Positions 1-64,000 of a DNA stretch of 64,000 bases are shown piece by piece; position 1 is the first letter of the stretch; each line of letters starts with the position of its first letter. The notes beneath the pieces were generated by a model. It searched no databases, was not told the DNA's origin, and was given only the letters and a program-made list of their open reading frames with translations. The translations under genes were made by a program, and so were the position numbers. The DNA lies in contig JAMCPX010000047.1 in the NCBI GenBank assembly GCA_023382265.1, forward strand, positions 25,310 to 89,309. Reading direction: 5' to 3'. This stretch comes from Deltaproteobacteria bacterium. Its GTDB lineage: Bacteria > JAMCPX01.

Positions 1-157
1 ACCTAATCTATGCCACTTGAGTATAAAAATGAAGGCCCTTCCGGCTCTATGATATGCTTCCACTTTAGATAAGATAAGTGTATGCTTATAATATAGTGAG
101 AGAGGGATAAATCCTGACTCGGATATGCTTTAAAAATAAAATGAAAGGGAGGCTTAA

Positions 158-1111
158 ATGAAGGCTATGATTATTACCGCTTTTGGCGGTACTGAGGTTT
201 TTAAGGAACAGGATGTTCCAAAACCAGTGCCTGGTGAAAATGATGTGCTGGTAAAGGTTTACGCCACCTCTGTTAACCCTGTTGATTATAAAATAAGAAA
301 GGCCGGAGCATGGGCGGGGGTTAAACCGCCTGCCGTTATCGGTTATGATGTTTCAGGCGTTGTAGAGTTGGTCGGCAGTGGAGTAAATGGTTTGAAGCCC
401 GGAGATGAGGTTTACTACACCCCAGAGATCGTTAAAGGACAGGGCAGTTATGCAGAGTATCATGTTGCAAACGAAGCAATTGTTGCCATTAAGCCGTCAA
501 ACCTCAGTCACATTGAAGCTGCAAGCATCCCTCTTGCAGGAAGCACTGCGTTTGACGCTCTTGTTACAATGGCCAACATAAAGGCCGGTGACTCGGTATT
601 GATTCATGCGGGTGCTGGAGGTGTGGGATCCCTTGCAATACAGATTGCGAAGTCACTTGGTGCATATGTCTTTACTACATGCGGTTCCTATAATAAAGAA
701 CTTGTCAAACAATTAGGTGCTGATCGCATAATAGATTACAGAGCAGAAAACTTTGTTGATGTTATACTTAAAGAAACGGCCGATAATGGCGTTGATGTGG
801 TTTTTGATACTGTAGGCGGTGAAACCTTATCAGAAAGTGTAAAAGCTACAAGATCTTCCGGAAGGATTGTAAGTATAGTATCGTCCGATGTAAACATTGA
901 TACCGCAAAGAAAAAGAACATTACAGTTGATTATATGTTTATGCAGAGGGGACGTTCGAAGCTTGATGCCCTTCGCGCATTGATAGAGCGAGGCAAGATA
1001 AGGCCTGTCATTGATTCGGTCATGCCGCTGAAAGATGTTGCCATTGCACACCAGAGGCTGGAAAAGGGCGGCGTAAGGGGTAAGATTGTATTAAAGGTTG
1101 TTGAAAGCTGA
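158..1111 (+). CDS. Zn-dependent alcohol dehydrogenase / quinone oxidoreductase (MDR superfamily)
   Basis: 317 aa; GroES-like N-term, Rossmann motif 'GAGGVGS'; RBS AAAGGGAGG 8 nt upstream of ATG. Confidence 0.8.
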   Translation: MKAMIITAFGGTEVFKEQDVPKPVPGENDVLVKVYATSVNPVDYKIRKAGAWAGVKPPAVIGYDVSGVVELVGSGVNGLKPGDEVYYTPEIVKGQGSYAEYHVANEAIVAIKPSNLSHIEAASIPLAGSTAFDALVTMANIKAGDSVLIHAGAGGVGSLAIQIAKSLGAYVFTTCGSYNKELVKQLGADRIIDYRAENFVDVILKETADNGVDVVFDTVGGETLSESVKATRSSGRIVSIVSSDVNIDTAKKKNITVDYMFMQRGRSKLDALRALIERGKIRPVIDSVMPLKDVAIAHQRLEKGGVRGKIVLKVVES

Positions 1112-1364
1112 TATAAACGTAATTATGGGCGATACGGGAGCTGTGGTTTGGGGAAGTATGCTTTTATCGGAAATGTTGCCTTCTCTCCGGCAATTGGCCC
1201 TGACGGCACAATCTATTTTGATCTAACGACGGCAATCTCTATGCGATTAATTAATATTTTTACGCCTATTTATATAGGCGGGATTTTTTATTATATAAAG
1301 TCAGGGACAGATACCAGTTTCGTTATATTTTGACAATAACGAATTTATATAATATCAGTAATGC

Positions 1365-1586
1365 ATGCCTAGAATAGCAAGAGTTGTTGTTAAAAATTAT
1401 CCATACCATGTAACTCAGCGAGGAAACCATCGACGCATGTTTTTGAAGAGAAAGAAGAATTCATTGACAGGGCGGACGTGTGGGGATGGTAATTTTATAC
1501 ACAGCATAGAAGAGGCACTCGGCAGAGAGAAATTAAAGGCAGGGAAATGCGGAAGGCCAAAGAAAATGGGTATCCCTCATTTATAA
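1365..1586 (+). pseudogene. Truncated IS200/IS605-like (Y1 HUH) transposase N-terminal fragment
   Basis: 73 aa 'MPRIARVVVKNYPYHVTQRGNHRRMF' resembles the N-terminal HVxxRGN motif of IS200-like/REP-associated tyrosine transposases; protein ends prematurely and lacks the HUH/Tyr regions. Confidence 0.4.
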
Positions 1587-1612
1587 TTTAAGAGTTTTAA
1601 ACCAAATGACAA

Positions 1613-3532
1613 ATGCACATGCCGGTGTTATTAAGCGTAATCAAGGGAGAAGTTGAAGCTATGTATAAACAAAAACACTTTATAAGCCTGCTCGAAGCTA
1701 TTACCCAAAAATCGGACATGTCGGATGATATAAAACAAAAATCGGTTGTACAGCTTGAAGCCTATCTCAAAAACGCCCCCTTTCTTGCAAAGTTTATTTT
1801 CACATTGCTGTTATACGCAGTTGAATACCTTCCCATGTTCACCAGACTTACGAGGCTTTCAAAAATGGATATCGATAGAAGGGCAGAGTACATAAGCGGA
1901 TTTAATGGGAGAATAGGCGGCATTGTTTTGATGGTACTCAAGCTATTCGTGACACTTTCATACTACTCTGTAGATGATATTGAACGCAAGCTCGGGTTTA
2001 CAAGGCATTGCGGGGATATCAAAGGAAGGGTCAAAAAACCCGTGTTTGTTGACGGGTCTAAAGCGGATAAAGATGTAAGCATAAACGCCGATGTATGCAT
2101 TATAGGCTCAGGAGCTGGCGGAGCTTCCGCTGCTTATGCAGCTGCAAGAGCCGGCATGAAAACCGTTATTCTTGAGGAGGGGCGGTACCTGACGGGTGAG
2201 GATTTCACTCAAAAGCCTGTAGATGCATTTGGAACCGTATACAGGGATCATGGGTTCATAACATCCTTCGGCACACCGCCGATAATCATCCCGCTTGGTA
2301 AGTCGGTAGGAGGTACGACGACCATAAACTCGGGGACCTGCTACAGGATGCCTTCATCTGTTATAAAAAATTGGCATGACCAGTACGGCATAGACTGGCT
2401 GACGGACGATGAATACAATAGGCTGGCTTCATCTGTAGAAAAAGAAATACATGTCGAGCCTGTACCTGATCGCATATCCGGCAAGAACAGCGGGCTTTTC
2501 AAGAAAGGCACGGAGGCACTTGGGCTTGCAGGCGCACCCATACCGAGAAATGCCTATGAATGCGATGGCTGCGCATTCTGTGCATTTGGATGCCCAAGAG
2601 ATGCGAAATACGGAACAATGCTGAATTTCATCCCTGATGCGATAAAGCACGGGGCGGCATTGTATTCGAATACAAAAGCTGTAAAACTTATAATAAATAA
2701 CAACAGGATTGAAGGCGTAAAAGGAGCTTTTCTCGACAGGTATGGGAAATCAACATCCAAACAGATTACGGTAAATGCAAAGCACGCTATTGTGTCTGCA
2801 GGTGCAATATATACGCCTATTTTCCTGAGGAAAAACGGCTTAAAACATCCCCTCATAGGCAAAAACCTTCATATCCATCCGGCAGCGCGTGTGTCAGCGG
2901 TGTTTAATGAGCGGGTTGATGGATGGGTCGGTGTGCCTCAGGGCTATAATATACATCACTATGTTGATGAAGGCATCTTCATACAGGGACAATTTGTACC
3001 TCCATCCATATTGTCCCAGTCTATTCCTTATATTGGCAAGCGTCATTCTGAACTGATGGACAAATATGCCTATATGGGCTCATTCGGTGCACTCATATCC
3101 GATACAGGCTCGGGCAGTGTTTCACCGGGCCTGAGCAGTCCAATGATTTTTTATACTCTTTCAAAAGAGGATCACGTAAAAATGGTAAAATCCATTGCAA
3201 TAACGGCAAAGGTCTGGTTTGCGGCAGGTGCAGCAGAAGTCCATACACAGATCGCAACCATGCCTGTAATACATAACGAAAAAGAGGCCGACGATCTACT
3301 TAACAAATTACCGCCTGCATGGGCGCTTGAACTCATGGCTTTTCATCCGATGGGTACTGTGATGATGGGTGGTAATGATAATACTGCAGTAGTAAAACCT
3401 GATGGGGAAACTTATGAGGTAAAAGGTCTTTATGCTGCAGACGCTTCTTTGTTCCCGACGTCAACAAAACTAAACCCGCAGATTACAATCATGAGTTTCG
3501 GTCTGAAGATAGGGGATGGGATTGGCAGGTAG
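1613..3532 (+). CDS. GMC family FAD-dependent oxidoreductase with ~160-aa N-terminal extension
   Basis: FAD-binding 'CIIGSGAGGASAAYAAARAG' only at aa ~165; GMC C-terminal region with 'GLYAADASLFPTS'; alternative start ATG 1661 (MYKQKHF) has a GGGAGA RBS. Confidence 0.8.
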   Translation: MHMPVLLSVIKGEVEAMYKQKHFISLLEAITQKSDMSDDIKQKSVVQLEAYLKNAPFLAKFIFTLLLYAVEYLPMFTRLTRLSKMDIDRRAEYISGFNGRIGGIVLMVLKLFVTLSYYSVDDIERKLGFTRHCGDIKGRVKKPVFVDGSKADKDVSINADVCIIGSGAGGASAAYAAARAGMKTVILEEGRYLTGEDFTQKPVDAFGTVYRDHGFITSFGTPPIIIPLGKSVGGTTTINSGTCYRMPSSVIKNWHDQYGIDWLTDDEYNRLASSVEKEIHVEPVPDRISGKNSGLFKKGTEALGLAGAPIPRNAYECDGCAFCAFGCPRDAKYGTMLNFIPDAIKHGAALYSNTKAVKLIINNNRIEGVKGAFLDRYGKSTSKQITVNAKHAIVSAGAIYTPIFLRKNGLKHPLIGKNLHIHPAARVSAVFNERVDGWVGVPQGYNIHHYVDEGIFIQGQFVPPSILSQSIPYIGKRHSELMDKYAYMGSFGALISDTGSGSVSPGLSSPMIFYTLSKEDHVKMVKSIAITAKVWFAAGAAEVHTQIATMPVIHNEKEADDLLNKLPPAWALELMAFHPMGTVMMGGNDNTAVVKPDGETYEVKGLYAADASLFPTSTKLNPQITIMSFGLKIGDGIGR

Positions 3533-3611
3533 GATAAATTCAGTTTTAGGGGGTTTGCAATTCTAAATGTTTGTGCTAATCTTTCTATAATGAATGATCG
3601 CAAATCAAATT

Positions 3612-3626
3612 TTCTAACGGGGTTTA
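3612..3626 (+). promoter_or_regulatory. TTCTAACGGGGTTTA motif copy 10 nt upstream of the radical SAM ATG
   Basis: 15-nt string identical to 8561-8575; related copies at 8471-8487, 8880-8891 and 8929-8943. Confidence 0.4.
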
Positions 3627-3635
3627 CATATACAC

Positions 3636-5039
3636 ATGCGTGAAGGGATAAAGCCAAACAATGTACTCTGCATCTACCCTTATGTAAAAGAGGTGCCTGT
3701 TTACGAGTTCTTTCCGCCCATAGGTCTTGAGTATGTCGCAACAGCTGTCAGCGATATGGTCGGGAGTATAAAAATTGTTGATTTCAGGTACGTGAAGGAC
3801 CCTATGAGTAATTTTACCCCTTCTATAGATACCGCTCTGGTGAGTGTGAACTGGAATTACACCTACGATGAAGTATGTGCCGTGATACGGCAGATTCCTC
3901 CGCAGGTCAGGGTCATCGTGGGAGGCCGGCAGGCCACGGATTTTGTCGAGGACCTTTTTAACAGGTGTCCGAACATATCCGTAATCGTAAGGGGGGAGGG
4001 TGAACTGACTCTGAGGGACCTGTTCAGCGGCAGGCCTATGGAAGAGGTGAAGGGCATATCGTATATGGACAACGGCAAAGTCATTCATAATGAATCCAGA
4101 CCGTTGTTTTCTCTTCAAGAAGTTAAGAGACCGGACCGGAGCTTAAGGACAACCAACTACCGTGCCACCATCAAGGGGATTGACCTGGGATTTGGATTCG
4201 ATGCCATTATGAGTTCGCGGGGATGCCCTTACAGCTGTAAATTTTGCAGCTTCAAGCTTAACCCACTGGGACAGCTGCGGAAATGGGAGGCGAGAAGTCC
4301 GGAATCTACGGTCGAAGAAATAGAGGAGATAGATGCCGATTTTGTTGCATTTGTAGACGACAATTTTACCGCTGACATGAAGAGAGTCGAGAAGATCTGC
4401 GACCTCATCATTGCAAAGGGAATAAAGAAGATGTTCCTGTGCAACGTACGGATCGATATCGCACGAAAACCTGCTTTGGTTGAGAAGATGAAGAAGGCGG
4501 GGTTTAAAATCCTTATGGTTGGACTGGAGTCTGCCCAGGACAAGTCACTGGACGCACTGCAGAAAGGCTTTAAAACAGCCAGGGTGAAAGAGGTATTCCA
4601 TGTCCTGGCAGGTTCGGGTATGCTCATAAACGGGTATTTTATTATCGGGATTATCGGTGAGGCTGAAGAGGAGATGCTGGAGATCTCAACGTATGCCCGT
4701 GATATAGGTATTGACTTCATTTCTTTAAGCAGGCTAAGGTGGGAGAAATTTTCCGCATTGGAGGATATTGTTAAAGTGAACAAGGGGTATTACATAGGTC
4801 AGGACAATGGCATATACTCGGACAAGTACGGACGGAAAGAACTGACGGCGATCCTGAAAAAGATCGATAGAAATTTTTACACCCCGTCTCAGATCAAGCA
4901 GATTGTAATAAAGGCATTCAGACTCCGCATTCTGACACCGCGCCGTCTGCTCAGACTGATGTACTATGTACCATACATTCTTATGAGGACCCATGCAAGC
5001 ACCAAAAGAATGAAGAAGGTTATGAAGCAGAACTCCTGA
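3636..5039 (+). CDS. B12-binding domain radical SAM protein
   Basis: N-terminal cobalamin-binding-like domain (PPIGLEYVATAV), CxxxCxxC-type cluster 'CPYSCKFCSF' with radical SAM core. Confidence 0.8.
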   Translation: MREGIKPNNVLCIYPYVKEVPVYEFFPPIGLEYVATAVSDMVGSIKIVDFRYVKDPMSNFTPSIDTALVSVNWNYTYDEVCAVIRQIPPQVRVIVGGRQATDFVEDLFNRCPNISVIVRGEGELTLRDLFSGRPMEEVKGISYMDNGKVIHNESRPLFSLQEVKRPDRSLRTTNYRATIKGIDLGFGFDAIMSSRGCPYSCKFCSFKLNPLGQLRKWEARSPESTVEEIEEIDADFVAFVDDNFTADMKRVEKICDLIIAKGIKKMFLCNVRIDIARKPALVEKMKKAGFKILMVGLESAQDKSLDALQKGFKTARVKEVFHVLAGSGMLINGYFIIGIIGEAEEEMLEISTYARDIGIDFISLSRLRWEKFSALEDIVKVNKGYYIGQDNGIYSDKYGRKELTAILKKIDRNFYTPSQIKQIVIKAFRLRILTPRRLLRLMYYVPYILMRTHASTKRMKKVMKQNS

Positions 5040-5093
5040 GGCTGTCACAAAAGTACTTATACAATGTTATTTTTCATTCTGGAAAAGCGGCTT

Positions 5094-5990
5094 TTATTTA
5101 TTCTCAACGACTGCCTTTACCTTTGCCTGCAGGTTTATAAAATACGCTCTTTCCGGCTGGCTTATGCCGCTTGAGATATAATCCTCTTTATGAATCCGCT
5201 CAACAACCGCATCAACGTTTTCGTATTCATTGTAGTATCTTTTTATACGCTCTATAAAATTATTTGTTTCATTTAAAGAATCATCAAAAAAATGCCTAGC
5301 CTGTTTCCCCGCAATAATGCCTCCATGTGCAACAGCAATATAATCAACAGGGTACTGCCTGATTTTGTTCAGGCTTTGGATATAAAGTTTATAACTTGTT
5401 AAAAATTCCGGCAGGATTTTTCCGCCAGGTTCAAGCACGCCTGCCTCTTCTCCCGTAAACATGATCTTAGGGCCCCTTAAGTAATAGCACATCGAATCCC
5501 TAGTATGTCCCGGGGTATAGATTGCTTCAAGTGTATCGTTACCCGTGTCAAAAACCTCACCGCCGTTTAATTTTATATCAAGGCTAAAAGGTTTAAATGA
5601 CATATCCTCAAAGCTTACCCCCATCATTTTTTCCATATCTTTATTCAATGATGTGATGAGTTTTACAGCATTTTCACTTTTTAAAACTTGTTCTATAAGA
5701 AAATATCCTCCCGTCTTAAGATTCGGTATATGTTTTTTAAGATATGGTGCGGAGCCTATGTGATCATAATGGCTGTGAGTGAATAGGTTGTAGGTTTTAA
5801 CATTTGAGCTGCCTAGATATGATTTTATATATTCAAGGTATATTGAACCAAGTGCACTCACGCCCGAATCTATAATTATGTTAAGTTTTGTACCTTTTAC
5901 CAGGTAAATAGGCATAAAAGGATTTGCGATCATGTAAACGTTATCGATGATCCTGCCCGGCTCTGTTATCTGCATTTTGTTATACCACAA
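5094..5990 (-). CDS. MBL-fold metallo-hydrolase
   Basis: '[10 protein letters not shown]' HxHxDH metallo-beta-lactamase motif; 11-bp overlap with leuS stop (alternative start at 5975). Confidence 0.75.
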
Positions 5991-8448
5991 TATTAAGGAG
6001 TTTGTTTTTTACGAGTATGAGCCTTTTCACGTGCCTTCCCTGTATGTAAGAGTTTATCTTATCGTCTTTTTTCGCGTTTTCGAATACAATATTTTCATCA
6101 CTGTTTTCAGGCACTAAAACCTGTCCTCTCAGTCTGCCGTTAATCTGGACTACTACGGTTACGGTACTTTCCTTGATAAGCTCAGGATCAAGAAGGGGCC
6201 ATACCATATTAACTATCGGCGCATTACCAAGCTCTTTATTGATCTCCTCCGTTATATGCGGAGCAAACGGATTTAAGAGGACAAGCATGGTTTCGATCGC
6301 CTCCTTAAAAGCTGGGAGCTGTTCATCATCAATACCCGCTTCCTCTATGTCATAGAGGTCGTTTAAGAACTCCATGAGTGTACTAATGCACGTATTAAAA
6401 TGGTATCTGTCCTTTATATCGTTTGTAACCTTCTTAATCGTTTTATGAGTGAGTTTCCTTAATGAAAGAGACTTTTCGTCACTGCCTATCTTGTGATCCT
6501 TTACCGTTTTAAGCCTGCCGCTATGTTTATAAGCAAGCCTCCATATCCTATCAAGAAACCTTTTTACACCCTCAACGCCTTTGTCAGACCATTCCAGGTC
6601 CTTTTCAGGAGGAGATGCAAACAATATGAACAATCGTGCCGTATCAGCTCCGTATTTATTGATAATATCTTCGGGGTCAACAATATTACCGAGAGATTTA
6701 CTCATCTTTGCTCCGTCCTTTATGACCATACCTTGTGTTAATAGATTATCAAAAGGCTCATCAAACTTTACATACCCGAGATCCTTTAATGCCTTTGTTA
6801 AGAACCGTGAATACAGTAGATGCAGTATAGCGTGCTCAATCCCGCCGATATACTGATCGACTGTCATCCAGTACTCAAGTGCGGATGGGACAAAAGGCAC
6901 GTCTTTATTATCAGGGGATGTGTACCTCAAAAAATACCATGAAGATTCTACAAATGTATCCATCGTATCGGTCTCTCTTCTTGCATTGCCCTTGCAGACA
7001 GGGCAGGTTGCACTAACAAATTTTTTGTGCTTTGCAAGAGGTGATTCACCTTCTCCGGTTATGACCACATCCATCGGCAATTCTACGGGCAGTTCGTCTT
7101 CCTGAACAGGTTGAATGCCGCATTTATCACAGTAAACAACGGGTATCGGTGCACCCCAGTATCTTTGCCTGGATATGCCCCAGTCTCTTAGTTTGTAGTT
7201 TGTTATGCTTTTACCAAAACCCTGTCTCTCAGCTTTTTGTATAACCAGACTTTTCCCTCTCTCATTATCGATACCGTTAAACTCGCTGGAGTTTGCCATT
7301 TTACCATCGCCTTCATAAGCTTTTGTCATTGTCACGGGATCGAGCTTTTCTCCATCAGGCTGTATAACAACCTTGATGTCTAAGTTATATTTTTTTGCAA
7401 ACTCAAAATCTCTTTGATCATGCGCAGGCACCGACATGATTGCGCCTGTTCCGTACTCCATCAAAACAAAGTTAGCCACATAGATAGGAATAGGTTCACC
7501 TGTAAATGGGCTTATAGCGTACCTGCCTGTAAACATACCCTCTTTTTCTGCAATCTCTATAGCGCGCGACTTTGTACCGCCCCTTTTTATTCGATCCACA
7601 AAAGACACTACCTCTTCCAGCTTTTCTCCTGTTACTATCTTAGAGACGAGCGGGTGCTCCGGGGCTATGCACATAAATGTAATACCATAAACAGTGTCAG
7701 CCCTTGTTGTGAAGATGTTTAATGTCCTGTCGAGACCCTGTATTTTAAAATAAAGTTCCACGCCTTCACTTTTGCCAATCCAGTTTCTTTGCATAGCCAG
7801 GACTCTTTCCGGCCAGCCCTTTAGCGCATCACATCCTTTTAAAAGCACTTCCGCATAGTTTGTGATCCTGAAAAACCACTGCTCTTTTTCCTCAACAACA
7901 ACATCGCTTAAGCATCTCCAGCATTTTCCATCAATTACCTGTTCATTTGCTAAAACGGTTTTACATTGAGGACACCAATTCACAGCAGATTTCTGTCTGT
8001 AAGCAAGGTCTTTTTTGTACATCTCTATAAAAAATTTCTGCTCCCACCTATAATATTCCGGCAAAGAGGTGTTGACTTCCCTTGACCAGTCATAAGAGAA
8101 CCCGAGTCTTTTAAGCTGTGCACGCATATAGGATATATTTTTATCAACCCATTCCTTTGGATGTGTCTTATGTGATATTGCCGCATTCTCGGCAGGCATA
8201 CCGAATGCATCCCACCCCATAGGATGAAGCACATTATAGCCGGTCATCCTTAGATACCTCGCGATCACGTCACCTATGGTATAATTTCTTACATGTCCCA
8301 TGTGTATCCTGCCTGACGGGTAGGGGAACATTTCAAGCAGATAAAATTTTGTCTTTGACTTATCTTCTTTTATCCTGAAAATATTACGGTCATTCCAAAT
8401 TTTTTGCCAGTGTAATTCTATACGTTCCGGATTGTATTTTTCTTCCAT
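5980..8448 (-). CDS. leuS: Leucine--tRNA ligase
   Basis: 822 aa; HIGH-type '[12 protein letters not shown]', 'KMSKS', leucyl-specific and editing domains recognisable. Confidence 0.95.
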
Positions 8449-8470
8449 CTATTCCATCCTTATATAATGT

Positions 8471-8577
8471 GGTTTAACCCGTTAGAAGCTATACTATATA
8501 TAGTTCGCGTAGCAGGTTATGAATTTATTATAAAGTTATCTACTAAATATTCAATCGTTTCTAACGGGGTTTATTCC
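8471..8577. repeat. Inverted-repeat pair GGTTTAACCCGTTAGAA ... TTCTAACGGGGTTTATTCC (~71-bp spacer) upstream of leuS
   Basis: Read directly; on the leuS strand the proximal copy lies -39..-23 from the ATG. Confidence 0.6.
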
Positions 8578-8879
8578 TATTAGCACAAATTATCATATTT
8601 TTAAAATGGTTATTTACCAAAATAATCTAACAAGGGGCGGCGGGTAAACCTGCGAGATATGAACCTACCAAAAGAAGAGCCGCATTAAAAGATTAAAAGG
8701 GCTGAGGTATCCCCGGTATAGACTTAGAATAGAAGAAATCAGGGTAATCTATTCTGGAAAACGATCCAATGTTTCTGCATAGAATAGAAAAAGCCAGAAA
8801 TAACATTAATGCTGGTAAGGGAATCAAGTTGGGAAAAATATAGAATAATATTGTCTATTAACCTCCTCAATAATTCATA

Positions 8880-8943
8880 CCCAGTTAGAAACATCAGTCG
8901 TTTTATTTAGACAAAGCAGTCTTGTTCTTTCTAATTGGGTTTG
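8880..8943. repeat. Second inverted-repeat pair CCCAGTTAGAAA ... TTTCTAATTGGG (37-bp spacer), degenerate version of the same motif
   Basis: 11/12 complementary positions; lies within the 627-bp ORF-free region. Confidence 0.5.
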
Positions 8944-9075
8944 ATATATGGAATGCATGTAGATTAGAATGGGCGGGAAAACCTCTCCCAGTTTTATTGA
9001 AAGAAACCAGCAATCCTTTGTCCAATGTTAACAGTGTGACCTTATTCTTTATTCTGTTTTAAACGACGACTGCCA

Positions 9076-9735
9076 TTAGTTTTTATTCCGGAAAAACCGC
9101 CAGAACACCCAGAGTTCCACAGCCAGCTTGCTCCTGTCTATTCTATAGGGCAATGTAAAGCTGTTCGTTTGTTCACCTATGGAACTTATCGCCTGTTTAC
9201 TTGTAAAACTATGGTATACTACAGCACAGCTTATTGATAAGTGTCCGTCGTGCAGGTATCTTTCATAACCCATACCTATATTATATATAAAACCAGTTAG
9301 ATCTACAAATCTTCCAGGAATAGGTGTTGTAATCCTATCTTCATAACCGCCCAATCCGGTTCCAAAAATTATGTAAATATCTTCCCATGCACTGAGCGGC
9401 AGTATTGGTTTGATATCAAAATCAACCGGTTCAATAAGCTGCCATGAACCTCTAATACCGTTACTGTCAAAAGCACCATCTTCGCCATGATATCCTATCT
9501 CTGCGGAAAGATACTTCATAAACTGGTATCCTACCCGTAAGCTTATACCGGCACCAGCTGCATAACCGGATTGATCATGGCCGGTTGGCATGTATGCCCC
9601 CAGTGCAGTCCCAATATAGAAATTCCTGTGATCTGCTGATATCGGCCCCTGTGTTAAATACCCTGCAACCGCGGCTGTGCTGCAACCGCACAACAAAGCA
9701 AAGAAAATAATTATGAATGCTGCTTTCTTATACAT
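9076..9735 (-). CDS. Outer-membrane beta-barrel lipoprotein (hypothetical)
   Basis: Lipoprotein signal 'FFALLCGCS'; alternating aromatic/Gly-rich beta-strand pattern; C-terminal Phe. Confidence 0.5.
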   Translation of the reverse strand: MYKKAAFIIIFFALLCGCSTAAVAGYLTQGPISADHRNFYIGTALGAYMPTGHDQSGYAAGAGISLRVGYQFMKYLSAEIGYHGEDGAFDSNGIRGSWQLIEPVDFDIKPILPLSAWEDIYIIFGTGLGGYEDRITTPIPGRFVDLTGFIYNIGMGYERYLHDGHLSISCAVVYHSFTSKQAISSIGEQTNSFTLPYRIDRSKLAVELWVFWRFFRNKN

Positions 9736-9786
9736 TATAAGGAGGTGCCTCCTTCATTATACATTTAGTTAAACTATTCCCACCTG

Positions 9787-10968
9787 TCAGGGACAGGCAT
9801 TTCCCCACCCCAAACTAACATACGCAATCGAGCGATCGCCCTGTAAAGTAACAACCAGATAAGCAGTGCCGTTGTTATTTGTAAAATTAGTTCCGGGTAC
9901 GGTATTTATGGGATATCCTGCCGGTATCACACTCATATCATAAGGTTTTTTGCCAACATACATTTCCCATGCAACTACCCGTCCTGTCCCCTTTATCAGG
10001 GCATCTTCTGAAACAATTGATAAATTCCCTGTATTATATTCACTTACATACGCATACGCACAGTTCGGAGAGAGAACTATCCGCTGGGGGTTGTTAAAGC
10101 TCGCATCTGTAACGGTCCTTGCAACAGAAAGAGAATCAACGTTTATGACCGATATGCTGTTTGAGCCCGAATTTACAACGAATAGCCATTTACCATCAGG
10201 GGTTTGTGACATGCCGTTTGGTGATATTCCTACACCCATGGTCGCTATAATCGTATTGGTTGTTGTAGAGATGACAGACACAGCATTTCCGGATGATTCA
10301 CTTACAAAGATATACCTGCCGAACACATCGGCTGCAAGATGGGCGGGACAGCTAAAGCTCGGATCTGTAATCGTCCGTAGGACGGTGTTTGTTGTTGTAG
10401 ATATCACGGATACAGCGTTTACATCCGTGGCAACATAAAGAGAGCTGCCGTCCGGTGTAACAACAGCATCCCCCATGTTATGAAACGCCGGATCGCTTAT
10501 GTCCGCTATTACCTGTGAGCCGTTGAGTGCCTGTGAAACGGATATGACCGATATACTTAATCCGTCATTATTTATGACATATAATCTATGACCGGCCTGC
10601 CAGAGTGCAATCCCGACGGGATACCCGCCTACCGGGATCGTAACGTTATTGTTGTAGTATCTGTCTATCAATACGCTGTTGTAATCAGCCAGGGTTATGT
10701 ATGCATCCGAGTTGGCTGGAATATTCTGTGTTGCAACCTCAAAAGGAATACGACCCAAGCCTATTGTTATAACATTTGGAAAAGAGCCATAGTCTCCGTA
10801 CGGACAGCCTGCAAAAAAGATCAAAGAAAGAATAAAATATTTTGTTAACCTTGTTATTCTTGAGTTAATCTTTTTCTGAATTAAAGAAAAAACGACAACC
10901 TCCCAACACAGTGCGATTATATTACAAAAGGACAGAATGTCAAGAAGATGAGGGGTAACCCTTGACAT
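9787..10968 (-). CDS. YVTN-family beta-propeller repeat lipoprotein
   Basis: Repeated 'VSVISTTTNT...' ~40-aa units typical of YVTN/40-residue propeller repeats; lipobox 'FFAGC'; true start uncertain (long N-terminal extension in the ORF). Confidence 0.6.
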   Translation of the reverse strand: MSRVTPHLLDILSFCNIIALCWEVVVFSLIQKKINSRITRLTKYFILSLIFFAGCPYGDYGSFPNVITIGLGRIPFEVATQNIPANSDAYITLADYNSVLIDRYYNNNVTIPVGGYPVGIALWQAGHRLYVINNDGLSISVISVSQALNGSQVIADISDPAFHNMGDAVVTPDGSSLYVATDVNAVSVISTTTNTVLRTITDPSFSCPAHLAADVFGRYIFVSESSGNAVSVISTTTNTIIATMGVGISPNGMSQTPDGKWLFVVNSGSNSISVINVDSLSVARTVTDASFNNPQRIVLSPNCAYAYVSEYNTGNLSIVSEDALIKGTGRVVAWEMYVGKKPYDMSVIPAGYPINTVPGTNFTNNNGTAYLVVTLQGDRSIAYVSLGWGNACP

Positions 10969-11105
10969 TGGACAGATTTAAATCATAACCGCACCCAACC
11001 AAAGCATATCCTGGGTATGCTGCCACTGATAGATTTATTTATCCATAGACTTTGTATTTAGCTTTTTATATATTTCATCCGGCAGGGTTATGTTCAGTCT
11101 TATTA

Positions 11106-11305
11106 TACACATTATCTCCTGCATTTATGATTCACATTTTAATATGTATTGTCTTATACAATAGGTGTCTTCTTATCTCTACCCGATAGACCGGAGAGGG
11201 TAGACTCGTGGTGATTTGCTGAAGTCCCTTTCCCTCTCTTCAGTTAGGCATTACATTATGCCTATCTCTTGCATTTGTGATCATGACATTGTATAAGACA
11301 CACCA
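11106..11305. repeat. Direct repeats (~28 bp, ~85% identical) plus near-palindrome ATTGTCTTATACAAT and its reverse copy immediately upstream of fabG
   Basis: TATCTCCTGCATTTATGATTCACATT (11112-) vs TATCTCTTGCATTTGTGATCATGACATT (11262-); palindrome at ~11144 and its reverse complement ATTGTATAAGACA at ~11290. Confidence 0.45.
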
Positions 11306-11307
11306 TT

Positions 11308-12039
11308 ATGGAAGATAAAAAACTGGCATTGGTTACCGGCGGGAGCAGGGGGATCGGCCGCTCGACGTGCATTGAACTGGCACGCGCAGGTTATAACGTC
11401 ATAATAAATTATAAAGTCAATGAAACAGCGGCGCAGGAAACACTGCGTCTGGTGCAAGAGGCAGGCGGGGAGGGTGAAATCTCTCAATTCGATGTTGCAA
11501 ATGCTTCAGCTACTCAGTCAGCCATAGCCGAACTCCTTAAAAAATATAAGGCCATTCATGTCCTCGTAAATAACGCCGGCATTGCCGCAGACTCACTTTT
11601 TGCGATGATGCCTCAGAGGGACTGGCAGTCCGTTATACAGACCTCACTGGACGGTTTTTTCAATGTAACAAAGCCTGTTCTCACGAGTATGTTACGCGTG
11701 AAAAAGGGTTGTTCCGTCGTGACCATATCCTCCGTGTCGGGTATCACCGGTAACCGCGGCCAAACAAACTATTCCGCAGCCAAAGCAGGGTTGATCGGGG
11801 CAAGCAAAGCCCTTTCTCAGGAAGTATCGCGTCTCGGCATAAGAATAAATGTGGTCGCTCCAGGACTGATCGAGACCGAAATGATCAAGAATGCTCCACG
11901 GGACATTATTCTGAAGCTTATTCCCATGGGACGGGTAGGCATGCCCGAGGAAGTGGCAAAGGTTGTGCGTTTCCTTTGCTCGGATGACGCTTCATACATA
12001 ACGGGACAGGTAATCTCGGTAAACGGGGGCATGGTATAA
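11308..12039 (+). CDS. fabG: 3-oxoacyl-ACP reductase (SDR)
   Basis: 'LVTGGSRGIGRS' cofactor motif, 'YSAAKAG' active site, 243 aa. Confidence 0.85.
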   Translation: MEDKKLALVTGGSRGIGRSTCIELARAGYNVIINYKVNETAAQETLRLVQEAGGEGEISQFDVANASATQSAIAELLKKYKAIHVLVNNAGIAADSLFAMMPQRDWQSVIQTSLDGFFNVTKPVLTSMLRVKKGCSVVTISSVSGITGNRGQTNYSAAKAGLIGASKALSQEVSRLGIRINVVAPGLIETEMIKNAPRDIILKLIPMGRVGMPEEVAKVVRFLCSDDASYITGQVISVNGGMV

Positions 12040-12041
12040 CC

Positions 12042-12671
12042 GTGCGGTTCTCTCCTACTGTAAAGCGCGGTGTTCTTGCTGTCGCTGTACTATCTATGAT
12101 ACCGCTTCTGGCGGGATGGGCGGAGAACTGGGAAAGTATCCGTCAGGCTATGGCACATGTCCACACTGTATCCTCCGATTTTGTACAGAAGAAAAATCTT
12201 AAGATTCTCTCTAAACCCCTCATAAGTGAAGGAAGGTTTTATTACCGTGCACCAGGGGATCTCAGGTGGGAATACACATACCCTATAAAAAATATTCTTC
12301 TTGTACACGGGGGCAAAGTGGCCATGTATGTCTGGAATAAAGGTGGTTTTACAAAGGATGAGGGACCCCAGCTTGAGGCAACGCGTATTGTGATGGAACA
12401 GATCGCTTCGTGGCTCAATGGGAATTTTCACGACAACAGGGCATTTATCCCAGAGCTGAAGCATGGAAATCCAACACGGATCGTTCTTATTCCGGCTAAG
12501 AATTATTTAGCGAAATTCATAAAACGTATAACCCTGACCTTGTCGGGTACCCCGGGTGTTATTTCTTCAATCAGGATACTCGAACCTCACGGGTCATCCA
12601 CTGTAATCGGGTTCACTCACATATCTTTGAATGCGCATATATCAGACACAACGTTTGAAAGAATAAAATGA
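12042..12671 (+). CDS. LolA-like outer-membrane lipoprotein carrier family protein
   Basis: Signal peptide; 'F.Q.K.L..P..SEGRFYY...GDLRWEY' pattern typical of LolA/LolA-like. Confidence 0.6.
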   Translation: MRFSPTVKRGVLAVAVLSMIPLLAGWAENWESIRQAMAHVHTVSSDFVQKKNLKILSKPLISEGRFYYRAPGDLRWEYTYPIKNILLVHGGKVAMYVWNKGGFTKDEGPQLEATRIVMEQIASWLNGNFHDNRAFIPELKHGNPTRIVLIPAKNYLAKFIKRITLTLSGTPGVISSIRILEPHGSSTVIGFTHISLNAHISDTTFERIK

Positions 12672-13336
12672 AGTATTTATTGTTGTTGTTCATTGCCCTG
12701 ACAATAACATCGTGCCGCATGTTAACACCTTCGCCGCATGCAATAGTCAGCGACCCTTATCTTAGAGAAAAATGCTTTTCAGCCGGTTCTCCCGGTATAT
12801 TCCGTGTGGTACACGTCATTCATGCCACTATCCGTGGTAAGAGCAGTTCATTCATCGGCATCACCATAGCGGATGTTTCCACGGATCGTATACGTGCCAC
12901 ATTGCTCAGCGTGGAAGGATTGGTCCTTTTGGATGCTGTAGATAAAAAAGGGAGTATCACTATTTATCAAGCGATGCACCCGTTTAACTCAAAGATATTC
13001 GCCCGGGGGTTATTTGATGATATAAAATTCATTTTTTTCCCTCCGCAAGGAAACCTCATAGACGCAAAGGTTAGAGCTGACGGTTCTGTAACGTGCACGT
13101 GGATGGATCAAAACCGTGTATTTGAAAAGCATGCAGGTCCTTCCGGTGAGACTATTGTAAGCGAATATGACTCAGACCACAGGGTAATACGCAGGGTAGA
13201 ACTCTCCCCACCGCTTGTCAAAGGGTTTTACACGCATATCCGTATGGATTCCTATGATTCAGGAGGATATTCTTTATCGTTAGGGCTGCTTGAAGGAGGA
13301 CCGCTTGATCGACTGGATGGATTGTTTTCACCATGA
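12668..13336 (+). CDS. Lipoprotein, hypothetical
   Basis: Lipobox 'LTITSC'; 4-bp overlap with upstream gene (operon). Confidence 0.5.
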   Translation: MKYLLLLFIALTITSCRMLTPSPHAIVSDPYLREKCFSAGSPGIFRVVHVIHATIRGKSSSFIGITIADVSTDRIRATLLSVEGLVLLDAVDKKGSITIYQAMHPFNSKIFARGLFDDIKFIFFPPQGNLIDAKVRADGSVTCTWMDQNRVFEKHAGPSGETIVSEYDSDHRVIRRVELSPPLVKGFYTHIRMDSYDSGGYSLSLGLLEGGPLDRLDGLFSP

Positions 13337-13698
13337 TAGGAAGTAGCAAATCTTTCTATAAAAACCCGTACTACATATTTTGTTAGCGCACGCGCATATT
13401 TGATATTATCCTTTCCCATAAGCAGCATGGAAATACCCCATACCATGAAGGAGAAGCCGTATATCAACGGTGCCCCGATGACGAAGATCAACGGTCTTTT
13501 CAAATATGTTGCTGCTATCCCGGTGGCCAAAACTCCAGGCCATCCAATCACGTAACTTAAACCGAGCAGGGTTAAACCGAGGATAAACTGGAAAGACGGC
13601 GGCTGTTTGAAAAGACTCAAATCCGCTTTAGATGCAACCGCTTCACGGCAGTATGCTGTATGGCTAACCCGGATAGCTATTGTATGAAGAATTGCCAT
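13252..13698 (-). CDS. Small membrane protein, hypothetical
   Basis: Two predicted TM helices; start chosen at internal Met (MAILH) to avoid overlap with the KAS; low-complexity Ser/Pro tail overlaps the lipoprotein gene convergently. Confidence 0.3.
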   Translation of the reverse strand: MAILHTIAIRVSHTAYCREAVASKADLSLFKQPPSFQFILGLTLLGLSYVIGWPGVLATGIAATYLKRPLIFVIGAPLIYGFSFMVWGISMLLMGKDNIKYARALTKYVVRVFIERFATSYHGENNPSSRSSGPPSSSPNDKEYPPES

Positions 13699-13717
13699 AT
13701 CATCGCCTATGCATGTA

Positions 13718-14950
13718 TTACACCTTACGGAAAATGAGGGAGGTATTGATCCCTCCGAATGCAAAATTATTGTTCATGCCTGTGTCAAATTTAAGATCTC
13801 TGGCATCGCCCATCACATGGTTCAGGGGCGGCAGTTGCGGGTCAGGATGTTCGAGGTTTTTCGATGCCGCTATAAAATGCTCGTTCATCATAAGAATAGT
13901 TTCGATGGATTCAAGAGCGCCGCATGCCCCGAGCGTGTGTCCGGTGAATCCTTTGAGTGCACTTACAGGTACGGATGTTCCAAACACCTTGTTCGTTGCG
14001 GTTGCTTCAGCCAGATCACCGGCATCAGTGGCGGTTGCGTGTGCATTGATATGACCGATGTCCAGTGCAGCTAAACCGGCATCCTTAAGTGCGATCTTAA
14101 TCGCACCTGCCATACCTTCTGCACTGGGATTAGTCAGATGAGAGCCGTCGCAATTTGTACCATAACCGACAATCTCGCTGTACATACGTGCTCCTCTGGC
14201 ACGGGCATGTTCATATTCCTCAAGCACAAGGCATCCGGCACCCTCTCCGACAACCAGTCCATCACGATCAATGTCAAAAGGGCGGGGAGTGGAATTTGGC
14301 CGATCGTTATACTTTGTTGACGTTGCCCTCATGATGTCAAATACACCGGCATCCATAAAATGCATCTCCTCCGCACCACCCGCAAGCATGATAAGAGAGC
14401 GGCCTTCCTTTATCGCCTCATATCCAAATCCAACTCCCTGGGATCCTGACACGCACGCTGTGCACGATGCAATAACCGGTCCTTTAGTGTGAAACATCAT
14501 GGCAAGATTGGCTGCACAAGTATGACTCATGAACTGAAGGTAAGTAGATGATTGCATCCCTTTGAGGCTTTTCTTGGCAAATACGTCGGCAATAAAGTCT
14601 TCCATGGCATGGGTACTACCCGCGGTTGACCCGAATGATACCCCGCATGATGGGGATCCGATTTCTTCCTCACGTATACCGGAGTCGGAGATCGCCTCCA
14701 TTGCTGCAACGGCTGCCAGTATGGAAACCCTGCCCATGCTTCGTCTGTAGTTACGAGGTATAATTTTTTCATCCACATCGCCGCACACACCGGCGACCCT
14801 GGTACGCAGATGATCGATATTGTTCCATGCAGGCATTGTACGTATTCCTCCGCGCCCTTTCTGAAGCGATTCCTTCATTTCTTTCAGAGTGTTTCCTATA
14901 GGTGATCTGAACCCGATGCCGGTAACAACAACCCTTCGTCTTTCAGACAT
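13718..14950 (-). CDS. Beta-ketoacyl-ACP synthase (FabF/FabB-type KAS I/II)
   Basis: 410 aa; active-site Cys in 'SCTACVSGSQG', His in 'NAHATATDAGD' and 'GHTLGACG'. Confidence 0.85.
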   Translation of the reverse strand: MSERRRVVVTGIGFRSPIGNTLKEMKESLQKGRGGIRTMPAWNNIDHLRTRVAGVCGDVDEKIIPRNYRRSMGRVSILAAVAAMEAISDSGIREEEIGSPSCGVSFGSTAGSTHAMEDFIADVFAKKSLKGMQSSTYLQFMSHTCAANLAMMFHTKGPVIASCTACVSGSQGVGFGYEAIKEGRSLIMLAGGAEEMHFMDAGVFDIMRATSTKYNDRPNSTPRPFDIDRDGLVVGEGAGCLVLEEYEHARARGARMYSEIVGYGTNCDGSHLTNPSAEGMAGAIKIALKDAGLAALDIGHINAHATATDAGDLAEATATNKVFGTSVPVSALKGFTGHTLGACGALESIETILMMNEHFIAASKNLEHPDPQLPPLNHVMGDARDLKFDTGMNNNFAFGGINTSLIFRKV

Positions 14951-15048
14951 TTTTATTTTTCCCTCGCATTATTATTTCTTAAAGCTTTAAGTAAAAAATG
15001 TTTTTATGTCAATGCTTATATTAAAGTGTAGGTATAGAGATTGGCTAT

Positions 15049-15780
15049 TTAGAATCTTATAGCAGCTATGAAGCTGAGCCCGTTTCCTGAAGGCAGTACA
15101 GAAAACTTTAGGTCAATTGGTGAATGGTCCCCGTCCGTATAATTTCTTTCGTCGAATATTGCCTTGGCAGGTTCTGTCCATATCTGCAGTTCACTTACAG
15201 ATGTCCCAACGGCAAAGGCTATGAGTGCTTGCTGCCAGGATGTACCGCCTGCTTCCTTTATTCTATTCTCGTATCCCTTCCATATTACAACCGCACCTGC
15301 CGCATTAACAAGAATCCCAAGTAAATGCTGAACCCATGATTTCCCGGCCAGTTCAGCTTCGGATGATTTCTTAAGAAGCAGTTCTGCTGCCGCAAGCTTT
15401 TTGGCCCTCTCCCAGGGCGTGTTTTCCGGCATGCTCCTAAGTTCCTCTGCAGCGCTGTTCGCACTAAATGGCAGTATAAGCATACCGGAAAGGCCTATGA
15501 GAGACTCTGCCGCAGATACCCCGCCCGTTATCTGAAGTATCTTGTTGTTAGCGGCAAATGCTACGGTTAAAGGAACTATGGCTGCGCCGGAGTAGAACAC
15601 AACCCAGCCGTTCCACCAGAGCCTTGCAGTGCCGGTCCCGGAATCCAGTGCCTGCTGTATATATTTAATTCTTTCTGAAATTCCATTATCATGGATCGAA
15701 TCGGCATGTGCATTCACTGTTACTATTATCAGGATTAAATTAACAGTCAGGTATTTCATTAACAACTTCATAAATTTCAT
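15049..15780 (-). CDS. Secreted hypothetical protein
   Basis: N-terminal signal peptide, Ala-rich, no recognisable domain. Confidence 0.45.
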   Translation of the reverse strand: MKFMKLLMKYLTVNLILIIVTVNAHADSIHDNGISERIKYIQQALDSGTGTARLWWNGWVVFYSGAAIVPLTVAFAANNKILQITGGVSAAESLIGLSGMLILPFSANSAAEELRSMPENTPWERAKKLAAAELLLKKSSEAELAGKSWVQHLLGILVNAAGAVVIWKGYENRIKEAGGTSWQQALIAFAVGTSVSELQIWTEPAKAIFDERNYTDGDHSPIDLKFSVLPSGNGLSFIAAIRF

Positions 15781-16028
15781 AATAGCATGTTCAGTGTGCG
15801 TACAGAAGAGAAATTTTTGTTAAATGAAAGATGCGTTTGATAAAAGTTAACCGCAGTATTGAACTAAAGAGCGTAAACCCAACTGCTGAGATTATTTGTA
15901 ACCCAACATTGCCTGATTCATCTAATGAAGTTTATGCTGTGCTGCCTTTTTGTGCAAATAACAATATCCGTTCAATTGCATACAATTGACAATGTATTCT
16001 TATTGTATGTAATATATGTCCAAGAAAA

Positions 16029-16982
16029 ATGGCATTAGAAAAGATCTCAAGGTATGAAATAGAAAAAGAAATCGGCCGTGGGGCAATGGGTGTTGTTTAT
16101 CTCGCCTATGATCCTGTCATAAAAAGGAAAATAGCATTAAAAACGATCGATCTTCCTAATTCACTTAATGAAGAAAAAAAAAGGGCAATAACGAAAAGTA
16201 TGCTTACAGAGGTGCGGTCAGCGGGTAGGCTAAATCACCCGAACATTGTAACCATATACGACTATGGTGAGGATGTTATACCTTTTGTTGTAATGGAGTA
16301 CGTGGAAGGTGAATCTCTTGAAATTATAAGAAAAAAGAAATTGCGGTTTAATATTAACGAAATCCATCCAATAATAGACGGGGTAGCCAGAGCCATTGAT
16401 TATGCGCATTCAAAAGATATTATTCACAGGGACATAAAACCCGATAATATTATTCTTACAAAGGATATGTGTCCAAAGGTTACCGATTTTGGTATAGCGA
16501 TGATGCTTGATACATCACCAACGGATGATTCAGCTATAATAGGTTCACCCTCGTATATGTCGCCGGAACAGATCCTCGGCGGAACTGTTGATGGGACGAC
16601 AGATGTTTTTGCACTCGGAATTGTAATATACTATCTCATCACCGGGGAAAAGCCTTTTTCAGGGAATACCGTACATGCTGTTACCTATAAGATTTTGAAT
16701 GAAGAGCCAAAACCTCCGAGCTTTTATAATCCATCTTTAACAATGCACGTGGATGGGGTTTTATTAAAAATACTTTCCAAAAACCCAAAAGAACGTTATC
16801 AGAAAGCACAGGATGCAGTAGATGCATTGGTTAGAGCTGTAACAAAAAAAGAGGATATCACATCGGCATCGCCAAACGAGATCGGCTTACATAAAAGAGA
16901 CTTCTCATCAGAGATTTCCATGGTTGATGCGATTATTAAAGATGCAACAACAAGCATGCGAAAACACCTGAGACATAAATAA
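16029..16982 (+). CDS. Serine/threonine protein kinase
   Basis: 'GRGAMGVVY' P-loop, 'ALK', 'HRDIKPDNIIL', 'DFGIA', 'SPEQ' Hanks motifs. Confidence 0.9.
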   Translation: MALEKISRYEIEKEIGRGAMGVVYLAYDPVIKRKIALKTIDLPNSLNEEKKRAITKSMLTEVRSAGRLNHPNIVTIYDYGEDVIPFVVMEYVEGESLEIIRKKKLRFNINEIHPIIDGVARAIDYAHSKDIIHRDIKPDNIILTKDMCPKVTDFGIAMMLDTSPTDDSAIIGSPSYMSPEQILGGTVDGTTDVFALGIVIYYLITGEKPFSGNTVHAVTYKILNEEPKPPSFYNPSLTMHVDGVLLKILSKNPKERYQKAQDAVDALVRAVTKKEDITSASPNEIGLHKRDFSSEISMVDAIIKDATTSMRKHLRHK

Positions 16983-16998
16983 AAAGAGGTGAAGATAT

Positions 16999-17868
16999 AT
17001 GGAAATAAACTGTCCTTATTGCGGTAATACTTTTACTATTAATAACATGGCAGAGAAAGACATAACATGTCCTTCATGCAATAAAACCATTTATGCCGAC
17101 TCTTTGTCTTCAAACACAATGGTTGGAATAAATACAGGTGGTGAGGAAATGCCGGAAGGCATAAGAGTATCTATAACGATCCTCGAAGGAAATGATACAG
17201 GTAAAACGATTCAAATCGATAAGCCGCTATTTACAATCGGCAGAGAAAATGCGGATCTCGTCCTTAATGATTCAATGGTTTCAAGAAGGCATGCATTTAT
17301 ACAGTTTTACAAAAGAAGGATCGTTATAAAAGATGCAGGCAGTACAAACGGTATATTCGTCGGTTCTGAAAGGGTAACAGAAACAGAGATAAAGCACCTT
17401 GATGAGATCACGATAGGGAACAATAGGCTGCTTATTACAATCTTTCAGGATAATGAAGCAAAACAGGCAGATTCGGCAGGCAGTACGATCTTATTAAAAG
17501 AGGAGGTTTCTACAGAAAGCACAACCAGGATTGAAAAACCGGATGATATGGAATTTAAGCTCCCTTATAAGCAAAAGATTTTTCTTGATTTCATTGAAGG
17601 CTTCAACAAGGACGCATCTTATGAATTTTTTCAGGGAAAGGTCGTTATAGGAAGGACCGATGGCGATTTAACAATAGATGATCCAAACGTATCAAAAAAA
17701 CATGCTGTTATTGAAACATGGTCAAGAGATACGTACTTTATAAGGGATCTCGCAAGTACAAATGGAACATTTGTAAATGGGCAAAGGATAACAAGCACAA
17801 AGCTAAGGAATAATGATGTAATAACGGTTGGTAATACAAAGATGCGGTTAAGAGTGATCAATCTATAA
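16999..17868 (+). CDS. Zinc-ribbon + tandem FHA domain protein
   Basis: N-terminal 'CPYCG...CPSCN' ribbon; two FHA cores ('FTIGRENADLVLNDSMVSRRHA', 'VVIGRTDGDLTIDDPNVSKKHA'); 16-bp downstream of the kinase. Confidence 0.85.
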   Translation: MEINCPYCGNTFTINNMAEKDITCPSCNKTIYADSLSSNTMVGINTGGEEMPEGIRVSITILEGNDTGKTIQIDKPLFTIGRENADLVLNDSMVSRRHAFIQFYKRRIVIKDAGSTNGIFVGSERVTETEIKHLDEITIGNNRLLITIFQDNEAKQADSAGSTILLKEEVSTESTTRIEKPDDMEFKLPYKQKIFLDFIEGFNKDASYEFFQGKVVIGRTDGDLTIDDPNVSKKHAVIETWSRDTYFIRDLASTNGTFVNGQRITSTKLRNNDVITVGNTKMRLRVINL

Positions 17869-17901
17869 AAATAAATAGATTTTTTTAATGGGAGTTCTTT
17901 T

Positions 17902-19128
17902 ATGAATAATCAAGAATTGGTTCATTCACTTGTCGAGACAAACAATACAAAACTGCTTTTAACAGTCCTTGATGGACTCGGAGGCCTGCCTGTTAATGGG
18001 TCAAGTGAGCTTGAAATGGCAAATATTCCAAATCTTAATAAGCTGGCTAACGCATCTGCATGCGGTATGCATATACCGGTTACTTATGGCATCACACCCG
18101 GCAGCGGGCCAGGGCATCTCGGCATTTTTGGTTATGATCCGTTGCAATGGGAGATAGGAAGAGGTGTACTAGAGGCGCTCGGGCTTGGCATACATCTTAC
18201 AGAAAATGACATTGCTATAAGGTGTAATTACGCTCATGTAGAGTATGCCGGACAGAAGATTATTATAAAAGATCGAAGGGCGGGCAGAATACCGACGGAT
18301 GAGAGTAAAAAACTTACAGCACTGCTTCAGGATAAGATACATGAGATTGATGATGTTAAGATAATATTGCTTCCGGGTATGGAGCACAGATTTGCCCTAT
18401 TATTAAGATTTCCTCATGCGATTGAGCATGACGCAGATCTTATAGAAGATACCGATCCTCAAAAAGAAGGACTCGAGCCTATAAGGCCTGTGCCGTCAAA
18501 CCCTCATGCCAAACGCGTTGCAGAGATTGCATTAAAGTTTGTCAATGCGAGTGCATCAATCTTAAAATCGCAGCAAAGAGCAAATTATGTTCTCCTAAGA
18601 GGTTTTTCAGCAGTACCAAAGATACCAAAATTTAATGATGTATACGGCATTAAGTCTGTTTCAATTGCTACATATCCTATGTATCTTGGCATTACAAAAC
18701 TCCTTGGTATGGATACAATAAAAGTAGATGGAGGTATAGAAGACGAGATAAAGGTATTAAAAGATAAGTTTGACAAATATGACTTCTTTTATCTCCATAT
18801 CAAGAAGACGGATTCTTATGGCGAGGACGGCAATTTTGAAGGTAAGAAAAAAGTACTTGAGGAGTTTGATAAAAATCTGCCTGCCATCCTATCTCTTAAA
18901 CCCGATGTTATTGTTATAACCGGGGATCACTCTACCCCTTCTTTGGTAAAAGGGCATAGCTGGCATCCTGTCCCTTTACTTTTGAACAGCAGATTTGTTT
19001 TTGGTAAAACATCGTCTGCATTCACAGAAAGAGAATGCATCAAAGGAGAGCTTGGGATTTTTAATTCGATACATATAATGTCACTTTTACTTGCTAACGG
19101 CATGAGGCTTAAAAAGTTCGGGGCTTGA
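17902..19128 (+). CDS. apgM: Cofactor-independent phosphoglycerate mutase, archaeal type (ApgM family)
   Basis: 408 aa; conserved metal-binding blocks 'ITGDHSTP', 'GHSWHPVP'. Confidence 0.8.
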   Translation: MNNQELVHSLVETNNTKLLLTVLDGLGGLPVNGSSELEMANIPNLNKLANASACGMHIPVTYGITPGSGPGHLGIFGYDPLQWEIGRGVLEALGLGIHLTENDIAIRCNYAHVEYAGQKIIIKDRRAGRIPTDESKKLTALLQDKIHEIDDVKIILLPGMEHRFALLLRFPHAIEHDADLIEDTDPQKEGLEPIRPVPSNPHAKRVAEIALKFVNASASILKSQQRANYVLLRGFSAVPKIPKFNDVYGIKSVSIATYPMYLGITKLLGMDTIKVDGGIEDEIKVLKDKFDKYDFFYLHIKKTDSYGEDGNFEGKKKVLEEFDKNLPAILSLKPDVIVITGDHSTPSLVKGHSWHPVPLLLNSRFVFGKTSSAFTERECIKGELGIFNSIHIMSLLLANGMRLKKFGA

Positions 19129-19491
19129 TTTTAGTGTAGTTTTTTTCACTGTTATTTCACAGTCTGTATAACCATCCCGGGTTTCAGATATTTTAAGCGG
19201 CAGGCGATCTCCTGCGCCTTTTCATGATCACTCTTGATATGGGTTTATGTACGCCGGCAGTAAGATTAGTGAATCGATGAATTCAGATATCAGATAGAAC
19301 AGGAGCAGGGCATGAACGTTCCCGGCATTATATATGCAGCTAAACAGGATATCGTTTGTTCATTGTCTCTAATGCGTTTTCTGGATTAATAAATGTAGTG
19401 GTAAGGTTGATCCACACTTGACATTGTGACAATGCGTGATTATCCATTTTTAGTAAGGTTAATTAACTTCAAAATCTAATTTTATAAGGAT

Positions 19492-19962
19492 ATGCCTATG
19501 TTAGACAGGATCGATACAAAGATCATAAGCATACTGCAAAAGGACAGCAGAACCACATACAGGGACATTGCCAAAAGGGTAAAGCTCCAGCCGCCTTCTG
19601 TTATTGACCGTGTAAAAAAGCTTGAAAAGGAAGGGGTCATAAAGAGGTATGTGACTGTAATAGACGAAAAGAAGTTGGGTGTTGATGTAACCGCATTTAT
19701 AGGAGTTTATATCGAACATCCTCAATACATAGACAGCTTTGAAAAGGCTATTGCCGGTATTAATGAGGATATTCTTGAATGCCACCATGTTACAGGAGAT
19801 TACACCTTACTGCTCAAGGTTAAGACTCGTAACACAACTACTCTGGAGAAACTGATCAAAGAACTGCGTGTAATAACAGGTGTGGTCAGAACATACACAA
19901 TGGTCGTCTTCTCAACATTGAAAGAGGACTGTGTTGTGTCAGTGAAAGAAATACCTGAATGA
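19492..19962 (+). CDS. Lrp/AsnC family transcriptional regulator
   Basis: HTH 'TTYRDIAKRVKLQPPSVIDRVKKLEKEGVI' plus RAM (ACT-like) domain. Confidence 0.85.
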   Translation: MPMLDRIDTKIISILQKDSRTTYRDIAKRVKLQPPSVIDRVKKLEKEGVIKRYVTVIDEKKLGVDVTAFIGVYIEHPQYIDSFEKAIAGINEDILECHHVTGDYTLLLKVKTRNTTTLEKLIKELRVITGVVRTYTMVVFSTLKEDCVVSVKEIPE

Positions 19963-20014
19963 GCTATACTCATGTATTATAAAGGCTCAAATCCCGGCTA
20001 TCATCCCGATGAAA

Positions 20015-21244
20015 TCAATGTTTTTTGTCCATGCCGATACCTTCAGATGCGGCATGTGTTTTAATCTCAACCTTATTTTCAAGTTTATCGTAATATTGTT
20101 TTAGGATCTCAGCAACCTCAGGTCTTGTAAACTCGTCAGGCACACCCCTGCCTTCTGACAGCGCCTTACGCAGGGCAGTTCCACTTAAAATAAGCCTGTC
20201 TTCTTTACCGTGTGGGCATGTTCTTGTTGATGCCATGCCCTTACATTTATAGCAGTAAAATGTCCAGTCAATTTTTAACGGTTTTATCTTAATCCCGTCA
20301 TCAGGGACTTCATCAAATATCTTTTGTGCATCAAATGGTCCGTAATAGTTTCCAACCCCTGCATGGTCTCTTCCTATTATGATATGGCTGCATCCAAAAT
20401 TTTGTCTGAAAATAGCGTGCAGCAGAGCTTCCCTGGGTCCGGCGTAACGCATTTCCATTGGATAACCTGCAACAGCAACCGTATCCTTTACAAAGTATTT
20501 TTCTACAAGCACATTAATACATTTTGTCCTGACTTCTGCCGGAATGTCCCCCTCTTTTAGCTTCCCGAGGAGTTGATGTATAAATACGCCGTCGACAACC
20601 TCGATCGCAATTTTGGCAAGATATTCATGTGATCTGTGCATTGGATTTCTCAGTTGTAACGCTGCTATTGTATGCCAGCCTTTTTGTTCAAACAGTTTTC
20701 TGCTCTGTACGGGCTTCATATAAATGTCTGAAAAGTCTTTCGGATAATAACTTTCGCTTAAAACTTTTACAGGTCCTGCCAAATTTACGTCTCCCTGATC
20801 CATTATTTTTTTTACCCCAGGATGCTGCGGATCGGTTGTTCCAAATACCTGTTTGCATTCATATAACTTATCGATTTCATACTTTTCTTTGACCTTCATG
20901 GTGCCCATCGGTTCAGATGTTTCATCATCAATTAATGCTATATCAGAGCCTGTAGCTATACTGTCGGCGATATCTTTTGTTACTGAAAGGGTTATCGGGA
21001 TGGACCAAAAAATACCATCTTGCATACTATAATCATTACATACGCCTTTCCAATCATCGTATCCCATGAATCCTTCAACCGGTGTAAATGCACCTATACC
21101 CATCATAATAAGATCGGATGTTTCCCTGCTTGTTATTCTTATCTTTTTAAGTCTGCCGGCTTTTTCTATTTCCTGTTTCTTTTCATCACCCTCGAGCAAT
21201 AAGGGCTTTAAAGTTTTTGATCCATGCGGTTCTACAAGTGCCAT
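20015..21244 (-). CDS. sat: Sulfate adenylyltransferase (ATP sulfurylase)
   Basis: '[13 protein letters not shown]', 'GRDHAG' motifs; C-terminal Cys-rich zinc ribbon 'CYKCKG...CPHG'. Confidence 0.9.
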
Positions 21245-21368
21245 AAACTGATTGCCTCCTCCTGATTTAACTCAAGCATATTCATCTGTTTACATTGCTA
21301 TCTAACATATTGAAATCTGTGTACATAGAAAATACTTCATTGGATTATAAAATAGGATGGTATGATAC

Positions 21369-21923
21369 TCAAACCTGTCTCGGCTTGAGAACGTTCTTTA
21401 TCATATTTAATGCAAATACTTTGTTTTCTGTTGTTAAAGCGCTGGTAGAGTTATCAGGTACATCAACAATGAATCCATTCATATATGCGTCCGCCGATGT
21501 GTATTGAACGCATATTTCTGTAGCGACCCCGGTAATAATAAGCCTTTTCACACGCAACTTCTTAAGCGTTTTCAATAATCGTGTTTTATAAAAACCCGAA
21601 TAGGTTGTTTTGCGTATAATAATGTCGTTTTTCTGTGGTGCAAGCTCTGATACGATCTCATCTCCGGGAGTACCTTTTACAGCATGTGCAGGCCAAACTC
21701 TGAACTCAGGGTCATCGTGTTTATGTGTATCTACAAGGTATACAACCGGAACGGCATTTGATCTTGCATCATCTAAAATAGCTCTTATATTTGGAATGAT
21801 CTGTTTGGCTCCCGGGACAAATAAAGGGGCATTATCAAGAACAAAATCGTTAAGCATATCTATTACAAGCACAGCAGTATCCGATGTTTTTACCTTTGAC
21901 TTTTGTTTCATGCGCACCTCCAT
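21369..21923 (-). CDS. Isochorismatase-family cysteine hydrolase (nicotinamidase-like)
   Basis: 'VLVIDMLNDFV' start; catalytic Cys in 'ITGVATEICV'. Confidence 0.8.
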   Translation of the reverse strand: MEVRMKQKSKVKTSDTAVLVIDMLNDFVLDNAPLFVPGAKQIIPNIRAILDDARSNAVPVVYLVDTHKHDDPEFRVWPAHAVKGTPGDEIVSELAPQKNDIIIRKTTYSGFYKTRLLKTLKKLRVKRLIITGVATEICVQYTSADAYMNGFIVDVPDNSTSALTTENKVFALNMIKNVLKPRQV

Positions 21924-22008
21924 TATTAATAAGTTAAGAGTTTATCTTCAATGTTTCAAGTAAAAAGCCGTTGACCGTCATTAATTCAGCAAAGTGTAAT
22001 GGATAATG

Positions 22009-22809
22009 TTATTGACTGCCGGCTTCTCCTTTATTATGTCTTCTTCTAACATAAATCATGGATAATGAGATCCCGATCTCATAAAGTGCATAAAGAGGGA
22101 CCGCGATCAGTGTTTGATTAAAAACATCTGGCGTAGGACTCAGTATTGCACCGAGTATAAACGCTCCTACGATTGCTATCTTCCTTTGTTTTGCGAGCGT
22201 TTGCGGTGTTATAATGCCTATAGCAACAAGTATGAGTATGGCGAGCGGCATCTCGAATACGAGCCCAAATGCAAACATAAACTTTAAACAGAAATCCATA
22301 TAAGCACCTATGCTCAACATGGGAACCAGGTTGCTTGCAAAGGTTAAAAGGAAATTTACTGCAAATGGCAACAGTATAAAAAAGCTGAACAATCCGCCTA
22401 TTATGAACAACCCGCCGGTGCCGATCACGAATATTCTTACATACTGTCTTTCATTAGGATATAAACTGGGTTTAAGGAAAAGCCATAATTCATAAAGTAC
22501 AAGCGGCAACACTACAACAAAACCGGCTAAAAACCCTAACTTTAAAGCAACCCAAATAGCTTCTGCGGGCGTTATGAATACAAGCTTTACCGGATTCTTT
22601 ACATCTATATATCTCAAATATGGCATACGCTGCATGAATTCAAGATGTTTTCTTAAGGGGAATTCCATAACCCATATTAAACGATTATAAAAATAAAACC
22701 CTCCAGTTCCAGCGACCGCTATGTATATGATTGACCTTATCAGGTGTCGTCTAAGTTCTTCAAGATGTTCAAAGAAAGATGCCCTTTTTTCTTCCATTTT
22801 TTCTTCCAT
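22009..22809 (-). CDS. tatC: Twin-arginine translocase subunit TatC
   Basis: 6-TM protein; 'HLEELRRHL' N-terminal motif. Confidence 0.9.
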   Translation of the reverse strand: MEEKMEEKRASFFEHLEELRRHLIRSIIYIAVAGTGGFYFYNRLIWVMEFPLRKHLEFMQRMPYLRYIDVKNPVKLVFITPAEAIWVALKLGFLAGFVVVLPLVLYELWLFLKPSLYPNERQYVRIFVIGTGGLFIIGGLFSFFILLPFAVNFLLTFASNLVPMLSIGAYMDFCLKFMFAFGLVFEMPLAILILVAIGIITPQTLAKQRKIAIVGAFILGAILSPTPDVFNQTLIAVPLYALYEIGISLSMIYVRRRHNKGEAGSQ

Positions 22810-22940
22810 GTTTTATAAAGCAATTTAGCCAAAAATCGCCAAATGTCAAAAAAACTATACATACATTCAGGGGGTATTGAATCAGTGTAAACTGTGTAAA
22901 GTGAACCGTAATCCTATAACCGCTGCTCAGCCCATGAGTG

Positions 22941-23771
22941 CTATTTTTTTTGCGTTAGCTTCTTTATCTTCTCCTCTTTATTTTTCAAGCCCTGCTTTTC
23001 GAGCATAGGCCAGAGCATTGGCATAAGCCATGGAAACATAAGCGCAATCCTTGCTATTATACCCTGTGAATGAGGGACATAAACCTCAATCTTGTTTTTC
23101 AGGATGGCATTTGCAACACCACTTGCAACATTCTCCGGTTTCTGCGGTTCACCAAGAAAAGACATGGCTGAACCTCCATGTGTTGCCTCATAATGCAACT
23201 GCGGAGTTTCAGTTGAATCGGGCATAATGGTTGATATGCTAACCCCCGTATTCTTCAGCTCAAGCCTTACCGCGAGATCAAATCCTCGTATACCGAATTT
23301 TGTTGCAGAATAAATAGCAGAACCTGGTTCCGGGACTATGCCTGCAAGAGATGAAGTGTTAACAATATGACCGTATCCCTGTTTTTTCATGATTGGCAGT
23401 ACCTCTTTTGTTCCGCGTATAATACCGTAAAGGTTGATATATATCTGTTTATCTATTGATGAATAATCTGTAACGTCTATATCTCCTGGCAGTATGATAC
23501 CTGCATTGTTGCACATAACATCAATTTTACCATGTTTCTGAATTGTTTTGTTAATAAGATTTTTTATCATTTCAAGGTTTGTAACATCTGTATGCACAGC
23601 CGTTGCATCAACGCCCTTTGATTTGAGTTCTTGCTCAAGTTCTATAATTCCTCGTTCATTTATATCAGCGAGTACAACCTTTGCCCCTTCATTTGCAAAC
23701 ATGTTTATTATTGCCCTTCCAATCCCACTTGCAGCACCTGTAACTATTACGACCTTATCTTTAAATTTCAT
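22941..23771 (-). CDS. SDR family oxidoreductase
   Basis: 'VVIVTGAASGIGRA', 'YSATKFG'; start set at the Met preceded by AAGGAGG RBS (23772-23790, minus strand). Confidence 0.8.
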   Translation of the reverse strand: MKFKDKVVIVTGAASGIGRAIINMFANEGAKVVLADINERGIIELEQELKSKGVDATAVHTDVTNLEMIKNLINKTIQKHGKIDVMCNNAGIILPGDIDVTDYSSIDKQIYINLYGIIRGTKEVLPIMKKQGYGHIVNTSSLAGIVPEPGSAIYSATKFGIRGFDLAVRLELKNTGVSISTIMPDSTETPQLHYEATHGGSAMSFLGEPQKPENVASGVANAILKNKIEVYVPHSQGIIARIALMFPWLMPMLWPMLEKQGLKNKEEKIKKLTQKK

Positions 23772-23941
23772 GGTATAACCTCCTTTCAAGCTTTTTTGCG
23801 TTTTATAACACGACAAATCATGGAAATGCAATAAAGAAGCTTACTTGTTAGATACATCGATCCGCTCTTTTTAAACACACTTTTCAGGTTAAAGATTTCT
23901 TCTACTATATGTCAGCAGTATTCAGCACTTATGCCATATCG

Positions 23942-24916
23942 TCATTTTATAGCTTTCTTTTTAAGAAGCTTGAAAAGATGCCTCCATCCAAAAATAAGAG
24001 GGAATCTGTGATCCCATTTCGTAAGGTTAAGTTTCTCCCCTGTTGTCCGCTCGATCTTTGTCTCAAGATAATCAACATAATTCTTGAACGTGTACACGCC
24101 TTTTGGCCATCTGTAAACGGCACGTCTTCTGCCTCTGCTTATAAATCCTTTTACATATTGCTTGGAAAAATATGCATTTATAACTTCATATTTCCCTCCC
24201 GATTTTTTTACGGTATTATTGTTTATCTCCTGTTCAAGAAGCATCGTATAAATGGTTTTATAAAAATCAGGTTCGCTTTCATAAATGCTTAGAATTTTAT
24301 CGGGTGTTTCTGTTCGTATCTCCGCTCTATAGCTAAGACCAAGAAGGGTTAAAATGAATTCATCCATTGTGAATTCTTTGCCGTTAATATCGGATAAGGC
24401 GAGCATGACATTAAAGTGCAGTGCATTATAAATGTTTTCAATCAAATCAAGCAATACCTGCTCATTTTTAACATACATAATGCCGATCCTCTTCGTGAGC
24501 CTGCCTGCTATATAAAGGTCATTTGTTTTTTTTGCGTCGGCTGCATCCCTGAATCCCTTCATATCGATAACGCAGTATTTTGACGGCATGATCACGGCGT
24601 TTTTTTCTATTTTTAAGAAATAAGAATTTGGTGGAACGATATTATTTAATGCAGCATGAACACGGGATTTATAAAACCGCATATAATTGTTAACTATAAT
24701 ATAAAAATCAGGATAGCTGGAGTTTGTTGCCATTCTTGAGCTCAAGGTAGAACCGTAAGTAAAAATTATTTCAATGCCCTTAAATGTATTGAGAAAATAG
24801 TTGAGAAACAGGTCGGTAGTTTCTGACCGATAAGGGTAGTATTTCTTTGTTACAAGTTCTTTTATCTGTTCAGTATAATGGGTGTTCGTCGGCATTGGCT
24901 GATATGATGCTTTCAT
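23942..24916 (-). CDS. Tam41/Mmp37-like protein (putative phosphatidate cytidylyltransferase, non-CdsA type)
   Basis: 324 aa; blocks 'FTYGS', 'DFYIIV', 'LYIAGRLTKRIGIMYVKN', 'GLSYRAEIRTETPDKI' align with the yeast Tam41 blocks 'FGYGSGVF', 'DIILGV', 'FYLAGRLQKPVKILKN', 'ALSYAGDIRYKLGGENPDKV' (recalled from memory). Confidence 0.5.
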   Translation of the reverse strand: MKASYQPMPTNTHYTEQIKELVTKKYYPYRSETTDLFLNYFLNTFKGIEIIFTYGSTLSSRMATNSSYPDFYIIVNNYMRFYKSRVHAALNNIVPPNSYFLKIEKNAVIMPSKYCVIDMKGFRDAADAKKTNDLYIAGRLTKRIGIMYVKNEQVLLDLIENIYNALHFNVMLALSDINGKEFTMDEFILTLLGLSYRAEIRTETPDKILSIYESEPDFYKTIYTMLLEQEINNNTVKKSGGKYEVINAYFSKQYVKGFISRGRRRAVYRWPKGVYTFKNYVDYLETKIERTTGEKLNLTKWDHRFPLIFGWRHLFKLLKKKAIK

Positions 24917-25949
24917 GGTTTATTATATGATCATTGTTTATCCAGTGTTTAAACTTTAAACCCATTATGTTTGTCCTTATTGATTCGGGAACAATAAAGA
25001 AATTCAATGCAGGCCCGTTCTCAATGATAACGTCGGTTTCATTATCATCTGTAAGTTCCCCGTCTATCCCATACCCTGATTCTGACTGTATCGTTACTCT
25101 GTGAGCGAGATCATTAAAAGATTTCGGATGCAGTAATTTTCCCGTAGAGAGTGTCCTGACATTTGCTATGATTTCGAACGGATCCATGGATACGGCAAGA
25201 AAATAGAAATCATATATGGCTTTCCTTTCGGGCTTATAAAATGGTTTAAACCAGAGAATAAGCTTTTTTAATACAGACGCAACGGCGATTAAGATCTTAC
25301 CGTCCGCATACGGTTTATTATCTATAATAATATGCACTTTTACCTTTTCAAAATAGCTCTTTGATTTTTTATTTCCGATTATATATCCTCCAATGGCTGT
25401 TGTTACAACCGTTGTAGCTGTTTGAAAACTTGGCTGTCCTGTTGCATAATAAAGCTTCTGCAGTTTAAAAGCGATTCCGTTTGAAAATGTAAATCCATAC
25501 CTTTCACCATGTTTTTTATCTGTAATTTTTAAAAGCATCATGGGTACTGTTGAGAGCTTTTCATCACCATTACGGTATCTCCGTATGTGCTGCATAATTA
25601 GCTTTACAGTCTCTACCGGATTTTTTCTTATCCCAAGGTTATTGGCAACCATGTTCATTGTTCCGCCCCTCAAAGGCAGAATGATGGGCAGTTTATTCGA
25701 AGGCAAGGATTTTATCATTTGTGTAAGTGTAACTTGCAGAGTGCCGTCTCCACCGTTGATCATCACAAGGTTTATGCCTTCCCTTTTTATAAAATCTAAA
25801 GCGGTCTCGATATCATCTGTGGAGTAGGTATCAAAGGTAAAAGTATTATCAAGTATGTAAGGAATAAACTTATCCCTGTTATAACCGTTTATCCTGTTCT
25901 TACGAGCGTTCATATTGTTTATTATGCATGAGCGAATTTCCATATTCAC
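24870..25949 (-). CDS. DAGK-catalytic-domain lipid kinase (YegS/BmrU-like)
   Basis: 'LVMINGGDGTLQ' and 'LPLRGGTMNMVANNLG' diacylglycerol-kinase catalytic motifs; 47-bp overlap with the Tam41-like gene. Confidence 0.75.
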   Translation of the reverse strand: MNMEIRSCIINNMNARKNRINGYNRDKFIPYILDNTFTFDTYSTDDIETALDFIKREGINLVMINGGDGTLQVTLTQMIKSLPSNKLPIILPLRGGTMNMVANNLGIRKNPVETVKLIMQHIRRYRNGDEKLSTVPMMLLKITDKKHGERYGFTFSNGIAFKLQKLYYATGQPSFQTATTVVTTAIGGYIIGNKKSKSYFEKVKVHIIIDNKPYADGKILIAVASVLKKLILWFKPFYKPERKAIYDFYFLAVSMDPFEIIANVRTLSTGKLLHPKSFNDLAHRVTIQSESGYGIDGELTDDNETDVIIENGPALNFFIVPESIRTNIMGLKFKHWINNDHIINHESIISANADEHPLY

Positions 25950-26073
25950 CCCCGTATCTATTTATATACATTTTCCAATATTTTTGTCAGCTTTTATTCC
26001 CGGCTCAACATAACAATAGCAAAATCTATCTATGCACTGATGGACCAATCAGCGTTGCTCCGGGTATAGGCTT

Positions 26074-26670
26074 TCATTTAGTGTCAACGCCGTTATTCCG
26101 TTTAATCCTGTAATCAATGATGGAACAGATTATATGTCCGATTGTTATATGTGCTTCTTGAATTCTTGGCGTATCCGTATGATCAATAATAACAGGAAAA
26201 TCAACCATTGACTTTGCTTTGCCTCCGCCGCTGCCGAGCAAACCGATCGTTATCATACCTTTTTCTTTTGCCGTTTTAAATGCGCTAAGAATGTTTTTAG
26301 AATTTCCCGAGGTTGTAATGCCGAGTGCCAGATCATTCTTTTTACCGAGCGCATAAAGCTGTTTTGAAAATATGTCATCGAATGAATAATCATTTGCTAT
26401 GCTCGTTAAAATGGATGTGTCCGTGGCAAGCGATATTGCAGGCAGGGGTTGTCTTTCTATCTTGAATCTGTTCACAAATTCTGCTGCGATGTGCTGGGCA
26501 TCAGCAGCAGAGCCGCCATTACCGAAAATGAACAGGACATGACCTTCCGTGATTGCATTGTAAATTATGTCCGCTACCTCTTTTATAAGTTCTGCATGCG
26601 TGTTTATTAAGCCAAGCTTTAATTCGGCGCTTGATCTCAATTCTGATTTTATAATTCCGATTTCATCCAT
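26074..26670 (-). CDS. gmhA: D-sedoheptulose-7-phosphate isomerase (SIS domain)
   Basis: 'GNGGSAADAQHIAAEFVNRF', 'TTSGNSKNIL' closely match GmhA. Confidence 0.85.
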   Translation of the reverse strand: MDEIGIIKSELRSSAELKLGLINTHAELIKEVADIIYNAITEGHVLFIFGNGGSAADAQHIAAEFVNRFKIERQPLPAISLATDTSILTSIANDYSFDDIFSKQLYALGKKNDLALGITTSGNSKNILSAFKTAKEKGMITIGLLGSGGGKAKSMVDFPVIIDHTDTPRIQEAHITIGHIICSIIDYRIKRNNGVDTK

Positions 26671-26672
26671 AC

Positions 26673-28148
26673 CTATTTACCCGTGTAATCATAACCCCTG
26701 TATAGAGTAAACGATCGTCTGATATCACCCGTTTTATTATCAACTATGTTGATTACACCAAGCCTTTTTACCTTTTTAAAAAGTCCTTGCGTAACATCAT
26801 TAAGCTGACCTGTTCCACGATCCACTATGATCATGTTTTTACCTTCTAAAGTTTTTTGATTCTGAAAATAGAGATATGCGTTTTTAGCACTATTGTTTAC
26901 CTTTAAAAAATAAACCTCAGGCTGCCCTGGCAGGTAAAACGCGAGTTCTGCCGTGATGCCATAATCGGTAGCACCGACAAGTTCTCCTGATTTAATATAT
27001 TTTTTTGTCTGCATTGCAAGTTGATTCCATCCGGCAAGTCTATTTGAAAAGTGGCGGGCAGGCGGGATATCAAATGTTTTATATACCCATTCCGGATAGT
27101 GTTCAAAATATGTTATCAGCAATGTAGTTATAAACATAAGTGATAAGAATGCTATTATTAGTTTTCTGTAGCCTTTTTTATATTGGTCAACGAGTAAGCT
27201 GACGCCGCCGATAAAAGGGGCGATATATCCTGCCGCGGGCCAGTTAACCTCTGCCCTGCCTTTGAAAGCGAGGAATGTTATAAATAGAAACGTCGGCAAG
27301 GATGTAGCAAGTATTACATTAAATCTCTCATCGTGTCTGAATAACCCTTTGCGTATTGAGTATAGCATTGTATAAAAAACAAGTAAGAATACAAAAGGTG
27401 TAAGCACCCCCATGTCTCCAAAAAAAAATGTTGAGAACACAAACCATGGATTATAATGCGAAGGCATGAGGCTAAGTGCCCTTTTAAACATGCCGAAACC
27501 GTGCTCAAAATTCCAGATAAAAACAGGGCTTGCCGTTATAATTGTCAATACTGCACCCAAATAAGGTTCTTTCTTAAAGAGCCAGTGCCTATTCCTGTTT
27601 GAAATAAGCACAAACAACACAACTTCAAGGCTAAAAAAGAAGAACATGTGATGGCTTAATATCCCGAGTCCAAGCACTATACCTATTAAATACCAGAGCC
27701 ACGGCTTTTGATTTTTATTCAATTCAAACAGCAAGAATATGAGTATGGTCATAAACAGGATCTGAGGTACGTAATAAGTCGCTATAAATGCATTGGAAGC
27801 AACAAAGGGATTAAATATAAAAAGCGCCGTTGCTGTCAATGCTGTTGTAGGCGAGAAAAATCTGTTCCCGATCTCGTAGAAGATGATTGCCGTAACTGTT
27901 GAAAATATGTTTGCACCCATTCTGAGTGCGAATTCGGATGAACCAAAAAAATGGATCATAACCATATTGATCCACGAGATCATCGGGCCCATATCAAGGT
28001 AACTAAGGGCCGGATGCCTTGCCCAATCCCAGTAATATGCTTCATCGGGTGAAAGCAATAGATGGGCTGTTTTTATATAATAGGTGTTCAGAACAAATGC
28101 GAGCAGAATAATGCTGTACCCGATTATACGCTTTTTCATAAGGGACAC
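26673..28148 (-). CDS. Glycosyltransferase family 39 / ArnT-like polyprenyl-phosphate-sugar-dependent transferase
   Basis: ~12 TM helices; 'DEAYYWDWARHP' motif of PMT/ArnT-type GT-C enzymes; 2-bp gap to gmhA. Confidence 0.8.
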   Translation of the reverse strand: MSLMKKRIIGYSIILLAFVLNTYYIKTAHLLLSPDEAYYWDWARHPALSYLDMGPMISWINMVMIHFFGSSEFALRMGANIFSTVTAIIFYEIGNRFFSPTTALTATALFIFNPFVASNAFIATYYVPQILFMTILIFLLFELNKNQKPWLWYLIGIVLGLGILSHHMFFFFSLEVVLFVLISNRNRHWLFKKEPYLGAVLTIITASPVFIWNFEHGFGMFKRALSLMPSHYNPWFVFSTFFFGDMGVLTPFVFLLVFYTMLYSIRKGLFRHDERFNVILATSLPTFLFITFLAFKGRAEVNWPAAGYIAPFIGGVSLLVDQYKKGYRKLIIAFLSLMFITTLLITYFEHYPEWVYKTFDIPPARHFSNRLAGWNQLAMQTKKYIKSGELVGATDYGITAELAFYLPGQPEVYFLKVNNSAKNAYLYFQNQKTLEGKNMIIVDRGTGQLNDVTQGLFKKVKRLGVINIVDNKTGDIRRSFTLYRGYDYTGK

Positions 28149-28687
28149 CCGTAAAAGAATTTAAAATGATATTTCAGATAAAGTATGATTGTTACAAAAA
28201 TAAAACCAAGCCATGCATTGTATTCTTCATGTTTTATTACAAGTTTAATGTCAAAATCTTTTGTTAGCCTTACGGGTTTTAATTTTGGGAAAAATATAGG
28301 CACCTTTGTTTTATAATCAAGGAATTCAGCACCGAATAGCTCTATGAGCATTTTCTCTTCGCCTTTAATCACATTATAATAAACAAAATAAAAGCCCGCG
28401 AGGTAGATTATGATAAATATAGCGCTGCTACCCATAATAGATACGCCAAGCCCTATAAAAAAGCTGCCGAGATATAATGGGTTTCTTGTGTAAGAGTATG
28501 GCCCATCCACAGATAACTGCTTATTCTTTTTTATATGGCCCGATGCCCATAGTCTTATCATTAAACCAATAATACCTATAGGCAGACCAACGGTCATTCC
28601 CATTATATCCGGACTGGCTGCAAAAATAAACAATATTGCAAACACAAATCCTATCTGTATACGGTATTTGGATAAAAACTTGTTCAT
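28136..28687 (-). CDS. ICMT/PEMT-family membrane methyltransferase
   Basis: 183 aa, 4-5 TM; 'RNPLYLGSFFIGLG' and C-terminal 'EE..L...FG..Y..Y' isoprenylcysteine carboxyl methyltransferase-family motif; 13-bp overlap with GT39 gene. Confidence 0.65.
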   Translation of the reverse strand: MNKFLSKYRIQIGFVFAILFIFAASPDIMGMTVGLPIGIIGLMIRLWASGHIKKNKQLSVDGPYSYTRNPLYLGSFFIGLGVSIMGSSAIFIIIYLAGFYFVYYNVIKGEEKMLIELFGAEFLDYKTKVPIFFPKLKPVRLTKDFDIKLVIKHEEYNAWLGFIFVTIILYLKYHFKFFYGCPL

Positions 28688-28822
28688 ATTTACTTCTATA
28701 GTATTTTTTTTTATTAACTGTCCAGTATTCTCTTTAAATCATTTGTTGTTTAGATTTTTTTGAGTTAACGATTTACCGTTTTGCTTGTTTTACTTTAAAA
28801 TAGCTATTAATTATTTATTCCA

Positions 28823-31066
28823 ATGAAAAGTAAAACAAAAAAACGTTTATACACATTTTTATATATCGCAGCAGGCATAATCATTGTTGCAGGCTCAGTC
28901 TCGCTTGCAATACTTTACGAGCATGTTACGGCATTGTTTCTATCAAGAGGATTTCCATCTTCTTCTATTGTTTATGCATCGCCATCATATCTCAAAAAGG
29001 GCATGGGAATATCAATGGACGCGATTCAATCAAAACTCAACACGCTTGGTTATCATCAAGCGAGCGGTATGCCGTATACGGAAGGCACGTATTCAATCTC
29101 AGGGAATAAGATTTATCTCTACACAAAAACTTTTCCCATGCCCGGATACACTATAGACCCTGTAAATGCTGTTATCAATATCTCGGATAACCGGATAGCA
29201 GATATTTTTACACGGAAACAAGAAAACTTGGACAGCGTTGAACTTGAACCGGAGGTGCTTGCAACATTTTTTGGCGATGATTTTAAAATGCGAATACCCA
29301 TACGGTTATCATCTCTTCAGGACAATTTGATCAATGCTGTCATTGTAACGGAGGATGTAAGATTTTTTGAGCATGGTGCGATAGATGTTGCAGGTATAGC
29401 GAGGGCGTTTATCAAAGACGTCTTATCGTTAAGCATAAAACAAGGCGGCAGCACCATAACGCAGCAGCTTGTAAAAAATCTTTTCTTAAATAACAGGAGA
29501 ACATTTAAGAGAAAATTTTTAGAAGCAGTTATGTCCATCATGCTTGCGGGCAAGTTCTCAAAGGCACAGATATTGAATGCCTACCTGAACGATATTTATC
29601 TCGGACAGGACATGTATGTAAGCATTGTAGGAATAGGCGCGGCAGCAAAATATTATTTCTCGAAAAAGGCAAATGAACTTACACTCAGTCAGTGTGCGAT
29701 GCTTGCAGGCTTGATTGCATCTCCCGGCAGATACTCGCCCATTGATCATCCTGCACAGGCTATTGAGAGAAGAAACTTTGTACTTAAAAAAATGTTAGAG
29801 TACAATGTGATCTCATCCGCGGAGTATGAATCGGCAATAAAGGAACCGCTTGATATTGTCATCTCGCATATCATAGTAAAAGCAGCCCCGTATTTTGTTG
29901 ATTACATATCCGATCAATTGGAAACGAAGTTTTCAAAGGCCATTCTTTCAACGGATGGATTAAGGGTATTCACAACATTGGATATGGAAACGCAGCTGAT
30001 GGCAGAAAAAGCATTAGATACAGCGCCGCATAATCTTGAGGGTGCAATGATCGTCATCCAAACGGAGACAGGATATGTGATGGCTTTGATTGGCGGTAGA
30101 AATTACAGTAAAAGCCCTTTTAATAGGGCTGTCTTTTCAGAAAGGCAAATCGGTTCATCGGTAAAACCATTTATTTATATGCTCGCATTCTCAAAATTTG
30201 CAGAACGTGGATTTTCTCAAGCCTCTATCGTCAACGATGAACCCATGCATATAAAAGTAGGCAAAAATCAATGGGAACCTCGAAACTATGACAGGATTTT
30301 TAGAGGTAAAATCACTGTTAGATATGCATTACAACATTCAATAAATATCCCAGCCGTTAAAATCGGAGAAATGGTAGGACTTCAATCTATAGCAGATACT
30401 TTAGGCTTGCTTGGGCTTGGTGCCGGTATACAGCCGTTCCCCTCTATAGTACTCGGCAGCATATCTACTTCGCCACTTGATTTATGCCTTGCCTATACCA
30501 TCTTTTCAAATCACGGATACGAACCTGTAATGCCTATCGGCATAAAGGCAATAACCGATATGCATGATAAAATTATCTATAAAGCCAGGCTTGCATTTAA
30601 ACCGATTGGTAATGATCAAGCATGCTATATAGTAAATAATGTACTACTCGGCTCAGAAACGGAAGGCACCGGTAAAGGGTTAAGGCGGTTTGATATTAAA
30701 GGTGATGTGGCAGGAAAAACGGGCACAACAAACGACTTTCATGATGCGTGGTTTGTAGGATACACACCCGATATTGTAGCTACCGTATGGCTTGGATATG
30801 ATAATGACGAAGATGTAATAGGAGAGCCTGCCGCAAAAGTCGCCTTGCCCGTAGTGGGGAAATTTCTAAGTATGTATACAACCATGTACGGAGGCAAGGT
30901 GTTTGATATCCCTTCGGGTATAAAGTTTGCATGTGTTGATAAATATACAGGCATGACGGGCTCAAGTGCAACGGCATGCGTAACCGGTGCATTTATACCC
31001 GGGACGGAACCGAAAATCAGCGGAATAAAAGGTGTGATAGATTGGCTCAAAAGGATATTCAAATAA
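28823..31066 (+). CDS. mrcA: Penicillin-binding protein 1A (bifunctional transglycosylase/transpeptidase)
   Basis: GT51 motifs 'EDVRFFEHGAID', 'GGSTITQQLVKN'; transpeptidase 'SVKPFIY', 'KTGTTND'. Confidence 0.9.
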   Translation: MKSKTKKRLYTFLYIAAGIIIVAGSVSLAILYEHVTALFLSRGFPSSSIVYASPSYLKKGMGISMDAIQSKLNTLGYHQASGMPYTEGTYSISGNKIYLYTKTFPMPGYTIDPVNAVINISDNRIADIFTRKQENLDSVELEPEVLATFFGDDFKMRIPIRLSSLQDNLINAVIVTEDVRFFEHGAIDVAGIARAFIKDVLSLSIKQGGSTITQQLVKNLFLNNRRTFKRKFLEAVMSIMLAGKFSKAQILNAYLNDIYLGQDMYVSIVGIGAAAKYYFSKKANELTLSQCAMLAGLIASPGRYSPIDHPAQAIERRNFVLKKMLEYNVISSAEYESAIKEPLDIVISHIIVKAAPYFVDYISDQLETKFSKAILSTDGLRVFTTLDMETQLMAEKALDTAPHNLEGAMIVIQTETGYVMALIGGRNYSKSPFNRAVFSERQIGSSVKPFIYMLAFSKFAERGFSQASIVNDEPMHIKVGKNQWEPRNYDRIFRGKITVRYALQHSINIPAVKIGEMVGLQSIADTLGLLGLGAGIQPFPSIVLGSISTSPLDLCLAYTIFSNHGYEPVMPIGIKAITDMHDKIIYKARLAFKPIGNDQACYIVNNVLLGSETEGTGKGLRRFDIKGDVAGKTGTTNDFHDAWFVGYTPDIVATVWLGYDNDEDVIGEPAAKVALPVVGKFLSMYTTMYGGKVFDIPSGIKFACVDKYTGMTGSSATACVTGAFIPGTEPKISGIKGVIDWLKRIFK

Positions 31067-31162
31067 TCCTGCAATGCTTTTATTACGCGCATTATGCTTT
31101 ATTCGATTATAAGGTTGTTTTTTACCGTCCCAACCCTTGCCTTTTGTAAAAAGGCATTATAA

Positions 31163-33037
31163 TTGGTTTATATGTTAAAGATATTTAAAAGTCGTTTATC
31201 TTATAGGCTTGCATCTACAATGCTCCTCATACTTATCGTGATGATGGGTATTAGTCTGTTCATATACACAAAAACCGATAAAAGGTATATAAGTTTGATG
31301 ACGAATTATCAGTTTTCTATGGTGAGTAATGCTATAAATGACCTTTTTGCAAGTACTGCGGGAAAAAACGGCCATAGCTTATCACCAAAACATATTGTAA
31401 CGGATGTTGCAGAATCAGGGAATATTGATTATATAACAATATTTAATACCGATGGAAAACCCATTGTAGCGAATATCCCATCCATGCCTCCGCCATTAAC
31501 AACGGTAGAGTTGAATAAATTAAGGCATGAATCTGACGACAGATCCATTACAGAGGTTTCATCAAGCTCCTTTGATTATATTAAGCCTATATTGCTTAAG
31601 CAATCGTGTATGAAATGTCATCATGGCACCGATCGGATTGGTTATTTAAAGTTGAGCTCAAGATATGATCATGTGTTTGAGCACGCTATAGAAATGCCTA
31701 AAAAACTTGGCATTATGTTTATCATTGTACTCGTTATCTTTGGTTTCGGCGCTGTAATAACAGTAGAAATTGTTGTTGCATCTCCGCTTAAAAGATTTAA
31801 CAAACTGATACAAAAAGCCCAGGCAAATAATTTTCTTTCACGCGGATCATCAAACAGGATAGATGAACTCGGAGATATAGAAGAGAGTTTTAACGAGATG
31901 CTCTCAAGAATAACAGAACTTATGGCTTCAACCGTGGAGAAGGAACGGGAACTTGTAACAGCAAAAGAAGAATTGCGATACAAAAAGATACTTGAAAAAC
32001 GTACCGAACAAATAGAAAAAGCAAATAAAGAACTTGAAGCAAGCTTTAGAGAGATATCGCTGTTAAACAACTTTAGCCATTATATAATATCGACTATTGA
32101 TATGAATGAGCTCTTAAGAATTGCTACTACAACGATTGTGAATACACTTGGATATAGAGAATGCGCAATCCTGTTAAAAGAGAATGATACTCTCAGGGTT
32201 TTATCTGCATTCGGATTTGAGGATAATGATAAACTCATTGGTATGGAATTTAAGCTTGATGAAGGTATTAGCGGTCATGCTGCATCAACAGGTGAACCTG
32301 CCTTGATAAGAGACACATCAAAAGATATGAGATACCTTCATTATAAAGGACAGCAAATCAAAGAGGGCTCCTTTTTAAGCCTGCCGCTCAAATATAAAAA
32401 TGAGGTAATAGGTTTACTCAATATAAGTAATGATATCGTAGATAGCTTCACAAAAAAGGATATAGCTTTTCTTTCTTCTATAGGTGCACAGTTAACCGTT
32501 ATGGTGGAAAATGCAAAACTGTATGAAAAGACAAAGGAGCTCTCAATTACAGATGACCTTACAGGCTTGTTCAATAGACGGTATCTGAGCTTTATCCTTG
32601 AAAGGGAATGGGAAAGGGCGCACAGGACATATTCGTCAATTGCGTTGCTTATGATAGATGTAGACTTCTTTAAAGAATATAATGATAAGTTTGGGCATAT
32701 TAAAGGTGATGAAGCACTTATAAAACTTTCTGATGTGTTAAGAACAAATACAAGGGGAATTGATATATCCATTAGATACGGCGGCGAAGAATTTATTATT
32801 GTACTCCCCGATACGGATATAAACGGCGCACTGATAGTGGCGGAAAAATTAAGGGCAAAGGTAGAGGAGGCATTTTTACAAAATGGGGTACAGGTTTTAA
32901 CTGTAAGTATTGGTGTAGCATCGTATCCGGAGGGAAAAGTATTAAATGTCAATGAACTTTTGTACGCGGTTGATATAGCATTATATGAATCAAAAAAAAG
33001 GGGAAGGAATAAGATCACCCAATATGGGGGTATTTAA
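31163..33037 (+). CDS. Sensor diguanylate cyclase (periplasmic CxxCH sensor domain - HAMP - GAF - GGDEF)
   Basis: Two TMs flanking a periplasmic domain with 'CMKCH'; GAF domain; 'RYGGEEF' GGDEF active site. Confidence 0.85.
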   Translation: MVYMLKIFKSRLSYRLASTMLLILIVMMGISLFIYTKTDKRYISLMTNYQFSMVSNAINDLFASTAGKNGHSLSPKHIVTDVAESGNIDYITIFNTDGKPIVANIPSMPPPLTTVELNKLRHESDDRSITEVSSSSFDYIKPILLKQSCMKCHHGTDRIGYLKLSSRYDHVFEHAIEMPKKLGIMFIIVLVIFGFGAVITVEIVVASPLKRFNKLIQKAQANNFLSRGSSNRIDELGDIEESFNEMLSRITELMASTVEKERELVTAKEELRYKKILEKRTEQIEKANKELEASFREISLLNNFSHYIISTIDMNELLRIATTTIVNTLGYRECAILLKENDTLRVLSAFGFEDNDKLIGMEFKLDEGISGHAASTGEPALIRDTSKDMRYLHYKGQQIKEGSFLSLPLKYKNEVIGLLNISNDIVDSFTKKDIAFLSSIGAQLTVMVENAKLYEKTKELSITDDLTGLFNRRYLSFILEREWERAHRTYSSIALLMIDVDFFKEYNDKFGHIKGDEALIKLSDVLRTNTRGIDISIRYGGEEFIIVLPDTDINGALIVAEKLRAKVEEAFLQNGVQVLTVSIGVASYPEGKVLNVNELLYAVDIALYESKKRGRNKITQYGGI

Positions 33038-33052
33038 ACAGGAGGCATATAG

Positions 33053-34129
33053 ATGGCAAACTCTCGCATAGAAGAATTAAGAAAAAAAATAGATGTAATC
33101 GATGATCGGTTGCTTGAACTACTTAATGAAAGGATCAACGCGGCCATAAAAATAGGGCAAGAGAAAAAAAGGCTCTCTGCTCCGGTTTATGTTCCTTCGA
33201 GAGAAACTTTCATCGTAAGCAGACTTATAAAAAATAATAAAGGGCCTTTAAAAAATGAATCTATAAAACATATTTTTAAAGAGATTTTTTCTGCATCAAG
33301 AGCATCTGTGATGCCTCCAAAGATCGCTTACCTTGGTCCTGAAGGAACTTTTGCAAATCAAGCGGCATTGCTTGAATTCGGGAATTCCTATCCTCTGATG
33401 CCTGCAAAGAATATTCAGGATGTATTCAATGAAACAGAATATAGCAACTGTGATTTTGGGGTAGTCCCGATAGAAAACTCCATGGAGGGAACCGTATCAC
33501 AAACCCTTGATCTGTTTATAGATGCCAATCTTTTTATAGTAAAAGAAGTATATGTTCCTGTTAGTTATGTTCTGGCAACAAAAGAGAAGATAAAGATTGA
33601 TAAGATAAAACGAGTGTACTCGCATCCGCAGGCAATTGCACAGTGCAGAAAATGGATAAGGGAGCACCTTCCAGGGGTTGTTACTGTAGATACGGAGAGT
33701 ACTGCACAGGCGGCAAAACTGATACAGAAAAGTGATTCTTCAGCAGCCATTGTCAGTGAACTTACGGCAAATATGTATAATCTGAAGTTTCTATCAAAAA
33801 GGCTCGAAGAAAATCCAAACAATGTAACGAGATTTGTCGTAATAGGCAAAATACATCCGGAGAGAACAGGGAATGATAAGACATCATTTATCTTTTCTCT
33901 AAAGGATAAACCCGGAACCCTGTTTGCCGCTTTAAAGCCGTTTGCCTCTTATAAGGTTAACATGACAAAGATAGAATCAAGGCCATTAAAGAAAAAGGCA
34001 TGGGAATATCTTTTCTTTGTAGATATAGATGGACATATTGAGGATAATAATATACAAAGATTAGTTGACGAGTTAAAAGTACATACAATCTTTTTTAAAT
34101 GTATAGGTTCATATCCAAAGGCACTATGA
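33053..34129 (+). CDS. pheA: Bifunctional chorismate mutase / prephenate dehydratase
   Basis: N-terminal CM domain, PDT domain, C-terminal ACT domain. Confidence 0.9.
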   Translation: MANSRIEELRKKIDVIDDRLLELLNERINAAIKIGQEKKRLSAPVYVPSRETFIVSRLIKNNKGPLKNESIKHIFKEIFSASRASVMPPKIAYLGPEGTFANQAALLEFGNSYPLMPAKNIQDVFNETEYSNCDFGVVPIENSMEGTVSQTLDLFIDANLFIVKEVYVPVSYVLATKEKIKIDKIKRVYSHPQAIAQCRKWIREHLPGVVTVDTESTAQAAKLIQKSDSSAAIVSELTANMYNLKFLSKRLEENPNNVTRFVVIGKIHPERTGNDKTSFIFSLKDKPGTLFAALKPFASYKVNMTKIESRPLKKKAWEYLFFVDIDGHIEDNNIQRLVDELKVHTIFFKCIGSYPKAL

Positions 34130-34145
34130 TTTTTCAGGAGATAAC

Positions 34146-35258
34146 ATGACATATAAATTTGTAGCACCATACATAAAAGAAATTGTTCCATATCCTCCGG
34201 GGAAACCTATAGAAGAAGTAGAAAGAGAACTCGGCATCTCAAACTCTATAAAGATTGCATCTAATGAAAATCCTCTTGGGCCATCTCCGGTTGCCGTTAA
34301 GGCTATAAGGAAGGCATTAAAGGGTATAAACCGATATCCGGACGGCAGCTGCTTCTATCTTAAAAATAAGCTTTCAGATATGCTGAAAATAGATGCGCAG
34401 TCCCTGATCATAGGCAATGGCTCAAACGAACTGATAGAACTCATAATCAGGACGTTTCTTAAGCCGGATGATGAAGCAATCATATCCGATCCGAGCTTTC
34501 TCATATACTCTCTAACCGTAAAATCAGCAGGCGGAAAACCCATAATGGTAAAATTATTAAAAGATTTCAGCTATGATATAGACGGTATAATAAATACGAT
34601 AAATAGCAAAACAAGGTTAATCTTTATATCGAATCCCAACAATCCTACAGGAACGATTATAAAAAGTAATGATTATGAAAGGCTTATAAACGGTGTGCCC
34701 GAGCACACAATTATTGTTGATGATGAGGCATACATGGAGTTTGTTGAGGATAAAGATTATCCCGACGGCGTAGAGTATGTCAAACAAAAAGACAGGAATA
34801 TAATAGTCTTAAGGACATTTTCAAAGCTTTACGGACTTGCAGGTTTAAGAGTCGGCTATGGGATTACAACAAAAGAGCTCGCAGATTATATTGAAAGAGT
34901 AAGACAGCCTTTTAATGTGAATAACATTGCACAGGTCGGTGCATTGGCATCACTTGAGGACAGGGAACATGTTAAAAAAACACTCAGGAATAACCACTCA
35001 GGCCTTGCATATCTTTATAAAGAGCTCGATAAGCTTGGGATCGTATACTTTAAAACGCAGGCCAACTTCTTTCTTATAAATGTATCCCCTTACATGAAAG
35101 CAGTGGATGCGTTTAAGGCATTATTGAAAAGGGGGATTATTGTAAGAGATATGACTGGTTACGGTCTTGGTGATTATATAAGGATCAATGTTGGAAAACC
35201 AAAAGAGAATAAAAAATTTATAGTGGAACTCAGAAACCTGATAAATAGCCATGAGTAA
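34146..35258 (+). CDS. Histidinol-phosphate/aromatic aminotransferase (class II, HisC family)
   Basis: PLP-lysine 'RTFSKLYGLAGLRVGY'; embedded in the aromatic amino-acid cluster. Confidence 0.85.
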   Translation: MTYKFVAPYIKEIVPYPPGKPIEEVERELGISNSIKIASNENPLGPSPVAVKAIRKALKGINRYPDGSCFYLKNKLSDMLKIDAQSLIIGNGSNELIELIIRTFLKPDDEAIISDPSFLIYSLTVKSAGGKPIMVKLLKDFSYDIDGIINTINSKTRLIFISNPNNPTGTIIKSNDYERLINGVPEHTIIVDDEAYMEFVEDKDYPDGVEYVKQKDRNIIVLRTFSKLYGLAGLRVGYGITTKELADYIERVRQPFNVNNIAQVGALASLEDREHVKKTLRNNHSGLAYLYKELDKLGIVYFKTQANFFLINVSPYMKAVDAFKALLKRGIIVRDMTGYGLGDYIRINVGKPKENKKFIVELRNLINSHE

Positions 35259-36123
35259 ACCATTCTATGAACAGGTTGCTGTAATAGGTATTGGAATGAT
35301 GGGCACATCCCTTGCCCTCGCTATAAAGAAAAACGGTTTATCGGAAAATATAGTTGGTGTTGACAGGAACTTTGATAATCTTAAAACAGCAAAAAGGCTT
35401 CAGGCTATAGACTCATACACTGATTGTCTGAAAGATGCTATCGCAGACGCTGTACTTGTAATCTTTGCAACACCAGTTTTAGCCACATTTGAAGTGGCAA
35501 AAAGGATCGTATATGCCGTTAAAAATGATGCCATAATTACAGATATCGGGAGTATCAAAGGTGAACTTGTGATAAGAATGACAGAGCTGTTTAAGGGTCA
35601 TGGTAATTACATAGGCAGTCACCCTATTACAGGAACGGAGAAATCCGGGGCAATGAATGCTGTCGAAGGGTTGTTTGAGAATAAAAGATGTATAATAACG
35701 CCCGTTGAGAAGACAGATAATTTTACAGTAGAGGCTGCAAAAAGATTCTGGGAATCAATAGGGTCCGATGTGGTAATAATGAATCCTCACGAGCATGATA
35801 GAACAATGGCAGCGGTTTCTCACATGCCGCATGCAATTGCTTATACACTAATTAAGAGCATTATGGAACAGGAGAAGGCAGGATATGCCCTATTTCAATT
35901 TGCTGGCGGCGGCTTGAAGGATTATACAAGGATAGCTGCAAGTGATCCTGTTATGTGGAGGGATATCTTTATGTCAAACTCTGAAGAGATTCTTCATGCA
36001 ATTGAAGGATTTAATAAATCCCTTGGTAATCTGACGGATATGATAAAATCAAAAGACCTTAAAGGTATACATAACTTTCTAGAAGAGGTAAAAGAAGTAA
36101 GGAGGTCTATTGCAGATAAATGA
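35251..36123 (+). CDS. tyrA: Prephenate dehydrogenase
   Basis: 'VAVIGIGMMGTSLA' NAD motif; 'HPITGTE' catalytic region. Confidence 0.85.
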   Translation: MSKPFYEQVAVIGIGMMGTSLALAIKKNGLSENIVGVDRNFDNLKTAKRLQAIDSYTDCLKDAIADAVLVIFATPVLATFEVAKRIVYAVKNDAIITDIGSIKGELVIRMTELFKGHGNYIGSHPITGTEKSGAMNAVEGLFENKRCIITPVEKTDNFTVEAAKRFWESIGSDVVIMNPHEHDRTMAAVSHMPHAIAYTLIKSIMEQEKAGYALFQFAGGGLKDYTRIAASDPVMWRDIFMSNSEEILHAIEGFNKSLGNLTDMIKSKDLKGIHNFLEEVKEVRRSIADK

Positions 36124-37415
36124 ACATCAATTATGTATCATTTCAACCATTGGAAAGGCTTGAAGGAATAATAATAGTTCCCGGGGATAAATCCATTTCC
36201 CATAGAGCGCTGTTCATATCATCACTTGCCTCCGGGATAAGCCGTATAAATAATATCTTGATTGCAGAAGATGTCCTGAGTACTATAGTGTGTTTAAGAA
36301 TGCTTGGTGTCGATATCAAATTAACGGGGAATTCGGTTGTTGTAAAAGCAGACGGTATCGATAGTTTTAAAGAGCCTGCCGGTGTACTTAATGCAGGGAA
36401 CTCGGGCACAACAACAAGGATAATACTCGGGATATTGAGTACAAGGAATTTTTTCTCTGTAATAACAGGGGATGACTCTTTAAGCTCAAGACCCATGAGA
36501 CGTATCACAGCTCCGCTTATGATAATGGGTGCATCTATAGACGGTAGAGATAATGGAAACTATCTGCCTGTATCAGTAAGAGGAGGGGGACTAAAAGGTA
36601 TTAATTACAATATGCCTGTAGCATCTGCTCAGGTAAAAACAGGCTTAATATTGGCATCTACCGGTGCAAAAGGTGTGATGAGTATAAAAGAGCCTATAAG
36701 CACAAGAGATCACACGGAAAGAATGCTTAAGGCAAGCGGTGTAAATTTAAAAACAGAGGACAATACTATAGAGCTTAGCTGTTCTCAGAAACCTTTGCCG
36801 TTGAATATCGTGATTCCAGGTGATTTTTCTTCTGCTGCGTTTTTTATTGGTGCCGCACTTATAGCAAAAGAATCGGATGTCTTGATAAAGGGTGTAGGGA
36901 TAAACTATGGAAGAACAGGCTTGCTGGATATAGTAAAAAGCATGGGTGCAAAAATAGAACTTCTCAATGAAAGATATGAAACGGGTGAGTCTGTCGCTGA
37001 TATACATATTAAACCTGCAAAACTCAAAGGCATTGTTATTGATGATAAATCTCTTATCGTAAGGTCCATTGACGAGATCCCGGTACTTGCAGTGATCGCT
37101 GCTTGTGCTGACGGAGAAACGGTTATAAGACACGCTGAAGAATTAAGGGTAAAAGAGACTGATCGTATAAAAGCCGTTGTTGAAGGTTTGACAGCTCTTG
37201 GCATAAAGGCAAAAGAACTCGATGATGGCATGGTTATACAAGGCGGAACAATAAAAGGAGGAACTGTAGACAGCCATGATGATCACAGAATCGCAATGGC
37301 TTTTGCAATATCTTCCGTAGCAAGTACAAAGGAAGTTTTTATTAATGATTTTAATGCTGTGGGTATTTCTTTCCCGGAGTTTATGGATATATTTAATACA
37401 TTGAGGCATCGATGA
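36120..37415 (+). CDS. aroA: 3-phosphoshikimate 1-carboxyvinyltransferase (EPSP synthase)
   Basis: 431 aa; 'PGDKSISHRAL', 'LNAGNSGTTTR', 'DHRIAMAFA' motifs. Confidence 0.9.
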   Translation: MNINYVSFQPLERLEGIIIVPGDKSISHRALFISSLASGISRINNILIAEDVLSTIVCLRMLGVDIKLTGNSVVVKADGIDSFKEPAGVLNAGNSGTTTRIILGILSTRNFFSVITGDDSLSSRPMRRITAPLMIMGASIDGRDNGNYLPVSVRGGGLKGINYNMPVASAQVKTGLILASTGAKGVMSIKEPISTRDHTERMLKASGVNLKTEDNTIELSCSQKPLPLNIVIPGDFSSAAFFIGAALIAKESDVLIKGVGINYGRTGLLDIVKSMGAKIELLNERYETGESVADIHIKPAKLKGIVIDDKSLIVRSIDEIPVLAVIAACADGETVIRHAEELRVKETDRIKAVVEGLTALGIKAKELDDGMVIQGGTIKGGTVDSHDDHRIAMAFAISSVASTKEVFINDFNAVGISFPEFMDIFNTLRHR

Positions 37416-38968
37416 AAAAATCTGTAATTATAGCAATCGACGGGCCTTCCGGCAGCGGTAAAAGCACTATAAGTACTGCGGTTGCCCGCATGCTTGGGTT
37501 CAATTATATAAATAGCGGCAGTCTTTACAGGGCCATTGCTTTAAAGGCTTTAAACAGCCGTATCGCGATTGAAGATGAAAAAAGTATTTCGAAAACGGCA
37601 TTGAATACTATCTTTGAGATCAAAAGGGTTGGGAATAGATGGGTATTGTTTATGGATAATATAGACATAAGTCTCGCAATAAAGGCTCCAGAAATTGCTC
37701 AAGCTTCCTCTCAGGTATCAACACTATCGGGGATCAGAGATATAATCAATAAACTCATTAAGGGGATGATAAAGGGCAATACTGTTGTGGAGGGCAGGGA
37801 TATTGGTACTGTCGTATTCCCTGATGCGGCACTCAAATTTTTTCTAACAGCCTCTGTAGACGAAAGAGCAAAGAGGAGATATCAAGAACTTTTATCATCA
37901 CGGATTGGTAAACCGTATGAGATCATACGTAAAGAAATTGATGACAGGGATATGAGAGATACTTCAAGAGATATTGCCCCTTTAATAGCCGCTCGTGATG
38001 CTATTATTGTTAATACGGATAACATGTCTGAGCACGATGTGGTGATCAAGCTTTATGATAAGGTAAAAGCAACATTGTCTCTTAAATTTATAGATAATGT
38101 AAACGGCATAGAGCTTTATACAACAGCATCCGCTGGCTTTTGCTTTGGGGTAAAAAGGGCTATAGATATAGCCGTTAAAACGGTAAAGCAAGAAAAAGAG
38201 ATCTATACTCTTGGCCCTCTTATACATAATCCACAGGAAGTAAAAAGGCTCGAGGACATGGGCATAAAACCCGTGAATGATATTGATACAATGACATCAG
38301 GAACTCTTATATATAGATCACATGGGGTTACTACAGAGGAGCATCAAATAGCAAAAGAGAAATCGTTAAAAACCATAAACGCTACATGCCCGTTTGTCAC
38401 AAGATCGCAAAGGCTTGTAAAAAGTCTTACGAATAGCGGTTATTATGTGGTTATAGTAGGGGATGCCAATCATCCGGAAGTGAAAAGCCTGTTAAGCTAT
38501 GCCTCCGGCGGGCAGGTAACAGCTGTAAAGAATGCACAGGAGATCAGTACAATTGGTAAGGTTAAGAAACTTGCCGTACTTGCCCAGACAACCCAGTCAA
38601 TGGAAAATTTTAAAAATGTGATCTCCGCTCTTGTTGACGATGTTTATGAACTTGTTATTTATAATACCATATGTGATGCTACAAGAATAAGGCAGGATGA
38701 GGCTGCGTTGCTTGCCATGGCAGTAGATGTTGTAATCGTTGTAGGCGGGTTCAACAGCTCGAATACAAATAAGCTTGCAAATATATGTAAAGCGATTAAC
38801 CTTAAGACATATCATATAGAACATCCTGTACATATAAAGGAAGAAATGTTGATAGATGCTAAAAAAATTGGTATTACGGCAGGTGCATCCACACCTATAT
38901 GGTTGATCAGAGATGTTTTAATTAGACTAAAGAAGATGAGCAGAAAATTATCAAAAACTTATATATAA
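37412..38968 (+). CDS. ispH: Fusion protein: cytidylate kinase (N) + 4-hydroxy-3-methylbut-2-enyl diphosphate reductase IspH/LytB (C)
   Basis: N-terminal 'IAIDGPSGSGKST' Cmk P-loop (~220 aa); from ~aa 225 'GFCFGVKRAI' IspH start with three conserved Cys (~290 aa); one continuous 518-aa ORF. Confidence 0.85.
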   Translation: MKKSVIIAIDGPSGSGKSTISTAVARMLGFNYINSGSLYRAIALKALNSRIAIEDEKSISKTALNTIFEIKRVGNRWVLFMDNIDISLAIKAPEIAQASSQVSTLSGIRDIINKLIKGMIKGNTVVEGRDIGTVVFPDAALKFFLTASVDERAKRRYQELLSSRIGKPYEIIRKEIDDRDMRDTSRDIAPLIAARDAIIVNTDNMSEHDVVIKLYDKVKATLSLKFIDNVNGIELYTTASAGFCFGVKRAIDIAVKTVKQEKEIYTLGPLIHNPQEVKRLEDMGIKPVNDIDTMTSGTLIYRSHGVTTEEHQIAKEKSLKTINATCPFVTRSQRLVKSLTNSGYYVVIVGDANHPEVKSLLSYASGGQVTAVKNAQEISTIGKVKKLAVLAQTTQSMENFKNVISALVDDVYELVIYNTICDATRIRQDEAALLAMAVDVVIVVGGFNSSNTNKLANICKAINLKTYHIEHPVHIKEEMLIDAKKIGITAGASTPIWLIRDVLIRLKKMSRKLSKTYI

Positions 38969-39009
38969 TTGTAATTTTTAATAAAAAATAATCAGGAGGA
39001 TCAATATAA

Positions 39010-40692
39010 ATGTTAGATAGTAATATGACATCAGATAATCAACAAAATAGAGAAATAAGAGAAATGATGAGAGAGAGCGTTAAGTCTATTAAATCCGGAG
39101 ATATTGTCAAGGGTAGAGTTATAAGTATAATGCATGACGGGGTTACAGTTGATATAGGATACAAGGCCGATGGTTTTGTCTCAAAAGAAGAAGTTTTTGA
39201 TGCAAAGGGTAATTGTAAGGTCAAGGTAGGGGATGAAATAGAAGTACTTATACAGAATGAGGATAAAAAAAACAATACTATTCATCTATCGAAACAAAAG
39301 GCAGAGAAGGCAAGGGCACTTGAAAATGTTGTTAAGGTATTTGCAAATTCAACGCCGATACATGGTGAAGTGATCTCCAAAACCAAGGGTGGATTGATAG
39401 TAGATATCGGGGCTGAGGCGTTTCTCCCATGGTCTCAAATTGACATTAAGCCGGTTAAATCCCTTGATAGCTATGTTGGCCGACACATAAAGGCGATCAT
39501 TATAAACTATGAACCAAAGAATAATAACATTGTACTGTCAAGAAAACAACTTCTTGAGCGCGAAAAAGACGAACAGGAAAAAAGGTGGAAAGAGTTTGTA
39601 AAAGAAGGGAATATTGTAGAAGGAATTGTAAGAACCATAATGGATTACGGTGCATTCGTGGAGGTAGAAGGTAAAGACGGGCTTCTTCATATATCCGATA
39701 TTACATGGGGGAGAATAAAACATCCATCAGAATTTTTAAAGACAGGCATGAAGCTCAAATTGAAGGTACTAAAAAATGATCTTCAATCGGGTAAACTGGC
39801 GCTTGGCTTAAAGCAAATAGAAGAAGACCCATGGCTTAGAGCGTCGGAAGATTTTAAGGAAGGGAGTAAGGTTTCAGGCAAAGTGGTTAATATAACCGAT
39901 TTTGGTGTTTTTATCGAATTAAAATCAGGGATAGACGGCCTTATTCATAAAACAGATCTGTCATGGGAAAGAAAACTAAAGCATCCAAGCAAATATGTAT
40001 CGATAGGGGATCGTATAGAGGCAATTGTTCTAAATGTTGATCAACAGGGTAAAAAGATAGCATTGGGTTTTAAACAGTTACAACTGAACCCATGGGAAGA
40101 GATTGTAGAAAGATACCAGATCGGGACAAAAGTAAACGGCAAGATTAAAAATATTACGGATTTTGGTATGTTCGTGGAGGTAGAGAAAGGCATTGAAGGA
40201 CTGGTCCACATAGACGACATTACATGGAGTAAAAAGACAAAAGAACCTTTAGCCGTTTATAAAAAAGGCGATGAGGTTGAGGTAATCGTATTAAGTGTAG
40301 ATAAGAATAATCAAAAGTTATCACTTGGCGTGAAACAATTAAAACAGGATCCATGGAAGAATATAACGAAAAAATACAAAAAAGGAGATGTTCTAAAAGG
40401 AGAGATTACCGGCAAAGCAGAGTTCGGCATTTTTGTAGAAATAGAAGACGGTGTTGAAGGACTGATTCATATATCAGAATTGGCAGATGTCAAGCCTTAT
40501 GATGTTTATAACGTGGGTGATAGTATAGAATGTACAGTACTGAATGTTGATGAAATGAATCGTAAGATATCTCTTGGGCTAAAACTTCTTGCAAAACAGA
40601 AAGAGAGAATAATTATAAAAGAGTATATTAAAACAGGTGAAGAAAGTGTTTCAAGTATAGGTGAATTAATAAAGCTTAAAAATAACAAATAA
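39010..40692 (+). CDS. rpsA: 30S ribosomal protein S1
   Basis: 560 aa; six S1 domains. Confidence 0.9.
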   Translation: MLDSNMTSDNQQNREIREMMRESVKSIKSGDIVKGRVISIMHDGVTVDIGYKADGFVSKEEVFDAKGNCKVKVGDEIEVLIQNEDKKNNTIHLSKQKAEKARALENVVKVFANSTPIHGEVISKTKGGLIVDIGAEAFLPWSQIDIKPVKSLDSYVGRHIKAIIINYEPKNNNIVLSRKQLLEREKDEQEKRWKEFVKEGNIVEGIVRTIMDYGAFVEVEGKDGLLHISDITWGRIKHPSEFLKTGMKLKLKVLKNDLQSGKLALGLKQIEEDPWLRASEDFKEGSKVSGKVVNITDFGVFIELKSGIDGLIHKTDLSWERKLKHPSKYVSIGDRIEAIVLNVDQQGKKIALGFKQLQLNPWEEIVERYQIGTKVNGKIKNITDFGMFVEVEKGIEGLVHIDDITWSKKTKEPLAVYKKGDEVEVIVLSVDKNNQKLSLGVKQLKQDPWKNITKKYKKGDVLKGEITGKAEFGIFVEIEDGVEGLIHISELADVKPYDVYNVGDSIECTVLNVDEMNRKISLGLKLLAKQKERIIIKEYIKTGEESVSSIGELIKLKNNK

Positions 40693-40703
40693 AGGATCAT
40701 TTT

Positions 40704-41612
40704 ATGGAAAGGAAAACTGCAAACGTAATAGGAATAGTGCTTTTAATTGTTGTTGTAATATCATTTCTCTTATCCATCTTTTTCAGCATTAGAGAACAGA
40801 ATATTACTTCAATATCACCTGAATCCATTTTTCAATCTTCCAATAGAATCGGTATTGTTGAAGTAAGAGGGGTTATCAGCGAACCAAGACCGATTATAAA
40901 ACAGCTTGAAGGTTTTTATAAGGATAACAGCATTCGGGCGATTGTTATAAGAATAGATTCACCCGGAGGCGCGGTGGCGGCAGCGCAGGAGATATACGAC
41001 GAGATTTTAAGGGTAAAAAAGAAAAAGGTGGTAATCGTATCTATGGGAACTGTAGCTGCATCCGGTGGTTACTATATCGCATGTGCGGCAAATAAGATTG
41101 TAGCTGACCCTGGAACTATAACCGGCAGCATTGGTGTTATAATGGAATTTTTTGATATAGGCGGCTTATTGAAATGGGCAAAGATAAAAAGCGAGGTAGT
41201 AAAAAGCGGGAAATTCAAGGATACCGGTTCTCCCTTCAGGGCAATGCGACCTGATGAAAAAGCATACCTGCAGTCCGTAATTGATGATGTGCTTGTACAA
41301 TTTAAAACCGTTGTTTCCAATGATCGCCATATATCCATGAGTAAGATAGATAAGATAGCTAACGGCAGAATATTTGCAGGGGATCAGGCGCTAAAACTTG
41401 GGCTCATTGATAAACTCGGCGGTTTTCAAACGGCTGTTGATCTCGCAGCAAAACTTAGCGGGATTAAAGGAGAACCAAAACTTGTATACCCTTCCCAACC
41501 GAGAAAAGGTTTTTATGATTTGTTAAGCAATAAGATCGCAAATCTGATCGAAGAAAAACTTACAGAACAGGACATTTATAAGTTTGGATATATACTTAAT
41601 TTCCCAAAGTAG
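40704..41612 (+). CDS. sppA: Signal peptide peptidase SppA (36K type)
   Basis: N-terminal TM; 'GTVAASGGYYIACAANKIVADPGTITGSIGV' ClpP/crotonase-fold serine protease motif. Confidence 0.85.
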   Translation: MERKTANVIGIVLLIVVVISFLLSIFFSIREQNITSISPESIFQSSNRIGIVEVRGVISEPRPIIKQLEGFYKDNSIRAIVIRIDSPGGAVAAAQEIYDEILRVKKKKVVIVSMGTVAASGGYYIACAANKIVADPGTITGSIGVIMEFFDIGGLLKWAKIKSEVVKSGKFKDTGSPFRAMRPDEKAYLQSVIDDVLVQFKTVVSNDRHISMSKIDKIANGRIFAGDQALKLGLIDKLGGFQTAVDLAAKLSGIKGEPKLVYPSQPRKGFYDLLSNKIANLIEEKLTEQDIYKFGYILNFPK

Positions 41613-41623
41613 GAGAAATTGTT

Positions 41624-41908
41624 ATGAAAAAAAGTGAACTAATTATAAGGCTTGCAGAACGATTCCCCCATATTGCCAAGAGTGATATGGAAAAAATAGT
41701 TAACATCATAATAGATAAAGTAATAGAAGCGTTAGAAAACAATGACAGGGTTGAAATAAGAGGATTCGGCAGCTTATTTGTAAAATATAGACGGGCAAGA
41801 GAGGCGCGTAATCCTAAAACAGGTCAACGCGTGATGATAGAAGATAAGTATGTGCCTTTTTTTAAAGTCGGCAAAGAATTAAAAGAACTTATAAATAAAA
41901 ATGGATAG
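41624..41908 (+). CDS. ihfB: Integration host factor beta subunit (HU/IHF family)
   Basis: 'RVEIRGFGSLFVKYRRAREARNPKTGQRVMIEDKYVPFFKVGKEL' closely parallels E. coli IhfB; conserved rpsA-ihfB synteny. Confidence 0.8.
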   Translation: MKKSELIIRLAERFPHIAKSDMEKIVNIIIDKVIEALENNDRVEIRGFGSLFVKYRRAREARNPKTGQRVMIEDKYVPFFKVGKELKELINKNG

Positions 41909-42404
41909 GTTGTGGGCGCCATGGCGTATTAATTATATACTTGATGGTGCAAATATGGAAGGTAAAAATGAGTGTATATTCTGTATTTATCCTTCGGAAG
42001 GACAGGATAAGGATGCGTCAAGCCTTATTATTTATAGGAGTAGGCTTTCTTTTATTATCATGAACCGCTATCCTTATAACACGGGGCATATAATGGTGGC
42101 ACCCTACAGGCATGTAGCAAACTTTGACGAGCTTTTCCCGGAAGAGCTTGAAGATATAACTATGAATATCCAGCTTGGAATAAAGGCTGTTAAACGCAGG
42201 TTAACTCCATCGGGTTTCAATATAGGGATAAATCAGGGAAAGATTGCCGGAGCAGGAATAAAAGATCATATTCATGTTCACATAGTGCCGAGATGGGATG
42301 GTGATACAAATTTTATGCCTGTAATAAATGATACAAAGGTACTACCTGAATCTATAAGTGATACGTATAAAAAAATAAGGGCAGGTATGGATGAAGTTAT
42401 TTAA
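41901..42404 (+). CDS. HIT family protein
   Basis: Histidine triad 'HIHVHIVPR'; 8-bp overlap with ihfB. Confidence 0.7.
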   Translation: MDRLWAPWRINYILDGANMEGKNECIFCIYPSEGQDKDASSLIIYRSRLSFIIMNRYPYNTGHIMVAPYRHVANFDELFPEELEDITMNIQLGIKAVKRRLTPSGFNIGINQGKIAGAGIKDHIHVHIVPRWDGDTNFMPVINDTKVLPESISDTYKKIRAGMDEVI

Positions 42405-42702
42405 GCAATTCATTATAATTTTATTGGTTGTATTATTTTTTATTACGTTCTTTCAGAATTATGATAAACTCAGTAAAGAGGTTTCTTTCCAATTTAGTCT
42501 GTACTTTATTAGATGGGGTACCACACCATTTCCCCTATGGCTCATAATACTTATATCTTTTGCAATTGGATATTTGATTGCATTTATATTTAATGTTTCA
42601 CACATAGTGACCCACAAAAATAAGATAAGAGCGCTTAATAGAGCACTAAAAGAAAAAGATGACGCTATCATAAAACAGGATTTAGATAAGCAAAACAAAT
42701 AG
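42391..42702 (+). CDS. LapA-domain (DUF1049-like) inner-membrane protein
   Basis: 103 aa; two TM helices followed by Lys/Asp-rich coiled-coil tail. Confidence 0.45.
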   Translation: MKLFKQFIIILLVVLFFITFFQNYDKLSKEVSFQFSLYFIRWGTTPFPLWLIILISFAIGYLIAFIFNVSHIVTHKNKIRALNRALKEKDDAIIKQDLDKQNK

Positions 42703-42753
42703 CATATTCACGTACCTCATTGTTACATCCTGGGTTGATATATATAGAAAAGG

Positions 42754-43416
42754 CTATGATGCTTTAAAAATTTGCTGAACATTCTCTATCTTTTCTTTGT
42801 TTACAATCGCTATGACCTTATCGTTGTCATAAAAGACGGTTTCTCCCTTTGGGATGATGGTTTTTTCTCCTCTATAAATTGAAACAATTATGACACCCTC
42901 TGGAAAGCCGATATCTTTTATTTTTTTGTCAATAACTCCTGCCCCTTTTTTGACATCAAGTTGCACAAGCTCCACATTCCCGCCTTTTAAGGGGAATAGG
43001 GGAACAACAACATCACCTGCCTGAACCTGTTCTTCGATAAGATAATTGAGTATCCTCGTAGAGTTAATCGTAGCATCAACACCTATACTTTGAAAGATTA
43101 CCTCATTGGCAGGGTCAGAAATTCTTGATATGGTTCTTGGTGTCATAAACATAAGTTTTGTAAGCTGGCATACAACAAGGTTGGTTGCATCGTCTCCTGT
43201 AAGTGCAAGAACAACATCAGCCCTGTTTGCGCCTGCTGCCTTTAAAACCGAAGCATTTGCACCATTCCCGAATATAATCGAATCACCATAGGTTTCTGAC
43301 AGTTCTGCTACCTTTGATTTGTTGTTATCTATTATGGTAACCTCATGTTTTGCGGACAAAAGGGTTTTTGCAAGGTTTGTACCAGCTTTACTTGCTCCGA
43401 CTATTATAATGTACAT
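42754..43416 (-). CDS. TrkA/KtrA-like RCK protein (RCK_N + RCK_C)
   Basis: 'IIIVGASKAGTNLA' NAD-binding RCK_N; C-terminal TrkA-C domain. Confidence 0.8.
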   Translation of the reverse strand: MYIIIVGASKAGTNLAKTLLSAKHEVTIIDNNKSKVAELSETYGDSIIFGNGANASVLKAAGANRADVVLALTGDDATNLVVCQLTKLMFMTPRTISRISDPANEVIFQSIGVDATINSTRILNYLIEEQVQAGDVVVPLFPLKGGNVELVQLDVKKGAGVIDKKIKDIGFPEGVIIVSIYRGEKTIIPKGETVFYDNDKVIAIVNKEKIENVQQIFKAS

Positions 43417-43427
43417 ATTCCCTCCTG

Positions 43428-43826
43428 TTATATTCCAAGCATTTTTGCAAGGGTGCTAATCGTTAGGCTTGTAGGACATACGATTTCCATACCAAGTTCT
43501 GAGTAAATTGTTGCAAGGTTTGTATCAAACAGACGTGTTACAACCCTTGTAGTTTTATCTATTAACCTTATCTTTTGTGATATTAGTATATTTGTATAAT
43601 CATCACCCGTTACAACCATTACAATATCGGCGGGTTTTCTGAATGCGTCTCTCAATACCTTTTCGTCTGTTGCATTCCCCACAAGAAACTCAACTCCTTC
43701 TCTATTCTCTATATAGATAAATTTACTTTCTGTTTGTTCAACTACGAGTATATTGTCTCCGTGCTTCACAAATATATCCACAAGTTTTGAACCAAGTCGC
43801 CCTGTACCTATTATTACTATTCTCAT
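43428..43826 (-). CDS. TrkA-N (RCK_N) domain protein
   Basis: 'MRIVIIGTGRLGSKL' Rossmann; 132 aa, no RCK_C. Confidence 0.75.
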   Translation of the reverse strand: MRIVIIGTGRLGSKLVDIFVKHGDNILVVEQTESKFIYIENREGVEFLVGNATDEKVLRDAFRKPADIVMVVTGDDYTNILISQKIRLIDKTTRVVTRLFDTNLATIYSELGMEIVCPTSLTISTLAKMLGI

Positions 43827-44387
43827 TTATGACTCCTCTCCCGGTAGTTTATCTATTATGACCTCACACGGTGCTTTTCTTAACACAGTATCGGATGTCC
43901 TGCCATGAATGTTCTCCTTAAGACCGACATGCTGTCTTATTCCCATAACAATAACATCGGCATCCTTTTCCTGAGCTATTTTTACAATCTCTTCGCCTGC
44001 TGATCTTGATCTTAATATCACAGATTCACTTTTCATCTTATGAAGGACTGCGAGATCCACCGCATGCTTTATTGCTTCCTCTGCCTTTTTGTCCTCTTCT
44101 TCCATCCTTGCATTTAACGGTAATGTTCTTGGTACCTCGATTACGTAAACAAATATCATTTTAGAATCCTGAATAGTCCCAAGCCTGCTTGCTATCTCAA
44201 CACCTCTTTCAGAGTAATCCATACCCTGAGTCGGAACAACGATGTTTTTTAAAGCTTCTACCTCTATGTGGGCTTTTGCTGCCACATAAGGCACCATAGG
44301 AGGCGCATGCAGCATCCACCAGAGTAAACTGATTATGGATATAAGAAAGACAGTAGCTATTACAAGACCCAGCGGGGACTGGATCAT
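43827..44387 (-). CDS. Universal stress protein (UspA domain) with N-terminal TM anchor
   Basis: TM helix then USP alpha/beta domain; stop adjacent to the TrkA-N start. Confidence 0.75.
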   Translation of the reverse strand: MIQSPLGLVIATVFLISIISLLWWMLHAPPMVPYVAAKAHIEVEALKNIVVPTQGMDYSERGVEIASRLGTIQDSKMIFVYVIEVPRTLPLNARMEEEDKKAEEAIKHAVDLAVLHKMKSESVILRSRSAGEEIVKIAQEKDADVIVMGIRQHVGLKENIHGRTSDTVLRKAPCEVIIDKLPGEES

Positions 44388-44596
44388 TTTATCCCTCTTA
44401 GATATTTAAGAACATGAAAACTCCTGTACACTCCGAGACATATAAAACTTAACCCTACAATTATGGGCATAAAAACTGGTATGCTGTTCAAAGATCTAAA
44501 TATTATCACTATACCGATTACTATGAACAGTATGCTGTTTATGGCTTTGAATTTATTTAACAGACCCATTTTGTCCATTTTTGATAATCTTTTCAT
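44384..44596 (-). CDS. Small 2-TM membrane protein
   Basis: 70 aa, two hydrophobic helices; overlaps the permease 3' end and the USP start; could be spurious. Confidence 0.3.
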   Translation of the reverse strand: MKRLSKMDKMGLLNKFKAINSILFIVIGIVIIFRSLNSIPVFMPIIVGLSFICLGVYRSFHVLKYLRGIK

Positions 44597-46145
44597 CTCG
44601 TTCTTTTAAAGCAAGCCTGTACGCCTCTGCCAGTTCAAATTCCTCAGCCGACATTAAGACATCCATCTGATGTTTTTCCCAATCCCGTTTTATACTACCG
44701 AATACAGGCATATTATTCTTTTTTCTAAATGCAATGTAGTATATGATTCCAAGTAAAACCCACGCAGGGCCTGCAATTCTACCAATTTTATGCGTCAATA
44801 TAACTTCAAAAAGGACCATGCTTACGCCTAAGAATCCTATTACCCCAAGCACGGGAAACTCCACAACATTACCCTTGTATTTAATTTTTAGGTTGAGTGG
44901 TATTTTATAAGGTCTTGGAGTGTATGGATCCGAGAATCTGAGCTTTATGAGCGATATAAATACAATCATATACCCGAGTGTTGCACCGAATGCATACATA
45001 TTGCCGAGTGTATTCATTGCCTGCGGGGTAAGAAAGGATAGAAGCATCTCAAGTATACCTATGCCTGAGAATACAACTATGGCCCTTACAGGTGTTTTAT
45101 ATTTTGGATGAACTTTGTCCAGCCAATTTGTTAAAAGGCTGAATTCACTCATTGAATATGTAAGCCTTGATACGCTCATAACACCTGAGTTGGCTGATAT
45201 CATGAGGATAGTTGCACCAAGAAGTGCTGTTATAGGGCCTGCTACAAGTCCTACATACGGTATTGCATGTGCTAACGTTGCTATCGGGTCTCCTACGTGT
45301 TGAGCAAACGTCTGCCATGGGAGTATCCCGAGACTTAATGTGGAAAAGGCTGTTGCAAAAATAAATACCGTAAATATGAGTGTGATGGATGTCCTTGGTA
45401 TAATGGTTGCAGGTCTTTTCGTCTCTTGTGCTGCCTGAGATATGGATTCAAGCCCCACAAATGATATTATGGCAAGTGATGAGCCGTACATAAAATTATG
45501 CAGCGTTGGGAATGACAAATGCCATTGCTGAGCAAGTATAGCGGGTTTCCATGCGAACAAAAAACCAAATACGATTACGGAAGACTCTGTTGCGATATCA
45601 ACAGCTCCTATTACTTCATTAAACAATGAAGATTCTTTTATCCCCTTTATGTTAAGCCAGATTAAAAATATTATAAAGAATAAAGATTCTAAAAGCCATA
45701 AATAATCTATGTGTAACGGCCCGAGATTAAACATAAAACTACCCGGATGTATACCAAAAAACGGCAGAAAGAAATTTATATATCCAGCCGATGCTACTGC
45801 AAATAATGCGATATCGATCGTATAATCGAGTAAAAGGGCAACGCCAGTAACAAATCCCCAGAAATCTCCTAACCCCCTGAGTGTAAAGTAATGTCCTCCG
45901 CCTGCAACAGGGTATGTTGCCGCAAGCTCCGTATAAGCAAGCCCTATCATGATGTAAACAATACCTGCTACTGCAAAAGCAAGTGATGCTGCACCCTGAG
46001 CCGCTGCAATAACAAGACCGAGCGCAGCATAAATATCAGCCCCTACATCGGCATAACCCCACATGTAAGAGCCCCATACGGTAACATCTCTTCTAAGTTC
46101 CGGGACAGGCTGTTCTGATAAGTGTGTAGTGGTATCGTTAGCCAT
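44553..46145 (-). CDS. APC-superfamily permease (amino acid permease-like)
   Basis: 530 aa, ~12 TM; 'ELAATYPVAGGGHYF' APC signature. Confidence 0.85.
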   Translation of the reverse strand: MANDTTTHLSEQPVPELRRDVTVWGSYMWGYADVGADIYAALGLVIAAAQGAASLAFAVAGIVYIMIGLAYTELAATYPVAGGGHYFTLRGLGDFWGFVTGVALLLDYTIDIALFAVASAGYINFFLPFFGIHPGSFMFNLGPLHIDYLWLLESLFFIIFLIWLNIKGIKESSLFNEVIGAVDIATESSVIVFGFLFAWKPAILAQQWHLSFPTLHNFMYGSSLAIISFVGLESISQAAQETKRPATIIPRTSITLIFTVFIFATAFSTLSLGILPWQTFAQHVGDPIATLAHAIPYVGLVAGPITALLGATILMISANSGVMSVSRLTYSMSEFSLLTNWLDKVHPKYKTPVRAIVVFSGIGILEMLLSFLTPQAMNTLGNMYAFGATLGYMIVFISLIKLRFSDPYTPRPYKIPLNLKIKYKGNVVEFPVLGVIGFLGVSMVLFEVILTHKIGRIAGPAWVLLGIIYYIAFRKKNNMPVFGSIKRDWEKHQMDVLMSAEEFELAEAYRLALKERDEKIIKNGQNGSVK

Positions 46146-46169
46146 TTTAAAGTGACGGTAATTTTTAAA

Positions 46170-46907
46170 CTACTCTTTTGGTTGTGTGAGACTTGATAGG
46201 ATAGTTTTATTCTGCTCGATGTTTGCCTCAGCCGTTACGCCTTTAAGCCATGTATTATAGGATGATTGTGCAATCGCATATCTTAACTGTGAAAAGTTAT
46301 TAAGCATATCAGCAGGATTCTCCAAGGGCTGTTTGGAAATCTTATTCAGTATGTTATATTCGCTGTTTTGCAGGAAGGTGCCATCATAAAAAATCTTTTT
46401 TAATTTGAGTATCAAGATTTCTTCTTTGATATCATTTTGGAATTCTGAAGGCAGGATATTTTGTTCACGCAAAACAGCATAATACAGTCTTGGATCGAAT
46501 TGATGCTCTTTGTTCTGGAATGCTTGAATATGTGCTATCTCTTCTCTTAGCTCCACATTAGTTACTATAAATCCAATAGAACGTGATTTTTCTTTTGCTA
46601 CTTCATTGGATATAAGACTGCTCAATACCTCTTCAGGGATATTCAGCTTTGTGATTTCATCGCGTGTCAGTGTGATCTTTTGTTCTTTTTGGTATGCATT
46701 GATCGTATTCCTATAAGCCCTGTTAAAATTATTGAGTGATATTGCATTATGATTGACCATTGCAACGGTGCCTTCCGAAAGACCGCTACCGCAGCCTCGC
46801 ACTGCTGCGAATATACCACCGAAACCTCCAAGGAAGGTTATCGCCACTATAAAATATAGCACCTTTAATCCCCATGAGCCCGTATGTTTTCTTATTGCGC
46901 TTAACAT
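46170..46907 (-). CDS. SurA N-terminal-domain / PpiD-like periplasmic chaperone fragment (membrane anchored)
   Basis: N-terminus 'MLSAIRKHTGSWGLKVLYFIVAITFLGGFG' resembles PpiD start; 245 aa lacks the PPIase domain. Confidence 0.45.
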   Translation of the reverse strand: MLSAIRKHTGSWGLKVLYFIVAITFLGGFGGIFAAVRGCGSGLSEGTVAMVNHNAISLNNFNRAYRNTINAYQKEQKITLTRDEITKLNIPEEVLSSLISNEVAKEKSRSIGFIVTNVELREEIAHIQAFQNKEHQFDPRLYYAVLREQNILPSEFQNDIKEEILILKLKKIFYDGTFLQNSEYNILNKISKQPLENPADMLNNFSQLRYAIAQSSYNTWLKGVTAEANIEQNKTILSSLTQPKE

Positions 46908-46951
46908 AAGGTATCTTATATATGAGTGTATTTAAAAAAAAGCAAGTAATT

Positions 46952-47545
46952 TTATCCGTTTTTAACAGAATCAATACTACAACTATTCCCTGCAATTTCT
47001 ACAAGCCTTCTAACAAGCCTGTTTGTAAGTCCCCAGATGATGTGTCCCTTATACTCATAGCCGTCCGTAAGAAATTCCGTATTAAGCATTTCTATACGCT
47101 GTTCTCTATAGTTTGCCTCTTTGAGGAGGAACTCAAAAGGTACCGTAAATGCCTCCTTAACCTCTGATTTTTGCAATGTAAACTCAGGGATATCTTTAAG
47201 GATTGCTGCAAATGGTGTTACTATAAAGTTACTTATGATTGCTGAATCATCGTCAAACCTGCCGAGTATCTCAAGTTTGCTTTTGCCTATGCCTATCTCT
47301 TCCTCTGTTTCTCTTAGTGCTGCTTCAATCGGGGTTTCCCCTTTTTCTATTGTACCACCCGGGAAGGATACCTGTCCCGAATGATAACCGATGTCATCCG
47401 CTTTTTTTATGAACAAGAGATGGGTTTTATCTGAGATATTAAGAAAAATGGCAATCACCGCAGCCTTTTTCATATCCTGAGAGATGATCTCTCTGGGCGT
47501 TAAGTGTTTTAGGTTTTCTTTTAATACGTTGATGTAAGTATCCAT
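46952..47545 (-). CDS. NUDIX hydrolase (CoA pyrophosphatase-like)
   Basis: Nudix box 'GGTIEKGETPIEAALRETEEEIGI'. Confidence 0.8.
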   Translation of the reverse strand: MDTYINVLKENLKHLTPREIISQDMKKAAVIAIFLNISDKTHLLFIKKADDIGYHSGQVSFPGGTIEKGETPIEAALRETEEEIGIGKSKLEILGRFDDDSAIISNFIVTPFAAILKDIPEFTLQKSEVKEAFTVPFEFLLKEANYREQRIEMLNTEFLTDGYEYKGHIIWGLTNRLVRRLVEIAGNSCSIDSVKNG

Positions 47546-47650
47546 TATTATAATTTAGTCTAACCGATAGATATAAAGATTTCAACTTTTTAGCCAAAAC
47601 TTACCAATGTCAATTGAGCACAAACTTATATAAGACTCTTTGGACAACAT

Positions 47651-47968
47651 ATGGGTCGACCGAAAAAAAGACAACCCATAAAATACCCTAACTTTTATAA
47701 ACCTTACGATTTAAAGAACCACATTAAATCATTATTAACCATCATGTCCATGGTTGTAAGGGATAACAGTTTATTAAATGAATACTGGGTTGCGGGCTTA
47801 ACCATGTTTGCTGCTGCCACAGGCAGATTTGATAGCGCGTACAAGTCCCATCATTATGGGATTCGCATACAGCATATAGCTGACCGAGATCTGTATAAAG
47901 CATATAATGAAAGGCTGGATCCTGCATTGCAATGTATGGCAGTATTACAGGCAGAGAGACCCCTATAA
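47651..47968 (+). CDS. Hypothetical protein
   Basis: 105-aa ORF, no similarity recognised; may be non-coding. Confidence 0.2.
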   Translation: MGRPKKRQPIKYPNFYKPYDLKNHIKSLLTIMSMVVRDNSLLNEYWVAGLTMFAAATGRFDSAYKSHHYGIRIQHIADRDLYKAYNERLDPALQCMAVLQAERPL

Positions 47969-48071
47969 ATGTTGTGTATGTCTGTGTAAGTATATAAACT
48001 CCATCTGTTGTTATCGGACATCCAGGGCATACTGTTGATGTAAAATGTAGTCTATCTTCACGTTTGTAATA

Positions 48072-48452
48072 TTATTGATTATACCACCATGTGGATTGTG
48101 GAATATCAGCCTCTATCGCAAAAACATTCCCTTCCCCATCAGCATAGTTCTGAACAACAGGTAACAGTGACCTTAATGGAACTGGATTGTTAAATAATGC
48201 GTAAAGATCTTCACCAATGGCATCTGGTACTTGTTGTATAAGTGAGGCGCTCACCGTTGAAACAAAAAAGTTAAGGTCAGACGGCTTAATTATACGCGGC
48301 TCCTCATTATTAAGGTTACCAATTATCTTACCAAGAAAATCATCCAATGCACCTGCAAATGCTCTATTCATGCTTGAGCCTATCACTATTGTACCATCAG
48401 TTTGAGGGAAACCAATCATCATTATAAACGGACTTATATAATTATCAATCAT
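48072..48452 (-). CDS. Hypothetical protein (126 aa), translationally coupled to upstream gene
   Basis: ATGATTGA start/stop overlap with 48445..49131; no signal peptide; no recognisable domain. Confidence 0.45.
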   Translation of the reverse strand: MIDNYISPFIMMIGFPQTDGTIVIGSSMNRAFAGALDDFLGKIIGNLNNEEPRIIKPSDLNFFVSTVSASLIQQVPDAIGEDLYALFNNPVPLRSLLPVVQNYADGEGNVFAIEADIPQSTWWYNQ

Positions 48453-49131
48453 GCAATAACGGTTCTACACAATTAACTGTCTGCGTTGAATCTGTAATAT
48501 AGCACCCAAAATGGATTGTATCAGATGTTACCGGCTCTCCAACTATGAAGCCATTATGATTATTATCAAAATACGCAATAACCTTGTTAATATTATTGTC
48601 CTCTGCAATGAGGGCATTCCCCATCCCCTGCATGGACTGAAGCATACCTGTTATATCGGTCTTAACATCGGTAAAGTATTGAGCACCGGATGCGTCAGGA
48701 ATTGTGCTGAATGAGAGAAAGTCAGGACAGTTGTAAACAATGTTTCCCATTGCTCTGAATACCGCAAGAGGGGCATACTGAAGCTGGGTACTATTCAAGC
48801 CTCCTATCCAGGATAAAAGCGGAGAGAGTACGCAATTGGTATCGTAATTATATGATGAAAGTAGATCAATAATTGCCTTTAATACATAAGCGGTTGAGCT
48901 TATAGCCTTTGCCTCCGGCAAACCCCATTGCCTGCCGAGAACAAGGTTGAGAGATATTTGCGGGACAGAAGGCATTAAAAGCTTTAATACACTCATATCG
49001 GGCTGAATATGGAGGGGAAGGGTATCAAGGGTAAAGCCACAGTTGTGTTGCTCAATGAATGTGGTGTGTGTAAGAATCAGCGATATATCAGAGGTGATAC
49101 CGGTAAACTGTACTGCTACGTTGTCAGCCAT
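48445..49131 (-). CDS. Hypothetical protein (228 aa)
   Basis: No signal peptide or known motif; part of the minus-strand operon 52384->48072. Confidence 0.45.
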   Translation of the reverse strand: MADNVAVQFTGITSDISLILTHTTFIEQHNCGFTLDTLPLHIQPDMSVLKLLMPSVPQISLNLVLGRQWGLPEAKAISSTAYVLKAIIDLLSSYNYDTNCVLSPLLSWIGGLNSTQLQYAPLAVFRAMGNIVYNCPDFLSFSTIPDASGAQYFTDVKTDITGMLQSMQGMGNALIAEDNNINKVIAYFDNNHNGFIVGEPVTSDTIHFGCYITDSTQTVNCVEPLLHD

Positions 49132-49140
49132 AACACCTCT

Positions 49141-49389
49141 TTACAGATTATTAATAAAAGTGGTTGCCTGATTGTTCATAATATCCTGGCTTGCGGCAAG
49201 CACCATGCCCCAGTGTGCATCGCAACTGTTCGGATTAGCTTTTAGTGCTTGAGAGAATTGTACCAAAGCATCCTGCGGCGAGCTATTCAAAATCGCATTT
49301 TTACCGGTATTGATAAGAGGCGAGATATCGACTGATTTATGGGCATTGCCGCACTCTGCGAACAACACCATGATACCGGAAACAATCAT
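49141..49389 (-). CDS. Small TPR-like hypothetical protein
   Basis: Start set at internal Met (MIVSGIM) to avoid overlap with upstream gene; 'ALVQFSQALKANPNSCDAHWGMVLAASQ' looks like one TPR hairpin. Confidence 0.3.
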   Translation of the reverse strand: MIVSGIMVLFAECGNAHKSVDISPLINTGKNAILNSSPQDALVQFSQALKANPNSCDAHWGMVLAASQDIMNNQATTFINNL

Positions 49390-49420
49390 TTCTCTTGTCT
49401 TTATCTTTATAAAACCTCCT

Positions 49421-50605
49421 CTATGGGTATATCTTGGTGTATTCCACTGTACCGGTTGGTGACAACGACATATTATAGCCTTCTGTTGTAAATGTATATC
49501 CACCAAGGGTATAAAGATAGCCATTATACTGCACAAACTGCACACCTGCCATAGTAGCAAAAGGAGCACCTAAATTTGTTGACATACTTGGTATCCATTT
49601 ATTTAATGAGTCGTCTGTATTTATCTGAATCCTTTGAACACCATCGAAAAATGAAAGTGTGGAAGAGGAGAACTCATACATGCCATATAAAACATACAGC
49701 CAGTTATTATATGTTGCTGCCCCAATTATGGAAACAGGATTTATTGTTAATGGGGCATTTGTGTCGGTAATCCAGTCTCCTACAGAGCCATCAACTCCAA
49801 TTGCTGCATAAGATGGGGATGATAGTGGAATCAACGAAGAATAGAATGAGCCTGATGATGAAGTTGAAGGGAATAGAGCTGCCAACCCTCCACCCAATAG
49901 ATAAATCCTGTTACCTATTGCAATACTTGTTACGCCATAAGGTATTGTTATTGTAGGGGATACGGCCATCCATGGGGTAAATGGGATGGATGTATCAGAG
50001 ATCCATGAGCCTAAAGAACCATCCTGATTTATCATGCAGTGAGATGTCTTTAATAAAGCCTGCGAAGACTGTGCGGATAAACATGATATCGTATACGCAT
50101 TATTAAAATTACATAGAGGGGCAATTTCATACATCCATTTATCTGAAATAAGTAGTATAGTTGATTGTGTACAAGGTGAAATAGGCAGTGTTGAAACTGT
50201 TTGCCATACACCAAGACTGTGATCCGACTGGATATCTGTCTTTAGAATATCACCATTGGTAAAGTTTACCGCATATAGATAATTATTGTATTGTAACAGG
50301 GCTTGATAGCTACCCGTCGGTAATAATGAGGTATCGCTTATCCATTGTCCAATATCGCCATCTGATAATATTGGCGCCCTTACTGTTGTATTTTCTGAAA
50401 AACTTACTGCATACATCCAGCCATTATATTCTATTGCTCTAAAAGGAATACCTGTATCGTTTATTGGCACAGAGGATGATGCAAACTGCCACTGTCCAAG
50501 ATGACCTGGACCCGTATCAGATGTAACCTTTACACCAGATGTATATGATGTACAGCTACTGAGGAGCAGGAGTAAACATGTTAATAATTGTAAGTAAGTC
50601 TTCAT
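49421..50605 (-). CDS. Kelch-like six-bladed beta-propeller lipoprotein
   Basis: Lipobox 'LLLSSC'; six repeats of 'NxY(L/M)Y(A/V/L)..GG...D.S(L/V)G.W(I/Q)(S/T)DT'. Confidence 0.55.
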   Translation of the reverse strand: MKTYLQLLTCLLLLLSSCTSYTSGVKVTSDTGPGHLGQWQFASSSVPINDTGIPFRAIEYNGWMYAVSFSENTTVRAPILSDGDIGQWISDTSLLPTGSYQALLQYNNYLYAVNFTNGDILKTDIQSDHSLGVWQTVSTLPISPCTQSTILLISDKWMYEIAPLCNFNNAYTISCLSAQSSQALLKTSHCMINQDGSLGSWISDTSIPFTPWMAVSPTITIPYGVTSIAIGNRIYLLGGGLAALFPSTSSSGSFYSSLIPLSSPSYAAIGVDGSVGDWITDTNAPLTINPVSIIGAATYNNWLYVLYGMYEFSSSTLSFFDGVQRIQINTDDSLNKWIPSMSTNLGAPFATMAGVQFVQYNGYLYTLGGYTFTTEGYNMSLSPTGTVEYTKIYP

Positions 50606-50635
50606 AAGATTGTCCTCCTTATAATAATTATATAC

Positions 50636-52384
50636 TTATTTCACCCAAAGTTGAAGCCTGTCATATATACCAATAGCTTTTCCATGAGCATTAAACGGCA
50701 TTGGCGACCCATGGATAAGCGTTTTTATTCCAAGCCCAAGCGGAAGATTTGCATATTCCATAAGTAATGATTTTACATAATCCAGCACCTCTCCTAATTG
50801 GGGACTTGCATACCTATGGATAAAATCAATGAAATAAATAATCGTGTTGACTTCATCTCTGGTAAACACTTTGTTTGCCAGTTGCGGTGGAAGTTTTCCG
50901 TTATTTGTAAGGAGCGCTTTTACTATAGGGAGGTATTGTGTTATTAGCTCCCTTGCCTGTCCTATAAGTTGTGGATGTTCTAACATTATTTTTGTGATCT
51001 CAGGGCTGTATTCGTAATAAAGTGCTACAAGTAATTCCCCTTCATATCCTTTAGATAAAACACGATCCCTGAAGCTTCTTATTAATGGAATATTGGTTTC
51101 TAAAGAAGTTCCCCTTAGAGCTGCGGTCACAAAGCAGCAACTGTTTGAATAAGGATTAGTTCCTGTTACATTTATGGTAGTAGAGGTAAACATAGTAAAA
51201 TTCATTTCCGGACATGACTGATCACCAGGTAAATCATCATAGAGTAGTGCAACCAATAGTGGATATGAAACAGTGCATTCACTAACTGGAGCTGTTATTG
51301 GCAATGAAATACTTGTTTGATCAGAACCGCTTGGATATGGTGTTAAGGAATAGTTCCAAGAGCTATAATTGTTATAGATAGACCCATAATAGTTGTTATA
51401 TGGATATATTAGAGGGAAGACATCCGGATTAGAATAATTACCGAAATTATTAAGCCCTGCTACATGAAAAAGATAGTCAGGATTGTAAAAAGATTCTAAT
51501 CGTGGTGAGACATTTTCTATTGTAATATTAAGGTTTGTAGATTGCCCTGCTTGCAGGTTTGTTGGTTGAAGTGTAAACTGTGCGGTTGAATAAAGGGGCG
51601 CATAAGTTTCATTTGAAACAAGAAAGGGATCGTTAAAGATGTATAACAATACTTCCTTAAATGGAACTTCAAAGTAACCCACAGAAGTAGATATGCCTAA
51701 TAATCTATTTCCATTTAATAAATCTTGTACATTACTTTTTATATCATCATCTATTATTGGACAAGGACCCGCGTCATCAATAGTAGGGTTACCGGTAACT
51801 GAACAATGACTTCTGTAAACATTTACTGTTATATGTGTAAAATTTAAACCAAGTGTTGCAACCGAAAGATTTGAAGGTGGTTGAATAACAGTAGTAGTCA
51901 TATATACATCTGCTACAACACTCCCTACATAGTTAACTGATAGAGTTTCATATTGGCAATTGAGCGGATCTACATAGCGTATGTGCCCTGTTGTTTGAGT
52001 AATATTTAAGGTTAGGTGGAGGTGAATACTCTGGATAGGTGATACCCACGTCGTTATATAATTCATAGTGATAGAGGGAATATTACCATAGACCGTTATA
52101 CCATTGGAATTACCATTACACGCAGTTGATCCTGATAGTAGATTACATTCACATAGGTATGAGAAGCCAAATGATCCAGTAGTAGTAGGGAAGATAGCAT
52201 TGCTGTGTATATTTTGTAGTATCACTGAGCTTGCTCTATTTAGGACCACTTGTGGTAACTGACACTGGGAAGCAGGGTAATCAGCTTTTACATTATTGGT
52301 AATAATAAAACTTATACCCAACAAATTTATTATTAAAAACCTCTTTAATATTTTCTTAACATCCTCCTTTGTAAATTTTATCAC
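50636..52384 (-). CDS. Large secreted Asn/Tyr/Thr-rich protein with conserved C-terminal 'CCFVTAALRG...LIRSFRD' domain
   Basis: Signal peptide; ~400-aa low-complexity beta-rich region; C-terminal ~170 aa resembles the 'CFxxTAAxGS...LRxFRD' cassette seen at C-termini of some secreted proteins (recalled from memory). Confidence 0.5.
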   Translation of the reverse strand: MIKFTKEDVKKILKRFLIINLLGISFIITNNVKADYPASQCQLPQVVLNRASSVILQNIHSNAIFPTTTGSFGFSYLCECNLLSGSTACNGNSNGITVYGNIPSITMNYITTWVSPIQSIHLHLTLNITQTTGHIRYVDPLNCQYETLSVNYVGSVVADVYMTTTVIQPPSNLSVATLGLNFTHITVNVYRSHCSVTGNPTIDDAGPCPIIDDDIKSNVQDLLNGNRLLGISTSVGYFEVPFKEVLLYIFNDPFLVSNETYAPLYSTAQFTLQPTNLQAGQSTNLNITIENVSPRLESFYNPDYLFHVAGLNNFGNYSNPDVFPLIYPYNNYYGSIYNNYSSWNYSLTPYPSGSDQTSISLPITAPVSECTVSYPLLVALLYDDLPGDQSCPEMNFTMFTSTTINVTGTNPYSNSCCFVTAALRGTSLETNIPLIRSFRDRVLSKGYEGELLVALYYEYSPEITKIMLEHPQLIGQARELITQYLPIVKALLTNNGKLPPQLANKVFTRDEVNTIIYFIDFIHRYASPQLGEVLDYVKSLLMEYANLPLGLGIKTLIHGSPMPFNAHGKAIGIYDRLQLWVK

Positions 52385-52523
52385 TACTGTCCCAACGTTT
52401 AATTATCAAAACACAATAACATATTGAAGTCAATAGATAAATTGACAAAAATAATTTTTATCGATTTGAACTTGAAAATACTTTTAAGCCATACTTTTGT
52501 AGCAATACAAAAGGAGACGGCTT

Positions 52524-52930
52524 ATGAATACAGGAGCAACTGTTTTTTCTCAGCTTATGGATTTTATTCCAAGTTATAAGTTTCACAAATGTGTAGAACG
52601 GTACGGCGGCAATTACAAAGTAAAAAGTTTTTCATGTTGGGATCAATATCTATGCATGGCATTTGTCCAACTTACATTTCGGGAAAGTCTGCGGGATATT
52701 GAAACATGCCTGCGGGTAACATAGCATAAACTTTATCACATGGGAATACGAGGTAAAGTTGCGCGAAACACTTTGGCTCATGCCAATGAAACAAGAGACT
52801 GGCGTATCTATGCTGATTTTGCCAAAGTACTTATTCATACCGCAAGAGCCTTGTATGCCAATGATGATTTCGGACTGGAACTCAAACAAACAACCTATAC
52901 TCTGTGACGTTCCCCCCGAAAACCAGAGCA
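52524..52930 (+). pseudogene. IS4-family transposase remnant (N-terminal DUF4372-like + start of DDE domain) with in-frame TAG at 52722
   Basis: 'FSQLMDFIP..FHKCVERYGGNYKVKSFSCWDQYLCMAFVQLTFRESLRDIE' then, after TAG, same frame continues 'GIRGKVARNTLAHANETRDWRIY...TTYTL'; interrupted by the IS3 element at 52905. Confidence 0.7.
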
Positions 52931-52979
52931 CTTGCTCTTAGAGTCTCCAGTTAGTAAAAGATAGCAAAAGGAGGCAAAG

Positions 52980-53246
52980 ATGCAAGCAAAAAGGTATACC
53001 GAGGAACAAATAATACGTGTTCTTGAGGAAGAGCGAGCCGGGGCAAAGGTCATGGATCTGTGCCGTAAATACGGGATGAGCGATGCGACGTTTTACAACT
53101 GGAAAGCGAAATACTCCGGCATGACGGTCAGCGATCTGCGCAGACTGAAATTCCTGGAGGAAGAGAATCGCAAACTAAAGCGCATTGTAGCGGATCAGGC
53201 ATTGGATATTGCGGCACTCAAGGGAATAAACTCAAAAAACTGGTAA
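52980..53246 (+). CDS. IS3 transposase OrfA (HTH)
   Basis: '[46 protein letters not shown]' leucine-zipper/HTH typical of IS3 OrfA. Confidence 0.9.
53234..53240 (+). promoter_or_regulatory. Programmed -1 ribosomal frameshift heptamer A AAA AAC
   Basis: Located 6 nt before the orfA stop; the -1 frame reads [17 protein letters not shown] into orfB. Confidence 0.8.
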
Positions 53247-53269
53247 AGCCCAAGGTCAAGCGAGCAGCA

Positions 53270-54106
53270 GTGGATTATGTGGTAAGAGGCTTTGGGCTGA
53301 GTAAACGAAGGGCGTTACAACTGGTACATTTATGCTGGGCCAGTTATATATACCGTAGGAAAGACAAGGGGGACGATGCGTTACGCAAGCGTATGCATGA
53401 AATTGCGCAACATCGACGGAGGTTGGGTTCGCCCCGCATCTATACCCTGTTAAGAAGAGAGGGATGGAAAATGAATCATAAGAAGGTAGATCGGCTGTAT
53501 AAGGAAGAGAAGCTGTCATTGAGGCTGCGGAAACGTAAACGGCTGCCGGCACGGCAGCGGATATCCCTTACGGTTCCAAACGCACCGAATAAGTGCTGGT
53601 CCATGGATTTTGTATCAGACAGCATTGCACAGGGGCGAAGATTCCGTGTTTTAAACATCGTTGATGATTACACGAAGGAAAGTCCTGCTATGGAGGTAGA
53701 TACGTCTCTTGGAGGTGTTCGAGTAGCGCAGGTTTTAGAGAGGTTAAAGCAAACCAGAGGATTGTCTGATAGAATCAGAACTGACAATGGTCCTGAATTT
53801 ATCAGCCGTGCACTGGATGAATGGGCATATCAGAACGGGGTGAAGCTGGACTTCATAGAACCGGGCAAGCCTATGGAGAATGCTTTTATAGAAAGCTTTA
53901 ATGGGCGGTTCCGGGATGAATGCCTGAACGAGAACTGGTTTATGACGCTTCAGGAAGCCAGGGAGATCATTGAGCATTGGCGGATTGATTACAATCAGAA
54001 CCGGCCACACGGCTCCTTAGAAGGACTTACACCGGATGAATTTGCAAGAAAGCACGAAATAATGGTAAGGAATAGTCAGGAAACTCTAATTCAAGGTGCT
54101 CTATAA
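53270..54106 (+). CDS. IS3 transposase OrfB (DDE integrase core, rve)
   Basis: 'WSMDFVSD', 'IRTDNGPEF', 'E' of the DDE triad, 'RPH' C-terminal motif; expressed as an OrfAB transframe fusion. Confidence 0.9.
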
Positions 54107-54121
54107 AATGGGGGAAGGTCA

Positions 54122-54300
54122 TAGAGAACAATAGACAGCTAATCTTTTTAAGCAACAATTTTACATTACCAGCCTTGACCTTTGCTCAACTGTATAAATG
54201 TCGTTGGCAGATAGAATTGTTTTTCAAACGGATAAAACAACATCTGAGAATCAAGACTTTTTACGGAAACAGTGGCAATGCAGCCTTTAGTCTTTTTTAA
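54122..54300 (+). pseudogene. IS4-family transposase C-terminal remnant
   Basis: 'ALTFAQLYKCRWQIELFFKRIKQHLRIKTFYGNSGNAAFSLF*' (characteristic YxxRWxIExxFKxxKQ tail); ~200 aa of the DDE core between the two fragments is missing. Confidence 0.65.
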
Positions 54301-54319
54301 ATGCATTCTTTGGGTTAGC

Positions 54320-55891
54320 TTATTCATAGTTTGTGTAATCAAGCCAATTAAAGATGTTATCTTTTGATTCTGTCTCATTAAGGAATTCCGGGTCAATGCT
54401 GTTATTGGTTATTTGTTCATAGAGGTACGTGAACCTTGATATGTGAGAGATAAATCTTTTTTTTGCATAATTCACATTCGTGCCTGAGTTCATGATAAAA
54501 GGCCAATCACTACTCTGGACGAGTAACAGCTCTCTTAATGCCTGATTGATTGCCCTGTGTTTTACCGGAGATGCCTTTTTGATTCTTATGAGTGTCTTCA
54601 TACGGTCCTGTGCCATATGAAGATGTTTGTATATCCAATCATTCGTTCCGTTAAGCCATACCTCATGATAACCTTTATCCCCCCAGCTTGATTGAGCAGG
54701 CTGAGCGATCTGGTTTTCAGTATACTCTTTTAAATAAATGGGCGGAGAGATTGATTTAACGCGATCATTTATTGCGTGAAGTTTTCTAAAAACATGCTCG
54801 AGAAACTCGGGGCCTTCAAACCACCAGTGCCCAAACAGCTCCGCATCATAAGTGGATACTATTATAGGCTTTCTGTCCATAATGCTTGATAGATACTCAA
54901 TATGTTTCTCCCTGTTGAAAACAAAATTACCCGCATGTATCTCTGTTTTTTTAGATGCCCATTCCGGATTGTACGGCTCTTTTTGATCTGTAGGACCCGT
55001 GATCCTGTAATACTTTATTCCAAGGTTTGATCTCGAGCCGTCACTGTGCAGGTACGGCTTGATATAATCAAAATCCAGATCATATCCAACATCCCTATAA
55101 AATTCCCTGTAGTCATTATCCCCCGGATAGCCCTCTTTTGCACTCCATACCTGTTTTGCCGACTGATGATCCCTTCCAAAGAAGCATACACCCGTTTCCG
55201 CGCATATGGGTGCATAAACGCCGTACACGGGCTGAATAGACGCATTGAGCAATCCATGTGCGTCAAGGAATGTATACCCGATACCGCTTTTGGCTAAAAG
55301 GCTGTCAACCCCCTCTATATAAGCGTTCTCCGGCAGCCAGAATCCAGACGGCTTTAAACCAAACCAATGCTTGTACGTATCGACGCCAATACGAATCTGA
55401 TTATCCTTCCACGGATCGTCAATAATCAGCGGCAGGTATGCGTGTGTTGCACATGAAGCTAGTACATCAACAGCTCCTGCATCAATAAACTCCTTGAATC
55501 CTGAGACTATGTCTCCTCTATACCTTTTCTCAAATACATCCATGTAATGTTTGAATCTATCATAATACATCCTCGCGAGTTGATTAAAGTCTGGATCCTT
55601 TTGGGTACGTATAATCTCTTTTTCGCTTAGCTCTATAAGTTTTGAAAGATGATGCTTGTATCTTTTCATAAGCAGTTCATCTTTCAGCATCTCCATTAAT
55701 GTAGGGGTAAGACTAATAGTTATGTGAAATTTAATGTTATCGTTAAGCATTCGATCAAATGCATCAAGCAGGGGAAGGTATGTTTCTGTTATTGCTTCAT
55801 AAAGCCAATCTTCTTCAAGAAAATCATTATACTCAGGATGTCTTACATAAGGCAGATGTGAATGAAGCACAATGGCTAAATAACCATTCAT
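54320..55891 (-). CDS. Glycoside hydrolase family 57 protein (probable alpha-1,4-glucan branching enzyme)
   Basis: 'MNGYLAIVLHSHLPYVRHPE' GH57 N-terminal signature; 523 aa. Confidence 0.85.
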   Translation of the reverse strand: MNGYLAIVLHSHLPYVRHPEYNDFLEEDWLYEAITETYLPLLDAFDRMLNDNIKFHITISLTPTLMEMLKDELLMKRYKHHLSKLIELSEKEIIRTQKDPDFNQLARMYYDRFKHYMDVFEKRYRGDIVSGFKEFIDAGAVDVLASCATHAYLPLIIDDPWKDNQIRIGVDTYKHWFGLKPSGFWLPENAYIEGVDSLLAKSGIGYTFLDAHGLLNASIQPVYGVYAPICAETGVCFFGRDHQSAKQVWSAKEGYPGDNDYREFYRDVGYDLDFDYIKPYLHSDGSRSNLGIKYYRITGPTDQKEPYNPEWASKKTEIHAGNFVFNREKHIEYLSSIMDRKPIIVSTYDAELFGHWWFEGPEFLEHVFRKLHAINDRVKSISPPIYLKEYTENQIAQPAQSSWGDKGYHEVWLNGTNDWIYKHLHMAQDRMKTLIRIKKASPVKHRAINQALRELLLVQSSDWPFIMNSGTNVNYAKKRFISHISRFTYLYEQITNNSIDPEFLNETESKDNIFNWLDYTNYE

Positions 55892-56544
55892 CTTTTTCTT
55901 GATGTGATTTGCTCTATTTTTGCAGGGTTTGAATGTTTAAAACTATCATAAGCTTCTGCAAATGGTGTGTTCTGGCTATCAGGCAAACCGATATCCTTAT
56001 ACTTGATTGCAGAAGGCCACGCGTTTGGTGTCCTGATCGGGTTTGAAGTTGCTATAAGACTGAAGTCACCGCTGCCGTTTATATATCCGATCTCTGCTTT
56101 AAATGTCTCTCCCGGCTCCGGAACATTTACGTACCAGCTGCTTGCATCTCCAATACTTATATTTGTGTACAGTTGCCCTTTTTTATAAACCCTTAGCAGC
56201 AAATGTTTATTCGTATATTTGTGTTTATCGATTACCCAGTATGCAAAAAACCACCATGGGTCCCTTGGCATCAACACAAGTCTTGTCTCATTATCATATT
56301 CTGGCAGTTTTTCTTCATAGGTAATCTTACGTTTAGTTGCAGTGGATTGCTTACGCAAAACCTTATCGGCACTTTTAGCAGCTTTCTTTTTGAGTGTTAA
56401 AGAGATGGCCATTGATTTCCCTGATTTAACAATGGCCTTTATGATCTCATCTTTAGACATTGTCCTTATAAGGCTAACGTGTTTTTCCTTTGCAAGCTTT
56501 CTAAGCGTTATTATGGTCAGTTTTTTAAGCTCTTTTGTATTCAT
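55888..56544 (-). CDS. DUF4912-like protein (Rho-N-like N-terminus), GH57-associated
   Basis: 'LMPRDPWWFFAYW' motif; 4-bp overlap with the GH57 gene. Confidence 0.5.
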   Translation of the reverse strand: MNTKELKKLTIITLRKLAKEKHVSLIRTMSKDEIIKAIVKSGKSMAISLTLKKKAAKSADKVLRKQSTATKRKITYEEKLPEYDNETRLVLMPRDPWWFFAYWVIDKHKYTNKHLLLRVYKKGQLYTNISIGDASSWYVNVPEPGETFKAEIGYINGSGDFSLIATSNPIRTPNAWPSAIKYKDIGLPDSQNTPFAEAYDSFKHSNPAKIEQITSRKR

Positions 56545-56855
56545 GTAATGAGCATACTATTTTAAAAAAATATTACAATGGTTTTATGCATTTACATAAA
56601 TGACGTGACTCCACATGCAAGCGGGAATCCATATAACGGGCCCTGGGGGTTTTATTTAAACGAGAGCAATATCCTGTTTGCAGCGGATGACGTTTTGATA
56701 CGCGCAAAGACGATTCTTTTTTTGATGAGATTAAGAAATTTTACACATAACTTAGATAAAAAGTTATGCTTTTTCTATTCATAATCCTGGGAGAGGCTTT
56801 TTTTATTGAAGTATCTCCGCATTGCATTTTCCGGATTAAATACTGTTTTAATTTA

Positions 56856-58220
56856 TTAGATATTATATTTTTTCATCCTGTATCTAAGTGTATCCCTTGA
56901 AATAGATAAAGACTTTGCAGCCTTTGTCTGATTCCACCCGGCAAGTTCAAGCGCCTTTAAGATTAGATCTTTTTCTACCTTTTCAAGTTCTAAAGATTCC
57001 GTTTGTATAAAAGGAGGTTTTGGCGAGTAGTCTATGATTTCGACAGGAACATGCTCTTTTCTTAGCAGTTTATCATTAGAAAGCAGAATCATCCTCTCTA
57101 AAACATTTTTTAATTCCCTTATGTTTCCCGGCCACGAGTAATTTGTAAAGTAATCTATCACCTCATTCTCAACAGCCCTGATTTCTTTTTTTAGCTCCTC
57201 GGAGATCGTTTTTATGAAATAGTCTACAAGCAAAGGGATATCATGCTTTCTGTTTCTCAATGGCGGTATAAAAAGCGGCACAACGTTGAGCCTGTAAAAC
57301 AGGTCTTCCCTGAACGCCTTATCATCTACCCTCTTTCTCAGATCGCTGTTTGTTGCAGATATGATTCTTACATCAACGTAGATATCCTTTGTGCCTCCAA
57401 GCCTTCTGAAGTTTTTTGTCTCTATTGCCCTTAACAATTTTGATTGAACAGAAAGCTCAATGTCGCCGATTTCATCGAGAAACAGGGTACCGCTGTTTGC
57501 GAGCTCAAACATGCCCTTTTTTGATGACCTTGCATCTGTAAACGCACCTTTCTCATAACCGAAGAGTTCACTCTCAATAAGCTGTGAAGGTAGTGCAGTG
57601 CAATTGACTGCAACAAACGGCTTTGCCTGTCTCTGTCCTTCCGAATGAATTGCTCTTGCAAAAAGCTCTTTACCTGTCCCGCTTTCACCGTATAGAAGGA
57701 CCGTTGATTGACTATCCGCAATCTTTTTTGCAAAATCGATTACTACCCGTATTGTCTCTGAATCGCCTATTATACTGTTAAAACCATACCGTTTTTTTTC
57801 AGCATCCTTGAATAAACCGAGTTCATCTCTTAGTTTGCTCATCTCCAGTGCCCTGGCTATACTGATTTTTAGCTTTTCCGCATCAAATGGTTTTACAATG
57901 TAATCAAAAGCGCCTGTTTTTATTGCATCAACAGCAGAATCTATGCTCCCATAAGCTGTGATCATTACAACAGGGAGATTTATAAACTCTTTTTTTATTG
58001 TCCTCAGTACCTCAATGCCGTCAATATCCGGAAGCTTCATATCAAGCAGAACAACGTCGGGTACATGCTCTCTTAGTTTTAATAAACCTTCTGCACTCGT
58101 TGATGCACTTATAACCTCGTGTCCTTCTTTTGTTAGAAGTTTTTCGATCGACCATCTTACAAGATTCTCGTCATCTATTATAAGTATCCTGCCCATAGTA
58201 TATCCTTCCTTTTCAGCCAT
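56856..58220 (-). CDS. Sigma-54-dependent response regulator (NtrC family)
   Basis: REC domain, AAA+ 'GESGTGKELFARAIH', 'GAFTDA', C-terminal Fis-type HTH. Confidence 0.9.
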   Translation of the reverse strand: MAEKEGYTMGRILIIDDENLVRWSIEKLLTKEGHEVISASTSAEGLLKLREHVPDVVLLDMKLPDIDGIEVLRTIKKEFINLPVVMITAYGSIDSAVDAIKTGAFDYIVKPFDAEKLKISIARALEMSKLRDELGLFKDAEKKRYGFNSIIGDSETIRVVIDFAKKIADSQSTVLLYGESGTGKELFARAIHSEGQRQAKPFVAVNCTALPSQLIESELFGYEKGAFTDARSSKKGMFELANSGTLFLDEIGDIELSVQSKLLRAIETKNFRRLGGTKDIYVDVRIISATNSDLRKRVDDKAFREDLFYRLNVVPLFIPPLRNRKHDIPLLVDYFIKTISEELKKEIRAVENEVIDYFTNYSWPGNIRELKNVLERMILLSNDKLLRKEHVPVEIIDYSPKPPFIQTESLELEKVEKDLILKALELAGWNQTKAAKSLSISRDTLRYRMKKYNI

Positions 58221-59680
58221 TATGCCTTCTTATAAGGGATACGAATGTAAAAGGTTGTTCCTTTGCCTTTTTCACTCTCAAATGTGATATCACCATTCAT
58301 TGACCTTATGATTTTAAGGCTGATCGCAAGTCCCAGGCCTGTACCATGTTGTTTGGTTGTAAAGAATGGATCGAAAATTTTATCTTTTGCATCATCAGGT
58401 ATGCCTTTACCCGTATCACTTATAGTGGCAAGTATGTATGGTTCTCCATATTTATCAATAAAGTTTGTTGAAGCTGTTAGTGTCCCGCCTTCAGGCATTG
58501 CTTGAATGGCGTTAAGCAGAAGATTTATAAATACCTGTTGTAAGCCGTCCCTATCTTCTATTATGGATGGGATGTTTTGGGCAAAAGATAATCTTATCTT
58601 TACATGATTATTGGATGCCTGAGGCTCAAGCAGTATCTGCATTGCCTTAATAGTATCATTAAGGTTAAGTTCCTCACCTTCGTATATTGAAGCTCTTGAA
58701 AACTTCAGCATATCACCTATGATCTTATCTATTCTTGAGATTTGTGCCATGATCTGGTTAAAGATGTCGGTTTTTTCTTCATTGGTAGCAAAGTCTTCTT
58801 TAAATACCTGTAGAACACCGCTTATTCCTGCAAGAGGATTTCTTATTTCATGAGCGAGAGATAAAGAGATCTCTCCAAGGCTTGCAAGTTTATCCATCCT
58901 TCTTATGTGAAGTTCTGTGGTCTTTTTGATCTCTGCGTCATTATACGCGAGACGATCAAGCATCATGTTAAGCTGTTTACTTAAGAATCCAAGTTCGTCA
59001 TTGTCATCTATTTTTGTTCTTACAGACAGGTCGCCTTCTGAAGCCATTTTTAAGGTATTTACAAGCTCATCTATGGGTCTGTTAATAACGGTTTCTGTTA
59101 TAAGCCATATAGAGAACACAAGTATGGATGTAATAATAATGCTTACTATAAACCAGTTGGAAAGCAATCCTTCAAAGGCAATATTAGAACTTGCAGTAGA
59201 AACCTTGACATAGAATATACCGAGTAACGAACCGTCTGTTTTATGACATTTAAAACACGAGGCATGATTGTAGGCATTGTAGTATAATTCTACAATGTCA
59301 TGGTGCTGATTTATTGTAGTAACGAGGTATTTCTGTCCGATGGGTATGTTAATGGGCATATCATTAGTTTTTGGATATATGAATAACGGCTTCCCAGTTG
59401 GAGAAAGCATGCCTATGGTTACGATATTTTTTATGTCGGTATTATACAGGCTTGAAAGGTAGGCTTTAAAATCATCAGGATTACCTGTTTTACTGTGTAT
59501 TGTTATGATCTTATCAATGTTGCCTAATGTGAGATTTACCTCATCAATCGCGTACTGTTTGAAGAGCTTCTCTGTACTAAGCCTCATGAAGAGTGCATAA
59601 AGGCTGATCATAAGAATGGTTATCAATATTATAGGGAGCATAAATTTTATATTTATCGGTACCCCTGCAGAGAGCTTCAT
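58220..59680 (-). CDS. Sensor histidine kinase with periplasmic CxxCH-containing sensor domain
   Basis: TM - periplasmic domain with 'CFKCH' - TM - HAMP - 'HEIRNPLAGI' HisKA - HATPase_c. Confidence 0.85.
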   Translation of the reverse strand: MKLSAGVPINIKFMLPIILITILMISLYALFMRLSTEKLFKQYAIDEVNLTLGNIDKIITIHSKTGNPDDFKAYLSSLYNTDIKNIVTIGMLSPTGKPLFIYPKTNDMPINIPIGQKYLVTTINQHHDIVELYYNAYNHASCFKCHKTDGSLLGIFYVKVSTASSNIAFEGLLSNWFIVSIIITSILVFSIWLITETVINRPIDELVNTLKMASEGDLSVRTKIDDNDELGFLSKQLNMMLDRLAYNDAEIKKTTELHIRRMDKLASLGEISLSLAHEIRNPLAGISGVLQVFKEDFATNEEKTDIFNQIMAQISRIDKIIGDMLKFSRASIYEGEELNLNDTIKAMQILLEPQASNNHVKIRLSFAQNIPSIIEDRDGLQQVFINLLLNAIQAMPEGGTLTASTNFIDKYGEPYILATISDTGKGIPDDAKDKIFDPFFTTKQHGTGLGLAISLKIIRSMNGDITFESEKGKGTTFYIRIPYKKA

Positions 59681-60507
59681 TGCTTATCAGCTCTGTCTTT
59701 TAAAACCGCGACAAACTCAGCAGAGATAAGAAATATCAGGGCAGTATAATATACCCATATGATCGTTGCTATGACGGCGCTCAGAGAACCGTATATAATA
59801 CTTAATTTCGAATGATGAAGCATGTACCATGAAAACAGCACCCTCACAATCGTCCATAATACCGTCGTTAAAGCCCCTGCAGCAAGGCTGTACTTTATAC
59901 CGATATCTCTTGATGGCAGCTTGTAATACGCGGTAGAAAACAAACCAAAGATCAGAAAAAATGAGAATATACGGCTTGATACTATTACAGCTAATATATA
60001 AAATGTGCTGCTTAAAATAGGCAGGTTAAGTTTTATTAAAAATTTAAACAAAGGTCCTAAAATGAATATGAATGAAACGATAACGCCTGAAAATAAAATA
60101 AATAGTAATGATTTCCCCTTTACAAAGAGCGGATTGGACTTTTTACTGCGTTTAAAAATGACATCAAGAGACCTTTTTGCTTCAAGAACAGCAAGATCCG
60201 ATGAAAAAAATAGAATTATAAATCCGATAATGCCAATGGCATTACTCTTGCCTAATAGGCTATGCATATCATTGATAACATCATTGGAAATGTCAGGGAT
60301 AACCTGCCTTAGCAAGTCTACCAGATAGACGAAAAACTTGTTCGTGGAGCCGGCGATATAGCTCCCAATAGAAAATAGTACGAATATCAATGGTACTATG
60401 GATAGCAGTACATAAAAGGATAAAGCGGCAGCATGGGACATACACGTATCTGTCATAAATTTATCCGTGATCTCAAGGATTAAAGACCTGTCTTTTTTTT
60501 CATTCAT
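59677..60507 (-). CDS. YihY/BrkB family membrane protein
   Basis: 6 TM; 'AAALSFYVLLSIVPL' family start. Confidence 0.75.
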   Translation of the reverse strand: MNEKKDRSLILEITDKFMTDTCMSHAAALSFYVLLSIVPLIFVLFSIGSYIAGSTNKFFVYLVDLLRQVIPDISNDVINDMHSLLGKSNAIGIIGFIILFFSSDLAVLEAKRSLDVIFKRSKKSNPLFVKGKSLLFILFSGVIVSFIFILGPLFKFLIKLNLPILSSTFYILAVIVSSRIFSFFLIFGLFSTAYYKLPSRDIGIKYSLAAGALTTVLWTIVRVLFSWYMLHHSKLSIIYGSLSAVIATIIWVYYTALIFLISAEFVAVLKDRADKQ

Positions 60508-60509
60508 GT

Positions 60510-61814
60510 TTAGTGCCTGTTCCGGAACATAACTCTTATCGGTACGCCGTTAAACCCAAAGATATCCCTTAGACGATGCATGATAAATCTTTTGTAATTC
60601 TCTTTGATTCCTATCACAGTATTTACGAAGAGCACAAACGTAGGTGGCTTGACCGAAACCTGCACTATGTAATAAGGCTTTATGATTTTACCGCTGCTGG
60701 TGTTTGGTTCATTAGCTGCCATTGTTTCATTAAAAAACTTGTTAAGCTCTGAAGTGATGATCCTCTTGTTATACATGTCGGAGGTACAAAAAATCGCTTT
60801 TATAAGATCGTTTATCCCGAAGCCTGTAAGAGTGGATGTGGGTATTTGCGGGATATAATCGGAGGTATATTGTGATTGCATCTTCGTATTTTTTTGCTCG
60901 GATTTTGCAAGAAGATCCCACTTATTAAGCGCTATTACTATTGCTTTTCCATGCCTCTCCAATAACTGGATAAGCTTTTTATCATAAGTGGTAATACCTT
61001 TAACTGCGTCTATAACAAGTATGCCCAGATCTGTTTTTTCTATGATTTTTTTTGTCTTTATTTCTACGAGTTGATCTATAAGCTTATCTCGCCTGCCTTT
61101 TCTTAATCCGGCGGTATCTATAAGAATAAAAGGTTTTTTACCGAGTTCTACATTCACCTCAACCGGATCCCTTGTTGTACCCGGTGTATCATCAACGATC
61201 ATTAATTCTTTGCCTGTTATATAATTAAGCATACTCGATTTGCCTGCATTCGGTTTACCGATAAATGCGAGCCTTATTCTTTCATTCTGGAGGGATTCGT
61301 CTGCCATATTGCCGTATCCCTGCTGTTTTATGTGTGAGACAATTGCATCCATAACATCATCTATGCCGTAACCATGCTCCGCTGAAATACCAAACATATC
61401 ATTAAATCCAAGCTGATAAAATTCTGCAAGATCAGCCTGCGTGTAAGGCTTGTCTATTTTGTTAATAATCAGGAGGACCTTTTTACCGAGCTTCCTTATC
61501 AACATGGCGATCTCACGATCCGGTGACGTTATTCCCGTATTGAAATCACATATGAAAAGAATGAGCACAGCGTCGTTTATGATTTGCTTTACCTGTTTAT
61601 CTATCTTTAAGCTCAAGCGATCTTTAGCTTCCGTTAAACCGCCGGTATCCACAAGGTCGAAAAGAACACCACGCCAGTCGGATGTATCGTATATTGCATC
61701 CCTTGTTGTTCCCGGCAGATCGATTACTATTGCCTTTTTTTCAGAGATCATTCTATTGAACAATCTCGATTTACCAACATTCGGCCTTCCTACTATTGCT
61801 ATAAGCGGTTTCAT
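60510..61814 (-). CDS. der: Ribosome biogenesis GTPase Der (EngA)
   Basis: Two tandem GTPase domains ('GRPNVGKS', 'GKPNAGKS') + KH-like C-terminus. Confidence 0.9.
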
Positions 61815-61838
61815 ATCAATTTAAAATGCGAATGCTCA

Positions 61839-62723
61839 TCATTTTAGTCCTATTTCTTCTAGGAAAAGCTGGTCTTTTTTCCAGCCGGGTTTTACCTTTA
61901 CATACAATTCAAGATAAACCTTTGTACCAAGCAGTTGTTCTAAATCAAGTCTCGCCGCTGTACCTATTCTTTTTATCATAGAACCCTTATTCCCGATCAC
62001 TATACCTTTTTGAGAATTTTTTTCTACATAGATCATTGCGTGTATCCTTATTATCTTATCCCTTTCCGATTCATCAAATTTTTCAACTGTGCATGCGGAT
62101 GCATAAGGTATTTCCTCACCGGTGAGAAGAAAAAGTTTTTCCCTTACGATCTCAGCCACAAGTTCTTTCTCATACTTGTCCGTTATTGTGTCCTCTGTAT
62201 AAAGCAATCCGTCTACGGTAGTGTATTTTTTAAGTACAGATAACAGTTCATCCATGCCGTCACCTACCTTAGCCGAAACCGGAAGAATATCATTATAAAT
62301 CTTCATGCCAGCATACCGGTTTATTACAGGCAGCAGCGATTGCTTGTTCTTTAACAGGTCAATTTTGTTTATAAGCAGTAACTTGGTTTTATTTTTAAAC
62401 TTGCAGATCTCCTTTATCATAGATGTTTCCCGTTCATCAACCCTCGGTTCTACGATATGCATAAGAACATGAGCATCCCCCATAGCCGAGATGGATAATC
62501 TGCTCAATAATGAAATGAAGTTTGATGTTCTGCTATGATCCAGTCCGGGGGTATCTATAAATACAAATTGAGCATCCTCTGTTGTTACTATAACGTTCAA
62601 TCTTTGCCATGTTGTTTGTGGTCTTCTAGATACGATCGTGAGCTTCTCGCCTATTAGTCTGTTTAATAGGGTAGACTTGCCTACGTTTGGCCTTCCGATA
62701 ACCGCAATAATTCCTGATCTCAT
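61839..62723 (-). CDS. era: GTPase Era
   Basis: '[12 protein letters not shown]', C-terminal KH domain. Confidence 0.9.
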   Translation of the reverse strand: MRSGIIAVIGRPNVGKSTLLNRLIGEKLTIVSRRPQTTWQRLNVIVTTEDAQFVFIDTPGLDHSRTSNFISLLSRLSISAMGDAHVLMHIVEPRVDERETSMIKEICKFKNKTKLLLINKIDLLKNKQSLLPVINRYAGMKIYNDILPVSAKVGDGMDELLSVLKKYTTVDGLLYTEDTITDKYEKELVAEIVREKLFLLTGEEIPYASACTVEKFDESERDKIIRIHAMIYVEKNSQKGIVIGNKGSMIKRIGTAARLDLEQLLGTKVYLELYVKVKPGWKKDQLFLEEIGLK

Positions 62724-62925
62724 ATATTACATAAAAGCACATATTTGATATTTTGTAAGCATCTAATGTATTTCCCTTGAAGGGATAAAGTATCAAAAAT
62801 AAACACCTCATTCAAATTGACCATACGGCAGCGATGGATTATAGCGTGCGGACAGTCAGAAGTTTATTGAATGGATTTGAATCGGGTTGCAATACATGGG
62901 ACGATCCGGTTAATCTTTCTGTGTT

Positions 62926-62950
62926 GGGCGACCCAGCGGGTCGCCCATAC
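62926..62950. other. Perfect 9-bp stem hairpin GGGCGACCC-AGC-GGGTCGCCC
   Basis: Read directly; 13 bp downstream of the Cys-rich lipoprotein gene stop (minus strand); not followed by a U-run on either strand. Confidence 0.5.
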
Positions 62951-62962
62951 TAAGAACGCATA

Positions 62963-63865
62963 CTATTTAACCGCTTCAAACGAAGGCATTGCTATACCAA
63001 AATCTACCAAAGACAACTGGCACAAGGTCTTACCGCTTGATGTATCACACTTTGTTCCTGAAGGGCAGTTATAGCCATTGCAGCAGTCTACTGCACCAGC
63101 AGGTATACAGGCATTTGCATAGCATTTAGAGCAGTATGTTCCAGCATAACAGCAGGATTTATCTGCACATGTTACAGCACATCCGTAATTATAATTCTCG
63201 TATAGTCGCTGTCCACAAATAGTTCCTGAAACAGAGGTGTAACTTGACGCACCTGTGTGTCCTTTTGCTGTAATGAAGATATCTCCATGACACACATCTT
63301 TACCGTTTACACTTATGGTCGGTGTGCCGGTAAACGTAACTGTTACATCCACATCTACAGCACCCCCGCATTGCATAGTTGCATTTGAGGTAAGTCCCAT
63401 GTTGATGGTTCCGTTTATCATTATGTGGTCGCCTGTTGTCGTAATAGTCTCTGCACATGAATTATAATTAATGGAACCCTGTCCGCTTATTGACATTGAA
63501 TCCTGCGAGCATGGCGGATTAGCTGCGCAGCACCCTGTCGGCATTGTACAGTTCATGTTAAGCGTATAGTAGATATTGCCGCTGCCGGGACAACTGGTAG
63601 GAGGGATAAGTGTGCTTGGCCCGCACGATGAAAGCGGGCTTAAATTGTTTGTTTTTAATGACGCATAAGAAGTCGTGCTCATGGCTGCCGCACTATTTGT
63701 AGAAGAAGCAAATATCTGTGCAAGTGCATTAAGCTGATTAGGGTTGAAGGGACCGCCGCTTCCGCCTCCGCTGCCTCCACAACCCGTAAAGACTGTTAAC
63801 AGGAATGCGGACATAACGGCTAAGTATATCACCGACCTCTTTTGTAATTTTTTATTCGTTATCAT
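62963..63865 (-). CDS. Cysteine-rich secreted lipoprotein (hypothetical)
   Basis: Start at ATG preceded by AAGGAGG; lipobox 'VFTGC' then GGSGGGSGG linker; >20 Cys in CxC/CC patterns in the C-terminal 150 aa. Confidence 0.5.
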   Translation of the reverse strand: MITNKKLQKRSVIYLAVMSAFLLTVFTGCGGSGGGSGGPFNPNQLNALAQIFASSTNSAAAMSTTSYASLKTNNLSPLSSCGPSTLIPPTSCPGSGNIYYTLNMNCTMPTGCCAANPPCSQDSMSISGQGSINYNSCAETITTTGDHIMINGTINMGLTSNATMQCGGAVDVDVTVTFTGTPTISVNGKDVCHGDIFITAKGHTGASSYTSVSGTICGQRLYENYNYGCAVTCADKSCCYAGTYCSKCYANACIPAGAVDCCNGYNCPSGTKCDTSSGKTLCQLSLVDFGIAMPSFEAVK

Positions 63866-64000
63866 AAAAGCCTCCTTTATTTTTATTGTTTTTTCTTTGA
63901 TCATATTGCAGTGAGAAATCATTTTAAGAAATATAAAACGCTTCTGATATGTAAGATGAAGGCATAGGTAGTGTAAGGACGCGGAAAAAACCGTTGGGTT

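Follow-up and report, generated by a model that had tools for sequence, protein, structure and literature searches.

The window analysed here, a 64-kb stretch of deltaproteobacterial DNA, carries two overlapping genes that raise the question of which lipid their products might activate, and by what chemistry. The original prediction took them for a diacylglycerol (DAG) kinase-like enzyme and a relative of the cytidylyltransferase Tam41, read the pair as a possible CdsA-independent route from DAG through phosphatidate to CDP-diacylglycerol, and held that no such unit had been described.

The overlapping genes and their protein families

Both open reading frames and their overlap are present on the minus strand as predicted (Table 1), and so are all of the quoted motifs, namely GGDGT and GGTMN in the kinase and FTYGS, DFYIIV, LYIAGRLTKRIGIMYVKN, and GLSYRAEIR..PDKI in the second protein. 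Both genes are real: their orthologues share 50-63% identity and match with E values between 1e-100 and 1e-150. The predicted kinase length of 359 residues stands as the length of the open reading frame, but the protein most likely has 357 residues and begins at the ATG within it, since the starts of orthologues coincide with this codon and a GGGGG stretch precedes it; public gene calls also give 357 residues. The second gene may start at either of two ATG codons, the downstream one (Met8) being the start in most orthologues. The overlap suggests co-transcription and translational coupling. No convincing terminator was found between the genes, promoter-like sites were not in excess (24 versus 22.5 in shuffled sequence), and the 20-31-kb portion of the window gave no match to Rfam families.

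Table 1. Features of the kinase/Tam41-like locus in the 64-kb window
Feature	Position	Strand	Details
DAGK_cat-family soluble lipid kinase gene (predicted)	24870..25943	(-)	357 aa from ATG 25943
Longest kinase open reading frame	24870..25949	(-)	359 aa, GTG start at 25949
Kinase motifs (359-aa numbering)			GGDGT 66-70, GGTMN 95-99, DGE 296-298
Shine-Dalgarno-like GGGGG	25949..25953	(-)	5 nt upstream of kinase ATG 25943; read from sequence
Tam41/Mmp37-family nucleotidyltransferase gene (predicted)	23942..24916	(-)	324 aa; 317 aa if Met8 start (24895)
Overlap of kinase 3' end and Tam41-like 5' end	24870..24916	(-)	47 nt; 26 nt with start 24895
Classical short-chain dehydrogenase/reductase (SDR) gene	22941..23771	(-)	276 aa from ATG 23771; 170 nt downstream; Pfam adh_short E 2e-52

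The profile search supported the kinase assignment (Pfam DAGK_cat, E 4.2e-10, 39.7 bits against a cut-off of 23.6). On its profile scores the protein is classed only as a member of the DAGK_cat superfamily, outside the NCBIfam lipid-kinase equivalogs DgkB/YegS/BmrU, for which its best score was 28.9 bits against a cut-off of 274 (21.1 bits against 118.65 for TIGR00147). Foldseek searches with its AF2 model (pLDDT 91.7) returned DgkB (5e-16) and SphK1 (2e-14), as well as AGK and YegS; all four lie between E 1e-12 and 1e-16, a range that does not separate the pocket of a DAG kinase from that of a sphingoid or ceramide kinase. Like DgkB, YegS, BmrU, and SphK1/AGK, the window kinase has the two-domain fold, the nucleotide-binding motifs GGDGT and GGT.N, and the C-terminal DGE, and its motifs are invariant in an alignment of 26 homologues. 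Unlike them, it carries an additional C-terminal tail of about 45 residues and, at only 10-17% identity to these enzymes, constitutes a separate subfamily whose genes accompany Tam41-like genes. The known substrates of DAGK_cat kinases are DAG, ceramide, sphingosine, monoacylglycerol, and PG; to our knowledge, polyprenols are not among them.

The assignment of the second protein to Tam41/Mmp37 was borne out by both profile and structure. The protein matches Pfam Tam41_Mmp37 (PF09139) with an E value of 1.6e-14 and 54.5 bits (gathering cut-off 24), and the best PDB fold matches of its AF2 model (pLDDT 80.8, pTM 0.79) are two solved Tam41 enzymes, 7ecd (E 3e-11, TM 0.56/0.66) and 6ig4 (E 1e-8), at about 18% identity. 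Membership of another nucleotidyltransferase family was rejected, as aminoglycoside nucleotidyltransferases followed only at 1e-4 or worse, about seven orders worse than Tam41. At the sequence level, phmmer with the single protein reached SpTam41 (6ig2) at E 8.6e-6, and the family profile reached 6ig2 at 1e-11 and FbTam41 (7ecd) at 2e-8. The model has a nucleotidyltransferase domain followed by a helical/winged-helix domain, as in SpTam41 (PMC7018664). Putative catalytic residues, deduced by aligning the protein with 6ig2 and 7ecd and from conservation across the family, include the YGS motif (54-56) and one carboxylate, D70 of DFYI; over 150 representatives of the family, D70, P96, K113, R139, R201, and K287 are invariant, and Y54, G55, and S56 are conserved in at least 90%. 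A lone carboxylate in the [DE]h[DE]h motif is itself a Tam41 trait (PMC2794190, PMC11646218), as is the hG[GS] motif. The window protein thus resembles eukaryotic Tam41/TAMM41 (Mmp37) and Firmicutes FbTam41 (6ig2/6ig4, 7ecd) in Pfam family, fold, and active-site carboxylate, and shares the YGS, D-F, KY, AGR, and SY..R motifs with Tam41. The C-terminal region is consistent with this likeness: the last 60 residues have a net charge of +10, the windows of highest hydrophobic moment fall at 258-290, and the region is helical in the model at a pLDDT of only 54-65. SpTam41 has a positively charged amphipathic C-terminal region that binds membranes (PMC7018664), and the window protein, like Tam41, is predicted to be a peripheral and not an integral membrane protein (PMC7018664, PMC2794190).

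On these grounds the second protein is predicted to be a CTP:lipid-phosphate cytidylyltransferase. It belongs to a large and mostly unannotated bacterial family of 627 clusters (50% identity) at E<=1e-30 and 2243 at E<=1e-3. A near-identical copy has been named "phosphatidate cytidylyltransferase" by NCBI. For bacterial Tam41 homologues, structures and activity assays are already available (PDB 7ecd; Kimura 2022 as cited in PMC11646218). What sets the window gene apart is that it is coupled to a kinase gene, and in relatives fused to one, whereas Tam41 has no partner kinase and receives phosphatidate from transport or de novo synthesis.

Conservation of the pairing

Clade-specific peptide patterns returned 11 loci in a genome scan and 6 in a metagenome scan. 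The order kinase then Tam41-like gene, overlapping or abutting, recurs with unrelated flanks in four deep lineages: the window's own clade (the window and L008), L014/L023/L024/L025, L026, and L031. Kinase and Tam41-like identities to the window pair are 63 and 56% for L008, about 39 and 38% for the L014 group, 38 and 39% for L026, and 30 and 28% for L031, the Spt-linked pair, for which the overall range is 26-30% (tblastn E 3e-13 for the kinase, 7e-23 for the Tam41-like protein). The two proteins diverge in step across the lineages, and the junction overlaps by 1-8 nt in L008, L014, L023-L026, and L031. The pair is thus kept as neighbours down to 28-30% identity. Moreover, one protein, P0199, is a natural fusion of an N-terminal DAGK_cat domain and a C-terminal Tam41-like domain, whose respective matches in the window are the kinase (E 1e-17) and the Tam41-like protein (E 8e-26); it predicts that the separate proteins, too, form a complex. 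Given this recurrence and the single fused protein, the pairing is not due to chance. Of the 12 informative loci in the window's clade, 10 have the kinase away from the Tam41-like gene.

The family also keeps company with a third activity. The P0199 gene lies 17 nt downstream of a CDP-OH_P_transf gene, and CDP-alcohol phosphotransferase (cpgA-like) genes adjoin relatives in L027-L029 and L034; none was found in the 64-kb window. Conserved adjacency, fusion, and these neighbours together support the original view of a kinase-then-cytidylyltransferase unit, a chemistry that we consider probable whatever the lipid. The soluble kinase, judging from its family and fold, would use ATP to place a phosphate on the free hydroxyl group of a membrane lipid with two chains. 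The Tam41-like protein would attach to the membrane by way of the basic region at its C terminus and, as its homology, active-site residues, and genomic association suggest, transfer CMP from CTP to the lipid phosphate, releasing pyrophosphate and yielding a CDP-lipid. By analogy with relatives rather than from genes seen in the window, a CDP-alcohol phosphotransferase encoded elsewhere would then add a polar head group. The proposed conversion of lipid alcohol to lipid phosphate to CDP-lipid is that of the canonical bacterial enzymes DgkA and CdsA combined; unlike these integral membrane proteins, the window pair would be soluble or peripheral, and the folds are unrelated.

Ceramide as a candidate substrate

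The one presumably homologous pair that has been studied acts on ceramide. In Caulobacter, genetics has defined cpgB, whose product is a ceramide kinase of the DAGK_cat type, and its neighbour cpgC as a unit that takes ceramide through ceramide-1-phosphate to ceramide phosphoglycerate (CPG) (PMC9393093, PMC11324152), and deletion of cpgC leaves ceramide phosphate in place while CPG is lost (PMC9393093). Olea-Ozuna et al. (2024) noted a CDP-DAG-synthase-like InterPro domain in CC_1161/CpgC and raised the possibility that it makes NDP-activated ceramide (PMC11324152), and the reaction is still called "unidentified" in papers of 2025-2026 (PMC12275187, PMC13228409). The original statement that such a unit had not been described is therefore not supported, and the claimed novelty is further reduced by the bacterial Tam41 structure and the NCBI name mentioned above.

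Several features relate the window pair to CpgB (CCNA_01218/CC_1160) and CpgC (CCNA_01219/CC_1161) of the cpgA-cpgB-cpgC-spt locus for ceramide (di)phosphoglycerate. As in that locus, a DAGK_cat kinase lies directly upstream on the same strand, and the window partner, at 324 (or 317) residues, is close in size to CpgC at about 310. The L031 homologues of both window proteins hold the same place, abutting genes for serine palmitoyltransferase (NF047599, 620 bits against a cut-off of 500), an acyl carrier protein (ACP), an NAD-epimerase-type CerR-like reductase, and LptF/G. Other relatives lie near a cpgA-like gene, LptF/G paralogues, a phosphoesterase, and an NTP-transferase (PMC9393093, PMC11324152); in L027, for example, the Tam41-like gene sits among CDP-OH_P_transf, metallophosphoesterase, NTP_transferase, LptF/G, and OlsC/LpxO-like hydroxylase genes. 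The gene content of L031 and L027 mirrors that of Caulobacter CC_1152-CC_1162 as described (PMC11324152). Likened in this way by gene position, locus composition, and the InterPro remark, the window pair is best read as a distant copy of the cpgB-cpgC kind. The module would then occur far outside Caulobacterales and Sphingomonadales, also in uncultivated lineages such as that of the window; among 20 family members looked up, a Myxococcales MAG and Arhodomonas were named, with no Caulobacter or Sphingomonas entry.

Because ceramide is the substrate of the one presumed homologous pair studied so far, and because a phosphatidate-using cytidylyltransferase would need no dedicated kinase when de novo synthesis supplies its substrate, we lean, somewhat short of an even call, toward a route from ceramide through ceramide-1-phosphate to CDP-ceramide and on to anionic sphingolipids. 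Extending CDP-ceramide formation to the whole Tam41-like family and its kinase partners, as a "CDP-ceramide pathway" paralleling the Kennedy CDP-diacylglycerol pathway, is a tentative proposal. Several observations weigh against ceramide. Unlike the cpgB-cpgC locus, the 64-kb window lacks spt, cerR, bcerS, cpgA, and lptF2/G2; tblastn with L031 queries (E<=1e-3) found no spt, CerR-type, or sphingolipid ACP genes in it, nor did tblastn find any in about 20 loci of the window, L014, and L026 clades, so that nothing in them shows that ceramide is made here. The window protein is also the family member closest to phosphatidate-using Tam41, the Spt-linked members having no Pfam match, and most loci of the window's clade do not keep the kinase next to the Tam41-like gene, which counts against this reading as well. 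In Caulobacter, moreover, the first head group is added without the CDP-alcohol transferase CpgA (PMC9393093, PMC11324152), a finding at odds with a simple scheme of CDP-ceramide plus CpgA.

In the literature searched, there was no mention of CDP-ceramide, no paper linking Tam41 by name with bacterial sphingolipids, and no statement of the Tam41 homology (by profile, and by fold for the window protein), of the link or fusion to a dedicated kinase, or of the adjacency to CDP-alcohol phosphotransferases. Together, these three features provide a concrete mechanism, CTP plus lipid phosphate giving CDP-lipid. If the CDP-ceramide reading is true, it would account for the CpgC step in Caulobacter, the liponucleotide would be new to the literature, and bacteria would build anionic sphingophospholipids from it. 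"Phosphatidate cytidylyltransferase" may name the wrong substrate for kinase-linked bacterial Tam41 homologues.

Alternative readings and neighbouring genes

The strongest alternative is the glycerolipid version of the original prediction, in which the kinase converts DAG to phosphatidate and the Tam41-like protein forms CDP-diacylglycerol, as a DAG-salvage or CdsA-independent route; we regard it as a serious possibility, well below an even chance. All characterised Tam41 enzymes, eukaryotic and Firmicutes, use phosphatidate (PMC7018664; PMC11646218 citing Kimura 2022), the best PDB sequence match of the window protein is SpTam41, and on the eukaryote-based Pfam model it is the top-scoring protein of the sampled bacterial clades. 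CpgB-type kinases phosphorylate DAG in vitro (bioRxiv 10.1101/2023.05.01.538943), the window holds no sphingolipid genes, and a paralogous kinase in the same MAG adjoins a GT2 gene with a weak MGS_GT match, possibly a DAG-using glycosyltransferase. However, de novo phosphatidate leaves unexplained why a kinase should be obligatory, adjacent in four lineages and fused in P0199, and the homologous pairs with informative neighbours lie in sphingolipid loci, not glycerolipid loci. Were the substrate DAG and phosphatidate after all, the pair would represent a soluble, CdsA-unrelated CDP-DAG route in a Gram-negative bacterium, which is likewise unreported.

That the Tam41-like protein is not a cytidylyltransferase, and puts its nucleotidyltransferase fold to another use on the kinase product, such as adding a head group (glycerate) directly or working with a nucleotide other than CTP, is improbable. 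In favour of this reading, Zik et al. put forward glycerate addition to ceramide phosphate as the role of CpgC (PMC9393093), the glycerate step does not require CpgA (PMC11324152), and only one of the three canonical nucleotidyltransferase carboxylates is present in the family (PMC2794190; D70 in the window protein). On the other hand, genuine Tam41 enzymes with the same single-carboxylate site are active cytidylyltransferases (PMC7018664, PMC11646218), the YGS, D, KY, AGR, SY..R, and E residues shared with SpTam41 are invariant or nearly so over the 150 representatives, family members adjoin CDP-alcohol phosphotransferases, and direct glycerate addition would be energetically unfavourable according to Olea-Ozuna et al. 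(PMC11324152).

Activation of some other lipid alcohol, for instance a polyprenol, a monoacylglycerol, an alkylglycerol, or a free sphingoid base, perhaps supplied or modified by the SDR, seems quite unlikely. The SDR neighbour, which is more conserved than the Tam41-like gene, the bacA gene (undecaprenyl-diphosphatase) that follows the Tam41-like gene in several loci of the window's clade, and the lipid A/LPS-modification genes upstream in the window would fit such a substrate, yet bacA and the SDR occur as neighbours in a single syntenic sub-lineage only and are missing beside the pair in the remaining lineages, and polyprenols are not among the known substrates of DAGK_cat kinases. Coincidental adjacency of genes from unrelated pathways, which the unlinked kinase in most loci of the window's clade and one orthologous kinase standing alone elsewhere might suggest, is effectively refuted by the P0199 fusion and by a gene order and overlapping junction that recur, at 28-40% identity, in four lineages whose flanking genes are unrelated.

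The immediate surroundings of the window pair differ from those of cpgB-cpgC in the SDR neighbour and in the LPS-modification genes upstream. Neither NCBIfam nor the PDB gave a specific assignment for the SDR, its best matches being generic FabG, 17beta-HSD, and hydroxybutyrate dehydrogenases, and roles as a 3-ketosphinganine reductase or an acyl-DHAP reductase were considered and dropped, as nothing supports either. No SDR lies beside the pair in the other lineages. The SDR is a possible third partner in the window's clade only: in 10 of the 12 informative loci there, it adjoins the Tam41-like gene, in two different orientations and contexts, and at 72-75% identity it is the more conserved of the two.

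The overlapping kinase and Tam41-like genes

Between 20 and 30 kb, the window carries a series of minus-strand genes that includes a kinase ORF and a Tam41-like ORF overlapping by 47 nt (see table), and the overlapping pair is confirmed exactly as the original prediction placed it, together with all the motifs quoted for its two products. That both are real genes follows from their numerous orthologues at 50-63% identity. For the kinase, the most likely start is ATG 25943, which is preceded by GGGGG and agrees with orthologue starts and with 357-aa public gene calls; for the Tam41-like gene, 24916 and 24895 are both possible starts, and the overlap is accordingly 47 or 26 nt. In Pfam, the kinase matches DAGK_cat (E 4.2e-10, 39.7 bits, cut-off 23.6) and its partner Tam41_Mmp37 (E 1.6e-14, 54.5 bits, cut-off 24). 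Three genes upstream of the kinase resemble a lipid A/LPS-modification cluster; a gap of 124 nt separates them from the pair, with which they may be co-transcribed. For the methyltransferase among them, the top NCBIfam match, under its cut-off, is LmtA, the lipid A 1-phosphate methyltransferase of Leptospira.

Coordinates of the genes discussed (window positions unless a locus is named)
Feature	Location	Strand	Remarks
Kinase ORF	24870..25949	-	359 aa
Tam41-like ORF	23942..24916	-	324 aa
Short-chain dehydrogenase/reductase (SDR)	22941-23771	-	beside Tam41-like gene; also L001-L007, L010, L011, L020, L022
GmhA-type sedoheptulose-7-P isomerase	26074-26670	-	directly upstream of kinase
ArnT/PMT_2-like GT-C glycosyltransferase	26673-28148	-	upstream of kinase
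ICMT/PEMT-type methyltransferase	28136-28687	-	upstream of kinase
P0199 fusion gene and CDP-alcohol phosphotransferase gene (412 aa)	L034 3135-6378		17 nt apart, fusion downstream
Cmk-LytB/IspH protein	37412-38968	+	518 aa
Six successive genes	~47740-52300	-	247, 327, 394, 82, 228, 236 aa
GMC oxidoreductase and B12-binding radical SAM protein	1613-5039	+	639 aa and 467 aa

As a single sequence, the Tam41-like protein matches Schizosaccharomyces pombe Tam41 in the PDB (6ig2, E 8.6e-6), and a profile of 24 family members matches both 6ig2 (E 1e-11) and a Firmicutes Tam41 (7ecd, E 2e-8), with the YGS, D-F, KY, AGR, SY..R and E positions aligned. Its AlphaFold model (pLDDT 80.8, pTM 0.79) is closest to 7ecd (E 3e-11) and the S. 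pombe structure 6ig4 (E 1e-8), other nucleotidyltransferases scoring E 1e-4 or worse. The active site has one carboxylate only, D70 in D-F-Y-I, as is the hallmark of Tam41/Mmp37 (PMC2794190, PMC11646218); the C-terminal 60 residues of the protein carry a net charge of +10, comparable to the basic membrane-binding tail of Tam41 (PMC7018664); and D70, P96, K113, R139, R201, and K287 are invariant in 150 diverse family representatives. Profile, fold, carboxylate, and invariant residues support the proposed membership of the Tam41/Mmp37 family, and the basic tail is consistent with it; cytidylyltransferase activity is a prediction. A near-identical copy is named "phosphatidate cytidylyltransferase" by NCBI.

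The kinase model (pLDDT 91.7) matches DgkB (5e-16), SphK1 (2e-14, top TM 0.66), AGK, and YegS about equally, so the fold alone gives no lipid substrate. Across 26 homologues, GGDGT, GGT.N, and a C-terminal DGE do not vary, and all NCBIfam equivalog models score far under their cut-offs. The Pfam match, motifs, and predicted fold agree with the lipid kinase first proposed and place it in the DAGK_cat superfamily, outside all named subfamilies. A paralogous kinase (L017/L018; protein P0040, MCL4478606.1), 47% identical to the window kinase, comes from a MAG that also has a near-identical copy of the window genes. It is flanked by lptE/holA/RACo-like genes on one side and a 733-aa GT2 gene with a weak MGS_GT match on the other, with heptosyltransferase and GT4 genes close by; the lineage thus has two kinases of one subfamily, both in envelope-lipid contexts.

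Pairing and fusion across lineages

Our neighbourhood survey collected 34 loci. Within the window's own clade (Tam41-like proteins 50-60% identical), the kinase adjoins the Tam41-like gene only in the window and L008, although two short contigs, judged by matching lengths, may add further cases, and an orthologous kinase (59% identity) stands alone at another locus. Taken alone, this would be a point against the proposed unit. The gene adjoining the Tam41-like gene in 10 of 12 informative loci of this clade encodes an SDR (72-75% identity), divergently transcribed in nine of the 10 and downstream on the same strand in the window; the nine divergent loci share the syntenic block FtsH-FolP-CdaA-YbbR-GlmM / SDR / Tam41-like / BacA-SSB. 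This SDR is 72-75% identical where the neighbouring Tam41-like protein is only 52-58% identical, and the adjacency is kept across two orientations and contexts; database comparisons assign the SDR no specific function.

Conservation of the pair as neighbours fails at most loci of its own clade but stands in distant lineages. It is intact in L014 and L023-L025 (about 39/38% identity to the window kinase/Tam41-like protein, overlap 4 nt), in L026 (38/39%), and in L031 (30/28%, overlap 4 nt); the flanks are unrelated between these lineages, and divergence of the kinase keeps pace with that of its partner. In P0199 (662 aa), an N-terminal DAGK_cat kinase is naturally fused to a C-terminal Tam41-like half; the halves match the window proteins at E 1e-17 and 8e-26, respectively, and since the P0199 gene lies beside a CDP-alcohol phosphotransferase gene, two genes would encode three consecutive pathway steps. 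In P0203 (594 aa, JGI metagenome), a Tam41-like domain is fused C-terminally to an IspD/MobA-like nucleotidyltransferase (NTP_transf_3), of the Pfam clan that includes the CpgD-type cytidylyltransferase. Conserved order, overlapping junctions, the fusion, and the neighbouring gene for an enzyme that would act next make a strong case for a pathway running from kinase through cytidylyltransferase to CDP-alcohol phosphotransferase, and kinase-then-cytidylyltransferase chemistry is probable for the pair.

When 1.84 billion representative sequences were scanned in full with HMMER, the Tam41-like family numbered 2243 members at E<=1e-3, P0199 and P0203 among them, and 627 at E<=1e-30. PF09139 recognises 68 of the 150 best representatives (alignment A6) at E<=1e-3, so that much of the bacterial family is effectively unannotated.

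The Caulobacter sphingolipid locus and the choice of lipid

In L031, the pair abuts genes for serine palmitoyltransferase (NCBIfam NF047599, 620 bits, cut-off 500), acyl carrier protein, an NAD-epimerase-type reductase, and LptF/LptG. L027 (1-6738) and L029 have the Tam41-like gene without an adjacent kinase, among genes for NTP_transferase, LptF, LptG, a metallophosphoesterase, an OlsC/LpxO-like acyl 2-hydroxylase, and a PIP-synthase-like CDP-alcohol phosphotransferase (394 aa), a set that closely mirrors Caulobacter CC_1152-CC_1161. Together, L031 and L027 have the composition of the C. crescentus CC_1152-CC_1168 sphingolipid region, which comprises cpgA (CDP-alcohol transferase domain), cpgB (a DAGK/LCB5-domain ceramide kinase), cpgC, spt, acpR, cerR, lptF2/G2, the phosphoesterase CC_1158, and the cytidylyltransferase CpgD (PMC9393093, PMC11324152, PMC12275187, bioRxiv 10.64898/2026.04.12.717747). 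Deletion of cpgC retains ceramide phosphate and abolishes ceramide phosphoglycerate (Zik et al., PMC9393093). The same authors state that CpgC "has no conserved domains," which fits the limited reach of PF09139, while Olea-Ozuna et al. (PMC11324152) noted an InterPro domain in CC_1161 suggesting a CDP-DAG synthase and speculated that it forms NDP-activated ceramide; papers of 2025 and 2026 still call the mechanism unidentified (PMC12275187, PMC13228409). Equivalence of the pair to cpgB-cpgC is suggested by the position of the genes, the make-up of the loci, and the InterPro domain noted in CC_1161. The original interpretation is partly supported, in its two families and two-step logic, with the DAG substrate and CdsA independence as conjectures; its claim of novelty is overstated, since a cpgB-cpgC type module and a bacterial Tam41 (7ecd; PMC11646218) are already on record. 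The locus would be a distant, new member of this module in an uncultivated Gram-negative lineage.

We tentatively favour ceramide, converted to ceramide-1-phosphate, as the substrate, at somewhat short of an even chance. The sole studied homologous pair works on ceramide, all informative neighbourhoods are sphingolipid loci, and ceramide-1-phosphate arises only through a kinase, whereas phosphatidate is made de novo, so that it is not obvious why a cytidylyltransferase acting on it should require its own kinase, translationally coupled or fused. The window's upstream genes appear to modify outer-membrane lipid and the paralogous kinase adjoins lptE and LPS glycosyltransferases, a context that is itself not conserved but that an outer-membrane lipid product would fit. 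A diacylglycerol/phosphatidate route is possible but more doubtful: phosphatidate is the substrate of the characterised Tam41 enzymes, to which the window clade comes closest among the bacterial clades; spt, cerR, and ACP homologues are absent from the 64-kb window and from the loci searched other than L031; and the remainder of the window has no lipid genes that would inform the choice. CpgB itself is active as a kinase in vitro on ceramide and, to a comparable degree, on DAG (bioRxiv 10.1101/2023.05.01.538943). Another lipid or reaction is unlikely.

Wider family and other window genes

The wider family may outweigh the locus itself in interest. The CpgC-type family appears to be Tam41-like, large, often kinase-linked or kinase-fused, and adjacent to CDP-alcohol transferases, which makes the CDP-ceramide hypothesis directly testable and bears on an open step of bacterial sphingolipid synthesis. 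Elsewhere in the window, six successive genes without a Pfam match are flanked by a NUDIX gene and a GH57/DUF4912 pair. Between aroA and rpsA lies a gene whose product has both a cytidylate kinase (Cmk) and a LytB/IspH domain, and the gene for a GMC oxidoreductase, extended at its N-terminus by about 150 aa, precedes one for a 467-aa B12-binding radical SAM protein.

Follow-up and report, generated by a model that had tools for sequence, protein, structure and literature searches.

A conserved methyltransferase-glycosyltransferase-GmhA operon from an uncultured diderm lineage with a probable role in lipopolysaccharide tailoring

Three minus-strand genes of a “Deltaproteobacteria bacterium” contig, encoding an ICMT/PEMT-like membrane methyltransferase, an ArnT-like GT-C glycosyltransferase (GT) and the D-sedoheptulose-7-phosphate isomerase GmhA, form a translationally coupled operon. 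The trio recurs across a single uncultured diderm lineage, whose genomes are labelled “Deltaproteobacteria bacterium” or simply “bacterium.” Judging from sequence and from analogy with known systems, the operon probably (with a likelihood of roughly 60%) tailors lipid A or the inner core of lipopolysaccharide (LPS) in dependence on genes located elsewhere, with putative substrates. A lipid A or LPS core modification had been proposed in an earlier note on this DNA, and it is the best-supported reading, as the relatives of both the methyltransferase and the GT are LPS-associated. All positions refer to the window, i.e., the whole stretch of 64,000 nucleotides that was analyzed (Table 1); it contains genes for an OMP beta-barrel, LolA and SurA-like proteins, from which we conclude that the host is a diderm.

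Table 1. Features of the operon and its surroundings, with positions in the 64-kb window.
Feature	Position	Strand	Remarks
ICMT/PEMT-like membrane methyltransferase	28136-28687	-	183 aa; first in the operon
GT-C glycosyltransferase, PMT_2 family, ArnT-like	26673-28139	-	488 aa; alternative GTG start at 28148
GmhA, D-sedoheptulose-7-phosphate isomerase	26074-26670	-	198 aa; third gene
Intergenic region, 135 bp, common to the divergent PBP1A gene	28688-28822		presumed operon promoter region (inferred)
DAGK_cat lipid kinase	24870-25943/25949	-	outside the conserved module
Tam41-like protein (Tam41_Mmp37)	23942-24916	-	outside the conserved module
Classical SDR (adh_short)	22941-23771/23831	-	outside the conserved module

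The open reading frames of the trio are present as the earlier note gave them, and its family assignments (ICMT/PEMT, GT-C, GmhA, DAGK, Tam41, and SDR) were upheld by Pfam and NCBIfam profiles. The 2-bp gap between the GT and GmhA genes also stands, while the 13-bp overlap proposed for the methyltransferase and GT genes is most likely only 4 bp long. This junction reads ...CCCTTATGAAAAAG, with the ATG at 28139 overlapping the TGA stop codon of the methyltransferase gene as ATGA; the shorter overlap is deduced from this arrangement, from the public gene call for the GT (488 residues, starting at the same ATG), and from the MKK or MKR with which GT orthologues begin. An exact-protein look-up likewise matched the form with the ATG start and gave no match for the GTG start. 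Upstream of the methyltransferase gene, the 135-bp intergenic region is the sole non-coding DNA. A scan of it for the sigma-70 consensus found nothing on the operon strand and a single weak match on the other strand (28772 to 28801). Sigma-70 matches in the wider region were not enriched over shuffled sequences, and an Rfam scan of the window returned no RNA families.

Gene order and coupling of the trio are kept in 13 further loci, with the methyltransferase gene in view in 12. In 11 of the 13, the proteins are only 67 to 73% identical to those of the window and the flanking genes are different: PTS/glyoxalase genes lie upstream in the relatives versus PBP1A in the window, and UvrD-like, aroD, or TatC genes lie downstream of the unit. 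The methyltransferase-GT junction measures −4 bp in 10 of the 12 loci holding both genes and −13 bp in the other two, and the GT-GmhA junction ranges from −13 to +2 bp across the orthologous loci. Wherever the sequence of the 67 to 73% loci continues, the gene after gmhA encodes an NDUFA9-like extended SDR, again overlapping by 4 bp (10 of 11 junctions). HldD was considered as the identity of this fourth gene and rejected: no HldD match was obtained, and the best matches were HpnA-like (73 to 95 bits, far below the cut-off) and NDUFA9-like PDB chains. The trio arrangement is more than chance and bears out the tight operon proposed earlier. That ATGA-type coupling is kept over ~30% protein divergence with changing flanks points to selection on the linkage. 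The same observation weighs against a rather unlikely alternative, namely that these are co-regulated but biochemically unconnected envelope genes: a captured housekeeping gmhA, a GT-C acting on a non-LPS acceptor (a periplasmic or outer-membrane protein by PMT-like O-glycosylation, or another glycan), and an ICMT-like enzyme methylating, e.g., a phospholipid or a protein that is prenylated or lipidated.

The conserved unit does not include the genes for the lipid kinase (DAGK), Tam41-like protein, and classical SDR, which the earlier note had joined to the trio in one multi-gene block. The DAGK/Tam41 pair is indeed nearby, although probably not at the proposed 124 bp, as the DAGK gene likelier starts at the ATG at 25943, leaving a gap of 130 bp. 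In a synteny check, DAGK, Tam41, and SDR genes came after gmhA nowhere but in the window and in relatives of 96 to 100% identity (L001, L168, and L169), and none of the 11 loci of 67 to 73% identity had them within 10 kb. Because these genes are limited to the window's own clade, the larger block is not a unit; they are a recent positional neighbor outside the system. Per-gene GC and GC3 gave no compositional sign of a foreign origin for them. A terminator scan found no terminator-like site in the gmhA-DAGK gap (124 or 130 bp), and transcriptional read-through from gmhA into the DAGK gene may occur.

We consider it improbable that the trio and the DAGK, Tam41, and SDR genes make up a self-contained pathway for a heptose-containing, methylated, lipid-linked glycoconjugate, with GmhA-derived heptose loaded on a carrier and moved by the GT-C. 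Such a pathway would agree with the lack of a terminator after gmhA in the window and with the coupling of gmhA, which adjoins the GT gene in this way at all orthologous loci and an SDR/epimerase-family gene at 10 of 11. GT-C systems are known to include auxiliary epimerases whose substrates are lipid-linked sugars (PMC11127046). It is contradicted by the absence of the three downstream genes from the more divergent loci and by the gene content of the window. HldE, GmhB, and WaaC are not adjacent, as the earlier note had remarked, and none turned up across the whole window or in the 10 kb around any of the orthologous trios. A search of the window for a GT paralogue, GT2, YdjC, extended SDR, HldE parts, GmhB-like HAD, GT9, and WaaA/LpxK found none of them, and Pfam searches of its remaining open reading frames gave no LPS genes. 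Heptose kinase, phosphatase, and nucleotidyltransferase genes were found in neither the operon nor the window, and GT2 or flippase genes in neither of these nor the 10 kb on either side of orthologous trios, save for a paralogous operon in L006 and L088 (see below). GT-C systems require a polyprenyl-phosphate sugar synthase and a flippase (PMC11127046), and the proposed pathway, lacking both as well as the heptose-activating enzymes, is not self-contained.

Three-component extracytoplasmic glycosylation systems of the GtrA/GtrB/Gtr type combine a polyprenyl-phosphoribose synthase, a MATE flippase, and a GT136 GT-C with auxiliary epimerases (PMC11127046). Like these systems, the window GT-C must take its sugar from a lipid-phosphate donor at the periplasmic face, and an SDR/epimerase-family gene accompanies it in the relatives of the window; unlike them, the operon and the window are missing the donor synthase and the flippase, i.e., two of the three defining components. 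No link was found between heptose and the donor sugar of the GT, and literature searches on lipid-linked donors turned up no polyprenyl-phosphate heptose donor, which also speaks against the self-contained pathway.

The methyltransferase belongs to the ICMT/PEMT superfamily, matching both Pfam models above the gathering score: PEMT (PF04191) with 38.3 bits (1.9e-9; cut-off 25) and ICMT (PF04140) with 28.2 bits (2.6e-6; cut-off 24). The higher PEMT score is in favor of biochemically unconnected genes. The AlphaFold model (pLDDT 90.5) displays an ICMT fold, with ICMT 5v7p as the best PDB fold match (E = 6e-4), followed by ICMT 5vg9 and then by other superfamily members, namely AtTam46 and steroid reductases. 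A conserved C-terminal cofactor-binding region is indicated by profile matches to the ICMT structures 5vg9 and 4a2n (~1e-9 to 1e-8) that span this part of the protein and by the RNPLY...E signature, the motif GPYxYTRNPLYLGS...E110 being invariant in 34 homologues. The best NCBIfam match, LmtA_Leptospira (TIGR04571; LmtA, lipid A Kdo2 1-phosphate O-methyltransferase), reached 54.7 bits versus a cut-off of 325 bits, and the protein ICMT model isopcys_mtase scored 43 bits, barely below that. LmtA was the best NCBIfam match for all 34 homologues tested, and NCBIfam did not separate LmtA from protein ICMT among them. As the LmtA score is far below its cut-off and barely above that of protein ICMT, the methyl acceptor may be a phosphate, a carboxyl, or an amine. 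LmtA of Leptospira interrogans, an ICMT/Ste14-like enzyme, reportedly methylates the 1-phosphate of lipid A (Hinckley et al., 2005, as cited in PMC10248169). The window protein is likewise a small polytopic membrane methyltransferase of the ICMT superfamily, but it has 183 residues versus the 252 positions of the LmtA model and aligned only to positions 89 to 201.

Homologues of the methyltransferase at 34 to 45% identity sit in heptose/inner-core LPS clusters. A GT9 heptosyltransferase gene on the same strand ends less than 600 bp upstream in 50 of the 59 outgroup methyltransferase loci with more than 500 bp of upstream sequence, and a split HldE (PfkB plus CTP_transf) lies within 3.5 kb in 23 of the 28 with more than 3 kb; WaaA, LpxK, LpxL, and GmhB-like HAD genes are also common. 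The same heptosyltransferase-ICMT adjacency occurs independently in an Acidobacteria metagenomic clone (PMC9717686), an incidental case and the sole match of a literature search for ICMT with heptosyltransferase, which found no characterized precedent. In soil bacteria, this subfamily is an almost constant component of ADP-heptose/heptosyltransferase clusters, its few taxonomically named members being Acidobacteria. From the more than 50 outgroup loci beside heptosyltransferase/HldE genes, we place the probable target of the family in the Kdo/heptose/lipid A region, and the association with Kdo2-lipid A/inner-core assembly genes fits the LmtA substrate. That the association with heptose is seen in dozens of clusters without a GT-C is a further argument against a self-contained pathway. 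Counting against the tailoring reading itself, gmhA and GT-C genes were never found in the outgroup methyltransferase loci.

The GT is assigned to GT-C on the basis of a Pfam match to PMT_2 (PF13231; 8e-23), a multi-pass GT-C fold, and two acidic catalytic residues located in the first periplasmic loop; its 488 residues include a small alpha/beta C-terminal domain. Its profile gave no match to PDB sequences at E ≤ 1, and the fold was then compared by structure prediction: ArnT was the top Foldseek match, and the E-values of Pmt proteins were ~1e5-fold or more weaker. On the choice between GT39 and GT83 raised earlier, profile searches gave the PMT_2 match, no match to PF02366 (PMT, GT39), and 20 bits for the NCBIfam ArnT model, far below its 567-bit cut-off. 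By a definition based on PF02366 plus MIR/luminal domains, the GT does not rank as a protein O-mannosyltransferase, and the missing PF02366 match and the weak Pmt similarity argue against unconnected genes with PMT-like O-glycosylation. ArnT, LgmB, and FlmK are GT-C enzymes of the GT83 type that use undecaprenyl-phosphate donors to decorate the phosphates of lipid A with L-Ara4N, GlcN, or GalN. Of these, LgmB and FlmK are the ArnT-type enzymes adding GlcN/GalN (PMC8168481; PMC2233673). The first-loop motifs RYA and YFEKP of ArnT are conserved, with essential Tyr and Lys residues (PMC5377068). At these sites the window GT reads DEAYYW and SYLDMGP; the Tyr is kept, but equivalents of the essential Arg and Lys of ArnT are absent, as RYA and YFEKP are replaced by YYW and YLDMGP. 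The operon also differs from those of ArnT, LgmB, and FlmK in having no donor-synthesis genes and harboring methyltransferase and GmhA genes instead.

The closest paralogue of the GT (37 to 40% identity) is encoded in GT2-YdjC-GT-C operons of the same genomes, and the window GT and the GT-C of these operons are lineage-specific sisters. Nine of the ten trio-bearing MAGs in a genome scan also carry this paralogue in such an operon, and ~4 kb separates the two operons in L006 and L088. MAGs with the trio include the source MAG (proteins MCL4479141-43), GCA_021842245.1, and GCA_027320005.1. The paralogous operon was not found in the 64-kb window, a point against the tailoring reading. The gene content of the GT2-YdjC-GT-C operon matches that of the Bordetella Lgm and Francisella FlmF2/NaxD/FlmK lipid A hexosamine systems, and more distant GT-C homologues (27 to 31%) adjoin GT9, WaaA, and LpxK genes. 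The tie of the nearest GT-C relatives to hexosamine-type operons conflicts with a self-contained heptose pathway, and the independent, repeated LPS association of the relatives of both enzymes conflicts with unconnected genes. It is very improbable that the ICMT/PEMT-like enzyme N- or O-methylates the amino sugar of an undecaprenyl-phosphate hexosamine on the cytoplasmic face and that the GT-C then transfers the methylated hexosamine to LPS. This is favored by PEMT, an amine methyltransferase, as the best Pfam match, by the ATGA overlap of the two genes, and by a PEMT plus PIG-L (deacetylase) fusion encoded 3 to 4 kb from the GT2-YdjC-GT-C operon in three unrelated loci. It is opposed by the more than 50 outgroup loci, which neighbor heptosyltransferase/HldE genes and have neither hexosamine-carrier genes nor a GT-C close by.

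GmhA is predicted to be a typical, catalytically intact phosphoheptose isomerase. It matched SIS_2 in Pfam (1.3e-27) and scored below the equivalog cut-offs of TIGR00441 (192.1 versus 209.45 bits) and PRK13936 (198.5 versus 276 bits), and the comparison with Burkholderia pseudomallei GmhA (2xbl/2x3y) gave an E-value of 3e-51. The metal/active-site ligands of the latter are His, Glu, Gln, and His; H60, E64, Q171, and H179 of the window protein are identical to the residues in all four aligned metal-ligand columns. NCBI names it D-sedoheptulose 7-phosphate isomerase (MCL4479141.1), and it is 55 to 60% identical to thousands of GmhAs. What sets it apart from the GmhAs of B. pseudomallei (2x3y/2xbl) and E. 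coli (2i2w) is the unusual translational coupling to a GT-C. The two outgroup gmhA copies examined (57 to 59% identity) are solitary genes in unrelated contexts, in line with biochemically unconnected genes, but a purely housekeeping role leaves the tight, conserved coupling to the GT and SDR genes unexplained.

If the operon tailors lipid A or the inner core, GmhA would supply D-glycero-D-manno-heptose-7-phosphate to an ADP-heptose pathway that is otherwise encoded elsewhere. The ICMT-like enzyme would methylate a phosphate of Kdo2-lipid A or of the heptosylated core on the cytoplasmic face of the inner membrane in an LmtA-type reaction, a carboxylate being a less likely target. After flipping of the lipid, the GT-C would move a sugar from a polyprenyl-phosphate donor, most plausibly an undecaprenyl-phosphate hexosamine supplied by the paralogous GT2-YdjC-GT-C operon, to lipid A or the inner core; methylation and glycosylation would both lower the negative charge of the outer membrane. 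We infer all of these biochemical steps from gene context and family resemblance. It is tempting, though a long shot, to go further and assume that the GT-C works in the periplasm with an undescribed donor (polyprenyl-phosphate heptose or a heptose-derived sugar remodeled by the NDUFA9-like SDR), whose sugar it attaches to lipid A or the inner core, with the ATGA/2-bp coupling of gmhA and GT genes reflecting a true donor-transferase relationship and the ICMT-like enzymes being a widespread, unrecognized family of LPS methyltransferases.

The charge of the outer membrane, the resistance of the cell to cationic peptides and metals, and its recognition by innate immunity are governed by the decorations of lipid A and the inner core; to our knowledge, the enzymes known to add them come almost all from cultured Proteobacteria. 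The tailoring operon would pair two lipid A/core-modifying enzyme classes, an LmtA-like methyltransferase and an ArnT-like GT-C, in an uncultured lineage. The comparison of loci corrects the idea that the lipid kinase/Tam41 pair acts in the same pathway as the trio, and the methyltransferase subfamily could reveal a common, so far unrecognized methylation of LPS.

The earlier note had described three minus-strand ORFs encoding an ICMT/PEMT-like methyltransferase, a GT-C glycosyltransferase and a GmhA-like isomerase (here, the trio), and all three were recovered. Profile matches upheld its family calls, both for the trio (PEMT, 1.9e-9, and ICMT, 2.6e-6; PMT_2, 8e-23; SIS_2, 1.3e-27, with gmhA TIGR00441 at 192 bits, below its cut-off of 209) and for the genes 3' of gmhA (DAGK_cat, Tam41_Mmp37 and adh_short). 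Identical proteins from a "Deltaproteobacteria bacterium" MAG are named by NCBI as ICMT-family, GT39-family and D-sedoheptulose 7-phosphate isomerase. The 2-bp spacing between GT and GmhA stands, while the ICMT/GT overlap is most likely 4 bp rather than 13, since the ICMT TGA stop and a GT ATG at 28139 form a classic ATGA overlap (...GGGTGTCCCTTATGAAAAAG), the identical public GT is called as 488 aa from that ATG, and GT orthologues begin with MKK or MKR. Likewise, the 124-bp distance from gmhA to DAGK is correct from GTG 25949 and becomes 130 bp from the likelier start, ATG 25943.

Coordinates of the trio genes in the window and of associated genes in relatives and in outgroup ICMT-homologue loci
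Feature	Location	Strand	Remarks
ICMT/PEMT-like	window 28136-28687	-	183 aa
GT-C	window 26673-28148 from first GTG; likelier start ATG 28139	-	488 aa from ATG
SIS/GmhA-like	window 26074-26670	-	198 aa
Extended SDR	L002 12060-12947; L013 12060-12941; equivalent positions in L006-L014 and L088 (relatives)		fourth operon gene in relatives
Kdo transferase-LpxK and acyltransferase-HAD fusions	L085 1-3797; L086 313-4256; L115 2340-6217 (outgroup)		

To examine synteny, GT homologues were collected, GTDB species representatives were scanned with the GT alignment, and tblastn was run with every protein of the block. Trio order was unchanged in all 10 genome-scan loci bearing a 67-73% identical GT orthologue, and likewise in L002 and the metagenome contig L088; only in L007 does the ICMT gene lie beyond the contig end. 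The ICMT-GT junction is -4 bp in 10 of the 12 loci with both genes and -13 bp in the other 2, and the GT-GmhA junction ranges from -13 to +2 bp. Where the sequence continues, 11 loci at 67-73% identity carry an extended SDR of 293-306 aa 3' of gmhA, coupled to it by ATGA in 10 cases; this gene was found nowhere in the 64-kb window. It is most akin to the NDUFA9/39-kDa complex I subunit family, and HldD was rejected as its identity (top NCBIfam, HpnA-like, 73-95 bits versus a 368-bit cut-off). Upstream, relatives have hpf-hprK-rapZ-PTS-glyoxalase and the window a divergent PBP1A gene; downstream, relatives have a UvrD-like helicase, aroD or TatC. The tight coupling to which the earlier note drew attention is thus kept despite differing flanks, and the conserved unit is ICMT-GT-GmhA, joined in most relatives by the NDUFA9-like SDR.

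The larger block proposed previously, the trio with the DAGK-like/Tam41-like pair and SDR, is not a unit, because DAGK, Tam41 and the classical SDR are absent within 10 kb of all 11 trio loci at 67-73% identity. Their layout with TatC is confined to a 96-100% clade: the window, its Logan twin and the 96% relative GCA_021842245.1. Co-transcription with the trio is possible in the window's species, given that a terminator scan found no terminator-like site in the gmhA-DAGK gap and the base composition of these genes is not unusual. The DAGK_cat and Tam41-like genes (23942-25949, -) overlap by 47 bp (24870-24916), followed by the classical SDR; this slot, just before TatC, is that of the extended SDR (plus aroD) in relatives. 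The proposal of a self-contained heptose-glycolipid pathway is weakened. DAGK and Tam41 are not conserved with the trio, and genes for heptose activation and donor loading are all absent; as reported, no HldE, GmhB or WaaC adjoins the trio, and the 64-kb window yielded no other LPS or heptose gene and no GT2/YdjC operon. Moreover, the GT-C systems known so far depend on both a synthase and a flippase (PMC11127046).

The window GmhA matches Burkholderia pseudomallei GmhA at E 3e-51. Its residues H60, E64, Q171 and H179 are identical at the four metal-ligand columns of that enzyme. Identity is 71-78% within the trio lineage, and thousands of ordinary GmhAs show a lower 55-60%; the two outgroup gmhA genes examined are solitary and in unrelated contexts. 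By sequence, the window protein appears to be a normal GmhA captured into the trio operon. That the trio uses a heptose donor is very unlikely, an idea kept alive by the unusually tight and conserved gmhA-GT-SDR coupling.

The strongest result concerns the gene neighborhood of the ICMT-like family. The structure model of the window protein (METHYLTRANSFERASE; pLDDT 90.5) matches eukaryotic ICMT, the profile matches ICMT structures at about 1e-9 to 1e-8, and the cofactor-region motif RNPLY...E is invariant. Among NCBIfam models, the Leptospira lipid A 1-phosphate methyltransferase LmtA scores highest, at 54.7 bits, far below the 325-bit cut-off and only slightly above the protein-ICMT model, as in all 34 homologues tested. 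The closest outgroup homologues (43-45%) sit within LPS inner-core clusters, in the order WaaA-LpxK fusion, LpxL-HAD fusion, PfkB and CTP_transf (split HldE), ICMT-like, GT2, two GT9, GT4 genes and a Kdo/WaaP-type kinase; a third adjoins GT9. A metagenome scan with the ICMT family alignment added 79 outgroup loci to the 3 examined first. A same-strand GT9 heptosyltransferase ends <600 bp upstream of ICMT in 50 of the 59 loci with >500 bp upstream; most of the other 9 have HldE parts upstream, and 3 also have GT9 downstream. Split HldE lies within 3.5 kb in 23/28 loci with >3 kb upstream, and GT-C and gmhA are absent from all outgroup loci counted. Independently, a functional-metagenomics study shows a heptosyltransferase next to ICMT in an acidobacterial clone; its authors did not connect the pair with LPS (PMC9717686). 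Heptose/inner-core clusters thus regularly include this subfamily, and its position beside gmhA in the window continues the pattern.

The outgroup clusters hold two unusual fusions that tie lipid A steps to heptose steps: Kdo transferase (Glycos_transf_N)-LpxK (~800 aa), and Lip_A_acyltrans, a lipid A secondary acyltransferase, with a HAD/GmhB-like phosphatase (~510 aa). Trio-lineage ICMT proteins share a C-terminal extension ending -C-P-L (window 28136-28165 and orthologues), absent from all outgroup homologues. Its codons occupy the stretch immediately 5' of the overlapping GT start, so the extension may reflect a ribosome-binding-site constraint, not protein function.

For the GT, gene context is more informative than sequence or structure. 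A 23-sequence profile matched no PDB chain at E<=1. The AlphaFold model has a GT-C fold (pLDDT 77, pTM 0.77), and Foldseek placed Cupriavidus metallidurans ArnT first (E 6e-8, TM 0.60-0.62), with Pmt4 at 6e-3 and Pmt1/2 at 6e-2 or weaker. It is unlikely that the trio is a set of co-regulated but unconnected genes, PMT-like protein glycosylation included. The first periplasmic loop has an invariant D32/E33 pair. A bona fide ArnT is ruled out, the ArnT motifs RYA and YFEKP (PMC5377068) being replaced by YYW and YLDMGP. The nearest homologues outside the orthologue group (37-40%) come from Omnitrophota, Ratteibacteria, Nitrospirota, Fidelibacterota, Desulfobacterales and other MAGs, where they directly follow a GT2 of the DPM1/ArnC type and a deacetylase of the YdjC family. 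This paralogous operon matches in gene content Bordetella Lgm and Francisella FlmF2/NaxD/FlmK, NaxD being a YdjC-type deacetylase. Both systems place GlcN or GalN on lipid A phosphates (LgmB, PMC8168481; FlmK/FlmF2, PMC2233673). The paralogous operon also occurs in 9/10 scanned trio-bearing MAGs, on the same or another contig, ~4 kb from the trio in L006 and L088. Remoter homologues (27-31%) adjoin GT9, WaaA, LpxK and GmhB-like genes. From these contexts, the window GT is a duplicate, particular to its lineage, of a GT-C associated with LPS.

In Ratteibacteria-type and other MAGs (L005 14751-16703; L024 and L034 at ~15-16 kb), the GT2-YdjC-GT-C operon is followed after 3-4 kb by the gene for a 650-aa PEMT and PIG-L (deacetylase) fusion; an ICMT/PEMT-type methyltransferase is thereby linked, independently and for a second time, to this GT-C pathway. 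Such fusions, with the PEMT score of the ICMT-like protein, suggest methylation of a lipid-linked amino sugar, which nevertheless seems a long shot.

The window also encodes an OMP beta-barrel protein, LolA and a SurA-like protein, so the host is a diderm. An Rfam scan gave zero matches. Three consecutive ORFs (228, 394 and 582 aa; 48445-52384, -) lack any Pfam match at E<=1e-4 and adjoin an IS-type rve integrase (53270-54106, +). A DUF4912 and GH57 branching-enzyme pair (54320-56544, -) recurs in L087 (7519-10496), next to an ICMT homologue of the outgroup, probably by coincidence. At 1613-5039 (+), a 639-aa GMC oxidoreductase with a ~150-aa N-terminal extension precedes a B12-binding radical SAM protein (467 aa).

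The trio proteins are individually of known kinds. Still uncharacterized are their combination in one operon, the duplicated GT-C, and the ICMT subfamily linked to heptose clusters. The conservation, family membership and genomic associations of the trio are direct observations, and their most economical reading, to which we assign a probability of about 0.6 and for which we infer all substrates, is an operon for LPS lipid A/inner-core tailoring. Heptose-7-P from GmhA would enter an ADP-heptose pathway whose genes lie elsewhere. On the cytoplasmic side, the ICMT-like enzyme would methylate a phosphate of lipid A or the core, a reaction for which LmtA is, to our knowledge, the only precedent established by experiment; methylation of a carboxylate is less likely. 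The GT-C would then add a sugar at the periplasmic face, with the undecaprenyl-phosphate hexosamine produced by the paralogous operon as a plausible donor.

Follow-up and report, generated by a model that had tools for sequence, protein, structure and literature searches.

The block at positions 47651-52384 of the analysed DNA (the window, a stretch of 64,000 nucleotides) raises the question of whether it holds a functional accessory operon carried in by insertion sequences (IS). A sequence-only reading had proposed six consecutive minus-strand genes of this kind. The open reading frames exist, but five non-overlapping frames were found on the minus strand; the sixth, which sets the block start at 47651, lies on the plus strand, antisense to a pseudogene tail. 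This 105-aa frame gave no homologues and no domains in the searches and is most likely spurious. The minus-strand frames of 82, 228 and 126 aa, together with an unannotated 109-codon tail, tile one gene, psi-g3, whose intact homologues are single lipoproteins of 559-617 aa, and the block therefore derives from three ancestral genes, of which one has broken up into four pieces. All three are envelope-targeted, g1 being secreted and g2 and g3 being lipoproteins.

50636..52357, minus strand: g1, secreted CFI-box-domain protein, native coding sequence, signal peptide read from L001 and L021
49421..50605, minus strand: g2, Kelch-type beta-propeller lipoprotein with lipobox LSSC and six DGSLGxW-type repeats
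47742..49410, minus strand: psi-g3, pseudogene of a TPR-like lipoprotein of about 556-560 codons, in four colinear fragments
47651..47968, plus strand: antisense open reading frame of 105 aa, opposite the psi-g3 tail

The block is probably the remnant of a lineage-native three-gene cell-envelope cluster formed by g1, g2 and g3, and it represents ordinary decay of envelope genes and no new system. In annotation terms, five 'hypothetical proteins' of the public MAG record (e.g. M1381_08735 and M1381_08750) reduce to two genes and one pseudogene. What stood of the sequence-only reading was the Kelch-like lipoprotein, the TPR-like element and the adjoining IS debris, while the gene count, the operon, the translational coupling, the flanking by IS, the horizontal cargo and the contact-dependent function did not. 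Its description of the genes as uncharacterised, envelope-directed and dispensable also held: no family of named function was matched, all three ancestral products carry envelope signals, and gene content varies between strains. Degenerate reading frames had been named beforehand as evidence against the proposal, and they were found, with g3 broken and g1 damaged.

The fragments of psi-g3 are separated by an in-frame TAA, a frameshift and a window-specific change of TGG to TAA.

49141..49389, minus strand: fragment a (82 aa), comprising the signal peptide, the Cys of the lipobox and the beginning of the TPR-like part
49354..49356, minus strand: codon at position -1 of the lipobox, read as GAG (Glu, LFAEC) both in the window and in L001
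48445..49131, minus strand: fragment b (228 aa), ending at a frameshift within 48410-48466
48072..48452, minus strand: fragment c (126 aa), ending at TAA 48072-48074
47742..48071, minus strand: fragment d, an open tail of 109 codons that continues the frame of fragment c

A tblastn search with the homologue P0020 aligned its residues 12-317 to 49386..48466 and residues 331-518 to 48410..47823 (combined E 4e-71), reading across both TAA codons with one frame switch, and alignment A1 placed the four fragments colinearly along the homologue family. The stop of fragment a is the in-frame TAA at 49141-49143; the relative in L004 has Tyr there and a single frame across the 82/228 boundary. In L001 the codon at 48072-48074 is TGG rather than TAA. 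It corresponds to the Trp that the family conserves in its motif PWYY, and fragment d belongs to a 236-aa frame in that strain. The 228- and 126-aa frames had been read as a coupled cytoplasmic pair on account of their ATGATTGA overlap at 48445-48452 (also given as ATGA). Both align to successive stretches of individual 559-617-aa proteins, the 228-aa frame covering residues ~100-320, and as judged from these alignments the ATGATTGA 'coupling' is a shift of reading frame within a lipoprotein pseudogene. The TPR-like peptide fared better, as the TPR-like element is real, but it is a fragment of the same lipoprotein gene and not a gene of its own.

The intact homologues carry an xGC lipobox. The -1 codon is GGG (Gly, LFAGC) in L025 and encodes Gly in all homologues, and the Glu of the window departs from the small residue (G/A/S) expected at this position. 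The gene is a pseudogene in all three available strains. Long open frames are kept in its fragments and an RBS-like AGAGG precedes the ATG of fragment b, so that some residual expression of the fragments may occur. Homology of P0021 to psi-g3 begins at 49410. A start loss from ATG to ATA at 49410 was considered and dropped as unproven, ATA being present in all three strains. Only a few MAGs have members of the g3 family, which contains a sub-threshold, dockerin-like DxNxDG loop. Its likeness to TPR-like envelope lipoproteins (the LpoP, BamD and YbgF/CpoB folds) is a generic fold match at 8-22% identity, which excludes the unmodelled C-terminal ~180 residues.

The assignment of g2 as a Kelch-like propeller lipoprotein was borne out. 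Comparison of g2 and its relatives with Kelch proteins using hhalign gave a probability of 99.9% (E 9e-36, 270 columns), the sequence MKTYLQLLTCLLLLLSSC matches the lipobox pattern [LVI][ASTVI][GAS]C, and the six repeats follow the pattern DGSLGxW...YxxGG. On its own g2 falls below the Pfam gathering thresholds (Kelch_6, 14.9 against 25.3 bits; Kelch_1, 13.5 against 20.1 bits) with single-sequence E-values of 0.03-0.05; its homologues P0006-P0015 bear Pfam Kelch domains, and in the PDB the sequences closest to g2 are those of Kelch proteins. Proteins with Kelch_1 or Kelch_6 repeats are often annotated automatically as NanM-like mutarotases, whereas g2 is lipid-anchored and no enzymatic role is claimed for it.

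The third gene, g1, had been described as a secreted giant protein. A signal peptide is present (MKILKRF...NNVKA/DY, as read in strain L001 and the homologue L021), but with an open reading frame of 582 aa the protein is not giant.

52355..52357, minus strand: native start codon of g1, lost (AAG in the window, ATG in L001)
52382..52384, minus strand: GTG opening the 582-aa frame, in the final 5 nt of the IS4-family end
50936..51136, minus strand: CFI-box domain of g1 (CCFVTAA ... IRSFRDRVL ... LYYEYSPE)

An RBS (AAGGAGG) lies 5 nt upstream of the native start position, and the intact homologue L021 starts within the aligned region. The GTG at 52382..52384 is not native to g1 because it falls within the IS4-family end; homology to L001 upstream of g1 stops at 52379. 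PGAP calls a 529-aa product and leaves the IS-borne GTG unused. Apart from the lost start the reading frame is intact and translation from the GTG might be possible, although expression of g1 in the window strain is doubtful.

Residues 417-483 of g1 matched positions 1-67 of the 69 in the NCBIfam profile NF041770 (CFI-box-CTERM) with 52.5 bits (E 3e-14), above the curated cut-off of 40 bits, as did L021 with 47.9 bits. The Cys-led CCFVTAA motif and the N-terminal signal peptide are shared with that family. The domain does not lie at the C-terminus as the family name implies, being followed in g1 by a conserved helical extension of ~100 aa (99 residues) without the hydrophobic anchor seen in L016. 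Homologues of g1 with 43-49% identity are present in L003, L006/7 and L021. A word-indexed homology search with g1 returned only g1 itself, a GTDB scan with the g1 alignment gave no matches, and no PDB entry was matched by sequence or profile, whether with g1, with its C-terminal module or with the family. An AF2 model made from the g1 sequence alone had a pLDDT of 32 and was unusable.

Directly upstream of g1 lies the IS debris, two elements of which one is nested in the other.

52380..54280, plus strand: IS4-family element remnant, strain-specific, replacing 64 bp upstream of g1
52900..54126, plus strand: IS3-family element inside the IS4 remnant, with orfA at 52980-53246 and orfB at 53270-54106

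The IS4 remnant retains a DUF4372 N-terminus (52524-52724, E 1.5e-28) and, of the DDE_Tnp_1 transposase, the last ~40 aa (54175-54300, E 1.8e-8). The IS3 element has imperfect terminal inverted repeats of ~45 nt (52900-52948 and 54079-54126), contains HTH_Tnp_1 (E 2.5e-21), rve (E 5e-21) and rve_3 (E 2e-30) domains, and matches annotated IS3 family transposases by blastn. A second IS copy was not found in the 64-kb window, nor was a target duplication found at the insertion. IS debris therefore adjoins the block as had been noted, but on one side only, the other border being a NUDIX gene. A composite transposon needs IS on both sides, whereas here there is a single one-sided pile and the block is older than the IS. 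The nested pile was inserted recently, on one side and in a strain-specific manner, and did not bring in the block. The arrangement resembles IS-associated inactivation and reductive decay, with the IS4 element directly upstream of g1, 64 bp removed, an IS3 element nested inside, and strains that differ by point, frameshift and deletion lesions.

The composition of the block is that of its surroundings. Its GC content of 0.36-0.42 compares with 0.40 +/- 0.035 in the background, and codon-usage z values of -0.8 to +0.8 lie inside the window background; GC3 is somewhat low in g1 (0.26) and g2 (0.30) against 0.38 +/- 0.05. The only compositional outlier is the IS3 element (z -2.1, GC 0.47). No tRNA was found in the 64-kb window and no integrase at the block. 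With the composition and codon usage of the block like those of the host, there is no support for recent horizontal acquisition; a foreign composition was dropped, and the features of a recently acquired genomic island (composition, coincidence with mobile elements, a tRNA or integrase border) are lacking. What looked like an IS-borne island is native DNA in decay. Promoter and terminator scans of the block scored no better than shuffles, and an Rfam search gave no matches.

Comparison between strains showed that the same two genes have been lost by three routes. Strain L001 (99.2-99.8% identical) has the block, likewise at the NUDIX/GH57 locus, but lacks the IS pile. In the window the g1 start codon has changed from ATG to AAG and the 64 bp upstream have been replaced by the IS; in L001 a frameshift of 2 bp and the loss of 51 bp have damaged g1; L025 has lost g1 completely, its GH57 being joined directly to g2, and psi-g3 has a 1.23-kb deletion there. 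The three strains differ by up to ~5% in flanking DNA, and g2, the middle gene, is the only one of the three intact in all of them. Elsewhere g1 is 5'-truncated in L003, and the g3 copy in L004/5 is cut by a Tn5-type remnant. The boundary of the g1 deletion in L025 lies 6-7 nt from the IS junction of the window, with no IS left there. An IS-mediated origin of that deletion was considered and set aside as no more than possible.

Against L001, g1 showed 11 nonsynonymous and 1 synonymous changes, compared with 13N:33S in the flanks (Fisher p = 1e-4). The SNP counts are small, and the ratio in g1 fits neutrality (binomial p = 0.2) as well as diversifying selection. The counts for g2 were 2N:4S and 9N:7S (pN/pS 0.15 and 0.40). 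The pattern is one of strain-level reductive evolution, in which g1 and g3 may no longer be needed, or their loss may be favoured, so that both would be eroding, while g2 would have a function of its own.

It is very unlikely that the block is a functional six-gene accessory operon, brought horizontally as IS-associated cargo and encoding a novel surface or contact-dependent system. The adjoining IS debris, proteins without a named function and the occurrence of g1-g2 at other loci in relatives all fit such an origin. Against these stand the five minus-strand frames, of which three with a tail are one broken gene, the IS-free block in the near-identical L001, the one-sided IS, the native composition and the missing tRNA and integrase. 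Searches of Pfam, NCBIfam, PADLOC and PHROG also found no toxin/immunity, transporter, defence or phage family in the block, contrary to the contact-dependent reading. Assembly or sequencing artefacts of metagenome bins in genes that are intact in the cells are likewise very unlikely. All of the sequences are metagenome assemblies, and those that show the window-specific lesions may stem from one sample and share reads (L002 is 100% identical), but independent samples and assemblers (ENA ERZ27237162, Logan SRR10278331) agree on the TAA at 49141 and on the frameshift. A double substitution, a deletion of 51 bp and clean-edged deletions of kilobase size are moreover untypical of Illumina consensus error.

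A cluster that still functions, with g1 made from the GTG under an IS-borne outward promoter and the g3 pieces acting as split subunits, is quite unlikely. The otherwise intact g1 frame, the in-frame GTG 9 codons upstream with the signal peptide kept, the RBS-like sequence and ATG of fragment b and the ATGA overlap of b and c would allow it. However, fragments b, c and d have no export signal though they derive from an exported lipoprotein, the psi-g3 lipobox is spoiled by the Glu at -1, L025 lacks all of g1 and most of g3, and the SD-like sequence of the GTG, GGGA, is weak and PGAP skips this start. The alternative that loss of g1 (and g3) was adaptive, with pressure from phages, predators or the environment repeatedly inactivating or diversifying a surface-exposed protein, is compatible with the three-gene decay anatomy and is considered somewhat unlikely. 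It would account for three independent inactivating routes in three strains whose flanks differ by up to ~5%, the 11N:1S ratio and the truncation of g1 also in L003, but that ratio is not significantly off the neutral expectation (p = 0.2), relaxed selection after a lost need predicts the same pattern, and no receptor role is known.

For the decayed native cluster, the sole lead beyond the ordinary is the recurrent association of CFI-box modules with beta-propellers, which concerns the relatives more than the window. The searched literature gave no mention of the CFI-box family, and neither a described function nor a solved structure was found for it. The canonical member L016 (94 bits), encoded in related MAGs, ends in a hydrophobic helix and basic tail (...LLAIIFLMRRNRYA). 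CFI-box modules recur beside propeller lipoproteins in the window, L003, L006/7 and L021, and L016 combines module and propeller in one fusion. All three products of the intact ancestral module would have been exported, and because of this recurrence and fusion the propeller lipoprotein g2 may have tethered or bound the secreted g1 at the envelope. From gene neighbourhood we infer such a docking of g1 by g2, and a surface or periplasmic protein-docking role for the intact module. A more far-reaching proposal is unlikely as a whole: that g1 and g2 formed an undescribed envelope device in which the helical CFI-box module was a portable dock attaching secreted proteins to beta-propeller partners, and that loss of g1 reflects selection against a surface target, for example a phage receptor, and not drift. 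CFI-box modules are also found inserted in secreted C1 and C25 cysteine peptidases and in NosD-like beta-helix proteins.

The block between the NUDIX gene and the IS debris is a mis-parsed, decaying native cluster with a recent IS insertion, not a new system, and this reading of its anatomy and decay is considered likely. The ORFs and the bordering gene are as follows.

46952-47545: NUDIX gene bordering the block
47651-47968, plus strand: 105-aa ORF, antisense to the tail of psi-g3
48072-48452, minus strand: 126-aa ORF (psi-g3)
48445-49131, minus strand: 228-aa ORF, NCBI M1381_08735 (psi-g3)
49141-49389, minus strand: 82-aa ORF (psi-g3)
49421-50605, minus strand: 394-aa ORF, the propeller lipoprotein gene g2
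50636-52384, minus strand: 582-aa ORF, the secreted protein gene g1

The ATGATTGA overlap, the NUDIX gene and the IS debris described by the sequence-only reading were each found in the sequence. Its six minus-strand genes became five non-overlapping minus-strand ORFs when counted between 52384 and 48072, and its lower boundary of the operon, 47651, was set by the 105-aa ORF on the plus strand. This ORF is antisense to the psi-g3 tail, no relatives of it were found, and it is regarded as spurious.

The three smallest minus-strand ORFs read as pieces of one broken lipoprotein gene. A word-indexed search with the 228-aa ORF returned only its self-match, and an exhaustive phmmer search gave five full-length relatives of 559–617 aa (E 7e-31 to 2e-4), to residues ~100–320 of which the ORF aligned. 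All five relatives are lipoproteins and carry an xGC lipobox. When the homologue P0020 was compared with the window by tblastn, its residues 12–317 matched 49386..48466, uninterrupted at the TAA at 49141-49143, and residues 331–518 matched 48410..47823 in a different frame that crosses the TAA at 48072-48074; the combined E of the two stretches was 4e-71. In the family alignment A1 the 82-, 228- and 126-aa ORFs and an open 109-codon tail are colinear with the family and cover it, starting with the signal peptide and running through to the ...P-x-W at the C-terminus. In the more distant relatives L004 and L005 a 48-aa ORF crosses the 82/228 boundary in a single frame, with a Tyr in place of the window's TAA. 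Because phmmer, tblastn, the A1 tiling and this read-through agree, 47742-49410 is a single pseudogene, psi-g3, with four lesions.

49141-49143: in-frame stop, TAA
within 48410-48466: frameshift, the source of the 'ATGATTGA coupling'
lipobox: spoiled, LFAEC in the window and LFAGC in the near strain L025
48072-48074: TGG->TAA, in the window only, at the conserved Trp of the motif PWYY

Position -1 of the lipobox is Gly in all homologues of the family. The supposed coupled cytoplasmic pair is therefore a frameshift within psi-g3, and the proposed TPR-like peptide keeps its TPR-like family but not its status as a separate gene, since the 82-aa ORF is a psi-g3 fragment. Two of the psi-g3 point lesions, at 49355 (GGG->GAG, lipobox) and 48072-48073 (TGG->TAA, double), are coding-strand G->A transitions, events too few for calling a mutational bias.

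Three strains show three states of the locus. An exact-protein look-up returned two contigs, L001 and L002. L002 (Logan SRR10278331) shows 100% identity with the window and breaks off within the IS. L001 (ENA ERZ27237162, 182 kb), with flanks 99.2–99.8% and g1 98.9% identical to the window, has the same gene order of NUDIX, block and GH57 without the IS; directly upstream of g1, window 52380-54280 stands in place of 64 bp of L001. The g1 gene of L001 starts at an ATG preceded by a perfect AAGGAGG, and the same codon in the window (52355-52357) reads AAG; the 582-aa ORF opens at a GTG within the terminal 5 nt of the IS, and the PGAP call is a 529-aa protein from Val54, with the signal peptide dropped. 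The native N-terminus is confirmed by the intact 550-aa homologue on the JGI metagenome contig L021, which carries the signal peptide MNKLKRFL.... In L001 itself g1 is split into 247 + 327 aa by a 2-bp deletion at 51622-3; it also lacks 3 bp of its signal-peptide region, and a 51-bp deletion at 50650-50700 has cost it 17 C-terminal residues of high conservation. In the third strain, L025 (ENA ERZ27237444, 95–98% identity), g1 is wholly absent, the 3' end of GH57 being joined to sequence 25 nt upstream of g2; psi-g3 has an additional 1.23-kb internal deletion (49268->48034), and g2 is intact at 394 aa.

The GH57 family glycoside hydrolase gene (window 54320-56544, minus strand; PF03065 + BE_C) is preceded by a DUF4912 gene with a 4-nt overlap, and in L025 g2, which lies immediately 3' of these two genes, may by now share their transcript. 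The g2 ribosome-binding site at L025 350-362 (window 50617) is AAGTAGG versus AAGGAGG. The L025 deletion of g1 starts 6–7 nt from the window's IS4-family junction (window 54281, L025 330-345, L001 6744-6751), the same spot at which the window's 64-bp replacement begins, and there may be a fragile or recombination-prone site downstream of the GH57 gene.

Horizontal acquisition had been read from the IS debris. The 52380-54280 segment is an IS4-family element that has kept the DUF4372 N-terminus and just the final ~40 DDE-domain residues, roughly the middle half of the transposase gene being missing; it is interrupted at ~52900-54126 by an IS3-family element (orfA, orfB, GC 0.47) with imperfect terminal repeats of ~45 nt. 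Neither element shows a target duplication, suggesting an insertion accompanied by deletion, and no second IS copy, tRNA or Rfam match was found within the 64-kb window. The debris does not mark acquired cargo, since L001 carries the block without the IS and the composition is native: the GC of the block (0.36–0.42) and its use of synonymous codons (z from -0.8 to +0.8) both lie within the window background, with no deviation beyond a somewhat low GC3 of g1 and g2, and the IS3 is the only clear outlier (z -2.1). The IS pile is a recent, single-strain event that harmed the 5' end of g1, and gives no evidence of block import. The term accessory holds in that the block is dispensable and variably placed among relatives, but not in the sense of import with the IS. 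As a composite transposon, a recent island or a coupled gene pair the block failed every test. The same was true of a defence system or the contact-dependent system that had been proposed, and PADLOC and PHROGs searches with the block proteins gave zero matches.

Between the window and L001, g1 has 11 nonsynonymous changes and 1 synonymous, besides indels, against 13 and 33 in the pooled flanking genes (Fisher p = 1e-4). Neutral evolution could account for the 11:1 ratio (binomial p = 0.2), as could diversifying selection. For g2 the nonsynonymous and synonymous changes were 2 and 4 against L001 (pN/pS 0.15) and 9 and 7 against L025 (pN/pS 0.40). Constraint on g2, with none on g1 and psi-g3, agrees with the lesion pattern, on small SNP numbers.

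A Pfam search gave no match above threshold for any block protein. By score g1 belongs to the CFI-box-CTERM domain family (NCBIfam NF041770; 52.5 bits, aa 417–483; cut-off 40 bits), but it departs from the usual form, its domain being internal and having no hydrophobic anchor behind it. It has a signal peptide and an N-terminal part of ~380 residues, rich in Cys and Asn, for which no relatives were detected in Pfam, NCBIfam or PDB and which is probably beta-rich, going only by the secondary structure in a low-quality model (pLDDT 32). Next come the CFI-box and an extension that is helical and conserved. Literature and PDB searches found no publication or solved structure for the CFI-box. Three JGI metagenome contigs encode larger secreted proteins with a ~165-aa helical module embedded in their catalytic domains, and this module is homologous to the g1 CFI-box and extension (alignment A7).

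L023 477-2564: module splits Pfam Peptidase_C1 (profile 1-101, then remainder)
L022 1004-4975: module splits Peptidase_C25
L024 827-5311: module splits NosD-like beta-helix

These modules score 22–26 bits against NF041770, under threshold, and from their placement the module is a putative portable insertion domain. The description of g2 as a Kelch-like propeller lipoprotein was borne out by its lipobox, six Kelch-like repeats, 99.9% hhalign probability against Kelch proteins and PDB sequence matches that are Kelch proteins; it qualifies through profile comparison while lying below the Pfam threshold. The g3 family is a TPR-like lipoprotein family, unnamed and narrowly distributed.

Relatives of g2 (29–32% identity) occur in three other MAGs in differing neighbourhoods. 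The g2 homologues of L006/L007 and of L003 are each directly preceded by a g1 homologue (43–47% identity); that of L003 is 5'-truncated, with the final ~305 codons left, and that of L006/L007, at a contig edge, has no recognisable signal peptide. In L004/L005 a g3-like fragment, cut by a Tn5-type transposase remnant, follows the g2 homologue, and in L021 the gene after the g1 homologue encodes a different propeller lipoprotein, of NHL/SGL type. From these neighbourhoods the ancestral arrangement was probably g1-g2-g3. Intact g3-family genes occupy other loci of related genomes (L016 6497-9737; L010 8599-11707), usually in the order lepA, lepB, a 437–458-aa Ser-rich lipoprotein and the g3 family; in L016 a 1334-aa ORF follows. 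The block's g3 is a diverged paralogue (33–38% identity) of this clade-specific lipoprotein family, and g2 is the surviving member across lineages.

Export signals are present on each of the three ancestral products, and the module therefore acted in the envelope. In the intact module, the propeller lipoprotein might have served as binding partner or tether for the secreted CFI-box protein. This docking is a tentative and rather doubtful proposal, suggested by the four or five lineages in which a CFI-box module adjoins a propeller lipoprotein, and by a fusion in L016, where a 647-aa protein (456-2399) encoded ~5.6 kb upstream in the g3-family locus joins a YncE-like propeller, FN3 and a canonical CFI-box-CTERM domain (94 bits) with a hydrophobic helix at its C-terminal end. 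Only g2 of the three is kept today, and its function would be independent of g1 and g3.

The value of the block lies in annotation correction and in a tidy case of parallel gene loss. Gene callers annotated pieces of the pseudogene as hypothetical proteins in their own right, M1381_08735 being the 228-aa piece, and the antisense 105-aa ORF called in the window's strain is replaced in L001 by a 236-aa ORF.
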